A stretch of 64,000 nucleotides of DNA from Azolla caroliniana (taxonomy: Eukaryota; Plantae; Polypodiophyta): positions 1 through 64,000 of the forward strand of contig JBHGNT010000147.1 in the NCBI GenBank assembly GCA_043228905.1, written 5' to 3'. Numbering within the stretch: position 1 is the first letter of the stretch; each line of letters opens with the position of its first letter. Below are positions 1-64,000 of the stretch, in pieces. The position numbers were made by a program, and so were the translations under genes. The notes below the pieces were generated by a model. That model saw only the letters and a list, made by a program, of their open reading frames with translations. It ran no database searches and had not been told where the DNA came from.

Positions 1-2110
1 CATCGCAAAGCCCAATCTCCAACCCTTTGGATTGTCTATGACATGATTTCTAGACATAAAATGCTTCATGGGTGCATGTGCACATTCTAATAACCGTGAC
101 TATTTGAAACCATATGTTTTTTAAGGAGACAAACTATTTGACAGTGGGCTCTCTTATCGGTTCATATACCAACGCAAATTTGGTGGACAATAAATGCTCT
201 ATACTACGCTTGGAACTGTATGATTCTTCAACCTTATATTCTTCTTGTGTACATATGTTGAAAAGAGAGTCCTTGATGCACGTGAAAATAGAGCATTGCT
301 ACAAATAACACAAAAGAGAATCACAACCTCTTTTTAGAATATCCATTGGAGCCATCCCCTTAAGCTCGTAGGAAGAGTTTGTGTAATAGAGGACCCGACA
401 CATGCGTACAACCATGAGCTTATTAAATTTTTTGTCCACCCTATCATAAAACCATAGCAAAGTTTATTTTTCCTAAGTTATTAAGCAAAACAAAGGTTGC
501 ACACTACCATTGTACCACCCTCACAATTGTAGGCACAATGAACTTCCTCGCCGATAAAATGCAATCATATAGATTAGAGTCTTTACTAGAGAGAAACATT
601 TTGCACAAGAAATATAGAATTTTCTCTATTCCAAGAAAACCATCAAATCAGATGTTTCTATGAAAATGTTCTTTATATAACCTATGACCCTTCCATATAT
701 ATTAACCTTTCACACGTGACCACAGACACACGAACAAAGGTTATTATCATAGCAATTGAGAATATTCTTTCGATTTCAGCCCACATACAAATCTATGTAT
801 CATCTCTACACTTAATTATCCGAAGCATTTATATTTGACCTTAAAGTCTATAAAGTTTTCAAAAGATTTATTTTAAGGCTTCACAAACTCTAGATTTAAG
901 AATAATTCGGATTGTTCGATGTTATCAACATGATTAACTTTGCCATGTTATAAGGGTGCTTTACTTTGCTAATTTAATGTTTTCTTGTTACACCTTATCC
1001 ATTTATTTATAAAGTTGTTAATGCTAAGATATCTCCTAATTATAAGGAATATAATAAAATTCTAAGTTATGTAAAACAATAAGTTATTGTCTCTTATTTT
1101 AAACTTCAAGATAGATCGTATTAGGTACAACAAAAACATCCTTGAGAAGCATATAAAATTCTTGGAAAAGATTGTACATGAATGCTTCCATTTTGTATCG
1201 AGTGTTGTCCACTTGGAAATTATAGATACGTTTTTAGAGGATGTTTGTAGCAAACAACACCATTTCCATGATGAAGTTAAGATGATCATGACAATCAAGA
1301 AGGTTTTGAAGGCATAGCTAGATTTGTGAGTTGCTACCCTCTAGTTTCTTCTTGTTTCATTTATTTTCACAAGTATAAATGCACTCCAAATTCATACCAA
1401 GGGTTTAAGATCCTTTATAATACTAATACGAGACATGTGAAAATCACTTTGGCATCCTCCATTCACACATGAAGTAACAAATTAAATTGGAGGGCTAAAT
1501 GAACTCTATTATGGTTCATCATTGTGGGTATGGACAACCAGAGACATTAAATGCAAAGAAGAAGTTCAATGATATCAATGATCATTCTTATATTTCAAAA
1601 TTTAAAGCTGAAGAAGAGGTTAATTTATTAGAATCAATATTATGATTCAAATTCCAACACGTGGGAGCAATGTTCAACTCTCATGAGTCAATCATAATTG
1701 GCCATATTTTATCAAATGGATTAAGGACAATATTGGGATGCTTCCCAAGCACGTCTTTTACAACGTGTCATCTTGCGCACCCCTTTTCGAGCCTGTATTG
1801 AGGAAATAGTGTTGGCATAAAAGGCTAACTCCTTCCAAGTTGTATCCATCCGAGTGTGAACTCTTCAATAAGTTAGGGCTTAGTATATAAGCGAATACCT
1901 AACATTGTATAGTATGACGAGTGATGAAGCCTCTATGCATTGTATCTTAGAGAGAGAGAGAGAACGAAGCAACAAAGCTTTCCATTAGAGCTTGCACTGT
2001 GTAAGTGCACGCCATTCTTTTTTCTGTCTGCGTTGTTTGCTGTTCAGAACCAACACAGATCCATACACGTTTCTGCAAGTTGTTAGAAATCTCAAGTTCA
2101 CAAACAGAAT

Positions 2111-3141
2111 ATGGCTTCAACATCCGGAACAAGAATCAGAAAATTCGACGGCAAAAACTTTGCCTTGTGGAAGGAGATGATGCAGGATGTGATGATTATT
2201 CGAAGACAGGTCGAAGTCATTCAGCACAACGAAAAACCTACTTCAATGGTAGTCGAGGAGTGGAGATCAACGGACGAAATCGCACGCTCCTCCATCCGAA
2301 TGCATCTGGCCGAAAACGTCTATTTCAGCATGGCGAAAGAGACGACATCGTTCTCATTGTGGGAGAAGCTACAAGCCGTTTATGAAAAGAAGTCCTCATC
2401 TTCGAAACTGATTTTGATCAAACAATCGTTCAACATGAAGATGAGAGAGACCGATCCGGCAACCTCCCATAGCAACACCTTTAGCCAGGTGTTGTCTGAG
2501 CTCTCGTCACAAGGGATCAACTTCAAAGAAGAAGTGAAAGCCCTCGCCCTCCTATCGAGCTTGCCAGCGAGTTGGGAGGTATTCTGCATGACATATGCCA
2601 ATAGCCGATCGATCCTAAACTTGGATGAAACAATCGGCCAAGTCCTCACAGAGGAAATTAGGCGAAAATCGATGGGACTAACCATCATGAGTCGGTAGAA
2701 GCCCATCACTCGACCGAGTCGTTTGATCGACAGAGTCGAATGAAAGAACAAGCCGACAAAACCGGTCGACGCTACAGGCAATTGAAAACAAGGGGAGACC
2801 GACAATGATCGAAGTCGAAAACGGGCCAATCAAACGAGTACTACACACACTACAGGAAAGCTGGCCACAATGTTTCTGACAGCTGGTCATTAAAAAGAAA
2901 AGAGAGTGGTCAGCGATCCGAGCGGAATCGGGGATGTTCCGACTCGGACCACTCTCCAGTCGGCAACCAAATCAACGTTGCCGACACCCGATCTGGAGAA
3001 ATCCTCTCCTTAGAAGACTCAATTATCAAAGAAGTCCTCTACAGTGCACAAGTTGCACACACGTGGCTACTAGACTCTGGCGCCACATTTCACGTGACCC
3101 CCAACATTGAATGGTTCTCGAACTATTCAGCCGACGCTAGC
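2111..3141 (+). pseudogene. copia A gag + protease N-terminus
   Basis: ORF 2111-2698 has copia UBN2-type gag motifs; the downstream frame carries a degenerate zinc knuckle and the DSGA protease motif, cut by the insertion at 3142. Confidence 0.85.
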
Positions 3142-3189
3142 TGTCGTGACTTGAGAATAGGAGAGAGAAAAATAAGATGACAGTAGAAG

Positions 3190-3232
<43 letters not shown>

Positions 3233-3592
3233 ACACTAGAAATGGAAAGAGAGTTTATATTATAAGAGAGCAAGGATTACAAAGAGTAGGCTAAGGGGCT
3301 ACAAACTAGTGTTGAACCGAATGAGTTGTGATGAATGAATAGACACCTATTTATAGGTCCTTATGGAGTATTCTAGAATGTTCTAGAATATTTTAGATAT
3401 TTATGATATTTAATATAATCATGGAATATCCTAGAATGTTCTAGAATACTCTAAATGTCTTGTAATAACTAATAGTACATTTATTATAACTATACATCAT
3501 ATATGTTAGTATAATGGTTAAAGGTCTAACATATAGACCAAGACGTCTTGGGCTCGAATCATTGTAAGGCCAAAATGTATGTCGTCATGACA
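3142..3592 (-). repeat. 3' LTR of the Tcn1-type element
   Basis: Near-identical to 8421-8909: about 2 substitutions by eye, plus differences in the AG microsatellite and the 20-bp repeat copy number. Confidence 0.95.
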
Positions 3593-3593
3593 T

Positions 3594-6500
3594 TATCCCC
3601 CCTTTTCGATGACGAGTTCCACGAGTCGGAAGACAAGATTTCGGACTTGGCTTATGATGATGTTTGTTGTGAAATGCAGCAACCATTTTAGAGGCATTAG
3701 CAAGATTCTCAAGAGGTTCCCATGTTCGATCATTAGGTGTATAACCTAACTAGTCAACCAAATAATACATTTTGTTGCGAACGATCTTGGAGTCGAGAAT
3801 GGCAACAACTTCATATTCGGAGCCATCCGAAACTTCGATTGGAGGTGGGGGAGATGTAAGACGGCCTGGAATAGAGTTGGTTGTGTACGACTCCAAAAGT
3901 GAAACATGGAAGACCGGGTGAAGATGCATATGAGGGGGAAGATCAAGGCGAAATGCCACATCATGGATCTTACCAGATATCACATATGGGCCAAAACGTT
4001 GATAATCCAATTTGCAGCAAGGTCGGGTTGTTTTAATGCGACCTTGTAAAAGCCATACTCGATCCCCCACTTGAAACGTAGTCGATGAATCACGTCGATG
4101 AAGGTCAGCAACCTTCTTTTGAGTGTTTTGAGCATCAAATAAATGGTGCAAAAGGATATCTTGAACTTCTTGGAGTCGGGTGAGCCGATCTTCAGCAGCC
4201 GGGTTTGTCGGGAGTTCGGGATGTTCAAGCATAGTCCAACGAGGATGGTACCCAATGTTTGCAAAAAATGGGGAATATCCAGTAGAAGAATGTTCTGAGT
4301 TGTTGTAAGCAAATTCCGCCAAATGTAATAGATCAACCCAATCATCTTGTTGATAGTTGACAAAACAACGAAGATATTGTTCTACTGTTTGGTTGGTGCG
4401 CTCACTCTGCCCGTTAGTTTCTGGATGGTAGTCGGAAGAGAGTTTGCAAGAAGTATGTAAGAGTTTGAACATGTGCCGCCAAAATTTTGAGATGAACTAG
4501 GGACCCCGATCACTGATAATATCATCAGGAAGACCATGATGCCGAAACACCTCTCGCATGAGTAACTCGGCTGTCTCTTGGCTCGTAATGGCCTTTGTGC
4601 AGGGAAGAAAATGTGCCATCTTGATAAAACGATCTACTACCGTGAATAGAATCAAAACCCTTGGAAGGTGGTAGATCCGTAATGAAGTCCAATGAAATAG
4701 ATTTCCATGGACTCTCAGGAATAGGCATTGGCTGTAATAAGCCATATGGATGATGTCGAGGTTTTTTGGATCGGCAACATGTATCACAACTACGAACATA
4801 ATCCGTAACAAAATGGCGAAGTCGTGGCCACCAATACCTTCGAGAAATTAACGCCAAAGTCTTGTGGATGCCAAAATGTCCAGCCATTGGTGTATCATGA
4901 CATTGTTGCAAGACTTGGAGTCGAGAAGGACCATTAGGCACATATAAGAGATTTTGTCAAAAAAGTAAACCATCATGCCAATTGAACTGGTTGTAGTCTT
5001 GACGAGGATTTTGAGATTGTGAACAAGAAGCACGATCTGGGATAATATGGCTCAGAATATCCTGGGCGAATTCATCAGTCTCAATATGCTCCCAAATGGA
5101 GTCTAGAAGACTTGAATCCTCGGGTGTGTCTATAGCATGAAAAACCATTAGTCGTAGACGGTCAGGACCCAAGAGGATTTGCTTCTGACTTTCAAACGTG
5201 GCCTCTCCTGGTTGAAGTTCCATATATGAACGCCGAGATAAAGCATCTACTTTGCCTTGTTGCGTCCCAGGGCGATATAGAATTACGAAATCAAAACGAG
5301 TTAAAAATTGCGCCCAACGAGCTTGTCGACGACTCAAGTCTCGAGCACTTTGGAAGTACGTTAGATTTTTGTGATCATTATAGACAATGATTTGTTGAGA
5401 CGAACCCTCCAAAAAATGACGCCATTGTTGAAAAGAATCCACAATGGCAAGAAGCTCTTTGTCGTGAATCTCATAGTTGATTTCTGCAGCTTCGAATTTC
5501 CGTGAATGAAAAGCCACAGGGTGCAGTTGGCCATCATTGCTAATCTGGGATAATATGCTTCCTAGTGCGAAGTCAGATGCATCAGCTTCCAGTATAAAGC
5601 GCTTCAATGGATCAACATGCATCAAAATTGGTGCGGATGTAAATGCTTGCTTTAATCCTTCAAATGCAGAGTTTGCATTTATACTCCACACAAATGGTTG
5701 ATTCTTCTGTGTCAGTTGAGTGAGGGGCAATACGATCTTTGAATAATGTTTGATGAACTTGCGATAAAAGTTTGCGAACCCTAAAAAACATTGTACATCT
5801 TGCACAGACTGTGGTGTTTGCCAATCCAAAACTGTTTGAACCTTTGCTGGATCCATAGAGATGCCATGTGAAGAGACTATGTACCCCAAAAATTCCACTT
5901 GACGCTGGTCAAAGCTGCACTTCTCCAATTTTGCATAGAGACCATATTCACGCAACCGTTGCAAATCTTGTCGAACGTGTATATCATGATCCTCTTGAGT
6001 TTTTGAGTAGATCAAGATATCATCTAGGTAAATTATGACGAAAATATCGAGGAAATCTCGAAAAATGTCATTCGCCATATGTTGGAAAACTGCTGGTGCA
6101 TTCGTGAGACCAAATGGCATCACTGTATACTCAAAATGGCCATAGCGAGTACGAAAAGCAATCTTCCATTCATCCCCAGGACGAATTCGAACAAGATTGT
6201 AAGCACCTCGAAGATCTAACTTTGTGAAATACTTAGCTCCATTGAGGCGTTCCAGAAGGCTCGAAATCAATGGTAGAGCATATCGGTTTCGAATAGTTAC
6301 TTTATTCAATTCTCGATAATCCACAACCAGACGAAGCGAACCATCTTTCTTCTTAACGAAAAATATGGGTGCGCCGGCAGGAGATCTTGAATGCTGGATA
6401 AACCCATTCGCCAAGTTCTCATCGATATATTCCCGAAGAACCTCTAACTCTGTGGGTGAAAGATTATAAATTGGCCCCCATGGAGGCTCTTTTCCGGGCT

Positions 6501-7188
6501 GCAAATCAATCGGGCAATCATATGGTCGATGCTTTGGTAGTCTATTGGCCTTCACCTTATCAAAAACATCGGAGAATTCTATATATTTCTTCGGTAGTTG
6601 GACCCCCGATTCTTGTGAGCTCGATGTGGGAGTTGCTAAAACTGCGAACACCAACATGTCTTCCTTCCGTCCTTCATCACGTAATTGATGTATAGAGATT
6701 GTCGAAATCTTTTGGAATGTCATATCCTTTGTTGGAGTTTTAAGAGGCTCAGACTGTATTGTGACTTCTTCGATGGTTCTTTTTCTCCAATCAATAGTTG
6801 GGTTATGTAGCTCAAACCATGGAAGACCAAGAACTAGGGAGTGCTCTGGACTACTAATGATGTTGAATGAGATGACACTAGCCAAATTGCCTAGGACTAC
6901 ATGAATTGGTTCAGACTCTTCAACTATATCACCTGATGCTATGGGGCGTCCATCAATGACTCCGACTAACACTGGGCTTGGGAGCTTATGCAACTGAATA
7001 TTATGCATTACAGCAAACTCACGATCCATGAAACAAGAGTTGGCTCCAGAGTCTAAGAGGGCAAAAGCTGGGACTCGATGGCACCTAGATGTGTTAAGCT
7101 CAACTTGTGCAAAGAAAACTCGACTAACTTGACCAGATGAAATGGAACCACAACTAGGGACGGACGTTACATGCCTAGGGCTGTCCAA
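3594..7188 (-). pseudogene. Tcn1-type pol (PR, RT, RNase H, integrase, chromodomain), frameshifted
   Basis: ALLDSGANSCF (PR), IYLDDILIYS (RT), EADASDFALG (RH), HDTPMAGH...CDTC and ISDRGP (INT), GPY/F motif, and YEVVAILDSKIVRNKMYYLVD*LGY...TWEP (chromodomain). Confidence 0.93.
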
Positions 7189-7214
7189 CCAAATGGCTCC
7201 GATTTTGGCCGGAC

Positions 7215-8327
7215 TTACTCGTTTAACACATCATCTAATTGGCTCAAGACATCAAATGTATTTTTATGACAGGGACTACTAGGCCTACTTGGGTTACGAG
7301 AAGGCGGGGCAGAAATTGAGATGGGATTGTCATGAGCACTTACTTGGTTAACTTGTCGTCGTGGTTTATGTGGACAATTCACAACAATATGCCCTGGACC
7401 ACCACAATAGAGGCATAGACGATTCACTCGCCGTCGTTGCTTTTCAGCATCCGATAATGGTTCTCGACGTCGTGTTGTCTCGATTTCCATTGGAGTAGGG
7501 CCTTCCACCACACTTGACTTTGATACTTGGGGTGGAGTTGCAACCACTGAAGCATATGTTTCTGTTGGTCGAAAGTGTAACATTTGTTGGCGCTCAGAAC
7601 GCCGCTCAAATAAGCGATTGTCACATCGCATGGCCCGGCTTACTGCTTCAGTAAGAGATTTTGGATCATCATGGAAGGTAAGAAGTAAATCCTTCACATC
7701 ATTGCGCAAACCTTGACGAAATTGATCCATTAATGCTGCCTTGTCCCATGGAATATCACATGCTAGAAGGCGAAAATCTGCAGCATAAGCGGAAGCAGGA
7801 CAATCTCCTTGTCATAATCGCCGAATTTTGTTTATTGCAGTCCTCATACTATCAGTGTCTCCAAAGTTGGCTTGGAACTCATTAATAAACCCTTCAAAAT
7901 CTTCTAATAATGGTGAGTGCTTCTCTAGGAGTGGTGCAAACCACGCTAATGCGGTACCCGTTAACAAGGTACCAACTAGACCCACACGAGCAACATCAGT
8001 TGGGTAACGGCTAGGATGCAATTTAATCACAAGCCGTACCTGATTTCCACGAAACTGAGACCTTGTACCATCAAACTTGGCTGGCAGACTAATCTTGGGT
8101 TCCTTCGGCGAGGTTTGAACTTCCGCCACTTGTCGTTGCAATAGAGTAGTCTCCAATTGATGCACCCATTGAGATAATTCTTCATATTGTTGTACTTTCT
8201 CAGCACTTACTTGTTGTAGGTGTCCCAGCAATCTTTGATTTTCATGCTCTAGTGCTACGAATTTGGTTGTTAGCATTTCGAGCTCGGAGAGAACACACAT
8301 ATATTCTTGCTTGCTGACGGACTCCAT
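7215..8327 (-). pseudogene. Tcn1-type gag
   Basis: PKISLPAKFDG, FRQGLRNDVKD, GPTPME and the CLYCGGPGHIVVNC zinc knuckle; one internal stop near 7812. Confidence 0.9.
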
Positions 8328-8407
8328 AGTTGCGATAGAAAATTGCTAGATTTGGTTGAATAAAGTTAAGATAAGAAGAAGAAGTTGAAGAAGAAGAAAA
8401 GAGATAG

Positions 8408-8418
8408 ATTCGGTTCAA
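8408..8418 (-). promoter_or_regulatory. Non-tRNA primer-binding site (putative self-priming)
   Basis: Minus-strand TTGAACCGAAT lies 2 nt inside the 5' LTR end and is the exact complement of LTR positions 8589-8599. Confidence 0.75.
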
Positions 8419-8420
8419 AC

Positions 8421-8468
8421 TGTCGTGACTTGAGAATAGGAGAGAGAAAAATAAGATGACAGTAGAAG

Positions 8469-8509
<41 letters not shown>

Positions 8510-8909
8510 ACACTAGAAATGGAAAGAGAGTTTATATTATAAGAGAGCAAGGATTACAAAGAGTAGGCTAAGGGGCTACAAACTGGTGTTGAACCGAATG
8601 AGTTGTGATGAATGAATAGACACCTATTTATAGGTCCTTATGGAGTATTCTAGAATGTTCTAGAATATTTTAGATATTTATGATATTTAATATAATCATG
8701 GAATATCCTAGAATGTTCTAGAATACTCTAGAATGTTCTAGAATACTCTAGAATGTTCTAGAATACTCTAAATGTCTTGTAATAACTAATAGTACATTTA
8801 TTATAACTATACATCATATATGTTAGTATAATGGTTAAAGGTCTAACATATAGACCAAGACGTCTTGGGCTCGAATCCTTGTAAGGCCAAAATGTATGTC
8901 GTCATGACA
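8421..8909 (-). repeat. 5' LTR of the Tcn1-type element
   Basis: Direct repeat of 3142-3592; minus-strand TATAAATA at 8625-8632. Confidence 0.95.
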
Positions 8910-8914
8910 CCAGC

Positions 8915-11910
8915 GTCACAGTCCGACTGGGAAACAGGCAGGAGTGCAAGATAGCCGGAACCGGGGACGTTCCTATCAGATTGCCAAATGACAACACAAT
9001 AATCTTGCACCGAGTTCGGCACGTACCTGATCTAAAGAGGAGTTTGGTCTCCATCGGCATGTTAGCCGAAAACGGGTATCGAACGACTCTACACGAGTCG
9101 ACATGGGTGATCAGCTGAGGAAACCTCAAAATCGTTAGTGGGTACAAGTATAATAATCTATACCCATTGATGGCGATCAACCCAAAACAGGCCGTGAACA
9201 TAGCCGAGAAAACCGACCCAAACTTATGGCATGGCCGACTTGGCCACATGTCTCAAGCTGGACTTGATCGGCTGATGTCGGTCGGCTACATTCTAAAACT
9301 CCTGGCAAAGATGGACTTCTGCGAGCATTGTCGATATGAGAAACAGACCCGAAGTCTGCACTCTCTCCACTACGAGATGGTATGACAACCCCTAGAGCTC
9401 GTGCACACAAACATATGTGGGCCCATGCCAACGCGATCACTAGGAGGCTCCTGGTACTTCATCACATTCGTAGATGGCTGTACATGGAAAGTTTGGGCAT
9501 ACTCCATGAAGTCCAAAGATGAAGTACCAAGAGGTGAGTACACCTCCAGAGCCTTCAAATAGTACCTGTCCGAAAAAGGGATCCGACACCAAAAGACCGT
9601 TCCCTACACACCCATGCAAAATGGAGTGGCAGAACGGATCAACAGGATGATCCTGGAGAGGGTGATGGCAATGCTCAAGCACGCCAGATTGAAGCTGGAA
9701 TTCTGGGCCGAGGCATTGCAGACGACAATGTACCTGATAAATCTGGCGCCGTCAAGAGCAATCAGGCTCAAAGTGCCACATGCACTATGGTCAGGCAAAC
9801 AATCGACCTACAATAGGGTGCACGTTCATCCCCAGGGACAAAAGGACAAAGTTGGCACCCCATGCAACAAAGTGTATATTTCTCGGTTATGGAACTGATG
9901 GGGACTTCGGCTACCGGCTATGGGACCCTAAGAACCGGAAAGTGATCTGGAGCAGCGACGTAGTCTTCAATTAAAACTCTATCTTCTCTCAACGGAACCA
10001 ATAGAAAATAGTTGGTAAGAAGGTATCCTTCGAAGATGACAACACTGTAGTAGAAGGACCGACCCACCAAGCCGAATCAGAGACTCGACAAACAGTCGAA
10101 CTCCAACAAGCTGCCAACTTCCCTACCGACAACGAATTGGCAACAAGTCCTATTGTCAAACTCAAAGACAAAGTCATCAAAGACACAACCGAATCGGCCA
10201 GGCTCGATAAAGGCAAAGTCACCAAGAGACAAGTCAGAAAAGAGTCGATGACAACCACAGGGGAGGACAACCAGATACCGTCGAAATCCCAATCTAGGGG
10301 CGGGACACCTAACAAGACTACTGATACAGATGGTTCAACTAATACAGATCGACCAACAAAGCCGATTGAAGGATCCGAACCAAACATCTCGGCACATAGG
10401 AGATATGGACAAGCTCGAAGGCAAATAGAGTTCTACCAACTGGGCCTCGACTACGCCAACTACATGGATGCAAGCGAACCAAGCACCTATGAAGAAGCTA
10501 TGGTCGCACCGGATGCCGAAACATGGCTACAAGACATGAAATCCAAAATGGACTTGATTCATCAGAATTAGACATGGGAGTTGGTCGAACTACCAGTTGG
10601 AAGGAAGCCGCTACCTTGCAAATGGGTTTTCCGATACAAGTATGTATCCGACTCAGAGAAACCCAACTACAAAGCTCGACTTGTCGCGAAAGGATTCAAA
10701 TAGGAATATAGGGTCGACTATGATGAGATATTCTCACTAGTAGTCAAGATGACCACCCTTTGACTCCTACTAGGAGTCGCGACGAAAGAAGATCTAGAGC
10801 TCGAGCAGATGGACGTAAAGACGACATTCCTACATGAAGATCTGGAAGAAGGCATATACATGTCTCAACCGGCAGGCTTCACAGCGACGGGGGAGGATAG
10901 TCACCTCGTATGTTGACTAAAGAAAAGTCTATATGGCCTAAAACAAGCGCTGAGAATGTGGCACCCGAAGTTTGACTCCTACATACGATAGCTTGGATAC
11001 AACAAATCAGACTCTGATCCATGCATGTATGTTCGGCAACTGGCCGACAACTCAAGGATCTATCTGATCCTATACGTCAACGACGTGTTGATTGCAGGAA
11101 GCAATCAAGCAGAGATCGGTAAGCTGAAGCGAAGCCTTCACGCCAAGTTTGCGATGAAGGAACTCGGACAAGCCCGACACATACTAGGCATGAGGATGGA
11201 GCGCAATCGAACGACCAAAACTCTCCGACTCTACCAGTCCGAATACATCCGCAAGGTGCTGAAGCGCTTCAACATGGAGAATGCGAAGCCAACACCGACA
11301 TCGATTCCGACGTTGATTGGACTATTGGATAGAGACTCTCCTTCGACGGACAAGGAGAGAGAACTCAATGGAAAATACCCTACGCATCGGCAGTAGGAAG
11401 TATCATGTACGCAATGGTGGCGACCCGACCCGACCTAGCCTATGTCGTAGGGGTTGTTAGCCGGTACATGTCAAACCCACCCAGGAAAGAAGCATTGGGA
11501 GGCTGACAATCACACCCTTAGGTATCCAAAAGGAACCTTGGATGCACAAGTGACTTTCGAACTGACAACCTTTGTCGAAGTCGAAGGCTACACGGATTCC
11601 AACTATGCGGGAAATGCAGATAATCGGAAATCGACATCAGGCTACATCTTCACCTATGGTGGCGGGGCGATATCATGGAGGTTGAAACTTCAAGAGTGCA
11701 TGACTTTGTCTACCACAGAAGCTAAGTACATAACAGCATCGGAAGTAGTGAAGGAAGCGATCTGGCTGCACCGACTGACTGCCGACTTCGGAACTTGAAG
11801 CTGAAACGACCGACCATCTATTGTGACTCACAAAACGCAATACACCTCATCAACAATCCCGTCTATCATACGAAGACGAAGCACATTGAGGTGCGGTACC
11901 ATCATATCCG
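8915..11910 (+). pseudogene. copia A pol remainder (PR C-terminus, INT, RT, RNase H)
   Basis: Resumes after the TSD; fragments at 9167-9385, 9614-9898, 11025-11396 and 11454-11983 carry copia motifs. Confidence 0.9.
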
Positions 11911-13985
11911 GTACCATCTATACAACTCTCTACAATCCTCGTCATACCACTTGTTCTGTGGCATAGACCCTATTCTACTATGATTGGAGTGTTTTGTGTA
12001 TGGGAAGCTATTGATTGCTGCTGAGTGAAGGATGTGTGCGAGTTATGTAGTGAGGTTCTCTAAAGGCAAGGAAGAATCAAAAGAGGAGAGATGGGCTTGA
12101 ACATGTCGGGAGTAGATGTTAGCGAGCTCATGCGGGAAATGTATTATGGTGTGATGGTTTGGTTGACTAGAGTTGGTGGCATGGGAGGTGTCGCATTTTA
12201 GCTCAAAGTATAGGAAGTTATGGTCTGCACCAATGGGGCATGGGGCCCCCGGAAGGAGTTAACCATGTGGGTAGCTTTAGGGTGTCCTATTAGGTAATCA
12301 ACAATGCTTTCCCCTCCTCCATGTGGGAAACATGTGAGTGCTTTCGAGCCCGGCCACTTGGCTAAGCCATTATATATGATCATCTGGTGTCGGCTTCCAA
12401 GTTCAAGTAGATGATGGCCAAAGCTTGTGGCGTCTGCACCCTGATCCTTTCATGTACGTGTTATGTCTAAGTCTAAGGGGTCAACATTCACCATTTCTAG
12501 GTTTCTATCCATCTGAAATATTGTGCATTGTCGGGATTGGGTTCTCGCATTGAAATCTCCTACAAGGAAGACTTCCCCTTGAGAAGAATATTGGATTATG
12601 TAATCCGATAAAGGTTCATATGGAGAAGGCCCATGCAGTGTTCCATCATCAACTATACTCGCCTCTCCAGCCATATTATACCAGGATCCTTTCGGGGGGA
12701 AGTAACACACGACGATAAATATCTCCTGATCCTTGCTCGTGAGGACTTTCACCCACATAAAAAGGGCTTTTGGGTCTTTCTTTAGTATTTCTATCCTATT
12801 ATATCTCTCTCTCTGAAATGGTATTGCAACCCCTCCAGACCCTCTAGTAGTATGTCGACGTGAGGTTTGTCTAAAGACATATTCCCAACGAAAACCGTCA
12901 ACTCGTGGCAGTCCTTGATTTGGGCTCTAATGTGCTTCTACTAAAAAAAGTATGTCAGTTACCTTCAAAATCTCCTCTAGACGGCCAGGGTGTGTCCAAA
13001 GTGCACTGTTATAGTTCCATAAAGCCATCCTAAGTTTATTGTCTGTCACATGGGCCACACGCCGTCAATTGGTGGTGCGATCATTTATTATCACATGTCC
13101 GTCTTGGTAAAAAGCACGATGCCCCTCTTTACGAGCTTGTATGACTCGCGGCATACAAGTTTTATGATGCTCAATTTGCATCTTGGTCAGGTCTTCATTG
13201 AGGTAGATAGGGTCCCTACGCAATCCTCGAAGAATTGGTCTCTTTTTAAAAAATGCGATTCTAGATTCTGAGTCCTTAAATTAAAGGACCAAAATTCTTT
13301 TCCTAGTGGTATCACGTCCTACCCTCCAAGTTTTAGTGATTGGTAGGGCTTCGTACCCCAACATTTTCCCTAATGTTTGTGCATCTTCGTCAGGAGATGC
13401 CCCTTCCTTGAGCCTAGTAACTTGTATATTTAGGCATCGAGCTTGACACATTTTTTCCTCCTCAAGGGTAGTGTTTACAATATTTTCATCCTTTAGTTCC
13501 TTTTTAATATTACGTTTTACTACATCAACCCACCCAATTTTTGCTAATTCCATATCGCTTTTAACCTCTTCCTTAACCTTTTTGATCTCGTCCTTAATAT
13601 CCTCTAGGGAAGATATTTCACCATCTTCCCTAGATGTCTCAAGGTCCTTAACTTGTTTCTGAAGGTTCGTGTTGTCTACTTTAAGTTTCATTATTTCAGC
13701 AATAAGCACTTCTTTTTCTTCCTTATCTTTTTGTTTTTCAGCTTCAATCTCTTTCGACCATTTTTCTATTTTAACTAAACGGTTAAGGACATCCAAAATA
13801 TTCTTCTTTACTTATAATTTCTTCGTGTGTTTCCTTATGGTTTCGTCTAGAAGTCATGTTGTAAATCAAAAGATAAAAGAAAGAAAAGACAAAGAGGACA
13901 AACAAAGTTAGCCGAGCATCGATGCCTTGCGCGCTAGGTTCGAGTTGAGAAGCACATGTATGCTCTCTCGTTTACTCAGCCGATG
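11911..13985 (-). mobile_element. LINE (non-LTR retrotransposon) 5' part: ORF1 plus APE endonuclease, truncated before RT
   Basis: ORF1 (13796->~13065) has a coiled coil, CLNIQV, WRVGRD..RILVL and IYLNEDLT. ORF2 has LRMALWN, GSGGVAI, VVCYFPP, VFLVGDFNART and SIVDYLI, and ends at KWYDEDC. Confidence 0.85.
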
Positions 13986-13989
13986 ACGT

Positions 13990-14838
13990 TGTCAGAAGTG
14001 TAGGTGATAGCAACGGCCGACGACGACGACAACAACAACGACTACACACGGCAACAGCGGTGGCAACGATGACGGCCAAGAACGGATGACATCAGTGACG
14101 ACGATGGCGGCAGACAACAAACAGTGAAGGCAACGACGACAGTCGGCAGACAACAAACAGTGAAGGTGACGACGACGGTCGACAGACGATGACGGCTGCA
14201 GATGAAGGCGGCGGCAACGACAATGGCAGAAAGAGCCGTGAGAGATTGAGAGTGAGAGAAAGATATAGACTACAAAGAGGAGAGAGAGAGAGAGAGGGAG
14301 GGAGGGAGGGAGGGAGACAACAGACAAGGGGAGAGAGAGAGAGTGAGAGTGAGGGAGAACTACATAGATGAGGAGAGAGAGAGAGACACAGAGAGAGAGA
14401 CACAGAGACAGAGGGAGACCACACAAATGTGTGTGTGTGAGAGAGAGACAGAGGGGGAGACTACACAGAGGAGAGACAGAGACAAAAGGAGAGAACACAA
14501 ACGTGAGCGAGAGAGTGGGACGGAAGGAGGGGGAGAGAGAGAGATGGAGGTAGGGAGGGAGCTTGTACAATGTATACTACATAGTGGATCATCTGTGAGA
14601 GAGAGAGAGAGAGGGAGGTTTGGAAACCGGTTTGGAAACCGGTTTCTAAGCTGCTTATCAAACTGGACTTTGGAAACCGGTTTCTCAGCCGTTTTGCAAA
14701 CTGGTTTAGCCTAAACCGGGGATAAGTTTGGTTCGGTTTGGTTCAGGTTTGAGAACCCCAAAACGGTTTAGGCTTAACCGGTTTGGCTTGGATCAAGCCA
14801 AACCGGCTAAGCCTAAACCGAACCGTTGCCGATCCCTA
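13990..14838 (-). mobile_element. One end of a hAT-like DNA transposon (TIR, AAACCG/CGGTTT subterminal repeats, CT/AG microsatellite leader)
   Basis: Terminus CCGTTGCCGATCCCTA (minus TAGGGATCGGCAACGG) resembles the TIR of the 8-bp-TSD MITE at 20202. Dense AAACCG motifs at 14617-14825. Confidence 0.65.
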
Positions 14839-15149
14839 GCAATGAGATATACTTAACATATCATGTGCATGGGCAAGCAGAGCAACCTTGCACTAACACA
14901 ATAATGGTTCATGATCTTGCATAATCATTTTGTTTTAGTTAGAGTGTAGTATGATAATTGGAATCGAAATGTTGTATGAAGCAACAAGCTATTTTTGCCT
15001 TCATGGAAGTGTGATATATTGGGTATCATATTAAATAATAACAAGAAAACTATGTTGTTTATGGAATTAGACAAGGATAGCAACAAGCATATGGTCCATA
15101 TGTGTATATGCAAAAGCACATAGGTTGTGTAGTTTTGTTATTGCCCTTT

Positions 15150-16101
15150 TTTAGGAAAACTTTCAAACTAATTCTTCAGCCTTTTAAGCAATTGGAATAC
15201 TCCACAAGTTTTGGAAAACTAATTCAAACAATTGCTCATAATTGCCTCACTAAAATCTTCTAAATGATAATAATATGATAGGTAAAGATAGCATATAGTT
15301 AAACCTTTAGTGATCTAGGGTGGAAAAGTACATCAATGATATGATATTTCTTATGTGATCCTTTAGCTTGATCGAAGAAAGTCTATCTTGAAAGGTAAGG
15401 CTAACATAAGAAGTGTCCTATAAGTCTTAATGCAAATATTCCTACTTAGTCATGGGTTTCTTTCAAAAATATGCTTCCTTCATAGTTCCTATGCAGAATT
15501 AGTCATGGGCCACTCTAGAATTGGACAACATGGGATCAATACAACATGATCTGTAAATTGTTGAATCGATATGCTTCTTCATATCACGATGGAGTAATTA
15601 AGGTAGAGGCCTAACATTGGAATGACTTCCAAGGTTCTTTATTTTATGTTGAGGTGTGCCTAAATAATTTCCCTATAAACCAGAGTGAATACACCTTTTC
15701 CTATCACTCACAAGTATGGGATGGTTTGATTGTTCAGACCCAACCTCCTTGCCTCAAGTTCTATATTACAATGCAATTGTTTGGACTTTTGCATCATTTG
15801 ACTTGGTCTACTCTTTTCTTGGGTAATATTCTCCTAATTTAATGATTCACAATAATTTCTTGGTTTGTTTAGGTCCCATCACCTGAGTGAAGAGATGCAT
15901 ACAATTGTCCTTTGTTGGATAGTACTCAAACTTCACCTTCGCATTAGAAATGAGTTGTAATATGAAGTGGCATTGGATCTTTATATCTTGGTACTCCCAT
16001 GGAAGATTATATTTTTTGTGATACTGATACACATTGCTCTCACATCCTATTCTCATACACTTCCCCCCAATCACCATGGTGCGAGAAGCTTTCTTAGCCA
16101 T
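15150..16101 (-). pseudogene. Highly degenerate copia RT/RNase H relic
   Basis: DIKIQCHFILQLIS...VKFEYYPTKDNCMHLFT resembles the copia RNase H C-terminus (KHIEIQYHFIRE...EYCPT.DQ.ADLFTK). Boundaries approximate. Confidence 0.6.
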
Positions 16102-17544
16102 ATTATTTCAAATCCTCCTTTCATTGAGGATAGTCAAACTTTTGATGACTACTTTCCTAGGTAGTATTGGCTATAAAGGGTCTGGCTAACATGGGGGAGA
16201 AGTTGGGATTGAAAAATTGTCCGGAATCTAGTTGGTTCACATTTTCGGAACCACATATTTAACATAAAAAGCTTGTTTCCCTCTTCATTCTTTTCCCACT
16301 TCTATTTGCTTGAGTCAAATGAGCTAATGATTGCATGTGCTTCTACTTCTGCTTCAAACTCAACAATTGCTTTTGCTTCTCTTCTCCTGAGTCCTATGAA
16401 ATATTAACAACTAATTTTGCTTCTCTTTTGTTCACCTAGAGTTTCTTACATATGTCCTTAAGTTGAACTTAGAAATACCATTGATTATCGAATCTAAGAT
16501 TCCAATTGTGTTTTTGCTTCTCTCAATGTGTCCAAATCTATTTCTAATTTAAAGGGTAAGTCATAAAAAAATTTGTGTTAGTAAAAAATATAAATAAAAA
16601 CCCTTGTGCACTTGATTTATAATATGAAGATATAAAATACTCACTTTTTTAGAAGCAATCAACCCTTTGTATTTTCCAATCAGACCTTGCAAATATGTTT
16701 CTTTGTTGTGTGTTTTTGTTTGATCAAAATAAACTTGGACCATTTAGGTAAAGATAAATCCTCATTTAAAGATGGAAAATCGTCCAAAAAATGATTTTAA
16801 GATAATTTCTCATTATTGATCCATGGATGGGTATTTTGGAAATTGCAAATTTTCGTGCCCAGTGCATATGCAAACAATTATGACATATTCAGGGTTCTAC
16901 ATGTTTATTTTCATGCGAAACATACCTCCACAATCCCATAGGGTAAGCATGATAGTTATAACTTATAACTAATTGACATAAAAACAAGGCCCTTATATGC
17001 TTGTTCCACCATCCATTTGCTGATATTAGAAGTTCAATTGCTCATTATATCACACATACCTTAAAGTGTGGAATTAAATGGACTTTGTGGAGTTAAAGTT
17101 AATAATACATACCTTAATCTCACACATTATCTAGTACCCTATGACAGAAAGATGCAACTTTGATGTTTTTCTTCACACAACATGTTGGTAAGTAACACCA
17201 AAAACCTATGAAAGGGACAAACGAGCTCATTGTCAAGGGGGGAATCTTTGGAGAAGACAATCAGCATTGCCGAAATTTTAGTTGGGCTTGGGGTTACGAA
17301 TCAAGAGTGTGTAAGACCAACAGTGAAAAGATGCAACAAAGCCTTCATCTGTTGGGATGTCCCAAAACTAGGACTTAGATTTGAAGGATCCGATCCACAT
17401 AAGTAATGGAAATAGACATGGGTGATATAGAAGTCCCAAAGCCAATCAACAAAGTGGTAGACCTAACATGAGAACAAGACTAATTGATGACGCACGGTCC
17501 ATGTGACAAAAGATCAAATTAGGATGATTTTATGGAATTGTAAT

Positions 17545-18400
17545 GATGCACTTTGGACACACCCTGGACATCTTGAGGAAATTTTAAAAATATCAAATAT
17601 TCTTTTTCCAGTAGTAACACACTAGAGCCCAAATAGAGGACTTCCACGAGTTGAAGGTTTTCACTGGGAATCGATATTTAGACATACCCCACGTTGACAC
17701 ACTACTAGAGGATCTGGAGATGTTGCAATCTTGTTTCAGAGAGAGCTACGTAATAGAATAAAAATACTAAGAACGGACCCAAAAGCCCATTTTATGTGGG
17801 TGAAAGTCCTCACTACCAAGGACTAGGAAATATTTATTTCCATTTATTACTTTCCCCCAAGAGGATCCCATTATAATATGGTTGGAGAAGCGAGATTAGC
17901 TGCTCAAGGACAGCCACATAAGCCTTCCCCCATACGAACCTTTATCGGATGACGTAATCCGATACTCTTCTCAAGGCAAAGTCTTCCTTTTAGGAGATTT
18001 CAATGTGAGAACCCAATCCCGATAGTGCACAATATTTAAGATGGATAAAAACCTAGAAATGGTGAGTGTTGATCCCTCAACTATAGGCATCACGCGTAGA
18101 TCAAATGACCAAGGTGCGAACGACACAATATTTGGCCATCATCTACTTGAACTTGGAAGTTGGCACCAGATTATCATAAGTAATGGTTTAGCAAAGTAGT
18201 TGGGCTCAGAAGAGCTCACATGTTTTCTGCATGGAGGAGGTTAAAGCATGATTCTTCCTTGCCTTCAAAGAAATATTACTACACAACTCACACACATCCT
18301 TCCTTCACTCTGCAACAATTAGTATTTTCCCACACACGAAACTCTCCAAGCAAGGTAGAGTAGGGTCTATGTCACAAAGTAATATGAGTGTGGGAGGCAT
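17545..18400 (+). mobile_element. Second, more decayed copy of the same LINE endonuclease region
   Basis: Homologous to the reverse complement of ~11950-13010 (e.g. tttatgtgggtgaaagtcctcac, ggagatttcaatg, ttcttccttgcctt). Confidence 0.85.
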
Positions 18401-20201
18401 CTCAATATTGGAAACTCTACCATATGCTCACGAGTAGCGATTGCACCACTGCTTGGAAGATACTACAAGAACCAAGAACACACACACCCATCGAGGATCC
18501 TAACACTTGGCACACATATACATCGAGACTTCCCCAAGTCCGAAACTAACCACCCATTTGTATGTTTTTATACCTCGACCTACCATGGACACATTTTTCA
18601 CGACCTCTAGGATCATTAAGTTCATAAAGAAATTACAACATAGAAAGTCCATGGATCACACAAGATTGCGAGCTGAACACGTCATATATGCTTGAGAGTG
18701 CCTAACTCGTTTTCCCACTCTAGTCTTCAACCATGCCTCATGAAGGGTTTTCCATCACAGTGGACCATGAACATAGTGGCTAAGTTTATGTTTACTACAA
18801 GCTTGCAAGTTGACTACATTAGATGAAGAATAGTTGCCTAAGTTTATAAATGAAAATTAAGTTTAACGATAATGTCGGCCAATGGAAATGGAGACACTAC
18901 TCATGTTGCACTATAAAGATCTACTCACGAAATTTGAAAATGAGATTAAAAAGAATGCCCAATTAGAGGTTGATCTAAACAATGCTTGAGCAAAGCTATT
19001 TGAAAATGACTACATTTACAACAATGATATACAAAACATTGCAATAATTTTAGAAACTAGAACACCAGTCAAATTTATTTTGTCCAATTTAATGTTTTTC
19101 AAATCTTAGCTATAGAATATAATAGATTCCATGCCCTTACATAGCTAACAAATGCTAAAGTTTTAAGAAAACATGGTCAAACAAAATTTGAGAAATACTA
19201 TTTTAGACATTTTCAAGAAAATATTCTTTGATTCTTAAATAAATATAAAGTTTTAGGCATGTGCTTCAATAAGATGAGGATCCTTAAAACATATGAATGT
19301 GACCATATAATAATTACAAATGAAGATTCTTTGTAACCTATAATTAACAAGAGATATATGACCATAACATAAAGAGATTTTACTTTAAACATAATAAATT
19401 GTTGAAATGATGCAAACAACCCTTAAAATGTTTTAATATCCACATTTTAATGTTACAATAGCTTTGCCCCATGGTTGATCTCATTTCATGTTTCCTTCCA
19501 TGATATTGCAAGGTTTTAGTGTTTGAGGACAAGTGTTCAAAACCTCCAAGAGTGGTATTGTCACAATTTACAAACATGCAAATAATTAGATTTAAAAACA
19601 AGCAAATTTTGACACAACAAAATGTATTATTCTTATTTTTCTTTTTCCTAAATTTGATTTCTAACCACGCAACAAAATCTAATCAGCGTTGCAGTACAAT
19701 TTTTGCACTTGGAGTACAATACTTGGCCTTGTAGAAGATGTTCCTTTTGAGGAAAATAGCGTAAACATCTTTTTTTTTCCTTTATGTAACCTCCCATCAA
19801 TTGTTTAACTGAATGTGAACAATTACTCGATGTACAAAATGAGAGACGCTCGTGACCATTGTCATCTCACATCTTCTTTTTAGACTTTATGCTAAGAGAT
19901 ACCCATCAAAGTTTTAAATTCGTATAAGCTTAACACGTGCATATTGTTTTATGAATGAGGCCTATGACCAACAATTCTACTGAGTAAAGAAAGTACAGTA
20001 CCTCTAATGTTAAAATACAATTATCCTTAAAATGGTTAAATTTAAGACGGTATGATTAAGGTCGAAAGTAAGTTATAGACGCATTATTAAATAGAACGAT
20101 CCCTTCTAACCCGGGGATGAGGTACAAAGTCTCTATGCAATTCATAACACACGTGCATATATATAAATTCTACCTCAGGTGGAAATAACATACGAGACAA
20201 C

Positions 20202-20644
20202 TAACAATCGGCAACGGTTTGGTACCGAACCATGAAACTACGGCTTAATGGCTTAACGGTTTGGTTCGGTTTCAACAGTCAAAAACCGCGGTTTAAATGG
20301 TTTTTTTTTTTTTAATTTAAAAAATTAAAAAATCATTTTTAAACAATCTTTTCATATTTAGACCTTATTCTCATATTTTAGGAACATCTTTAAAACTTTA
20401 AAATTTTAGAATAATGAAATATTAAAAATTTTAAAATTTTAAAATTGACTTAAGTTGAAAACCGAAACCAAACCATGAAACCGCGGTTTTCACGGTTTAA
20501 TGATTTAATGGTTTGAAAAATGTTTAATGGTTCGGTTTAACAGTTTCATGGCTCGGTTCAGGTTTCAAAATATTTTAACGGTTTGGTTCCAAACTAGTTT
20601 GGTTTGGACCCTCTCGAATCGAATCGAACCATTGCTGATTGTTA
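20202..20644. mobile_element. hAT-family MITE (443 bp)
   Basis: TIRs TAACAATCGGCAACGG / CCATTGCTGATTGTTA; perfect 8-bp TSD GAGACAAC (20194-20201, 20645-20652); AACCG-rich subtermini and AT-rich core. Confidence 0.9.
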
Positions 20645-20687
20645 GAGACAACTAGAGTAAGATGGTTTCTACCTTAGGTGGACAACT

Positions 20688-21104
20688 GAATAAATAGGTG
20701 ATGGAACCTTACCAAATGGAATGGTGAAATGGAGATAACTACTTCTTCACGTCATAGAGAATATATTTGTAAGATTCTTTGGCATAGTTGAACGAAAAAT
20801 GTCGTAAGATTTTTCATAGCCCTAAATCAAATGAAAAGTACCTTCTGTAATGCCCTAGCTTTTATACGTGTAGGATATATATTGATCCGTATTGAATCAA
20901 TAGGTGATGGAACCTTACCAAATGGAATGGTGAAATGGAGATACCTACTTCTTCACATCATAGAGAATATATCTATAAGATTCTTTAGCATAGTTGAATG
21001 AGGAATGTCGTAAGATTTTTCACAACCCAAAATCAAATGAAAAAGTAACCTTAATGCTCTAGCTTTTCAATAGGTTTTATACATGTAGGCTATATGTTGA
21101 TCCC
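20688..21104. repeat. Tandem duplication, two copies of ~205 bp
   Basis: aataggtgatggaaccttaccaaatggaatggtgaaatggagata... occurs at ~20693 and ~20899. Confidence 0.85.
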
Positions 21105-21599
21105 TAAGACATCCTCCAACGGATGATTAAAGGAAGCACTAAACATTGCAAAAGCATGTGACATAGTGTCACCTACTAAAAGCTATCATTGTATCCATTC
21201 TAGAACATGATGCTAAACATCGTGGAAAAAACCCCAACATTTAGTGTAGTGGTTTTAAAAACAAATATAAAAAGTTTATGGAAAAAGGGGATTGAAAATC
21301 CTCCTTTTCATTTATGCAAAGGCAAACACTACTCCCTCCCATTGACCAAAAATAGAGTGCTCCACACTCTCTTCCTCTTCATACACCGTGCGCACACACA
21401 CATGTATAAACTTTACATGTAGATAATCGTTTAAACATACATACATGTACACATGCTTATAATTAGTGATTTCCATTACGAGACATTGTTTTTGAGGTCC
21501 CAAAGTGTCCCAAATAAGAATTGAGTGATTTCCATCACAAGACTTTGCTTTTGAGGTCCCAAAGTGTCACAAAAACCTGTGAAGTTTGTCAGAGGTATA

Positions 21600-22200
21600 T
21601 TCAACTATTCGGTATAGAGATGAGCTAAAACCAACATATTTATCATCAATGCATTATAAATGGATGGTTGATCTAGTGACAATGCCACTTGGGGAAGGTC
21701 AAATGCGATATTAGTACTAGCAAGAGAAGAACTTACAAACCAAGTAGAAGGAAGACCACTACGAGATAAAACAACAAGAGTTGTATGTAAATTTCTGTTA
21801 GAAGATGTAATATGTTGTTATGGGTGTGTTGGTAAAATAATTGCAGATAGAGGAGAACTTGATTCTGATGAAGCTGAAGATATAGAGCGTCAACCTGAAG
21901 ATATAGAATTAGCAGCCTAACGATTGAAGGAGGCTCGACTGAAGAATAAAATTCGTTTTGATAAAACTCCCAGAATTTGGCCTAAGAAAATAAAAGAGGG
22001 GATTGGGTACTTCTGTATGATAGCATGTTAGATAATCAACATAACACTGTCTACAAAGTTCGCTGAAAGATGGTTTGGGCCTTAGATAGTAACAAAAGTA
22101 TATGATAACTTTACTTATAAGCTTAGTGAATTGGATGAGACACTAATCCTAAATGTGGTAGCTGGAAAGAGGATAAAAGTATTTAAGAAAAGGTTTTGAG
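21600..22200 (+). pseudogene. Degenerate Ty3/gypsy integrase relic
   Basis: Translates to HYKWMVDLVTMP...LAREELTNQVEGRPL...VCKFLLEDVICCYGCVGKIIADRGEL and later RWFGP. Confidence 0.7.
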
Positions 22201-23697
22201 CTTGAACCTCCTCCAATAAATCAACATGAAGATGAAAGATAATGGCACATGTTGGAGGATGTGCAGGTCTAGATGGGGTGGATGTTGTGAAATATGAAAG
22301 CTTCACGTTAAAAGTCTAGAATAAGATACATACATAACTAAAATAAAATAAATCTTGATAATGTTTTATACATAAAGATAATATTAACAACACACTATAA
22401 TAATATTATACATTATATGTAGAGGCAAATATAAAGAGAGTATATATTATATTACGTGGACAAGAGAGTGTTGGCCGGCAAAGACTGAAAAGCCGGATAA
22501 AGTCCAGAATGGGAAAGGGATAATTAATCTATAATTATTATTATTGTGAGAAGCGAACAGATGGACCCGGGATCGGTATGCCGATCCGGATCCGGACCGG
22601 TTCGTGGCCGGTTGTCGGTTGGCACCGGTTCGTACCCAGAGGCGGTGACCTATAAAAGGACCCGGTTAGATTGTAATCAATTAGCGGTTTATTAATGAAA
22701 GTGTTGTTGTTCTACATCTTATCTTTGAGCTTAGTTAATTACTGTTCTATGCTTAATATAACCTATCTTACGTGTGTATTATGATCATCAACCACGCCGG
22801 TTAGTAACCGGTTAGGAATATGCTTGCATCACGGTCTACACCTACCCAACTTGCACCACCCTTTGGTGAAGTGTCCTAAGGGACACCTTGTTTTAGGGCC
22901 AGTACGGCCCAAGGAGTAACACAATTTTTGGCGAATAGGATTCCTGCTCAAGCGCAGTCAATAGCAGGGGGCATGGATGACTAGACCAACAAACGACCCA
23001 ACAACGGAGCGAGCGAGACGACTCGCCGAAAGACTGCGGAAGCGTGAAGCGTACCAACAAGCGATAGCAGAAATCCGCGCGGATTGATCCTTGTCAAAGG
23101 TGATCCGACGAGTGGCTGCGGAGTCACTCTGTTTGCAGCAAAATTCTCATCCAGACGAAGGAAGCAGTTTAAGTAGTCTGAAGGAAGCGGAATCCATCCT
23201 GCAGGCATTAGCAATGGGAGAAGGAGATTCAAAACCATTTTCGACGTTTGAATCAAATTCAGATGGCGAGTATAACGCACATTCGAATTACCGCACCAGT
23301 CGCGACACCCCGGACGGACCGGAGGACAAGGAATCGGATAATATACCGACACTGGAACCGGTGATAACAGAACTAGAAGCTTCATGAAGGCACGAGGTGG
23401 ATCAACCTCCGACACTGCCATGTGCGCCTCCAAAGGAGGAAGAGGGAAGACCCTCGATACCAAAAAAGGAGGAGGAAAGACCTCCAACACCGCCTCCAAC
23501 AGAAGAGGAGGAGAGACCTCCGTCACCATGAGCTCGAGCTCTGACACCGGACGATGATATGCCGTTCCAATATCCCAAGTACCAGGATGATCCGGACACG
23601 GAAGCCCATGTGTATGCATTTCTACAAACATGGGAAGCTAACCATGTGTCGCAACGCTTAACCGCAATAGAATGTACCATGTGGTCACAGTGCATGT

Positions 23698-26600
23698 TGT
23701 TAGGAAACAGGTTCCTCCGGATGGGAAGTGAGAACCGGATGTGGAGTACCCGGCAACGGAAGACCCGGTGAGAACTGGATGTGGAGTACTCGGCAACGGA
23801 AGACCCGGTGAGAATCTCTCATCAGATGGAAGGGACATATATGTAAATATGTTCCAGAGAGCCCACCGGGGCTATATTTGTAAATAGCCCGAAAGTCATA
23901 TTAGTATAAATATGACCTAGGGCAAGCTTAATGTGGATGTAGAGTTTGTTGTGTTATTGTTGGTGTGGCGATAATTCAGAGCGTAACTGTGTACAGAGAA
24001 GAGAGAGAGAGAGGAAGAGGTTGTTGACTCTGTTGTAACCGCATGGTGGCGAAGCGAGGGAGCAAGAGGTCGTTGCCTCTGTGCCCCATTGTTGTAATCT
24101 TGATATAGTGATATTTTGTAGTCCGAGGGCTGCCGTGGTTTTTCCCAGATTTGGGTTTTCCACGTTAATATCTAGTGCACTCTCTTCCTTATTGTTTCGC
24201 GCGTAGATACATCTCACCACATCCCTATTTTCTGTGCTTAATCCGACATCTCGGTTGTGGCCGAGCATAGCAAGGAAACCGTATTCCTGTCAAACTGGTA
24301 TCAGAGTGAGACGACGCAGAAAAATGGACGATTCGTTGGGAGGCATGTTCAAGCTCACCGGCTCCAACTATTCAGTGTGGAAGTCGAAGATGAGGGACAT
24401 GCTCGTGGTTAAAGATCTTTGGTTTCCGGTTCAGTTCGGGGACAAGAGACCGGACAAAATCGATGCCACGATATGGGAGGTGATGCACATGAAGACAACG
24501 GCGTACATACGGTGATTTATCGACATGAGTCTATAGAACAACTTCAATGAAGAGAGCAAGGCTCATGAGCTCTAGGAGAAGATCGACATTATGTTTCAGA
24601 ACAAAAATGTTGTTAATCAGGTTTCGGTATTCCAGAAGCTAGTAAGACTCTGGTACCAAGATGGCTCCAGCATGACGGAGCACATGAATGCCTTGCAGGG
24701 GCTGATACACCAGGCAACATCATTAGAAGTACCTCTCGCTGATGAGGTACTAGCACTACTTCTGCTCGGTTCCCTCCCAGATAGCTGGGAGGCGTTGGTC
24801 GTCACTTTGGGCAACGCCGGGCTGGAAGGGAAACGGTTATCCCTAGCAAGAGTGAAGTCGAGCTTGCTAGATGAGGAGGCGCATCGGAGAGATAAGGATA
24901 CGAGCTCCGACTCCAAAGCGCTCCTTACCGAATCGGAACGTGGAAGGCAAAGGAACCGTAGTCCCCAGAACTGGGAAAAGTCGGGAACACGGTCAAAGTC
25001 AAGGGGGAGGTCTACTTGCTTCTATTGCGGCAAGCTGGGACACTTCTAGAAGAACTGGGCACTTCCGAAAAGACAAGAAAACCGACGGTACCGATTCGAA
25101 GCGGACATTGGACTGAAACGGTAAAGACCGGAGGGGGCCAGACCGGAAGGGAATGACGGCAATCGTGGCAAGTGAAGAAGAGTTGATGCTCATCACCGAG
25201 GAGAGTGAGCTAAACCTTGCTGGTGACGAGAGAACGTGGGTGGTCGATTCCGGAGCGTTGTTCCACCTTACCCCAGACCGGAAATGCTTCTCATCCTACA
25301 CAACCGGTGATCACGGCTGTGTCCGGATGGGGAATGAAGGTACATGCCGAATTGTCTGCATAGGAGACGTGTGGTTGACAACACCAACCGGATGCAAGCT
25401 GCTGCTGAAGGATGTCCGACACGTTCTGGAGGTTCGACTGAACCTGATATCAGCCAGTCGGCTAGACAATGAAGGCTACACGGGTAGCATCTGGAACGAT
25501 GTTATGAAGTTCAGCAAAGGGAGCCTGATTGTGGCTCGGGCCCGGAAGGTCAACACGTTGTACTTGATGAATGCCCGGTTATGCCCGGAAGAAGTGAACG
25601 TGGCTTCCGACATTGCCGGTGAACTGTGGCACAAGAGGCTGTGTCACATGAGCGAGAAGGGGATGAAGAGGCTTGCAAACGACAACCTCATTCCAGTGAA
25701 GAACGTGCACTTGGAGAAGTGCACTGATTGTTTGGCCAGGAAACAAAACTGGACCTCCTTCCGATTGAGGCCACCGATGAGACGTAATGCACCACTAGAG
25801 CTGGTGCATACTGATGTGTGTCAAGTGGACACGAAGTCACCTGCCGGATCGTAGTGCTTCGTGACGTTCATAGATGACCACAGCCGGAAGCTGTGGGCCA
25901 CACCATTGAAGATGAAGGATCAAGTGCTATCCGTCTTCAAAGAGGTCCACGTGAGAATGGAAAGAGAAACCGGCCGGAAGCTGAAGGCGGTTCGAGTAGA
26001 TAACGAAGGTGAATACCGGGGGCAATTCGAGGAGTATTGTCGCTCGAAGGGAATCCGGTTCGAATTTACCGTGCCGAAGACGCCAGAACTAAACGGGCTG
26101 GACGAGAGGATGAACCAGACCATAATGGAGAGGGTCCGGAGTATGCTGGCGCATGCAAAATTACCCAAGACATTTTGGGCTGAGGCGCTGTCGACATCGA
26201 CGTATGTGATAAACAGATCACCCTCAGTGCCCTTGGATGGAGACACGCCGCAGAAGGTGTGGACCGGTAAGGAAGTGTCCTACCGGCATCTGAAGGTGTT
26301 CGGGTGTCTCGCGTACGTGCATGTTACTAAGGACCGGAGAGGAAAGTTGGATCCAAAGACCCGGCCATGCATATTCCTCAGATACGGCGATGATGAGTTC
26401 GGCTACCGAGTGTGGGATCCGGTTGACAAGAAGGCTTTCCGGAGCCGAGATATTATCTTCATGGAGGACAAGACTCTTGCCGACTGGGAGTCGGAGAAGA
26501 AGATAATGAACTCCGATGAGATTCGGACCCACCCGGCTAAGAGCCGGTTGACACTTGAGGAACCAGCCGGTTACGGTGAGGATACCGAACCGGCAGAAGA

Positions 26601-28949
26601 AGAAGTAGAGGAAGCTGAAATCGGAACTGACCAAGACCCCGAATCGGATTCGGATGAAGAACAAATAGTGGAGCCGGTTGCCGAAGGCCAAAGATGAAGA
26701 TATCCCCTCAGAGAGAGAAGGCCCCCCCGGAGATTTCTGGATGCAGAGCATGTGCTGCTGACCGATGAGGGAGAGCCGGAAAGCTTCGAAGAAGCGAAGG
26801 ATGACACCCACAACCGCAAATTGTTAAGTGCCATGCAGGATGAGATGGATTCCCTGCATGAGAACCATACGTACGAATTGGTGGAGTTGCCGAAAGAAAA
26901 GTGGGCACTCCGAAATAAGTGGGTGTACAAGCTGAAGCCGGGAGATGCCGGAAATCCTCCAAGATACAAAGCTAGGATCGTGGTGAAGGGGTTCCAGCAG
27001 AAGAAGGGCATGGAATTCAATGAGATTTTTGCCCCGGTAGTAAAGATGACTTCCATTTGGACAGTGCTGAGTATAGCGGCAAGCATGGACCTCGAGGTAG
27101 AGCAGCTGGACGTGAAGACGACATTCCTTCACGGTGACCTCGAAGTGGAGATCTACATGTAGCAACCGGAAGGATTCGTGGAGAAAGGGAAGGAGCACTT
27201 GGTTTGCCTGTTGAAGAAGAGCCTGTACGGATTGAAGTAGGCTACCCGACAATGGTACCAAAAGTTCGACTCCTTCATGACCGACCAAGGGTATCAGAAA
27301 ACGCAAACCGATCACTGCGTGTTTGTAAAGAAGTTCGAAGGAGGCGACGTCTTGATACTCCTTCTGTACGTGGATGACATGTTGATCGTCGGACGGGACC
27401 AATCCAAAATATGGATGCTGAAGAAGGCTCTCAATCGTACCTTCGCAATGAAAGACTTGGGCCCGGCAAGACAGATACTGGGGATGCACATCATCCGGGA
27501 CCGGTTAAAGAAGCAATTGTGGTTGTCACAGGAGAAATACGTGACAAAAGTTCTTCAGCGGTTCAACATGTTAGAAGCAAAACCGGTCGGATTGACACTC
27601 CCGACAAACTGCAGACTATCCGGTAAGCAAAGCCCGAAGACGAAACCAAAGAAGGTGGATATGGTGAAGGTTCCATATGCCTCTGCTGTCGGGAGCCTAA
27701 TGTACGCAATGGTCTATACTCGGCCGGATATTGGATACACAGTAGGAGTGGTGAGCCGGTTTATGAGCAATCCCGGCAAGGAGCACTGGAACGCAGTCAA
27801 ATGGATACTCCGGTACTTGAAGGGCACTTCGAATATGTGTCTCCGATTCGGCTCCGGTAAACCTCAACTTGACGGTTTTACTGATTCGGACATGTCGGCT
27901 GATGTGGATACCAGCTGGTCTACATCCGGGTATGTAATGACATATGCACGAGGAGCTGTTTCGTGGCAGTCGAGGCTGCAGAAGACGGTTGTGTTGTCAA
28001 CCACGGAGGCGGAGTACATGACGGATGTTGAAGCCGGCAAGGAAATATTATGGATGAAGGATTTCATCGGAGAGCTCGGTATCCGACAAGATGAATACCG
28101 GCTCTATTGTGACAGTCAGAGTGCCATCCACCTTGCTAAGAATGCAGCGTGCCATTCTAGGACGAAGCACATCCAACGTAGGTATCACTGGATCCGGGAG
28201 CGAATAGAAGATCGAGAGTTCACGTTGACGAAGATCTACACGGACGAGAACGGGTCAGATATGCCAACCAAAGTACTGATACCCGACAAGCTGGATGCAT
28301 GTCGGAAGTGGATCAGACTAGTAAGACCTCCCATGCCGGAGTGAAGGGGGAGTTTGTTAGGAAACAGGTCCCTCCGGATGGGAAGTGAGAACCAGATGTG
28401 GAGTACCCAGCAACGGAAGACCCGGTGAGAACCGGATGTGGAGTACCTGGCAACGGAAGACCTGGTGAGAACCTCTCATTAGATGGAAGGGACATATATG
28501 TAAATATGTTCCAGAGAGCCCACCGGGGCTATATTTGTAAATAGCCCGAAAGTCATATTAGTATAAATATGACCTAGGGCAAGCTTAATGTGGATGTAGA
28601 GTTTGTTGTGTTATTGTTGGTGTGGCGATAATTCAGAGCGTAACTGTGTACAGAGAAGAGAGAGAGAGAGGAAGAGGTTGTTGCCTCTGTTGTAACCGCC
28701 TGGTGGCGAAGCGAGAGAGCAAGAGGTCGTTGCCTCTGTGCCCCATTGTTGTAATCTTGATATAGTGATATTTTGTAGTACGAGGGTTGCCGTGGTTTTT
28801 CCCAGATTTGGGTTTTCCACGTTAATATCTAGTGCACTCTCTTCCTTATTGTTTCGCCTGTAGATACATCTCACCACATCCTTGTTTTCTGTGCTTGATC
28901 CAACGTCTCGGTTGTGGCCGAGCATAGCAAGGAAACCGTATTCCTGTCA
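23698..28949 (+). mobile_element. Full-length Ty1/copia 'B'
   Basis: 595-bp LTRs at 23698-24292 and 28355-28949; perfect TSD CATGT; PBS TGGTATCAGAG (tRNA-iMet type) at ~24296; PPT GAAGGGGGAG; gag-PR-INT-RT-RH with several stops. Confidence 0.97.
24324..28344 (+). pseudogene. copia B gag-pol
   Basis: KLTGSNYSVWK, CFYCGKLGHF, WVVDSGA, LWHKRLCHMS, TPELNGLDERMN, LLYVDDMLI, LYCDSQSAIHL. Confidence 0.93.
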
Positions 28950-31900
28950 CATGTTATGCCATTCCAGGTCGCACACAATGGACTGATGCGAATATAACTT
29001 GCTGAACTGGCAAGCGGCACCAGTAAGAAAAATCGATACCCGTAGCGACCGAGAAGAGGAAGAAGAACGTTGGCATCGAGACGAGCGTTACCGGTCAGTA
29101 TAGGATGTCTGGTACAACGACAGAAGGGACACTTATGACCGGGACCGGTATGACAGGTACCGGGATTATAATGGTGACCGTTCTCATCATGATCACTCTT
29201 CGAGTTACAATCAGAGGAGAGAGGATCAACGTGGGGATTACGAAGATCGCTGCCAACAAGGATACAAGAATCACCGATGTTTTAATAAGAAATGAAATAA
29301 CCGAAAGGAGGAGCGTCGAGAACCGAAGAAGGAATACTGATGAGAGCCGGAGAGAGGCTTGAGTGGCACCCAGCCAGAACAAAGACGAATGGAAGAGCCT
29401 AATAGACCGGCAACGAGATTTCAACCAAGTACCGGGCCTAAAGCTGAATGTAGCAATACCCGGAAAGCGTATTGTTATTATTGCCGGCAGGAAGACGATT
29501 ACAGCAACCAATGCCCGGTGAAAAGTAACGAAAAGAGACCGGCAGTCAATATGGTGGTAGTATAGGTCGCCGATATACAACAAGTCACCACCAGGTCAAA
29601 AGGAAATATGACAGAGTGGGAAGCACAAGAGGCTATCCGGAAACAGGCCACCGAATGGGTAGAGAAGGCGAATGAACGGAATGCAGTTGAAGTCAAACAA
29701 CAAAAGGCGGCACCAGAGGAGCTCACCGACACATTCCAGTCAGAAAACCCAACATGGCAGGCGTTACAGGATTGTCAAATTATGTTGCCATTAGGCCGGC
29801 TACTACAATTAGTACCCTGGTTCACGGATGGGCTGAAATCGGCAAGAACACCACCAGACTCGTCGCCGGCTCTGGCTTTCTATTCCAACCCAGAGGAAGG
29901 GCCGGCGGTGGTGGACACAAGCAGTCCGGCAATCACTGCCATTGTCAAAGGACGCGAGCTACGAGGGACGATCGTCGATGGAGGATCAGACGTCAATGTA
30001 ACCAGCCTCCGTACTTGTGACACCCTGGGAATCCAGGAGTGGGAGCCTTGCCCGTTTTGGCTCTGGATGGCAGATACGAGTTCGGTAAGACCCACCGATT
30101 TAATATGAGATTTGGAGGTAACAATTGGAGGAAATGCATTCTTCATTTAAGCGGTGGTTCTCCAGTTAAATACCCAAGGGGCTTACCCACTATTGCTGGG
30201 ACGACCATGGTTGAGGATGGCGCACATTAAGCAAAACTGGCGAAAGAACGTGATTACATTCCGTCGAGGCAAAACCAAAGTACGGGTACTGACACATCCA
30301 CAAACCGGAACCGGCAAAGAGCTAACACCGTTATACGCTGAAAGTGTTAATATGCTGGAAGGGCTCGCCGATGAGGAAGTCGATCAGTATCTCGAGGATA
30401 ATCCAAAAATCTTACCTTTGTTCGAAATAGATATGGCCAAAGAAGTCTCTCTGTATATTGCACAACCGGAAGATGCCGGAGAGGAACTGTATAGAGAGGC
30501 TGTTAGAGAACTATGTCCAGCACAGGAAGCCTTGGAATGGGAAATGGCGGTATCTCAAAGGGTAAAGGCCTCCCAACTAGAGGAAGTAAACTTGGGAACT
30601 GGAGAGGAAGCACGACCAGTACATATTGCCAAAGAAATGTCACCGGAAAACAAAACGACAATGATTACACTATTGAAAGAATTCCGGGACGTATTTTCCT
30701 GGTCCGATGAGGATATGTGAGGGCTGGATCCACAACTATATCAACATCAGATACATCTCAGCAAAGACGCCAAACCGGCAGTACAAAGGCGCTACCGAAT
30801 GAACCCTAATTATGCGATAAGGGTAAAAGAAGAGATCGACAAGTTACTCTGAGTCGGTTTTATCCGGCCGGTTAAGAAAGCCACATGGTTGAGTCCGATA
30901 GTCGTCGTGCCGAAGAAGAACGGGAAGATCTAGGTGGGTGTGGGTCGATTACCAAAAATTGAATGCCGCGACGGTGACCGATGCCTTTCCACTTCCATTC
31001 ACGGATGGAGTTCTAGACGCGGTAGCCGGTCATGAGGTATATAGCTTCCTAGACGGATTCAGTGGTTACAATCAAATATGGATGCACCCCAATCACCAAG
31101 AAAAGAAGGCGTTCGTTACCAAGTGGGGTGTTTTTGTTGCCGTAGTGATGATGTTTGGACTCAAGACGGCGCCGGCTACCTTTCAACGGATAATCATGGA
31201 AATATTTGGAGAGTTCATCCCGACGTTTATGCAGGTGTTCCTAGACGACTTCGTGGTGTATAGCCGACAAGGGGAACACTTGGACCATCTCTGGTTATGC
31301 CTAGAGAAATGCAGGGGGTACCGGCTAAGCTTGAACCCAGCAAAGTGTGTGTTTGGGGTGGCTAGTGGTACCCTACTTGGCCATATAGTCAGCAAGGACA
31401 GGATAACAGTAGACCCGGACAAAGTCAGGGCAATCTTGGAGGCACCGACACCAACGACGGCCAAATCATTAAGCAAATTCTTTGGAAAAATCGGGTGGCA
31501 TAAATGGATGCTCTGGTATTTGGCAGATCTTGCAACACCGCTGCATGATGTGGTTCACCGGACATCGTTTCAATGGACGGCTATAGAGAATGACGCTTAC
31601 CGGGCGCTGTCGTGATAGTACAATTCCGGACGAGGACAAATGGCTAACGAACATGCATTAGTTCTTAAGCATGGGACTACCTCCGGAAGAGATGAACAGA
31701 GACAAGCGGAAACGATTGGCGGTCCAAAGCCGACATTTTTGTTTATTACGGGACACCCTATAGCACAAGGGAGTCGATGGAATATGGCGGAGAGCGGTGC
31801 GGAGCGATGAAAGAACACCATATTACGGGAAGCACATTGCGGAGTTGCCGGAGGACACTATGCCGGTGAAGTTACAGCAAGAAAGATATGGCGTAGTGGG

Positions 31901-33080
31901 CTATGGTGGCCAACGACACTGAAACATTCTGTCCGATATACGAAGGAATGTGATTTGTGCCAATGAATGGGCCAACCGACAGAACAGGCGTGGACACCTC
32001 ACCAGCCGGTACTACCCTTGGAACCATTTCAAAAATGGTTATTGCACCAAGTGGGTAGAGGCCAAGGCTTTGCAAGACAATACCGCGGCATCAATGGCGA
32101 AGTTCCTTTACGAGTACATCTGGTGCCGTTACGGATGTCCCATCGAATTAATTAGCGACCAAGATTGTCACTTCCTCGGTCAAGTAGTGGAGAGCCAAAC
32201 AACATTCTACGCAGTAGTACACAAGCGCAGTACTCCGTACTACCTGCAGGCCAATGGATTGGCCGAGTCCACCAACAAGACACTACAGAACATCCTCCAG
32301 AAGATCGTCAACGAAAACCGGACTGATTGGGACATGAAGTTCCACAACGCATTATGAGCATACCGGACGGCGTATAAAACGAGCATCAGGTCGACACCAT
32401 TTAGGTTAGCGTTCGGACTAGAAGCGGTGATGCCGATTGAGTTTCAAGTACCAAGCTTACGGATACAGGTCCAAGAACGACTGAGTGAGAAGGAATAAGA
32501 GAAAATCCGATTGGCGGCACTATGTGAGCTGGAAGAGCATCGGATAGCGAGTATCATGTAGTTGGAACTGGAGCAGTGTCAAAGGAAGGCATTCGTCGAC
32601 CGGCACCGGAAGGGCAATGAGAAGCTGTTCGGAATCGTCAAGCCGGTACTCGTGTTTCAAACCCGGATGGGTAAGGTGCTAGGCAAGCTACGGTTCCGGT
32701 GGACCCGACCATACTGGATCACGCGAGAATTCAACGGTTCCTACCAGTTAGGCATGCTGGCCGGTGAAGTACTGGACAAATGGGTAAATGGGTTCCGGTT
32801 TAAACCTTACTACGGGCCCATGCCACCAAACCCGTTCCATCAGGTGGAGACCGATGCGGTAACCGGAAGCGACACACAATTGGCCAGCAACCAAGAGGAG
32901 CCAGGGTTACCAAAAAACCGGGACTAATGCTTAATTCATTTTTAAAAAAAAAGAAAAAAAAGAAAAAGAAAAGTCATCATGCATAGGCGAGGAGCGAACG
33001 GGCACTTTGAAAAAGGTGTGTGGTTGGTGGCTAATTAAAGCTTCTTTAAAAAGCCACCATGTGTCAACTGACTGCTATAT

Positions 33081-33786
33081 TGTTGGGATTTCGGTCCCTC
33101 CGAATGGGATGTCCGGAGATGAATGACGGCAAGCCCGGTTGCGGTTACGGAACCGGAGGATGAAGAGTACCCGGCATGAAGCCGGATGAAGAGTACCCGG
33201 ATACGGAGTCGGATGATGAAGACCCCGGCTACGGAGCCGGATGATAAAGACCCCGGCTACGGAGCCGGATGATGGAGACCCCGGCTACAGAGCCGGATGA
33301 CGAATGTACCCGGAGAGAGATCCGGATGCGGGGACATATTTGTGAATATGTTTGCCAAGGGCCCTTGAGGCTATATTTGTAAATAGCCCGAAAGTCATAT
33401 GTGTATAAATATGACTTAGGGCAAACACTGTTTGTGTTGTTGCTCATTTTTCCTGTTTTTCCATTTAGAGGGAGCGAAGTGAGAGCAGCCGAGAGAGAGA
33501 GCGAGAGAGAGAGAGGGAGAGGTCGACGCCTCTGTGTAATACCGCCGCCTGTGGCGAGGATAGCGAGCTCAAGGTCGTCGCCTTGCAGATCGCCATTGTA
33601 TATTTCTCTGTGCATAGTTTTGGTTTGGAGTCTTGCACTCCCGTGGTTTTTCCCGTATAGGGTTTTCCACGTTAATCCGTGTGTTATCGTGTCTTTCTCT
33701 GTGTTTCCTATTTTCTGCTGCATTGATCCGTGATTTCTCGGTTGTGGCCGAGCGGTGAAGAAGAATCGGAGCGTTAATTCTCAACA
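33081..33786 (+). mobile_element. Solo LTR related to the copia B family
   Basis: TG...CA termini, perfect TSD TATAT, shares atatttgtaaatagcccgaaagtcata...tataaatatgac with B LTRs; ~26-bp tandem units (ggagccggatgatgaagaccccggctac) in U3. Confidence 0.9.
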
Positions 33787-33996
33787 TATATAGTACACGA
33801 CGTGCATGCATGGGAATCAAGAAAAGGTGCCAAGCATGGAGAGACAAAACCTCTGCCTCACAGAGTCCCTCTCATTTTGCGAGAACAGAGCACTAAGCGC
33901 ACACAACCAATTAAGAGTGATCAGACGAACGCAAGAGGAACACACATACATACTAATTCTACTAAGTCCCACAAACTCAAACGACGAGATGGACAC

Positions 33997-35165
33997 ATGG
34001 CACTCTCAGAAGCAGCCAAGAAATGGTTCAAGAAACACGGGTTGGAAGGGTTCCTAAGAATCGTCGATGCACCTCCGCACAGCGAGGCGGAGAAAGTGGT
34101 GCAGGAGATCAATACGGAGGTCATCACAGAGGAGGCCATCCGCGCCATGACCACCTTACCGAAGGGCGGAATATTCTCGATCCTTCACTGAGATGCTCAC
34201 GAAGTTCTTCGGTGAGTACTCCCTAGCTAGCAAGGCGTACCACACGCAAGGCGGCGAGGACGCTTTATTCCGAGAAGTCGCTCATGTGCTTCATGAGTAT
34301 GAGCATGTACACCCTCGACCCCCGGCTATGCCAAAGAACAGAGCCGGTTTGATTATAACGACTTATGAGGGAGTACAGGTGGATTGGCCAATGATCATAG
34401 CCTCAATAAAGGATGGCAAGAAGATGTGGACAGCGGTGGCGCAATTGCTCACTCTTTTAGCACTGCCGGTAGAGCCGATGCAGTCGAAGAAACGGGGGCG
34501 ACCGACTGAATCAACCCCCAACCAATCTTCAAAAAGGCAACAACTACTGGCTAAACTACTGATCGGATGGAATGCGGCCGGCTCCTCACAGAAGACATAG
34601 GAGCAGCCTAGTTGGAAGTGTATGACAGAGAAGGAGACACCGGTGGAACCACCGGTGAGACCGTTAAAAGTTAAGTTGTGCCGGTCCGAACAACAATCGG
34701 AACAAGCACAGGAGCAAGACCCCTTGGCGGCATTAATCAATAGTGGCACCCTAGCAGAGGAGCAAGAAGAAGAACCTCTCGAGTCCCTAGTACGTCGCAA
34801 ACAGACACGCAACGAGGGCCATAGAGGGGAGGAATCAAGTTAAGTAAGGGATAGTATACCAAAGACCCCGGCCCGAGGAGCTGCAACTAAGGAAGGAGTC
34901 AAAAACGGTTCAACCAGATCCGGTGTTAGTAGCACCTGTGCGGCAAGAAGGAATGGAACCGGTTGTTCAAAAATCGGTGATTGAATTGCCAGTGTCGCCG
35001 ACGCAGCAGCAACAACAAGAACAGGAACTACCGCTAACCTCCCAGAATAGCTTCCCGGCGAGTGGGGAAGCTACACCACGCCCAGAACCGGCACGACAAC
35101 AAAACACCGGCAACCAATGGCTATGGTGGATAGGAGAAAAGTGGCCGGCATGGGGTGCCACATAG
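33997..35165 (+). pseudogene. Extra sense ORF downstream of gypsy pol (unknown function)
   Basis: MALSEAAKKWFKKHGLEGFL...FGEYSL...VQVDWPMI followed by a low-complexity E/Q/P-rich tail; broken by stops and frameshifts. Confidence 0.6.
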
Positions 35166-35179
35166 AAGCAGACTTATGA

Positions 35180-36000
35180 CTCTAAGAGCTTACCATTTAC
35201 CCTATACTTGTAATATATATAAAACAATATATGTGTTGTTTTATTTGTAGTAGTATTGTATGGTTTAAACCATAAGCCATATAATGTACTACATGTGCAC
35301 CATATAGCATATTACATTGTCAAGAGAGGACTGGAACCAACAACATCTACCTTACAAGTCTCGAACCTTACCATTTACCCTATATCCATGATTTATATAT
35401 CTATGTATATTATATTATTTGAATTGATAATGTATAGTCTAAACAATGTACTACATGTGCACCATATAGCACACATGCAAGAGTCCTCTCTGCATGTGTG
35501 ACATATGGCCCACATGCAAAACCATCCCCTTCTTATAAAAGGAGAAGGGAGTATAGTCACAAGGATATGGAAGGAATTGAAATCGAAGAACTATATTGTA
35601 TGATATATCAAGAGAACCAAATAGAATTATATTACATAAGATATAGCATAAGATAGAAAGAGCAAGAGAAGAAGAAAAGACAAAAGAAGGATTGAAAAGA
35701 CAAGAGAAGAGCTAGCTTGGTGGTTGTGGTGCTCAACTTGTAATGAAAGGGTGGTGGTTCGATGATGACATTGAAGTGAAGATTCTTATCAAGAAAGAGA
35801 AGAGTGATTGCCTTGTGAGACAGAGTTCGAAGGTTCAATGACGCTTGCAACCATTTTGTAACTGTTTCATCAAATAAATATAAATTTCTTTTATTCCTTC
35901 AAATATCATTCTATATCCTATCTTGTCATATCTTGTTGATCTCTATTTACTCTATCTCTACTCTTTCGTCTCTTTCGTCCATAATCTTGGTGATTCCTTC
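35180..36000 (+). mobile_element. LTR-like fragment of unresolved family
   Basis: Antisense tRNA-like boxes (35319-35385), duplicated aatgtactacatgtgcaccatatagc, and TATAAAAGG at ~35534. Termini and TSD not established. Confidence 0.35.
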
Positions 36001-37049
36001 CTCACCGTTGTCATGAAGTTTCGCGTGCGTGTGTCGCTTGAACGGGACCGTCGGGGCCTTGAACTAGGGAGACAAAAGAAGCGAGGATACTGGGAGATTC
36101 TGATGTCAATGACATGGGGAAAATATACATAAGTGTAGATATAAAATAGGCTTTAAACAACAATTAGACTAAATACCACGATTTCGGTGGGGTGTTTTTT
36201 ACATAGAATTGGTTTCATGATTAATAAAAACAACTATGAATCAAAACGGGTTTTTATTTTCTTTAGAATTGCTAGGCTTGACACCACGATTTCAGTGGTT
36301 TTTACAAAAATCATTATGAAATAATCAAGGCTAAAATAGTCTAGCGAAGGCGAGTCTAGTGGACTCCGAGCTCGACTACTTCCGACGGCTATGTTGCGTC
36401 GATTCGGAGTAGCCCTCGCGCCACTACAACCTCCCTTCCGCAATCGGCCTTTGAGTTTACTACCACCGAGATGCCGAAAAAGCCGTTGTTTAGGAAATAC
36501 AAACCCTAAATTGTCTTGAGTAAGAAGTAGAATAATAGAAATAAACTAAGAAACCCTAAAATTCCAAGTTCTCTAGTATGATGAGGTAGAAAAAGCTTTG
36601 AAACCCCAAGTCTAGAAGGAAAAGAAGAAGGAGAAAGGGAGGCTACAAAACCCTAACCCAAGAAGAAGAGGAGAAGATGAAACCCTAGTGGCACACCCCT
36701 AGAAGACAAAATGGGCGACCCCATAGTAAGCCTTACTCCTCCCCTCGCGCCTATTTTAACATTACATGCTTTTTTTTCCCCTTTACCACAAAAATGGAAG
36801 GGGAGCAAAATACTCCTTAATTCATCACAAGAGAGACTTGACCATTACACCTCCCCAAGTATACTTATAAGCCCTAACCACTAAGCTACTACAACTTTAT
36901 TCTTATTATTATATTTTGATTCATACATTACTTTATGTGATGTGCGTGAAACTCGCTTTTTCTCACACTATACACGCCACACCACGACACTGTCACGATA
37001 TCTTTTGTCTACGCAATGTTACACTTCTTAACGAGCCATGCCACGACAA

Positions 37050-40000
37050 CAGCAAGAACAACAACTTGTACCCACTGAACGTAATCAATCCAGAGGGCAC
37101 AATCAATATAGTCGAAGTGTCTGATGCTACATTATGGCATGGCCAACTCAACCATATGTCTCAAGCTGCATTGGACCGACTAACGACAATCGGCTACATT
37201 CCAAAGCTCCAAGTGAAGACAAACTTCTATGAGCATTGTCGGTACAGGAAACGGACCCGAAGTCTGCACTCTCTCCATTCTGAGACGGTATGGCAACCCC
37301 TAGAACTAGTCCACTCTGATATTTGCGGGTTGATGGCCAAAAGTTCACTAGGAGGCTCCCGATACTTCATCATGTTCGTTGATGATTGCACCCCGAAAGT
37401 TTGGGCTTGCTCCATTAAATCCAAAGATGAAGCTCTAGAAGTTCTCACTCAGTGGCTAGCCAAAGCAGAAAATCGATGCGGCCATAAGGTGATGACACTC
37501 AGATCAGACAACGGAGGGGAATACACCACTAGAGCCTTCGAAAAGTACTAGTCCAAAAAGGGAATCTAGTATCAAAAAACAATTCCCTACATCCCCATGT
37601 AGAACGGTGTAGCCAAACGGATGAACCGGACCATCCAACTGAGGGTGATGGCAATGCTCCAGCATGCCAGACTAAAGCTAGAGTTTTAGGCCGAAGCATT
37701 GAATATGGCAGTATACTTGATCAATCTATCGCCATCACACACAATCCGGCTCCAAGTTCCACAAGCACTATGGTTCGGCAGACAACCGACCTACGATTGG
37801 CTTCGTACATTCGGATGCGAAACCTTTGCCTTTATTCGGAGGGAGAAAAGGACCAAGTTGGCGCCCCATTCGCTCAAGTGCATTTTCTCGATTATGAAAC
37901 CGATGGGATTTTCGGACATTGGCTATGGGATCCGGAAAATCGAAAACTGATCCGGAGCAACGATGTTGTTTTCAATGAAGACTCAATTCTCTTTGGCCGG
38001 TTCCAGCTAAAAATCGGCAAAAGAATCACATTCGATCTTTCCGAAAAGAATCGGATGACAACGAACCGATTATTCACTCCGAATCGAAAATTCGGCAAAA
38101 TGCCGAACTTGAATCGACCAACAACCCCCTTGTTGAACCCAAAGACAAAAGGTCCAACAACCAACTTCGAATAGGCTCAAAGATTAACAGAGCCCTATTG
38201 GTTAAAGTAATCACCGGCCGATTTGAACCGGCCAAAGCACCAACAACACAGTCAATCACTCCCAAAAAAGAGGCTCATCCAACAACAACGCATGACAATT
38301 GCCACAAACTCTTTACAATGATTTTTCAAAGCATGCCGATCGGCCGGACAAGCCAATTGAAGAATCTGAACGGACCATATCAACGCCAAGGAGATCCGGA
38401 CGAGTCCAAAAGACAACAGAGTTCTATCAACCAAGCCTGGACTACGTCAACTATACGAATGCAGGCGAACCAAGCTACTACAAGGAAGCAATCGCCGCAT
38501 CAGATGTCAACACATGGTTATAAGCCATGAGATCCGAGATGGACTGAACTAGAGAGAACAACACATGGGAATTGGTTGAACTACCATCTAGAAGGAAGCC
38601 GCTAGCTTGCAAATCGGTCTACCGATACAAATATGTATCTGGTTCGGACAAACCCAAGTACAAATCTTGGCCTATTGCCAAGGGATTCAGAAAAGAATAC
38701 GGTGTAGACTACGAGGAGATATTGTCTCCGGTAGTCAAAAAATGACAACCCTTCAGCTCCTACTCGGATTCATGGCAATAGAGGACATAAAGCTCGAGTA
38801 GTTGGATGTCAAGATGGCTTTTTTGGACGACGATTTGGAAGAAGACATATACATGTCCCAACTGGCAGGCTTTATAAAGACGAGGGAGGAAGGTCACCTT
38901 GTATGCCAGCTAAAGAAGAGCCTTTACAGCTTGAAGCAAGCGCCAAGAATGTCCAGTATAAGAAATTTGATACCTACATCCAGCAGCTTGGATACAGCTA
39001 GTCGAACTCCGACCCATGTATGTACATTCGGAAACTGGCCAACGAGTCCAGAATCTACTCGATCTTATATGTCAAAGACATGCTTATCGGCGGTAGTGAT
39101 AAAGCAGAGATCGGAAAGCTAGAGCGGAGCCTTCATGAAAAAATTTCAATGAAGGAACTTGGAGAAGCGTAACACATATTGGGCATGAGGATAGAGTGAA
39201 ATTGGGCAAAAAAGATCCTTCAGCTCTCCCAAACTGACTACATCCGTAAGGTGCCGAAGTGCTTCAACATGGAGCATGCGAAACTGGCACTGTCGTTCTA
39301 ACTATCGGACAAAGACTCTCCATCCACAGAGCGGAGAAAATGCTCATGAGTTGAATACCCTACTCATCGGCCGTAGAAGGCTTAGGTACGTAATGATGGC
39401 GACCCGACCAGACTTTGCCTATGTCGTAGGGGTCACCAACCACTACATGTCCATTCCCAGACGGAAGCATTAGGAAGGTGTGAAGAACATATTCTGGTAC
39501 CTTCAAGGCACCGTAGATTTGTAGTTGATTTTCGGATCGAACAATTTGACCGAAGTCGAAAACCTTACGGATTCTGATTATGCTAATAACCTTGACAAAT
39601 GGAAATCCACATCAAGATATGTCTTCACCTACGGAGGCGGCGCCATATGGTGGAGGTTGAAATTGCAAGATTGCACAACACTCTCGACAACAGAGGCTGA
39701 GTACATAGCCGCATCAAACACAGCCAAGGAAGTCATTTGTTGCACAGACTATTAGTTGACTTTTCAGCCAAGAGTCAAATTGACCCTACATTATGACTCT
39801 CAAAGCACAATACACCTCACCTGGAACCTGGTATACCATGTTGTTAGGAATCGACAGGCCACAACTAGTTACACGTTCATGTTCGTGTACAGAAGCCAAG
39901 AAGTAGTACATAGACAAAAACGTGAAGACATAGAGACACCGAAATTTTACGTGGAAAACCCGAAATGGGAAAAACCACGGGGGTCCAGAAACCCCAAGGA

Positions 40001-43000
40001 AACAGATCGCTGTAGTAGAGAGGCAATACAAATACGGAACTCGGAGGCAACAACGTCGAGTTCTCCTTTGTCTAACAGACGGCTATAGAGTTACACTCTC
40101 TCTCTCACTCACGGTTATAGAGGTAACTACCTCGTTTTGACTTTTTAATAATGATCAACTACATCACACTAAAGTTTGCCCTAGTTTCTTATAAATTAAA
40201 GGAACTTTCTGGCTATTTACAAGTATAGCCCACAAGAGCATTTTAGACCATTTACAATTATAGTCTTCCAAAACGATTCGGTTTTCGATTTAGGTTTCCA
40301 CCTCGGCCGAGATACTCACCAACACGGTACTTCTCTTCCAATTCCGGAGGGACATGTTTCCAAACAAACTCCCCCTTCACTTCGGCATGGGGTACTTCAC
40401 CAAACAAACTCTCTATCGACATGTGTTTAGCTTTTCCGCTGACAGCACCTTCGTCAGCATATCCGATCCATTTTTGACCATGTGGATCTTAACTAGAGAA
40501 AACTCCTTTTCTTCTACTCGCTCTCGGAGCCAATGCTATCTTCTTTGTATGTGTTTGGTCCGTGGGTGGTAGGCGGCATTTTTCGCAAGGTGGATGGCAC
40601 TCTGGTTATCGCAATGGAGTTGGAATTCCTCCTGCCGAATTCCCAGCTAACCGATAAACTCCTTCATCCATATCATTTCCTTGTCGGTTTCCGTTGCTGC
40701 CATATATTCGGCTTCCGTGGTCGACATCGCAATGGCCTTCCGCAGCCTCGACTTCCATGAAACGACTCCCCTTGCATAAGTCATTACGTACCCGGACATG
40801 GATCGACTGGTATCCACATCAGCCGACATGTCCGAGTCAGTATAACCTTCTAGTTTGGGGTTACTTGAACCGAAATGAAGACACACATTTGAGGTTCCTT
40901 TTAGGTACTAAAGTATCCACTTGACAGCAGCCCAATGTTCTCTTCCAGGGTTGCTCATGTATCGGTTAACCACGTTGACTGCATATCCTATGTCTGGCCT
41001 GGTACATACCATCACATACATCAGGCTTCCAACCGCCCAGGCATAAGGAACTTTTGACATCTCAGCCTTCTCGATTTTCGATTTCGGACATTTTTCTTTG
41101 CTTAGCTTGCAGTTCATCGGCAGTGTTGAGCTGAATGGTTTTGCGCTTTCCATGTTGAATCTCTGGAGCACCTTTGTTACTTATTTTTCTTGTGACAGCC
41201 ACAACAATTTCTTTGTTCGATCCCGAACAATCTGCATCCCCAGGATTTGCTTTGCCGGACCCATATCCTTCATCGAGAACGATCTGCTCAAGGCTTTCTT
41301 CAACACTCGGATCTTCATATGCTCCCGTCCGATAATCAACATGTCGTCCACGTACAACATGAGGATGAGGAAATCTCCTTCGTCGAATTTCTTCACAAAT
41401 ACCCAGTGATCAACCTGCATTTTGTGGTACCCATTGTCGATCATGAAGGATTCGAATTTTCGATACCATTGTCGAGGAGCTTGCTTCAACCCGTACAAGC
41501 TCTTCCTCAATTGGCATACCAAATTTTCTTTACCTTTTTCCACGAATCCTTCCGGATGGTGCATGTATATCTCTTCCTCCAAATATCCATGGAGGAAGGC
41601 AGTCTTGACATCCAGTTGTTCGACTTCGAGGTTCATGCTGGCTGCGATGCGCAACATGGTTCGGATTGACGTTATCTTTACGACCGGGGAAAATATTTTG
41701 TCGAAATCGACGCCCTTCTTCTACTGAAAGCCTTTCACAATGATTCGTGCTTTGTACCTGGGTGGATTCCCGCCATCTCCTGGTTTCATCTTGTATTATT
41801 CCGAAGTGCCTTCTTTCCTCTTAGCAGTTCAATCAGTTCATATGTGTGGTTCTCATGCAAGGAATCCATCTCCTCCTACATGGCACTCAACCACTTTCGG
41901 CTATGGGTATCTTCCTTAGCTTCTTCATAGCTTTCCGGCTCCCTATCATTGGTTAGCAGTACACGCTCTTCATCCGGAAATCTTCAGGGGCCCCTCCTTT
42001 CTCTTAGGGGATATCTACGACCTCTATTCGGCACGGTCGGTTCTTTTTCGACGTCTTTGGCTTATTCGAATTCGGTTCCTTGTTTGGCCATTTCCCCTCT
42101 CTCTTTAGTCAGTTCTCAATTTTCCCGTGTATTAACTCGGCCGACTGGCTTGGATTCAATTTCGATGGAATCGGCTTCTACTTGATTCGGTTGAGCGTTG
42201 ACTCGGTTCGATTCGGTAGTTGGAGACTTATTCTCAATCTCCCAGTGCACTATTGTCTTTTCCTCCATGAAGACAATGTTGCGGCTCCTAATCACTTTGT
42301 TCTCGGCTAAGTCCCATGGCCGATAGCCAAATTCATCATTGCCATAGGCGAGAAATAATCATGGCCGAGATTTCGGGTCCAACTTCCCCCTCTGGTCCTT
42401 TGCCACATGCACATAACCAAGAAAACCGAACACCCTCAAATGTTGGTACAATACGTGTTTGCCACTGCACACCCTTTGTGGAATATCACCATCCAAGGGT
42501 AATGAGGGTGATCGGTTTATCATGTACGCTGCCGTCATCAACGCCTCAACCCAGAACATCTTCAGTAACCTAGCATGTGCATGCATACTTCGGACCCTTG
42601 CCATTATGGTCCGGTTCATTCTCTCAGTCAACCCATTAAGCTCTGGCGTCTTCGGCACGATATGCTCGAACTGGATTCCTTGATTTCGGCAATATTTCTC
42701 AAATGGGCCACAATACTCTCCGCCATTGTCCGCTCGGACTGCCTTCAATTTTCGGCCGGTTTCTCTCTCGGCTCTCGGTTGGAACTCTTTTAAGACGGAT
42801 AACACTTGATCCTTCGTCTTCAACACAGAAGCCCACAATTTCTTGCTACATTCATCAATGAAGGTCACGAAATATTGTGAACCACCATGTGACTTTGTGT
42901 CACATAGCATAAGTCTGTATGCACGAGCTCCAACGACATTTTCTTCCTCATCAGGGGCCTCGTTCGAAAAGATGTTCGATTCTGCTTGCCGGCCAAGCAA

Positions 43001-45583
43001 TCAATGCAATTCTCAAGTTGCGCGTTCTTCACCTTCGGAACGAGGTTCTCCTCGGCAAGCTTTCACATCCTCCGGAATTAGGTTCAATCGAACCTTCGTC
43101 ACGTGTCATACATATCTCAACACGAGTTTGCACCCGGTTGATGTTTCCAAACACACATCTCCAATGCCAACGATTCGGCATGCTCCTTGACTCCCCATCT
43201 TTACGGATCCGAGATCTCCAACTCTGTAGGATGAGAAACACTTTCAGTCAGGGGTTAGGTGGAATGACGCACCCGAATCGACTACCCATGTCGATTCTTT
43301 GCCGGTGAGATTCACTTCGTTTTGCTCACTGATGAGCAACGACTCCTCCTCACTCGCGGTGATTGCTAAGGTGTTCTTTCTGTCCGGTATTTTCTTTGGC
43401 TCTACACCATCAGCTCCCCCTTTCTTATTTCAAAAGTTTCGTCAATTTTTCTGGAAGTGCCCCGACTTCCCACAATAGAAGCACGCGGGCCTCCCCCTCG
43501 ACTTCGACCTGGTCCCCTACTTATCTCGATTCTGGGGATTTTGATTTCGGCCTCTTCCCTGAATCGTCTTACCTTCTGTGACTAAGGCCTTCTGGTCAGT
43601 ATTGGACTGACGGTCCTTCCGACGAGCTTCTCCATTCAACAAGCTTGACTTCACCTACTCTAGGGATAGATGCTTCCCTTTCGGCCCGACGTTGCCTAAA
43701 GTGATAACAAGCGTCTTCCAGCTGTCCGAAAGGGATCCTAGCAATAGTAATGCTAATACCTCGTCGACCAGAGGTACTTGTAGAGAGGTGGTTTGGTTCA
43801 TCAATCCTTGGAAGGCATTGATGTGCTCCGCCATACTGGAGCCATCCTGATACGGGAGTGATATTTCGAAATACTGAGACTTGGTTCACGATGTTCTTGT
43901 TTTTGAACATGACGCTGGTCTTCTTCCATAGGACGTCTGCATCTGTTTCTTTGCCGAAGTTGTTGTATAGACTCAAGTCTATAAAACACCGTATACATGC
44001 TGCCACATTCAGATGCAACACTTCCCAAGTCCCTAGTTGCTGCATCGATCTTGTCTAGTCTTTTATCTCCAAACTACACCGGCAGCCAGAGGTCTTTGCA
44101 CACGAGCATGTCTCTCATCTTCGACATCCACACTCAGTAGTTGGATTTGGTTAGCTTAAACATGCCGCCGAACGAGTCTTCCATCTCTCTGATACCACTT
44201 TGTTAGGAATCGACCGGCCACAACCGATTGCACGTTCATGTTCGTATGCAAATGCCAAGAACTAGTACACAAACAAAAACGTGAAGACACAGAGACACCG
44301 ATATTTTACGTGGAAAACCCAATGGGAAAAACCATGGAGGTCCACAAACCCCAAGGAAACAGATCACTACAGATATAGAACTCAGAGGCAACGACCTCGA
44401 GTTCTCCTTCGTCTGACAGATGGCTACAGAGTTACACTCTCACTCTCTTACTCACGGTTACATCGGCAACTACCTCGTTCTAACTTTTTAATAATGATCA
44501 ACTACATCACACTAAAGTTTGCCCTAGTTTCTTATAAATTAAAGGAACTTTCTGGCTATTTACAAGTATAGCCCACAAGGGAATTTTAGACTATTTATTA
44601 TTATAGTCTTCCGAAATGATTTTGGTTTTCGATTTACATTTCGATTTCTGTTTTGATTTCTATTTTGATTTCGGTCGAGATACTCACCAATACGGTACTT
44701 CTCTTCCCATTCCGGAGGGACATGTTTTCCAACACATCCTATGTACCACCATATCTAGGAGCTTGTCATCGACAAGAAGCTCGAAGTCGGAAAGTGGATA
44801 CACAGGTAAACATCGCTGACAGCATGACGAAGCCACACTCCTAGATCAACGCTTCGGCACACTAAGAGGATAGATGGGACTGCAACAAGCGAGGGAGTAA
44901 AAAGGAACCGAAGAAGAAGAAGCAGAAGGTAAGTTGGAAATGGGTATGACTAGAGAGGCCAGAACGGCAAAGTCCAAAGAGCTGAATAGTCGGAAGTCTA
45001 TAAATGTAGCTTAGTACACAGAGGCTAACAGGACAGAGGATGATCTAAGGATGAACAAAACCCGAAGCTGATCATCGTTCCAACAGACAGCACGGGAACC
45101 GACATACATGAAAAACTGAAGGCCTAGAGGCCGAAATTTGAATTAAACACTAGTCCATTCGGACAACTAGCCGATTCGACTAAACTGACTATACCTTTGC
45201 CAATTCGGCTACTAGCCAATTGGCTTGTATTATACATATTGTAGATTAAGTTTAAATTGTAATTTGAGCTTACGGGGATAACCCCATCATTGTATGTAAA
45301 TAGAGTAGTCCTTTTATGGGGGACTTTGTTGGGCTAAAAGTCCCTCTGCCCATTTTTTCCCTAGTTGAGCATGTCCTCATAGTTAGGGCAAAGTTACCCA
45401 AACTATATATGTGAGAGACTGTGTATTGTAAAAAAGTTTGGTGGTAATGTAAGATAGTCTCTTGTGCAAATACTGTGTAATTTTGATCTTGTCTTTCTCT
45501 TCTTTCTCTTTGTGTATACCTTCCCATATACAAGAATAATGCACTATACCTCCATTGTTACTTGCGTGCTAACCCCATAAACA
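37050..45583 (+). mobile_element. 5'-truncated copia 'D' (family A), interrupted by copia E
   Basis: LWHGQLNHMS, VHSDICG, RSDNGGEY and RT/RH motifs; RH resumes at ~44740 (YHHI..KVDTQVNIADSMTKP); PPT GGGGGACTT then LTR 45327-~45583. Confidence 0.85.
39842..44734 (-). mobile_element. Ty1/copia 'E' (family B), decayed
   Basis: LTRs at 39842-40366 and 44201-44734, visibly diverged; minus-strand PBS TGGTATCAGAG at ~44187-44197; PPT next to 40367; gag-pol fragments resemble element B. Flanks CATGT/CATCC. Confidence 0.9.
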
Positions 45584-45777
45584 AGATTGATACATGCTTC
45601 CACATCAATCGACCTACATCTCATCATACAACAACCGACCAAGATACTCATGGTATCAACATCATGAATACGACTTAAAGCATACATGATTGTATGACAA
45701 ATCATTAATTAAAACTATCTAATGTAAAATCAAATTCCTTAATCAGCTTCGCCCATTGTGCCATACAACCAATGAGC

Positions 45778-47452
45778 TGTTGGGATAAAAGTCTCACTCC
45801 CCCCTCCTTGTATCTCTAGTGTGAGCAAATAGTTAACCTAACTATATAAGTGGGTTACTTACCTTGTAATGAAAGGTTCGAGGGTTAATGTAACATAGTC
45901 TTCTTTGAGCACATCTCTCTCTCTCTCTCTCTCTCTCTCCGTATTTGACCTCCGAAGACGATAATATAATCTATCTATCTCCCTGTGTGTCTAATAGTGC
46001 ATACCTCCACTTGCGTTGTTTTCTAGACTTATTACAAGGTCCTGAATCACGCTTCCGCATCGTCACCTACATATTATCTCTAACAAGTGGTATCGGAGTG
46101 ACTTGTAGTTTGGCATAAACAAAAGCACAAACTTGAGAAGAGAAGAAATGATTGAAGGAAAGGACCATGTAAGAAAATGCCACTTCCAATAGAACATGGC
46201 TTCTACATCCAGTACAGGAGTAGAAATTTGAAAATTCGACAACAAAAACTTTGCCCTATGGAAGTAGATGATGTAGGATGTACTTATCATCCATCATCAA
46301 ATCAAGGCAATACGGCACAACAACAAGCTAGCCTCGATGACAATAGATGAAGGGCGTTCACTGGATGAAATAAGCAGGTCGAACATTCGAATGCATCTAG
46401 CCAAGAATGTTTACTTCAGCATGGCCAAAGAAACAACCACATTTATGTTGTGGGAGAAGCCCCAACCCATTTCTGAGAAGCAATCCTCCTTATCAAAGTT
46501 CATATTGATTCGACAATTGTTCAATATGAAGATGAGAGAGATAGATCCGGAGACCTCCCACATAAACACCTTCAGCCGGGTGTTATCCGAACTATCCTAC
46601 CAAGGGATTAACTTCAAACAAGAAGTGAAAGCCCTTGCCTTACTTTCGTGATTTTTGCACCCACTGCAGAAAAACCGGTCACAACGTTTCTGACTGCTGG
46701 TCGATCAAGAGGAAGGAGAACAGTTGGCGATTTGAGCGGAACTCAAGACAATCCAACTCGAACCATTCTCCAGTTAGCAACCAAATCAATGTTGTCGACT
46801 CACGATCAGGAGAAATCTTCTCTAGAGGACTCGATGATCGGAGAAGTCCTCTACAATGTGCAAGACGCACGAACGTGGCTATTGGACTCCAATGCCACAT
46901 TTCATGCAACCGCCAACAACGAATGGTTCTAGGACTATTCGGTCAATGGCAGCAGCACAATCCAACTAGGAAACGAGCAAGAGTGTGTAATTGCAAGGAT
47001 CGGCGAGGTCCCCATCCAATTGCCAAACAACAATACCATCACCCTGCACCAAGTTCGGTACGTACCCAAGTTGAAAAGGAGTCTGGTCTCCATCGGCATG
47101 TTGGCCGAAGTCGGGTACAGAACGACTCTCAATGAGTCATCATGGACGATCAGTTGAGGAAATTCGAAAATCGGGCATGGAGACAAGTATAATAACTTGT
47201 ACCCACTGATGGCGATCAGTCCATAAGGGGTTGTGAACATAGCCGAATCGCGGGACTCAAACCTATGGCATGGCCGACTCCGCCACATTTCAGAAGCTGG
47301 ATTGGACCGGCTGACGACAATCGGCCACATCCGGAAACTCTAGTCGAACATGGACTTCTGTGAGCATTTTCGTTATGGGAAACAGACCCAGAATTCACAC
47401 TCTCTCCATTACGAGACGGTATGACAACCCCTAGAACTGGTCCACACAGATA
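45778..47452 (+). mobile_element. 5' part of copia 'F' (family A)
   Basis: LTR 45778-46085, PBS TGGTATCGGAG at 46088, gag (RSNIRMHLAKNVYFSMAKE), PR WLLDSNATFH; cut at VHTD by element G. Confidence 0.88.
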
Positions 47453-48750
47453 TGAAAAGAATAACATGGGGAAGCTGCATAGACACTATCGGCTCAGCCG
47501 GAGAGCAACAGAGAACTGTAAACACAGAGAACAATGGTGAGAGAGAGAGAATACATAGGAGAGACAGAGAGAGAAGAACATAGAAAACTCAATTTCAAAA
47601 TAATACTCTATCTGTACATACAAGTGTGCTCAGTGAGCACTTTTATACAAGTCCATAAAGGATAGTCAGAAGTACTAAGAAGTACTTCAATGCTCATAAC
47701 TGAGCTACTAACACTAATTCCCAATAATATGCCTATCTACTAGTCTAGGATTGTAGGCCTCTAACGGCCTACCGGTTCACACGTGGGTCCGGCTCTCCGA
47801 TTCGGCTCTCGGCTTGTCCAGTCGATGCGGCCCACCTTGAGCTTGCTCGCTCAACACTCCCCCTTAAGCTCAACTTGAGGTCAGTCTATCGTGTTTGTAT
47901 CCACCAGTCCTTGTCTCCAGCTCCTCTTGGCATCTTCACGCCTTGCTCGCACTCATTCAGTTCGGTCCCACGTTCCATGACCCCTCTGGTCCAACGCTTC
48001 TTGACCTATCTGACTCCATGCCTCTCGACCCCTACGGTCAACTTGTTTGCTCATCAGGCCCATCTCAACTCTCTCGCTATCATGGTATTGGCACTTCTCG
48101 ATCCGTTGAACTCTTTGTTTCGGTGTTGACTTTGGTTGCCTTCCTGTCCGCTCGGCCTTCACTTGATTCGGCTTGTCCAAATCAAACCACTCAATCGAAT
48201 CGGTTGTCTCCGATTCGTCATTAGCCTTTAGGCCCTTGACCACATCCAACCATTTTCTAGTCCTGGCTTTTTCCTCATCGGCTCTGTCCTTGTTGACTCT
48301 ACTGCCTTTCCCGCTCGTTCTGACTCTATCGAATGGATTGACTTCTTTAGTCGATTCATCATCTTGTTTGGTTTTGGCTTTCTCCTATTGCTCTCCCCCT
48401 TTTTCTCTACCTGTTCTCCCCATCAAGTGCGGCACGTCGAGCTATTGGATACCACTCATATCCGAGAAGTGCTGCAACTTGTCTGATCCGAGCGCCTTGG
48501 TGAAGATGTCGACAACATGTCGATCGGTTCAAACATAACGAAGTTTGACTTCACCGCTCAAGACGTGATCATGCACATATCATAACGCACTTCTATGTGT
48601 TTCGTGTGAGCATGGAAAACAGAGTTCATTGCCAACTGCATGCTACTGATGTTGTCTCAAAAGATCTAAATCGGAGTAGCAACTTTGACCTGTTAGTCCT
48701 GCAATAGTTGCCTACGCCATATAGTTTCACAAGTCACGACAGTTGATCAT
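47453..48750 (-). mobile_element. 3' end (RNase H, tail, PPT, LTR) of copia 'G' (family H)
   Basis: LTR 47453-47856 shares gtgctcactgagcac/gacttgtataaaag with H LTRs; PPT at 47857; minus-strand RH motif VDIFTKALG. Confidence 0.8.
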
Positions 48751-49297
48751 CTTGTTACTGGTTAAGGTGACACTGCACCAAATCCCCAGTCCTTTGAGGC
48801 TCGACTTCAAGGTAATCGTGGTTCAGGAATGGGAGAATACATTGTAACTGTGATACGAGAGACTATACACTGGACTCGTAAGTGTTGACTTAATCGTGGA
48901 GATTGTGGAGAACACGTTCGCGTTCACAAGTGGAAGGATCGTGCATTCCACTTATAGAATCTTCTTGAAAATATCCAAATATACCCTCTCGACAAAAATT
49001 GGATGCACTAGTATCACATGTTCCACAACTTGATTAGAATTTGCAAATATAAAAATACATGATAGGTCTGCGAGTGGAGATCATTAGAAATTCAAATAAG
49101 TTTGGATGTGTTGATAAGTTAATGTAGGCATAATAAAGTTCAACAATGGCTCAATATCTCACTAATGTGCGACATGGCAAACACTAAGTTAAAGACTTAT
49201 GTTATTTTGGTAAGTTTTACAAAAATATGAGGTGTACTTGTAACCATACCATACTAATAAAATGAGTTATAATTTATACTTTGATCCATACTCGTAT

Positions 49298-49572
49298 ATA
49301 TATAATTGTGGACAATGTAGGATAGTGAACTTTAGGATAATGTGATTGGAATGACAAACTTATTAAGGTATTTAATACTTGTATTTAAAGTTGATCTAAT
49401 CTATTTCTTAGTTTGTTCGCATGGGATCAAACCAGATGTATATAATTGTGGACAATGTAACACAATGAACATTAGGATAATGTGATGGAAATAATAAACC
49501 TATTAAGGCTTTCAATACTTGTATTTAAAACTGATCTAATCTATTCCTTAGGTGATTCACATGGGATCAAAC
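49298..49572. repeat. Tandem duplication, two copies of ~140 bp
   Basis: tatataattgtggacaatgta...taggataatgtgat...catgggatcaaac occurs twice. Confidence 0.8.
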
Positions 49573-52500
49573 TCCGAACAATAAGGCTAGTGGAACTACA
49601 AGCGTATAAAAACATGCGGATAACACTAGTGGAACCATTATCAACACACTACACAATCTAAGCAACAATGGAAGAGAAACATAATAGTTTTAACAATAGA
49701 AGACAAAAGATCCATAATATATGAACTGGTATATATTAGACACGGAATGACAATCTCGACAATTGATTGCAAATAACAACATGGACAGTCATGGCAACAA
49801 TTCTATGAGCATGTTATGTTAAGGTAAAGTTGGCTGAAGTCAGCCTTAATGTAAACTAATTCATGTTTCTCCATATTGGTAGTCAACAATGCATGCGGTG
49901 AAACCAATGTCATAAGTCAACAAACCAAGTATATAGAAATAAAATTGAAACATATAGAAGATTATAAAGAATGGAATACACCAAGTAGACCCCAAAATTT
50001 GTATTAGTAATGTGAATTCCAAACAATACATTTCGTGAACAAAAGAGTCTATTACATAGCAATCAAATCGTCAATGTCATTTTCTTCATCTCTTATAGAA
50101 GTCTCTTCGGCTATACGTGCATTGTCTTCCCCTATTAGTCGAGCCAACATAATATCTTCTATAAGCTCATCATCAAGCTTTGTTTGCTCCCCGGGTTCCC
50201 CGACTAACAGAGGAATAGGCTCTCGCGAAGCAGGTTGAAACCTTTCGGTATCAGCGAGGTTCTTTGCACCGACCTCCTCGTCCTGGTCTGGGCACTCCCA
50301 TAAAGCCTTAATCCTCATGTTTATAAATATAACTTGCTCCTCGTCCTTCTCCAATGCAACTGTGTTTCTGAAGAGCTTCAATGCACATGCAGACGTTGTC
50401 CTTATGAAGAAAGCAACAAGAAGAATTAGTTTTCAAACAAAAAAGAATTAGTACTGGTTATCTCAAGATCGTTAACCTAGTTTGAAGAATACTTGTGCCA
50501 GAAAATAGGTCAAATATCCAATCTCCTTCTATAGAAAACATCTCTATCAAGCGCATCATAAGTCGTTGAGGTTTTTGGTATGGGTTGACAAGTCCATGTT
50601 CTGTCGTGGTGACATGTCGCAATTTCCGTGTCACTGCTCGATATACCAGTAGATTTGAACCTCCGACTTCATTAGAATGCTCCTTGATTCTTTGTTTCTT
50701 TATTTCATCGAAGTAGCCAACTGTAATGTATTCAATGGCATTTATGAACCGAAAGGTTGGCCCTCTATTGACATTGGTTTTTATCCTATAACAAATATTG
50801 CGTCGAGTTAAGAAAAGATTGAACAATATTAAGAAAGGCAATATAGTGAATGAGACTTATAAACAATCCTTACCATGCAAGGTTATTGATGCCATGGCAA
50901 CGAGATCTCAAAGCTTGAGCTACCGAGTACCCTTGGTCCATACTATGAAAGACAACTATCCTCCACAAGGATGCAATCGTTAGCTCAACAAAATCCTTGA
51001 CCATCTTCTCTAACTGTTTGAACCTAAAAGGTTCATCATCGTATGATGACCCTGCCATTCGAAATCCGTATGGAATATCAGCAATCATTAGCGTATATTC
51101 CTTCTTTGGCACTTTTTGGATCATGTCAACGACATCGCCGCAAATCACGTTGTAGTAAAGATCTCTAGTAATGTCCTTTTTGTGGCTAAAGTTTTTGAAG
51201 GATCCATCTTCCTCAATTTCTTACGCCTTGACTAAGCGACGATCCTTTTCTTTTCTGGCTCTCTCGAGATGTGCAAGGAAGGATGTCGGGAAATCATGTA
51301 TATCCTTAACTTCTCCTTGTTTCTTGCCACGACACAGTTTCTAATAGAAGCAATAAGACATCAAGTATTATTACACAACCTCTACATATGAGGAAAACTT
51401 AATGAAAAACACCAATACTAACCCAATCCTTGAATGCAATAAAATACTTGGATAACGCCTTATATGAAGACGTTAGAGGATAATCCTCGGTCACTTGTTC
51501 CCAAGTTATACATCCCAGTTGTTTCATCATAACTTCTTGGATCTTTATGTACACCTTATGACTGTGAAATTAGAAAACAACATTAGAACTTTCAATTGCA
51601 CCATATTGAATTCAACATCACTATTTGAAAGACTTACTTATTGAACTCAATGACCATTTCTTCAAGGCTTAATTCTTTCACCACAACCCTTGACAAAACA
51701 GACACAAGAAGCTGCTCGTCCTTAATACCTTGCATCACTCTCCACAGAGACAGCTTCATGTCATCAGCCGCTTCTTCAATTGTCAAATCAATTTTCTTGG
51801 CTGCTTGTGACTTTAATTCTAATTGAGGGTCTACCTTACATTTCTTTTGTCGTTGACCCTTGACCTCCTTATTCTCCCACATTGAGAAGATTTGATCTTG
51901 TAGATCCCATACTTCTCCATCTCTAAAGGCAAGTTGAAACCAAGATTCATGTTTCCGAAGACCATCTGACTTAACATTATCATCCACCACAATGCTGACC
52001 TCCTGAAGGCATTGACGTCGTAGGTAGGGGTGTAGCTTCACACCAAACTTTTGTTTGACGTTCAGGTATTCATGGTGGAAGAACCTTATCCGTTCAATAG
52101 ATGACATTTTTTGCCTATAGTCGTCGTTATTGTGGTTCCATGCCAAAAGGTTTGCCTCTTTAGTTGTAAGGCCCACGTATATTTTGCACTCGGCATACTA
52201 GAAGAAGAAAGTCGTTGGATGCTTTCTAACAAGTTGTCGGCATGCTTCATCCGAATGTGATCCACCAATTACAAAGTAATTGTATTGATCATGCTTTTTC
52301 ATGTCGAAGTCCTCAGTTGTGGAACATTCTTTAGGATCTACCATCACAATGAAAGGCACAACTGTAGCATGCAGATTTATTTTCATTTTTTTCTTGAGAT
52401 TCTGAACATGCATTCGGTGTGGCTCTCTGATCTGAAGTGTTCTTCGTCACGTTTTTACATCTACTGGGTGCCAATGGATGTGTGTTATTGGCAAATTAAA

Positions 52501-52958
52501 CACTTGCCCTTTTCTCACCAGTTTGCGCTGCATTAACTCTTTCCATATCTTATTCTGCTCGGATGACAACACACCAGATGCCAACTCAACACCTTGCGTC
52601 CCCCTAGTGTCCTCATCTTCAGTTGAGCTTGATGAGTCGTAGTCCGACATTTTAGTGGTCTTCTTTTTTGCTCGTCTTGATTGCACTTTAGATGCCCTTT
52701 TTGGGGCCTTCACCGTGGAGGGAAATGGCTCCCTTAGAGTTACATGGCCTTGTATATAAGCCCTCAAGGTGACAAAAAGGTTTTGTGAGCCTTGTAGATA
52801 TTTTTTAAAAGATTCTGGCCCACAAGATTCCTTTACTAGTCGATCTTCAGAAAGGTACACTTTACGTACCCCCTTCGAACACTCTATCATTACAAGAATC
52901 TTGGCAGAATCTAAATCTTCGTAGTCAAATCGTAAAATACGACCATACATAAATGCGT

Positions 52959-53606
52959 TGTCGTGAAGATTCACGCGTGCATGTGCTACTCGAGCGACCA
53001 CCGGGGTCTTGGACTAGGGAGGATGTTCGCAGAATTATCGAAGAGATGACGATCAATGTAAGATTAGATGAAATTAGTTTACTTGAGAAGAAGAAAGATT
53101 GTACACTTGAGAAGTAGAAAAATATGAAGAAGATAAAGACAAATATAATTATATTGATGATAGTGGTGTTGGTGATATCACATATTGAGCCCCCCTTACA
53201 CAAGCCCAACTTGAGGCTTTTATAGGTCTTTCCATGCTTGTGACATGCACAAAACCATGGGCTAAAACCATGGTTTTGTGCACACGGTTTTGCTTATGTC
53301 ATGCACAAACCATGGGTTTAGAACCATGGTTTTGTGCACATGGTTTTCGAATGGTTGTTTCATCTATAATTCATATATGAAAAGTAAATACATAAAATTT
53401 ACACTATATGATAGTTGTCCTAGTGGTAAGGCAATTATCTTGTATCTTAGAGGTGCAAGGTTCAAACCTTTCTTGCACCCCTCTGTATGAACTCAAGTGC
53501 CACTAGGCCTTAGGAGGCTTATTTGCTAAGTGTATGTGCAATGTTGCACATCCTTGGTTTATTCGTCTCACTCGGTTTCACACCGTAGCCGAAAATCGTC
53601 ACGATA
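52959..53606 (-). mobile_element. Solo LTR (gypsy/Tcn1-like architecture) inserted in exon 2 of the MTase gene
   Basis: Termini TGTCGTGA...TCACGATA; 4-bp flanks GCGT/GCAC (each one change from GCGC); minus-strand TATAAAA at ~53218; CCATGG repeats; tRNA-like boxes. Removing it restores the frame NDC-AFMYG. Confidence 0.75.
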
Positions 53607-54449
53607 GCACAGTCATTTTCTAGTTGATCATCGCCCTTCTTCTTTGTCGTATACAACACGACTTTTTTCTTGGACTTGACGTACTATAGAAACCATTCCT
53701 TGTTTGTTAGATCACCGCTAGGAAGGTCCTCACCACCAGTGGCAACTAACATTTTCTTTTGGCTAATTCCGTCTGATGGTTGAGATTTTGTCTCCTCGTT
53801 GGAGAGAAGTTTTTTTCCTCTCTTCATGTTCTGAGGAACTATTTGTTTCTGGGTCTCAATTGGAGAGCCTTGAATTCGGAGCTTTATTTTCTTCACAGGT
53901 CGGTTTGACAAGTTCTCAAACAACCTATTTAAGAAAGGACGTGCGAAAATATATGTTAGTTGGTTGCCTAGATTAAGGTTGCATATTAAAATATACATGA
54001 ACAGACCAAGACAAAAACTAGCAAGCGATTTGTGCTAAACTCTAAATATCAATCATACTTTTTGTGAACATGATAGACCTTTATTGTGAATTTAAATCTA
54101 GTAAGGGCTATTCAACTTCGAATATTATATATCTTAATAATTTTACAAGGATATGTATCATATTGGAGGGTAGGTATGGTTTATATTGATTCCATATCCC
54201 ATATTGTTGAGAATTTTAATACGATAGATTTGAATTTGGTATCATAAAGGTAATTTGTGGGTTTTTTTCTATTATTTTAAGCTATTATAGGTCATAAAAA
54301 CTATTTCAATAAGGGCGCTAAATGTTACAAAATGTAGCAAATGAAACTAAAAAAGTCTGAATTGGACATAAAATTGGTATCTTTTCACACATATATCAAT
54401 ATGTTCCCCCAAAGACACAATATTCCTCTATAAAGTTTGTGTTTTATAC

Positions 54450-54631
54450 AAGAACTCGATACGCCGTATTGAGTTCCTATATAAAACACAAACTTTAAAC
54501 AGGAACTCGATACGGCGTATCGAGTTCCTGTATAAAGCGGGGGATTTAAACAGGAACTCGATACGTCGTATCGAGTTCCTATTTAAAGTTTGTGTTTTAT
54601 ACCGGAACTCGATACGCCGTATCAAGTTCTT
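54450..54631. repeat. Array of four 29-bp palindromes (AGGAACTCGATACG-N-CGTATCGAGTTCCT) with 51-bp period
   Basis: Units start at 54450, 54501, 54552 and 54603; 22-bp spacers, with AAAGTTTGTGTTTTATA recurring in both orientations. Confidence 0.95.
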
Positions 54632-54839
54632 GAGTGCTAGAACATATTTACAAAAATGTTCGTACTACCAATTGCTTACCTGGATTCTTGGTGCTCGCTC
54701 TTCTTCGAAGCCATGATTCTCGTCGTCGATGATTACGGGGAGATGACGATTTGGTGTTGCGTGCTCTGGCTTGTTTGTGCTCTGTGTGCTTGTGTGCTCT
54801 GTTCTGCACGTGAGTGGTTGCGAAATGAGGGGGTCTTCC

Positions 54840-54847
54840 TATTTATA
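54840..54847 (-). promoter_or_regulatory. Putative TATA box of the ParB-MTase gene
   Basis: Minus-strand CCTATAAATAGG about 130 nt upstream of the ATG at 54714. Confidence 0.5.
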
Positions 54848-55532
54848 GGGATTGACCACACAGTTACTTTAACCAGGGTTGGTAAGCTTAAGGTTAGTTA
54901 GTTAGATCTAAGAAAGAGTTTCTTTGACCTTAGGACACTTTTTTCTTAGACCTTAGTAAGTACACTTTATTTAGTACATAATCTTGATTGTACCAATGAC
55001 CCTTTAATGGATTTGAATTAAATGATGCTTATGAATGAATTAATGATTAAATACTCAAACTAGCATATTAATGATTATTTTATACTCAAACTAACATAAA
55101 ATGCCTTTAAAGGTCATAAAGAAAACAATGATAGAGGTTCATGAATGAACCAATGATTGAATGCTCAAAGCAACATTTTTATGACTCTCTAATGTTTTGT
55201 ATTAAAGATGTGGCCATGAATGAACCAATGGTGGGCATGATTGAACCAATGATTGAGAAGTTCTATATTAAATATGGGTGCCATTACTTAACCAATGATT
55301 TTAACTTTAAACCAACATATATTTGGCTTGGTAATGATTGTAAATATATTATACTTGATGGTTAAAGTAAATTTAATTTAAATTATATATTATAGGATTA
55401 ATAAGGTATAAAATATAATTGATTCGACTTTATACTAACTAGTTTAAGTAATTATTAATATGTTTAATAAATTTATTATACTAAAAATAATATCTTTATT
55501 TATTGTATTAATATAATATTAAATAATATAGA

Positions 55533-58500
55533 TGTTGAGAGACAAGCTCAACATCGGCCGGATCGGTTGAAGAAGCCGAGGACCGGATCAGTTGGGACGG
55601 ATCGGTTAGGTCGTTAGGAAAGATATTCCGTGAGGAATATATTTGGGAGTTAGTGTAGGGGCTCTTAATGAGCATTGAAGTACTGTCAGTACTTCGGTCA
55701 GTCCTTCTAGGACTTGTATAAAAGTGCTCACTGAGCACGTCTTATGTACAGAGATTGAGTATTATTGTGAAATATAGTTTTTTGTGTTTCTCTCTCTGTC
55801 TCTCCCGCGTATACCGTGTAAGTCCAAGCTCTCCATTAAACCTGTGTTTCCTTCCTCTGTTCTGTCTTCAAACCTGCTTCCGCACGCTACTTTCTACATG
55901 GTATCAGAGCGCGAGGGTTGAGAACCTCTCTGCAGCCGACACAGCTTGACGAAGAAGAACAAGAAGAACGATGGATAGAGGCATGGCGAGCTCGCTTCCA
56001 ATAGAGAAGCTCGACAGAACCAACTACGCGTCTTGGTCCTACAAGATGCACCAGTACCTGCTCGGGCATGGCTACTGGAGTTATGTCGAAGGAGCTAATG
56101 ACGCGGCACCCAAATCGACACAGAGAGACTTTCCGTCGTGGGAGCAATCAGCGAGCAGGGTACTATACTGCTTCGCGTCGTGTGTGGGCGAACAGCTATT
56201 GAGCTATGTTCGGGAAAATCTGAAGAAGATCTGAAGAAGATCTTCCCCGCGAGCACCATAGCCAGGAAGCTTAAGCTTCGACAGGAGTTGAGCAACCTAT
56301 GACAACGCGACTTGTCGGTGGCGGACTATACCTCGAAGATCAAGGATATCTGCGACTCCCTCGCCTCCATAGAGGTGAACATCGAGGAGAGCGAGATGGT
56401 CCAGATCTATCTCGGAGGTTTGGCGTCGAAGTTCGGAGCGTTCCGAACGGTTGTGTGTACCCGGGAGAATACGTCGTCCTTTTTCGACTTACAGTCGATG
56501 CTCTTGGTAGAGGAGAACCACGCGGGTGCGTCGACAAGCACGCACACCGACAACAAGATGTTGTACACGGAGGGAGAAAGGCCCCATGGTCGTGGCGGAC
56601 GAGGCGAGTCGGTACGCAATGGAAGCGGTCGACAAGATCAAGGAGGAAGGCACCGATGTGATGCCAACAGCAACTCTGGACCCTCCGGAAACAGGGGGAG
56701 TCAAAGCGATGAGAACCGGCAAGGGAAGGCCATAGCGGAGTGCTGGTACTGTGGCAAGAAAGGCCACAGGGAAAGCGAGTGCTGGAAGAAGCGCGCCGAT
56801 TCGAAGAGAACTGGTCCTGGGAACGACTCCAGACATACCGACAAGGGAAATCGGCAGTGATCGCACTACGCCAAAGACTCCGGGAGAGCTGGAGAAGGGT
56901 CTGTCTTCGTGACGAGACACGAAGCAAACTCAATGAAACAGAGCACCCCGAGATCGGACGAGGTGTGGTACGTAGACTCCGGCGCGTCAAACCACATGAC
57001 GAGCCATAAGGAGTGGTTCTCGTACCTTGAGAAACCGATACAACCGGGAGTAGTCTCAACAGGAGACGACACTCCGCATCCGATCGCGAATGTCGGAGAA
57101 GTTCCCCTTAGCCATGTCGGGCAGAAAGGGAAACTCAAGAACGTGTTGCACGTTCCGACAATCACAAAGAACTTGGTCTCGGTCGGACAGATCGTCGACC
57201 AAGGGATGGAGGTTCGGTTTACACACCTCGGGTGCTTCATTGAGGAAGAAGGCCGTGTGATTGCGCAAGGGCGCAGAGACGGGAGGATGTTCATCCTCGA
57301 CTCCACTGACGGCGGCACCGCAATGTTCACGAAGGGACAAAAGACCGAGTCGGACATCGACTTGTGGCACAAGCGGATAGGCCACGTCAACTACCAGCGG
57401 CTTCAAGGTCTGCAAACGAAACAGGTAGTGTTCGGTTTGCCCAAATTTAGTGGCCGAAAGGCACAAGTTTGTGAAGCCTACCAGCTTGGGAAGCAACACC
57501 GACTTCCCTTCCCCAACGAGCGAAACCGGAGCCGGAACAAGCTCGACCTTATACACTCCGATGTATGGGGGCCGGCACAAAACGTTAGTCTTGGCGGGAG
57601 CCGATATTTCGTCTCCTTCATCGACGACCACACGCGGCACACGTGGATCTACCTCATTGAGAGGAAGAGCGAAGTCTTTGACTGTTCGTGGAATCCGAAA
57701 CGGGACGGAAGATCAAGTGTCTGCGGTCGGATGGCGGGAAAGAGTACTTTTCCGGTCAATTCAACGGTTATCTACAACAAATGGGAATTCGGCGCGAATT
57801 CAGTTGTAGATACACGCCAGAGCAGAACGGCGTGGCCAAGAGAAAGAATCGGTCGATTGTGGAAGCGGCACGGGCAATGCTGGAGGAGAAGAGCTTGCCC
57901 AAGTTCTACTGGGCCGAGGCGGTAAGGACCGCGGTATACATCTAGAACCGGATTGGAGACAAAGTGTCGGCGCACGAGCTATATTTCGAAACGAAGCCGA
58001 ACTTGCGACTCTTGAGGGTGTTCGGTAGCATTGCGTATGTGCATGTACCGAAGGAGAAAAGGAGGAAGCTAGACGCAAAGGCCGAGAAGTGCATCTTGGT
58101 CGGTTACTCGGACGGGCAGAAGGGTTATAAGTGCTATAACCCTCGCACCAAACAAGCGCGTGTCAACCGCGACGTTGTTTTTGACGTGTCCACGTCCTGG
58201 TACCTACCCTTGCCTCGGAACCCTGACTCCAATACGAGCTCTGACAATGAGGTCAGCGAGGCCGAGATGCCTCCGGATGAGCCCGAAATCGAGACCCGCG
58301 AAGAGAGTCCGATTTCACTCCGGTTAAGTGGACCGATTGGACGACTGAGTTGGTACGACCAGTCCGATGAAGAGCCGGCGAGTAGTGAAGACTCGACCAT
58401 GCATTCCCCGCGCAGGAAGCCGAGGAGACGGCTTACGCGCAAAGAGAAAGGGAAGAAGAAGGTGTCGGATTCCGGCACGGATAGGAACAAGTTAGACCGA

Positions 58501-61164
58501 CGCGAGTCCGACTCTGAGGGAACCGGTGACGGGTCTTTGAAGGTGAAGACCGTGTCGGCCGAGAAGGCCTCGACATCGGCTGATGTGAGATTACGCCGAT
58601 CTACCCCTCAATAGAACCCAGTTGTGCGGTTCGGATACAATGAGTACATGGCGCATCATTATGCGTACATGACCCGTGTAGCGGAAGTGCGTGAGCCGGA
58701 GAGCTACGCAGAAGCGGCGAAGGACGCGAATTGGCGCGTCGCGATGGAGGAAGAGATGCACGCATTGGCGGAGAACGAGACCTGGGACCTGGTTGACGCA
58801 CCGAAGGGTGTGAAGCCGATCGGGTGTAGGTGGGTGTACAAGGTCAAGTACAACACCGATGGCTCGGTTAACCGGTACAAGGCTCGGCTAGTGGCAAAGG
58901 GCTATGCGTAGAAACATGGCATCGACTACGATGAGACGTTTGCGCCGGTCGCGAAAATGACGACTGTCCGTGTTTTGCTGGTAATAGCCGCGGCCAAGGG
59001 GTGGCACTTACATCAGATGGATGTAAAGAATGCGTTCCTGCAAGGTGACCTTGAGGAACAGGTGTACATGGTACAACCCCCCGGATTTCACTCCGGCACG
59101 AACTCCTCGGCAATATGCCGACTGAAGAAGTCCCTTTACGGACTGAAGCAAGCCCCGTGTGCCTGGAACACGAAGATAACGCAACAACTGCGTCGGATGG
59201 GCTTCGTCACGTCAAAATCAGACTCTTCCCTGTTCATCCGGAAAGGTCGACTCGAACCGGTTAGTATTTTACTGTATGTTGATGACTTGGTCATCACCGG
59301 CGCCGACCTAGGTGAAATCGACCGCGTGAAGCTCCAGCTTGCGGCATCGTTCGACATGAAGGATCTGGGGGACCTTCATTACTTCCTCGGGATCGAAGTG
59401 ATCCGTACCCCCGAAGGCATATTGATTAGCCAACGTCATTACGTGCTGAGTATGCTCTTCAAGCTCGGGATGGCCGACTGTAAGTCCGTCTCGACTCCTC
59501 TGGATAGAACCGTGAAGCTTCATCCCGATACGGGAAAGGAATGCGACCCGACGAGGTTCCGACAAATTGTCGGAAGCCTCATATACTTGACCATCACCCG
59601 ACCCGACCTCAGTTATCCGGTCGGGGTGATCAGTCAGTTCATGGCGCGACCTACCGAGGAGCACCTTCAGTGTGCGCAACGCATACTTCGGTATGTCAAC
59701 GGCACTAAGGATCGGGGACTGCTATATCGGACTGGTGCAGCCGCACAGTTAGTCGGCTACACCGATGCTGATTGGGCTGGCAACGCCACCGATCGCCGAT
59801 CCACGTCTAGATACACGTTCTCCCTCGGGAGTGCCTCGATCGCGTGGAGCAGTAAGAAGCAGCCGACAGTTGCACTGTCGAGCACCGAAGATGAGTACCG
59901 AGGAGCAGCTGTCGCGACATGCGAAACCATATGGTTGAAGCAGCTACTTAAGGACCTGCAAGAGGAGGTGTCTAATCCAACGACGATCTACTGCGACAAC
60001 CTCAGCAGCATCCAACTCGCGAAGAACCCCGTCTTTCACGTACGGACCAAGCACATTGAGGTGCACTACCACTTCGTCCGTGAGCGTGTCCTTTCCGGTG
60101 AAGTCGAACTTCAGTACGTTCCGACGGATCGGCAGGCTGCCGACATCTTCACCAAGCCTCTTGGTCTGGACAAGTTGCGGCAATTCTCAGTTGCGCTCGG
60201 GTTGCGTCACCTTGACGTGCCGAACTTGAGGGGGAGAACAGTCCCGAACGACCAAGCAAGGCAGCAGGAAAGGAGCGGTGACCATGACACCGAGTCGTTT
60301 GACTCGTTTGTTGACTCGGCTGAAGACGGATCGGCTGAAGAAGCCGAGGGCGACTTCGGATCGGCTGAAGAAGCCGAGGACGGACCCGCGGAGAAGTTCA
60401 AAAGCGGACAGAAGGGGAGCAGCCGAAGGAGAGAGCCGAAGCCAACCACGGATAGGGGAGATGACGCCATTGAGGGCGAGAAAACCGAAGACGAGTTGGA
60501 GACAGCCAACTCGGACGAGAGCGAAAACCGATCGGAGGTAGCCGAGTCGGTTCGGATGTTTGATTTAGATAAGCTGAATCAACCGAGGCCCAAGCGGAAG
60601 AAAAGGCAGCAGAAGAAGCGTCAACACCGCAACAGCAGAAGAGCTGATAAAGGCCGCATAAGCATACAAGCCGACCGGAAAGGTCAAAGCGCGCGGAGAC
60701 GAACAGGTCGAGGAGCGCGAGCGAGGCGTGAAGCCAGGAGGAACCGGAGCCGTGAGCTCGAGGATTCCGAAGAGCCTCGAGTTGAGCTTGAGGGGGAGTG
60801 TTGAGAGACAAGCTCAACATCGGCCGGATCGGCTGAAGAAGCCGAGGACCGGATCGGTTGGGACTGATCGGTTAGGTCGTTAGGAAAGATATTCCGTGAG
60901 GAATATATTTGGGAGTTAGTGTAGGGGCTCTTGATGAGCATTGAAGTACTGTCAGTACTTCAGTCAGTCCTTCTAGGACTTGTATAAAAGTGCTCACTGA
61001 GCACGTCTTATGTACAGAGATTGAGTATTATTGTGAAATATAGTTTTTTGTGTTTCTCTCTCTATCTCTCTCGCGTATACCGTGTAAGTCCAAGCTCTCC
61101 ATTAAACCTGTGTTTCCTTCCTCTGTTCTGTCTTCAAACCTGCTTCCGCACGCTACTTTCTACA
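55533..61164 (+). mobile_element. Full-length Ty1/copia 'H'
   Basis: 366-bp LTRs at 55533-55898 and 60799-61164 (about 7 substitutions by eye); perfect TSD ATAGA; PBS TGGTATCAGAGC at 55899; PPT TTGAGGGGGAG; gag-PR-INT-RT-RH. Confidence 0.97.
55971..60804 (+). pseudogene. copia H gag-pol with extended charged C-terminal tail
   Basis: IEKLDRTNYASW, CWYCGKKGHRESEC, WYVDSGASNHM, LWHKRIGH, RSDGGKEY, LLYVDDLVI, IYCDNLSSI, ADIFTKPL; the ORF then continues ~190 aa into the LTR. Confidence 0.93.
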
Positions 61165-61270
61165 ATAGACATAATTTATATTGAGGGAGTTTATGTTTAG
61201 AGAGGATCTTATTAGTTTTTTATATTAGCCCAAGCACATAACTTGAAGAGCTCTATGTGGACCTTAAGCC

Positions 61271-63922
61271 ATGAGTGAAGACTCACCGTTCTTGATTGAA
61301 GAATATTGTTTGTCATCAGACTTTGCCTTTTCCATTGAAAAGTATTGTCTTTTAACAGACTCACCATTTTCTATTGAAGAATAATGTCTGTCGACAGACT
61401 CACCCATTTCTATCGAAGAGTATTGTCTGAGCTCATCTTCACCTACAACACATGTGAATAATGACACATGTGAAGAGTTCTCTATTGAAGTATACAATAT
61501 TAATAAAGATACGGAGAATGAAGGTAGTGCCAATGAAACATCGAATATCATGGGTGATGGTCACAACAAAGAATTGGATTGTAACAAGGTTACCCCAACT
61601 TCTATACAGGAAGAGAAATCTGGAAGCCCTATGCATATTAGAAGAATCCCATGTAGAATTCGTCTAGCCAGATTTAACTTGGTGACATCAGATAAGCAGA
61701 TTGGATTTGATGTCAACAAAATATGTTTTGCCCGTGGTTGTATGTCTATGATTGGAAAATCAAAGTTGTGAGAATTAAGGCATAATATTTTTCGATGACT
61801 ATTGATGACCAAGACACTTACCTCGGGTCACATATGCAACTAGTGTCTGACAAATGTACGGGGATCAAATAAATAGGTTCCAAGTATTAAAGGTGCAATT
61901 GGAAGACATGCTATTGGTTGGATAAAAAGTTACTTTCAGTTAAATTGTGAGGTAATGCCCACTACAGGTAGGATGCACGTCTCTGATAATTACACACGTC
62001 GGGAAGTTAATGATGTCTATCGATCAAATATGGTGGGCTCACGTAATAAATCTGTCACATATAGCCAATTCACAAGATTATGGAGAGCTCGGTTTTCAAA
62101 TGTTATCATTCTGCATAAAGTACGCATGGGGTATTGCTCCATTTGTGCAAATCTTAAAAGTTTGGCTAAGGTGCAAAGACATCAATGGAAAAGGATATCA
62201 TTAAGAAGTTACTACAGGAGCATCGTGAGGCACAATCATTAGAATGAAAGAAGGTGATGCATCATAGAGAGAAGTGTTTGAAGAGGCCCGAATAATACAT
62301 GTGCTTAACGATAGATGGCATGGACCAGAAGAAGACGTGCTTGCCGCATATGCAGAGGCTCCCCAAAGACATCAATGATGAGTGCCTTGTTCAAATGCAC
62401 TTGGTGGGATGCTTGGCTTATAATAGGTCTGTTGGACCTCACATCTTCATTACATACCCCAATGTTCACAATGACCCTAACCTAACAGTTACAGTGATTC
62501 ACCAAGTTTTGATGTCTTGGGGCCAACCGTTCCCCCCTGTTCTATACATTCAATAGGACAATACTACTAGAGAGAACAAAAATTCAACTATGTTTGGCTA
62601 TCTAAGTATGTTGGTCAACCAAGGATTGTTTAGAAAAGTGAAAGTCAATTTTCTTTTGGTTGGCCACACACATGATCATATAGATAAGATATTTAGCACA
62701 TTCTCTAGACAGTTGTCTCGGCATGATGCTTTCACATTACCAAAACTATTTGATGTAATTTGTGATGCATACACACCACGCCCAAAAGTGTTACACTTGA
62801 AGGAGGTATATGACTTTAAGAGATATATATTAGATGGGGGTGTTGGGAATGTTAAAGTGCTCGCCCAATTAAACAATATAAGATTCAATCACATTTTTAT
62901 GATAAAGAAAAATGAAATAAGTGGTTCTACGCTTTTGTATGCTAAACAATATTCATCTTCTACAACATGGGAACCTGAAAGGTGGTTTCCAGTTATTACT
63001 TTGTATGCCGAGTACAGTTGTCCATGGAGCTAAATAAATGCCAATTGAGAAGAAAGGATAGTTGCATAGTGACTTGGTATCGGAACAAAAACAATTATGG
63101 CTCCAAGCCTTAGAAGAAAAAAGAAAGCATATTGAGGCCGCAAAGAAATATGCCGCACAACAAGACACATCATGGTGGGATGTATTTTTCAGTGATCAGA
63201 AAGGAATTATAGACAATTGTGTATTTGGTGATAATTGGAATTTGGAAATGCCATTCACATGGTCGCTACAACATGATCGTGTAAATAAAACTCCGGAGCA
63301 ACCAACAAATGCGATTAATGACAGTTTGGTCCATCCACAACAAAGAGACATTTATGTGGGACCAAGGATGACCAAAGCAGCCGAAGCTAGATGGCAAGGC
63401 AATTTGCAAGAGCTCACGGTGGGGATGTTGATTGCAACACCGGCTGATGAGAACTCACATGGCCACCAATTTTGGGTTGGTAAAATTCTAGAAGTGCTAA
63501 TGCATGAAATAGAAAACACGATCAAGTCTATAAACGTTCATTGGTACAACACTAGAAATGCAAATGCTTTTACGGTTAAGTATACATTGGAGAGGATTGA
63601 ATGCCCAACGACAAGGGGAAGTAGGAAGAGGAAGCGAAACATTCGTAACACCTCGAACCTTGATATCTCTGATGTGGATATCATCGTGTACGACTTCACG
63701 CTTACAAAAGCCGGACGATTAAGGAAGTCAACAATAGATATAATAAAAGAAAAATTACTAGGTCTACAAGGTGGCTCGAGTCGAAGGCAAACGAGATCTG
63801 CTACATATAATCTAGAGTCAAACCATTTGGTTTATGACGAAGATAATGCACTGATTGGTACATCTGTGGATGACGAGGAGGAATCGTCATTGTATATTAG
63901 TTATAGTAGCGATTCTCCGTAA
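61271..63922 (+). pseudogene. Sola1-like DDD cut-and-paste transposase (DUF7869-like), disrupted
   Basis: YSQFTRLW..RF...CSIC, catalytic-type motifs TIDGMDQKK, LYIQ*DNTTRENKN and FLLVGHTHDHIDKIFS; C-terminal FWVGKI...INVHWY module; stops and frameshifts. Superfamily assigned from remembered motif similarity only. Confidence 0.75.
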
Positions 63923-64000
63923 AGGAGTGATCATGAATGTATTTTTGGCTATTAAGTGTAACTACATTCCGCTTGTAACAAATCGAGTAAAAGTAAAGGA

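Follow-up and report, generated by a model that had tools for sequence, protein, structure and literature searches.

What kind of gene lies on the minus strand of the Azolla caroliniana contig JBHGNT010000147.1 between positions 54714 and 50052, and does it belong to the plant or to an element that moves within plant genomes? The window (i.e., the whole 64,000-nt stretch of DNA analysed) had been described, from its letters alone, as hiding an enzyme of ~970 amino acids (aa) across many short open reading frames (ORFs). The gene proved to be real, and the core of this sequence-only reading was supported: the locus is a decayed copy of a spliced eukaryotic gene that combines a ParB/sulfiredoxin (Srx)-like part with a beta-class N6_N4 amino-methyltransferase and has a prokaryotic or phage-type ancestry. 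Its parts are as follows.

54680..54714, minus strand: putative exon 1 (ATG plus 35 nt, with a GT donor after it; sequence only)
53925..54679, minus strand: putative intron 1 (755 nt, GT..AG), which holds a palindrome array
53612..53924, minus strand: exon 2, first part, a poorly conserved N-terminal region (tblastn with the related ORF fragments P0176/P0177/P0178)
52960..53611: 652-nt secondary insertion in exon 2, with GAC flanking each side
51638..52959, minus strand: exon 2, second part, with an N-terminal beta-rich region, the ParB/Srx-like core, and a helical HTH-like middle domain
51423..51561, minus strand: exon 3 (139 nt), between the 76-nt and 82-nt GT-AG introns (tblastn matches from P0060/P0132)
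50874..51340, minus strand: exon 4, the linker and first half of the methyltransferase domain (tblastn with Ginkgo P0004 350-446)
50493..50785, minus strand: exon 5, with W|IKTN, NPYQKP, and the first residues of motif I (FSGT) (Pfam PF01555)
50052..50401, minus strand: exon 6, which completes motif I ([G]TT) and the methyltransferase domain and closes with an acidic tail and the stop codon (tblastn with P0004 548-638)

Three of the short minus-strand introns read GT-AG (51637..51562, 76 nt; 51422..51341, 82 nt; 50873..50786, 88 nt). The fourth (50492..50402, 91 nt) has a GT donor and an AA acceptor, and the last base of the exon preceding it is A, not G. These four had been placed exactly to the base, including the AA acceptor. 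Position and phase of all four were identical in the fern Adiantum, and one, the intron in the W codon, is common to Adiantum and the liverwort Riccia. As had been proposed, the spliced junctions rebuild the W-x-K motif (W|IK, from TG|G) and the F-x-G-x-G motif (F-S-G-T-[G]-T-T). The claim that six exons join in phase into 2919 nt after removal of five introns was incorrect: removing these introns alone leaves 3571 nt and a broken frame, and 2919 nt is obtained when 53611..52960 (652 nt), a segment that had been left out of account, is skipped as well. The segment is no intron but a secondary insertion that is absent from the related copy L003, in which its flanks are adjacent. For exon 1 (54714-54680) and the 755-nt intron (54679..53925), the reading is plausible and no more; one related contig (L003, aligned to 54383-53613 at 74%) retains the putative acceptor TTAAATAG|G together with the pyrimidine tract. 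A search for RNA or splice-junction reads gave none, in runs that contained almost nothing of this sequence. The second part of exon 2, with 163 homologs at an E value of <=1e-3, comprises the ParB/Srx-like core (~52100-52440, with the GGSHS motif) and the HTH-like domain (~51638-52100).

The C-terminal part of the protein is supported, by sequence comparison, as a beta-class amino-methyltransferase related to DpnA, CcrM, M.MboIIA, and M.RsrI. The match to N6_N4_Mtase (PF01555) that had been suggested as a check was found within one exon: the exon 5 piece scored 32.9 bits (E 8.4e-8) against a curated cutoff of 26.7, and its relative P0004 scored 65.7 bits. The family profile (A3) matched the solved beta-class enzymes M1.HpyAVI (5hek, DpnA-like; E 1.3e-13), CcrM (6pbd; 2.3e-11), M.MboIIA (1g60; 4.4e-11), and M.RsrI (1eg2; 2.2e-9); the matched region starts at the W-x-K-P-N block and takes in QKP and motif I. 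These four share the motif order of the window family but are bacterial N6-adenine methyltransferases that stand alone, have DPPY, and lack a ParB-like part. Matches to N4C enzymes were weaker (8.5e-6 for the 8s9m/8s9n chains, named "DNA cytosine-N4 methyltransferase," and 2e-3). On the minus strand of the window, the motifs run from DIPY (51068-51079) through NPYQKP (50569-50586) to FSGT[G]TT (50505-50392). Motif IV thus stands ahead of the target-recognition region and the SAM motif I, and the beta permutation reported earlier is visible in the sequence. DIPY, by contrast, is not the private oddity it had seemed, as D-x-P-Y/H is normal for the whole family (DIPH in Ginkgo P0004; DFPY, DAPY, and DLPY in other relatives). 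The first proline of motif IV is replaced by a hydrophobic residue throughout, whereas the D, the second P, and mostly the Y are retained; the canonical (D/N/S)-P-P-(Y/F/W) is thereby lost, and no family member aligned (A3) has DPPY/SPPY. Motif I is broken in the window copy, whereas Ginkgo, Riccia, Chara, and Adiantum preserve it (SGSGTT / AGTGTT).

The ParB-like block that had been placed upstream, at ~52200-52440 of the minus-strand gene, was upheld by structure and not by profile. No ParBc Pfam match (PF02195-type) was obtained on the window pieces or their relatives, profile A2 matched nothing relevant among PDB sequences, and Pfam matches to DUF6551 were weak (4 of 24 members; best E 0.0031). 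Structure was modelled for a relative (P0123:120-440; pLDDT 79.5), not for the broken protein of the window. The top 24 Foldseek rows for this model were all ParB/Noc/KorB/Spo0J (E ~0.05-0.9), and the model matched PadC (VIA Z 7.4, 2.8 Å, 86 residues), Caulobacter ParB (VIA Z 7.1, 2.5 Å, 85 residues), and Arabidopsis Srx (Z 5.5); matches to KorB and ParB-N extended over 175-191 residues with only Z ~6 and an rmsd of ~5 Å. Because no sequence profile matched ParB, the assignment rests on this moderate structural match of a relative's model, and we predict a ParB/sulfiredoxin-like fold with moderate confidence. The family consensus is G-G-x-H-S-x-x-A (alignments A1 and A2; GGSHSDEA in the window), and the arginine position of the ParB GxxR motif (Box II / P-motif) is Ser or Thr in every aligned member. 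Since GG-x-H-S replaces this arginine family-wide, CTP binding is not to be assumed.

The copy in the window is, judging from its sequence, dead: it has four premature stops, a frame-shifting 652-nt insertion, an acceptor changed from AG to AA, and a Gly-to-Arg change in motif I. The second Gly codon of motif I, which is split by the last intron, reads AGG (Arg); Adiantum has ACA G|GT...ATAG|GG at this junction, which bears out both of the lesions noted there earlier. The four in-frame stops were likewise confirmed (TAG 53684-53686, TGA 52447-52449, TAG 52198-52200, and TAA 51221-51223). Their attribution to C>T/G>A decay holds for the two junction lesions and for the TAG in the first part of exon 2, where relatives with Q imply CAG>TAG. 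It does not hold for the two stops in the second part of exon 2 (TGA 52447-52449 and TAG 52198-52200), where the G and K of relatives imply G>T and A>T. Within the 652-nt insertion, a palindromic 56-bp unit is repeated in tandem (53235-53347), and a stretch at ~53404-53506 resembles a tRNA and a SINE; ARAGORN found no tRNA there.

The surroundings of the gene supplied further clues about its origin. Three features of the window are of concern here.

54451..54630, strand not applicable: four perfect or near-perfect 27-nt palindromes (starts 54451, 54502, 54553, and 54604)
55533..61164, plus strand: nested Ty1/copia LTR retrotransposon (LTRs of 366 bp, 98.1% identical, TG..CA ends, 5-bp target duplication ATAGA)
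61955..63922, plus strand: DUF7869 transposase-like gene (Pfam PF25273, E 1.7e-27 and 5.7e-9)

The DUF7869 gene is divergent (head-to-head) from the methyltransferase gene, and the young copia element now parts the two. It is spread over several frames and so appears decayed and/or spliced; its look-alike clusters carry mostly arthropod and rotifer labels. The right end of the element lies past base 64000, outside the window, and no TIRs or TSD marking its termini were found. The palindromes are spaced at exactly 51 bp (four matches versus 0.00 expected); as pure inference, they are candidate binding sites for the ParB-like/HTH part. The window as a whole is rich in transposons, and plant retrotransposons are nested in and around the gene.

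Homologs of the methyltransferase gene were found in Ginkgo, Adiantum, Riccia, and Chara. In Adiantum (L001) and Riccia (L002), tblastn detected DUF7869 homologs upstream of the gene and divergent from it, with a palindrome array between the two genes (Adiantum 16939-17275, period 31/62; Riccia 9557-9733, period ~50). This recurrence of the layout overturns the earlier picture of a lone host enzyme in favor of a DNA transposon, present in many copies, that carries the gene as an accessory. Codon substitutions indicate purifying selection between copies (dN/dS 0.29 versus a related copy, measured across 229 codons in the region of lowest conservation). We regard the locus as, with good probability, a dead accessory (passenger) gene from a cut-and-paste DNA transposon that exists in streptophytes in multiple copies, because the divergent DUF7869 gene and the palindrome arrays occur in three species and the copies are many and diverged.

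Could the family protein nevertheless be no DNA methyltransferase in practice, acting only in DNA or RNA binding or methylating RNA or protein, with the palindromes serving as transposase sites or subterminal repeats? The absence of DPPY/SPPY throughout the family (Ginkgo even has DIPH), of a ParB match at the sequence level, and of GxxR would agree with such a role. Transposase binding sites are often subterminal and internal repeats, so the palindromes would also have an ordinary explanation. However, conservation of QKP, of FxGxGTT, and of the D, P, and Y within motif IV extends from Chara to ferns and Ginkgo, the gene is under purifying selection, and the nearest solved relatives are all DNA methyltransferases. 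In Adiantum and Riccia, moreover, palindromes also occur within introns of the methyltransferase gene itself, which implies that they travel with the gene. We consider this alternative unlikely.

Less probable still, at under one chance in ten, is that an ordinary host gene of single or low copy number, domesticated like the Marchantia methyltransferase DN4MT1, gave rise to the locus as a pseudogene that happens to sit among transposons. Conserved introns and purifying selection between copies would be expected of such a gene, a liverwort is described as having a functional host beta-class 4mC methyltransferase (10.1101/2021.02.12.428880), and any linkage in so transposon-rich a window could be accidental. 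An accident of this kind is difficult to reconcile with a head-to-head DUF7869 partner and a palindrome array that recur in three distant species, or with a Riccia locus flanked by two DUF7869 genes within 20 kb. Nor are the copies few: one exon part alone yielded 45 distinct diverged ORF fragments (50-87% identity), and Ginkgo has at least five paralogs (gene models). Chance ORFs or bacterial or phage contamination have virtually no probability, for although a ParB plus N6_N4 methyltransferase pair is typical of phages and prophages (PMC12704722), they are refuted by GT-AG introns within conserved motifs at positions common to other plants, and the gene has plant retrotransposons nested in and around it, plant proteins as its best homologs, and no tblastn match of its exon 5 piece to 50,697 phage records.

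In the transposon reading, intact copies would have about six exons and encode a protein of ~970 aa. Of its four parts, the N-terminal region would be lineage-specific; next would come a domain with the ParB/sulfiredoxin fold together with a helical ParB-HTH-like DNA-binding domain, then a linker, and finally the methyltransferase. The last is predicted to be a beta-class (IV before I), SAM-dependent DNA amino-methyltransferase. The gene would be transcribed divergently from the DUF7869 gene of the element, with phased palindromes between the genes or in the first intron. By analogy with ParB on parS, the ParB-like/HTH part may bind these palindromes of its own element and so bring the methyltransferase onto it, where the enzyme would write N6-methyladenine (somewhat favored) or N4-methylcytosine on transposon DNA. 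Rather doubtful, and advanced here only tentatively, is the further view that intact members are active in land plants (ferns, Ginkgo, and liverworts) and Chara as self-targeting epigenetic writers. In that case the phased palindromes would be where the ParB-like/HTH part loads, and 6mA or 4mC would then be deposited on the transposon, for instance as a label of self DNA or as a means of escaping or attracting silencing by the host. Host enzymes like the liverwort sperm 4mC methyltransferase may, as a possibility, have been domesticated from such elements.

The idea itself is already published for brown and red algae (PMC12477816; 10.1101/2025.02.11.637652); we found no published description of similar elements in land plants. 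In the brown alga Ectocarpus, the giant 21.5-kb Sola-1 DNA transposon Sola1-1_Ec32 has, opposite its transposase, a gene for a 1104-aa protein that combines a ParB-like part with an N4C/N6A methyltransferase (Genome Biol 2025, PMC12477816). The protein is similar in size to the ~970-aa window family, the accessory gene and the transposase lie on opposite strands in both (-/+ in the window, with the copia element between), and the same binding and marking of the element itself was proposed. The host, however, is a stramenopile alga, and the likeness is one of description, not of sequence comparison. The Ectocarpus element is a Sola1, whereas the window transposase is assigned as DUF7869-type, and the palindrome array present in the window finds no mention in the accessible description of the algal element.

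In the red alga Bostrychia moritziana, Plavaka PAG2/PAG3 likewise fuse a ParB-like N-terminal domain to a nucleic-acid-modifying enzyme and have tandem inverted-repeat arrays adjoining the gene within the transposon. PAG3, a ParB-like plus oxygenase protein next to tandem inverted repeats, was proposed to bind and modify its own element (10.1101/2025.02.11.637652). There, a 2OG oxygenase is the partner of the ParB-like domain, and a separate protein with a SET domain carries the N6-adenine methylase; Plavaka also belongs to another transposon superfamily (EnSpm in the Ectocarpus paper).

Fusions of ParB-CTPase and N6_N4_Mtase in phages and prophages (PNAS 2025, PMC12704722; ParB-terminase locus methylases, Iyer et al., PMC4738411) follow the same two-domain logic, and fusions of this type are likely the ultimate source of the plant gene. 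The prokaryotic fusions are intronless and usually have the GxxR NTP-binding motif and DPPY, whereas the plant family has GG-x-H-S and D-x-P-Y/H, is interrupted by spliceosomal introns, and includes an additional N-terminal region and linker. Marchantia MpDN4MT1a/b and bdelloid rotifer N4CMT are also beta-class amino-methyltransferases of bacterial origin in eukaryotic nuclei, the former in a liverwort, a lineage that also carries the transposon family of the window. These enzymes are encoded by host genes and have proven 4mC activity, and no ParB-like domain is reported in the accessible accounts of them.

6mA and 4mC in plant DNA are contested, and few writers are known. The window copy is broken and inactive; its value is that of a well-resolved member, which reveals the exon structure, the common introns, the history of nested insertions, and the exact phasing of the palindromes. 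A ParB-like methyltransferase that is carried by transposons, conserved under selection, and distributed among stoneworts, ferns, and Ginkgo would offer a concrete candidate for such a writer and would exemplify a mobile element that carries a DNA-marking enzyme together with its own recruitment sites.

The minus-strand ParB-like methyltransferase gene at 54714 to 50052 is an accessory gene carried by a transposon, present here as a dead copy. The sequence-only reading had presented it as a spliced gene of about 970 amino acids; that observation was largely right and its domain reading is supported, but the locus is not a hidden host enzyme. The following features of the gene were obtained by reading the sequence, with the introns placed exactly to the base.

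Features of the methyltransferase gene
54714 to 50052, minus strand, methyltransferase gene
53684-86, minus strand, in-frame stop TAG
52447-49, minus strand, in-frame stop TGA
52198-200, minus strand, in-frame stop TAG
51637..51562, minus strand, intron of 76 nt, GT-AG
51422..51341, minus strand, intron of 82 nt, GT-AG
51221-23, minus strand, in-frame stop TAA
51068-51079, minus strand, motif IV (DIPY)
50873..50786, minus strand, intron of 88 nt, GT-AG
50569-50586, minus strand, NPYQKP
50492..50402, minus strand, intron of 91 nt, GT donor and AA acceptor

The four short introns proposed earlier (76, 82, 88, and 91 nt) held to the base, as did the W|IK and motif I junctions, the AA acceptor, and the four in-frame stops. 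Across the third short-intron junction, the split codon TG|G for Trp is restored, with I-K-T-N after it, and the second Gly codon of motif I spans the last junction, where it reads AGG in the window copy. The 2919-nt, six-exon model survived in its short introns but not in its length: with only its five introns removed, the exons sum to 3571 nt (652 nt too many), and an insertion in exon 2 must also be taken out. A public contig with a related copy (L003) aligns to window positions 54383-53613 and then directly to 52955-52301, indicating that 652 nt were inserted in the window copy. An intron at this place was ruled out, as the segment has no GT start and the frame is shifted. Contigs from a public sequencing run match this part at 85 to 95%, so that the insertion itself belongs to a repeat family; ARAGORN called no tRNA in it. 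The 12-codon exon 1 and the 755-nt intron of the model are putative: the acceptor and pyrimidine tract of this intron are conserved in L003, but the first exon is without support.

Features of the exon 2 insertion
53611..52960, 652-nt insertion with GAC on both flanks (alignment to L003)
~53404-53506, tRNA-like, SINE-like stretch inside the insertion
53235-53347, palindromic unit of 56 bp, present twice inside the insertion (repeat finding)

The position and phase of all four short introns are identical in the fern Adiantum; the liverwort Riccia has the Trp-codon intron and lacks the motif I intron. The last junction reads ACA G|GT ... ATAG|GG in Adiantum versus ACA A|GT ... ATAA|GG in the window. 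Because Adiantum has G at both sites, both lesions of this junction are G>A. At three stops of the window gene, related copies encode Q, G, and K; the changes that made these stops were C>T, G>T, and A>T. The suggested C>T/G>A decay therefore accounts for both junction lesions and one stop, but not for the G>T and A>T stops. When the frame was read through the stops and the halves of exon 2 were joined over the 652-nt insertion, dN/dS relative to a related copy, measured on 229 codons from the part of the gene that is least conserved, was 0.29, which argues that most between-copy divergence built up under selection on the protein.

Homology and fold searches used single exon pieces or intact relatives as queries. 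Exon 5 alone exceeded the Pfam N6_N4_Mtase threshold (32.9 versus 26.7 bits). An exhaustive HMMER search with a 180-aa middle piece gave 163 relatives, including proteins of Ginkgo biloba, Adiantum nelumboides, Riccia sorocarpa, and the stonewort Chara braunii; PF01555 is present in several of these, and tblastn of the relatives' proteins covered every exon of the window gene. The profile of the family methyltransferase region (A3) matched solved beta-class N6-adenine enzymes (DpnA-like 5hek, 1.3e-13; CcrM, 2.3e-11; M.MboIIA, 4.4e-11; M.RsrI, 2.2e-9) and, more weakly, N4-cytosine enzymes (8.5e-6; PvuII, 2e-3). Motif IV (DIPY), NPYQKP, and motif I (FSGT.TT) follow one another along the gene, which is the beta-class arrangement. 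The amino-methyltransferase identity and beta-class order claimed earlier are supported. The profile ranking, together with the Asp in motif IV, leans toward adenine as the target base of the family. DIPY, which the sequence-only reading had set against DPPY/SPPY, is not a private lesion: D-x-P-Y/H occurs throughout the family in alignment A3. The exon 5 piece matched no phage relatives in a tblastn search of phage records; ParB-N6_N4 fusions are frequent in phages (PMC12704722). When the methyltransferase domain from Ginkgo was used in a word-based search for Marchantia DN4MT1, the only matches were Ginkgo paralogs and a small number of metagenomic proteins.

The ParB-like block found support in structure but not in sequence. 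Its family profile (A2) matched nothing among PDB sequences, and Pfam gave only weak DUF6551 matches. For a relative, P0123, an AlphaFold model of residues 120-440 (24-row alignment; mean pLDDT, 79.5) was searched with Foldseek; the top 24 rows were all ParB, Noc, KorB, or Spo0J, with weak E-values. Realignment gave Z scores of 7.4 for PadC (2.8 Å, 86 residues), 7.1 for Caulobacter ParB (2.5 Å, 85 residues), and about 5.5 for sulfiredoxin; longer alignments taking in the ParB HTH region scored about 6. With moderate confidence, the model points to a ParB/Srx-like fold for the N-domain of the family. The family motif at the ParB arginine site is G-G-x-H-S; the CTP-binding arginine of ParB is therefore missing, and CTP switching is not to be assumed. 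For the N-terminal region, a suspected chromatin-reader-like beta barrel found no support: the AlphaFold model of another relative (P0176) was poor (pLDDT 51), a wide structure search gave only unrelated rows with Z of <5, and no fold is assigned. Separately, in the C. braunii protein GBG86584.1 (1,825 aa), a ParB-like core occurs twice (about 96-193 and 1072-1167), as does a methyltransferase segment; this gene model is probably two tandem copies merged by annotation.

Neighbors of the methyltransferase gene
55533-61164, Ty1/copia LTR retrotransposon between the methyltransferase and DUF7869 genes, with gag, integrase, and RT ORFs
61955-63922, plus strand, pieces of a DUF7869 gene (Pfam, E 1.7e-27)

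The copia element (366-bp LTRs, 98.1% identical, with TG..CA ends; target duplication ATAGA) is fairly young and nested between the two DNA-transposon genes, which were head-to-head before its insertion. The same divergent DUF7869/methyltransferase pair occurs at the Adiantum and Riccia loci. The Riccia locus also has two DUF7869 genes (4215-8109 and 18543-21752) flanking one ParB-methyltransferase gene within 20 kb, which suggests adjacent or nested elements. In the literature searched, no mention of DUF7869 was found, and papers on Repbase and on fungal transposons yielded no testable Sola1 signature. A 140-bp tandem duplication (49299-49572; 2.0 copies, 85% matches), 480 to 750 bp past the methyltransferase stop codon, may be subterminal element sequence or an unrelated MITE. 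Remains of retrotransposons make up most of the rest of the window, among them a Ty3/gypsy pol with RVT_1, RNase H, and SH3_Tf2-1 (3750-7188), an RVT_1 fragment (30938-31615), and copia pol fragments (25153-28344, in a block with G+C of about 0.5, and 36916-43000).

Four 27-nt palindromes spaced by exactly 51 bp (0 expected by chance) lie within the methyltransferase gene, close to its 5' end. Arrays also lie between both genes in Riccia (period of about 50, with another array in an intron) and in Adiantum (period of about 31, with palindromes in an intron). The palindrome sequences vary among species; their arrangement is kept. The counterpart of the window's 82-nt intron is longer in Adiantum (21253-21448) and Riccia (11513-11830) and carries the family palindromes, of which the window intron has none. 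In Riccia, a further repeat of 121 bp, which also bears a palindrome, follows closely after the methyltransferase gene (13377-13614).

For one exon part, public assemblies contain 45 distinct ORF fragments (50 to 87% identity), and the gene models in Ginkgo number at least five. In a look for RNA evidence, two small public sequencing runs shared almost no sequence words with the gene; at 80% likeness, they yielded some short pieces of contigs from related copies and from the inserted repeat, and no splice joints.

No land-plant description of a ParB-methyltransferase transposon design was found in the literature searched, and the survey of Iyer et al. lists no streptophyte clade of the ParB-like methyltransferase type. 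In the Ectocarpus element Sola1-1_Ec32, a ParB-like 4mC/6mA methyltransferase gene lies opposite the transposase (PMC12477816); to that extent, it and the window both pair a ParB-like methyltransferase gene with a transposase or transposase-like gene on the opposite strand. In red-algal Plavaka elements, a ParB-like oxygenase lies beside tandem inverted repeats, and its authors proposed binding to its own element (10.1101/2025.02.11.637652). By analogy with the algal proposals, the family protein would bind the palindromes of its element and methylate that element, a self-targeted role that we regard as tentative and rather doubtful.
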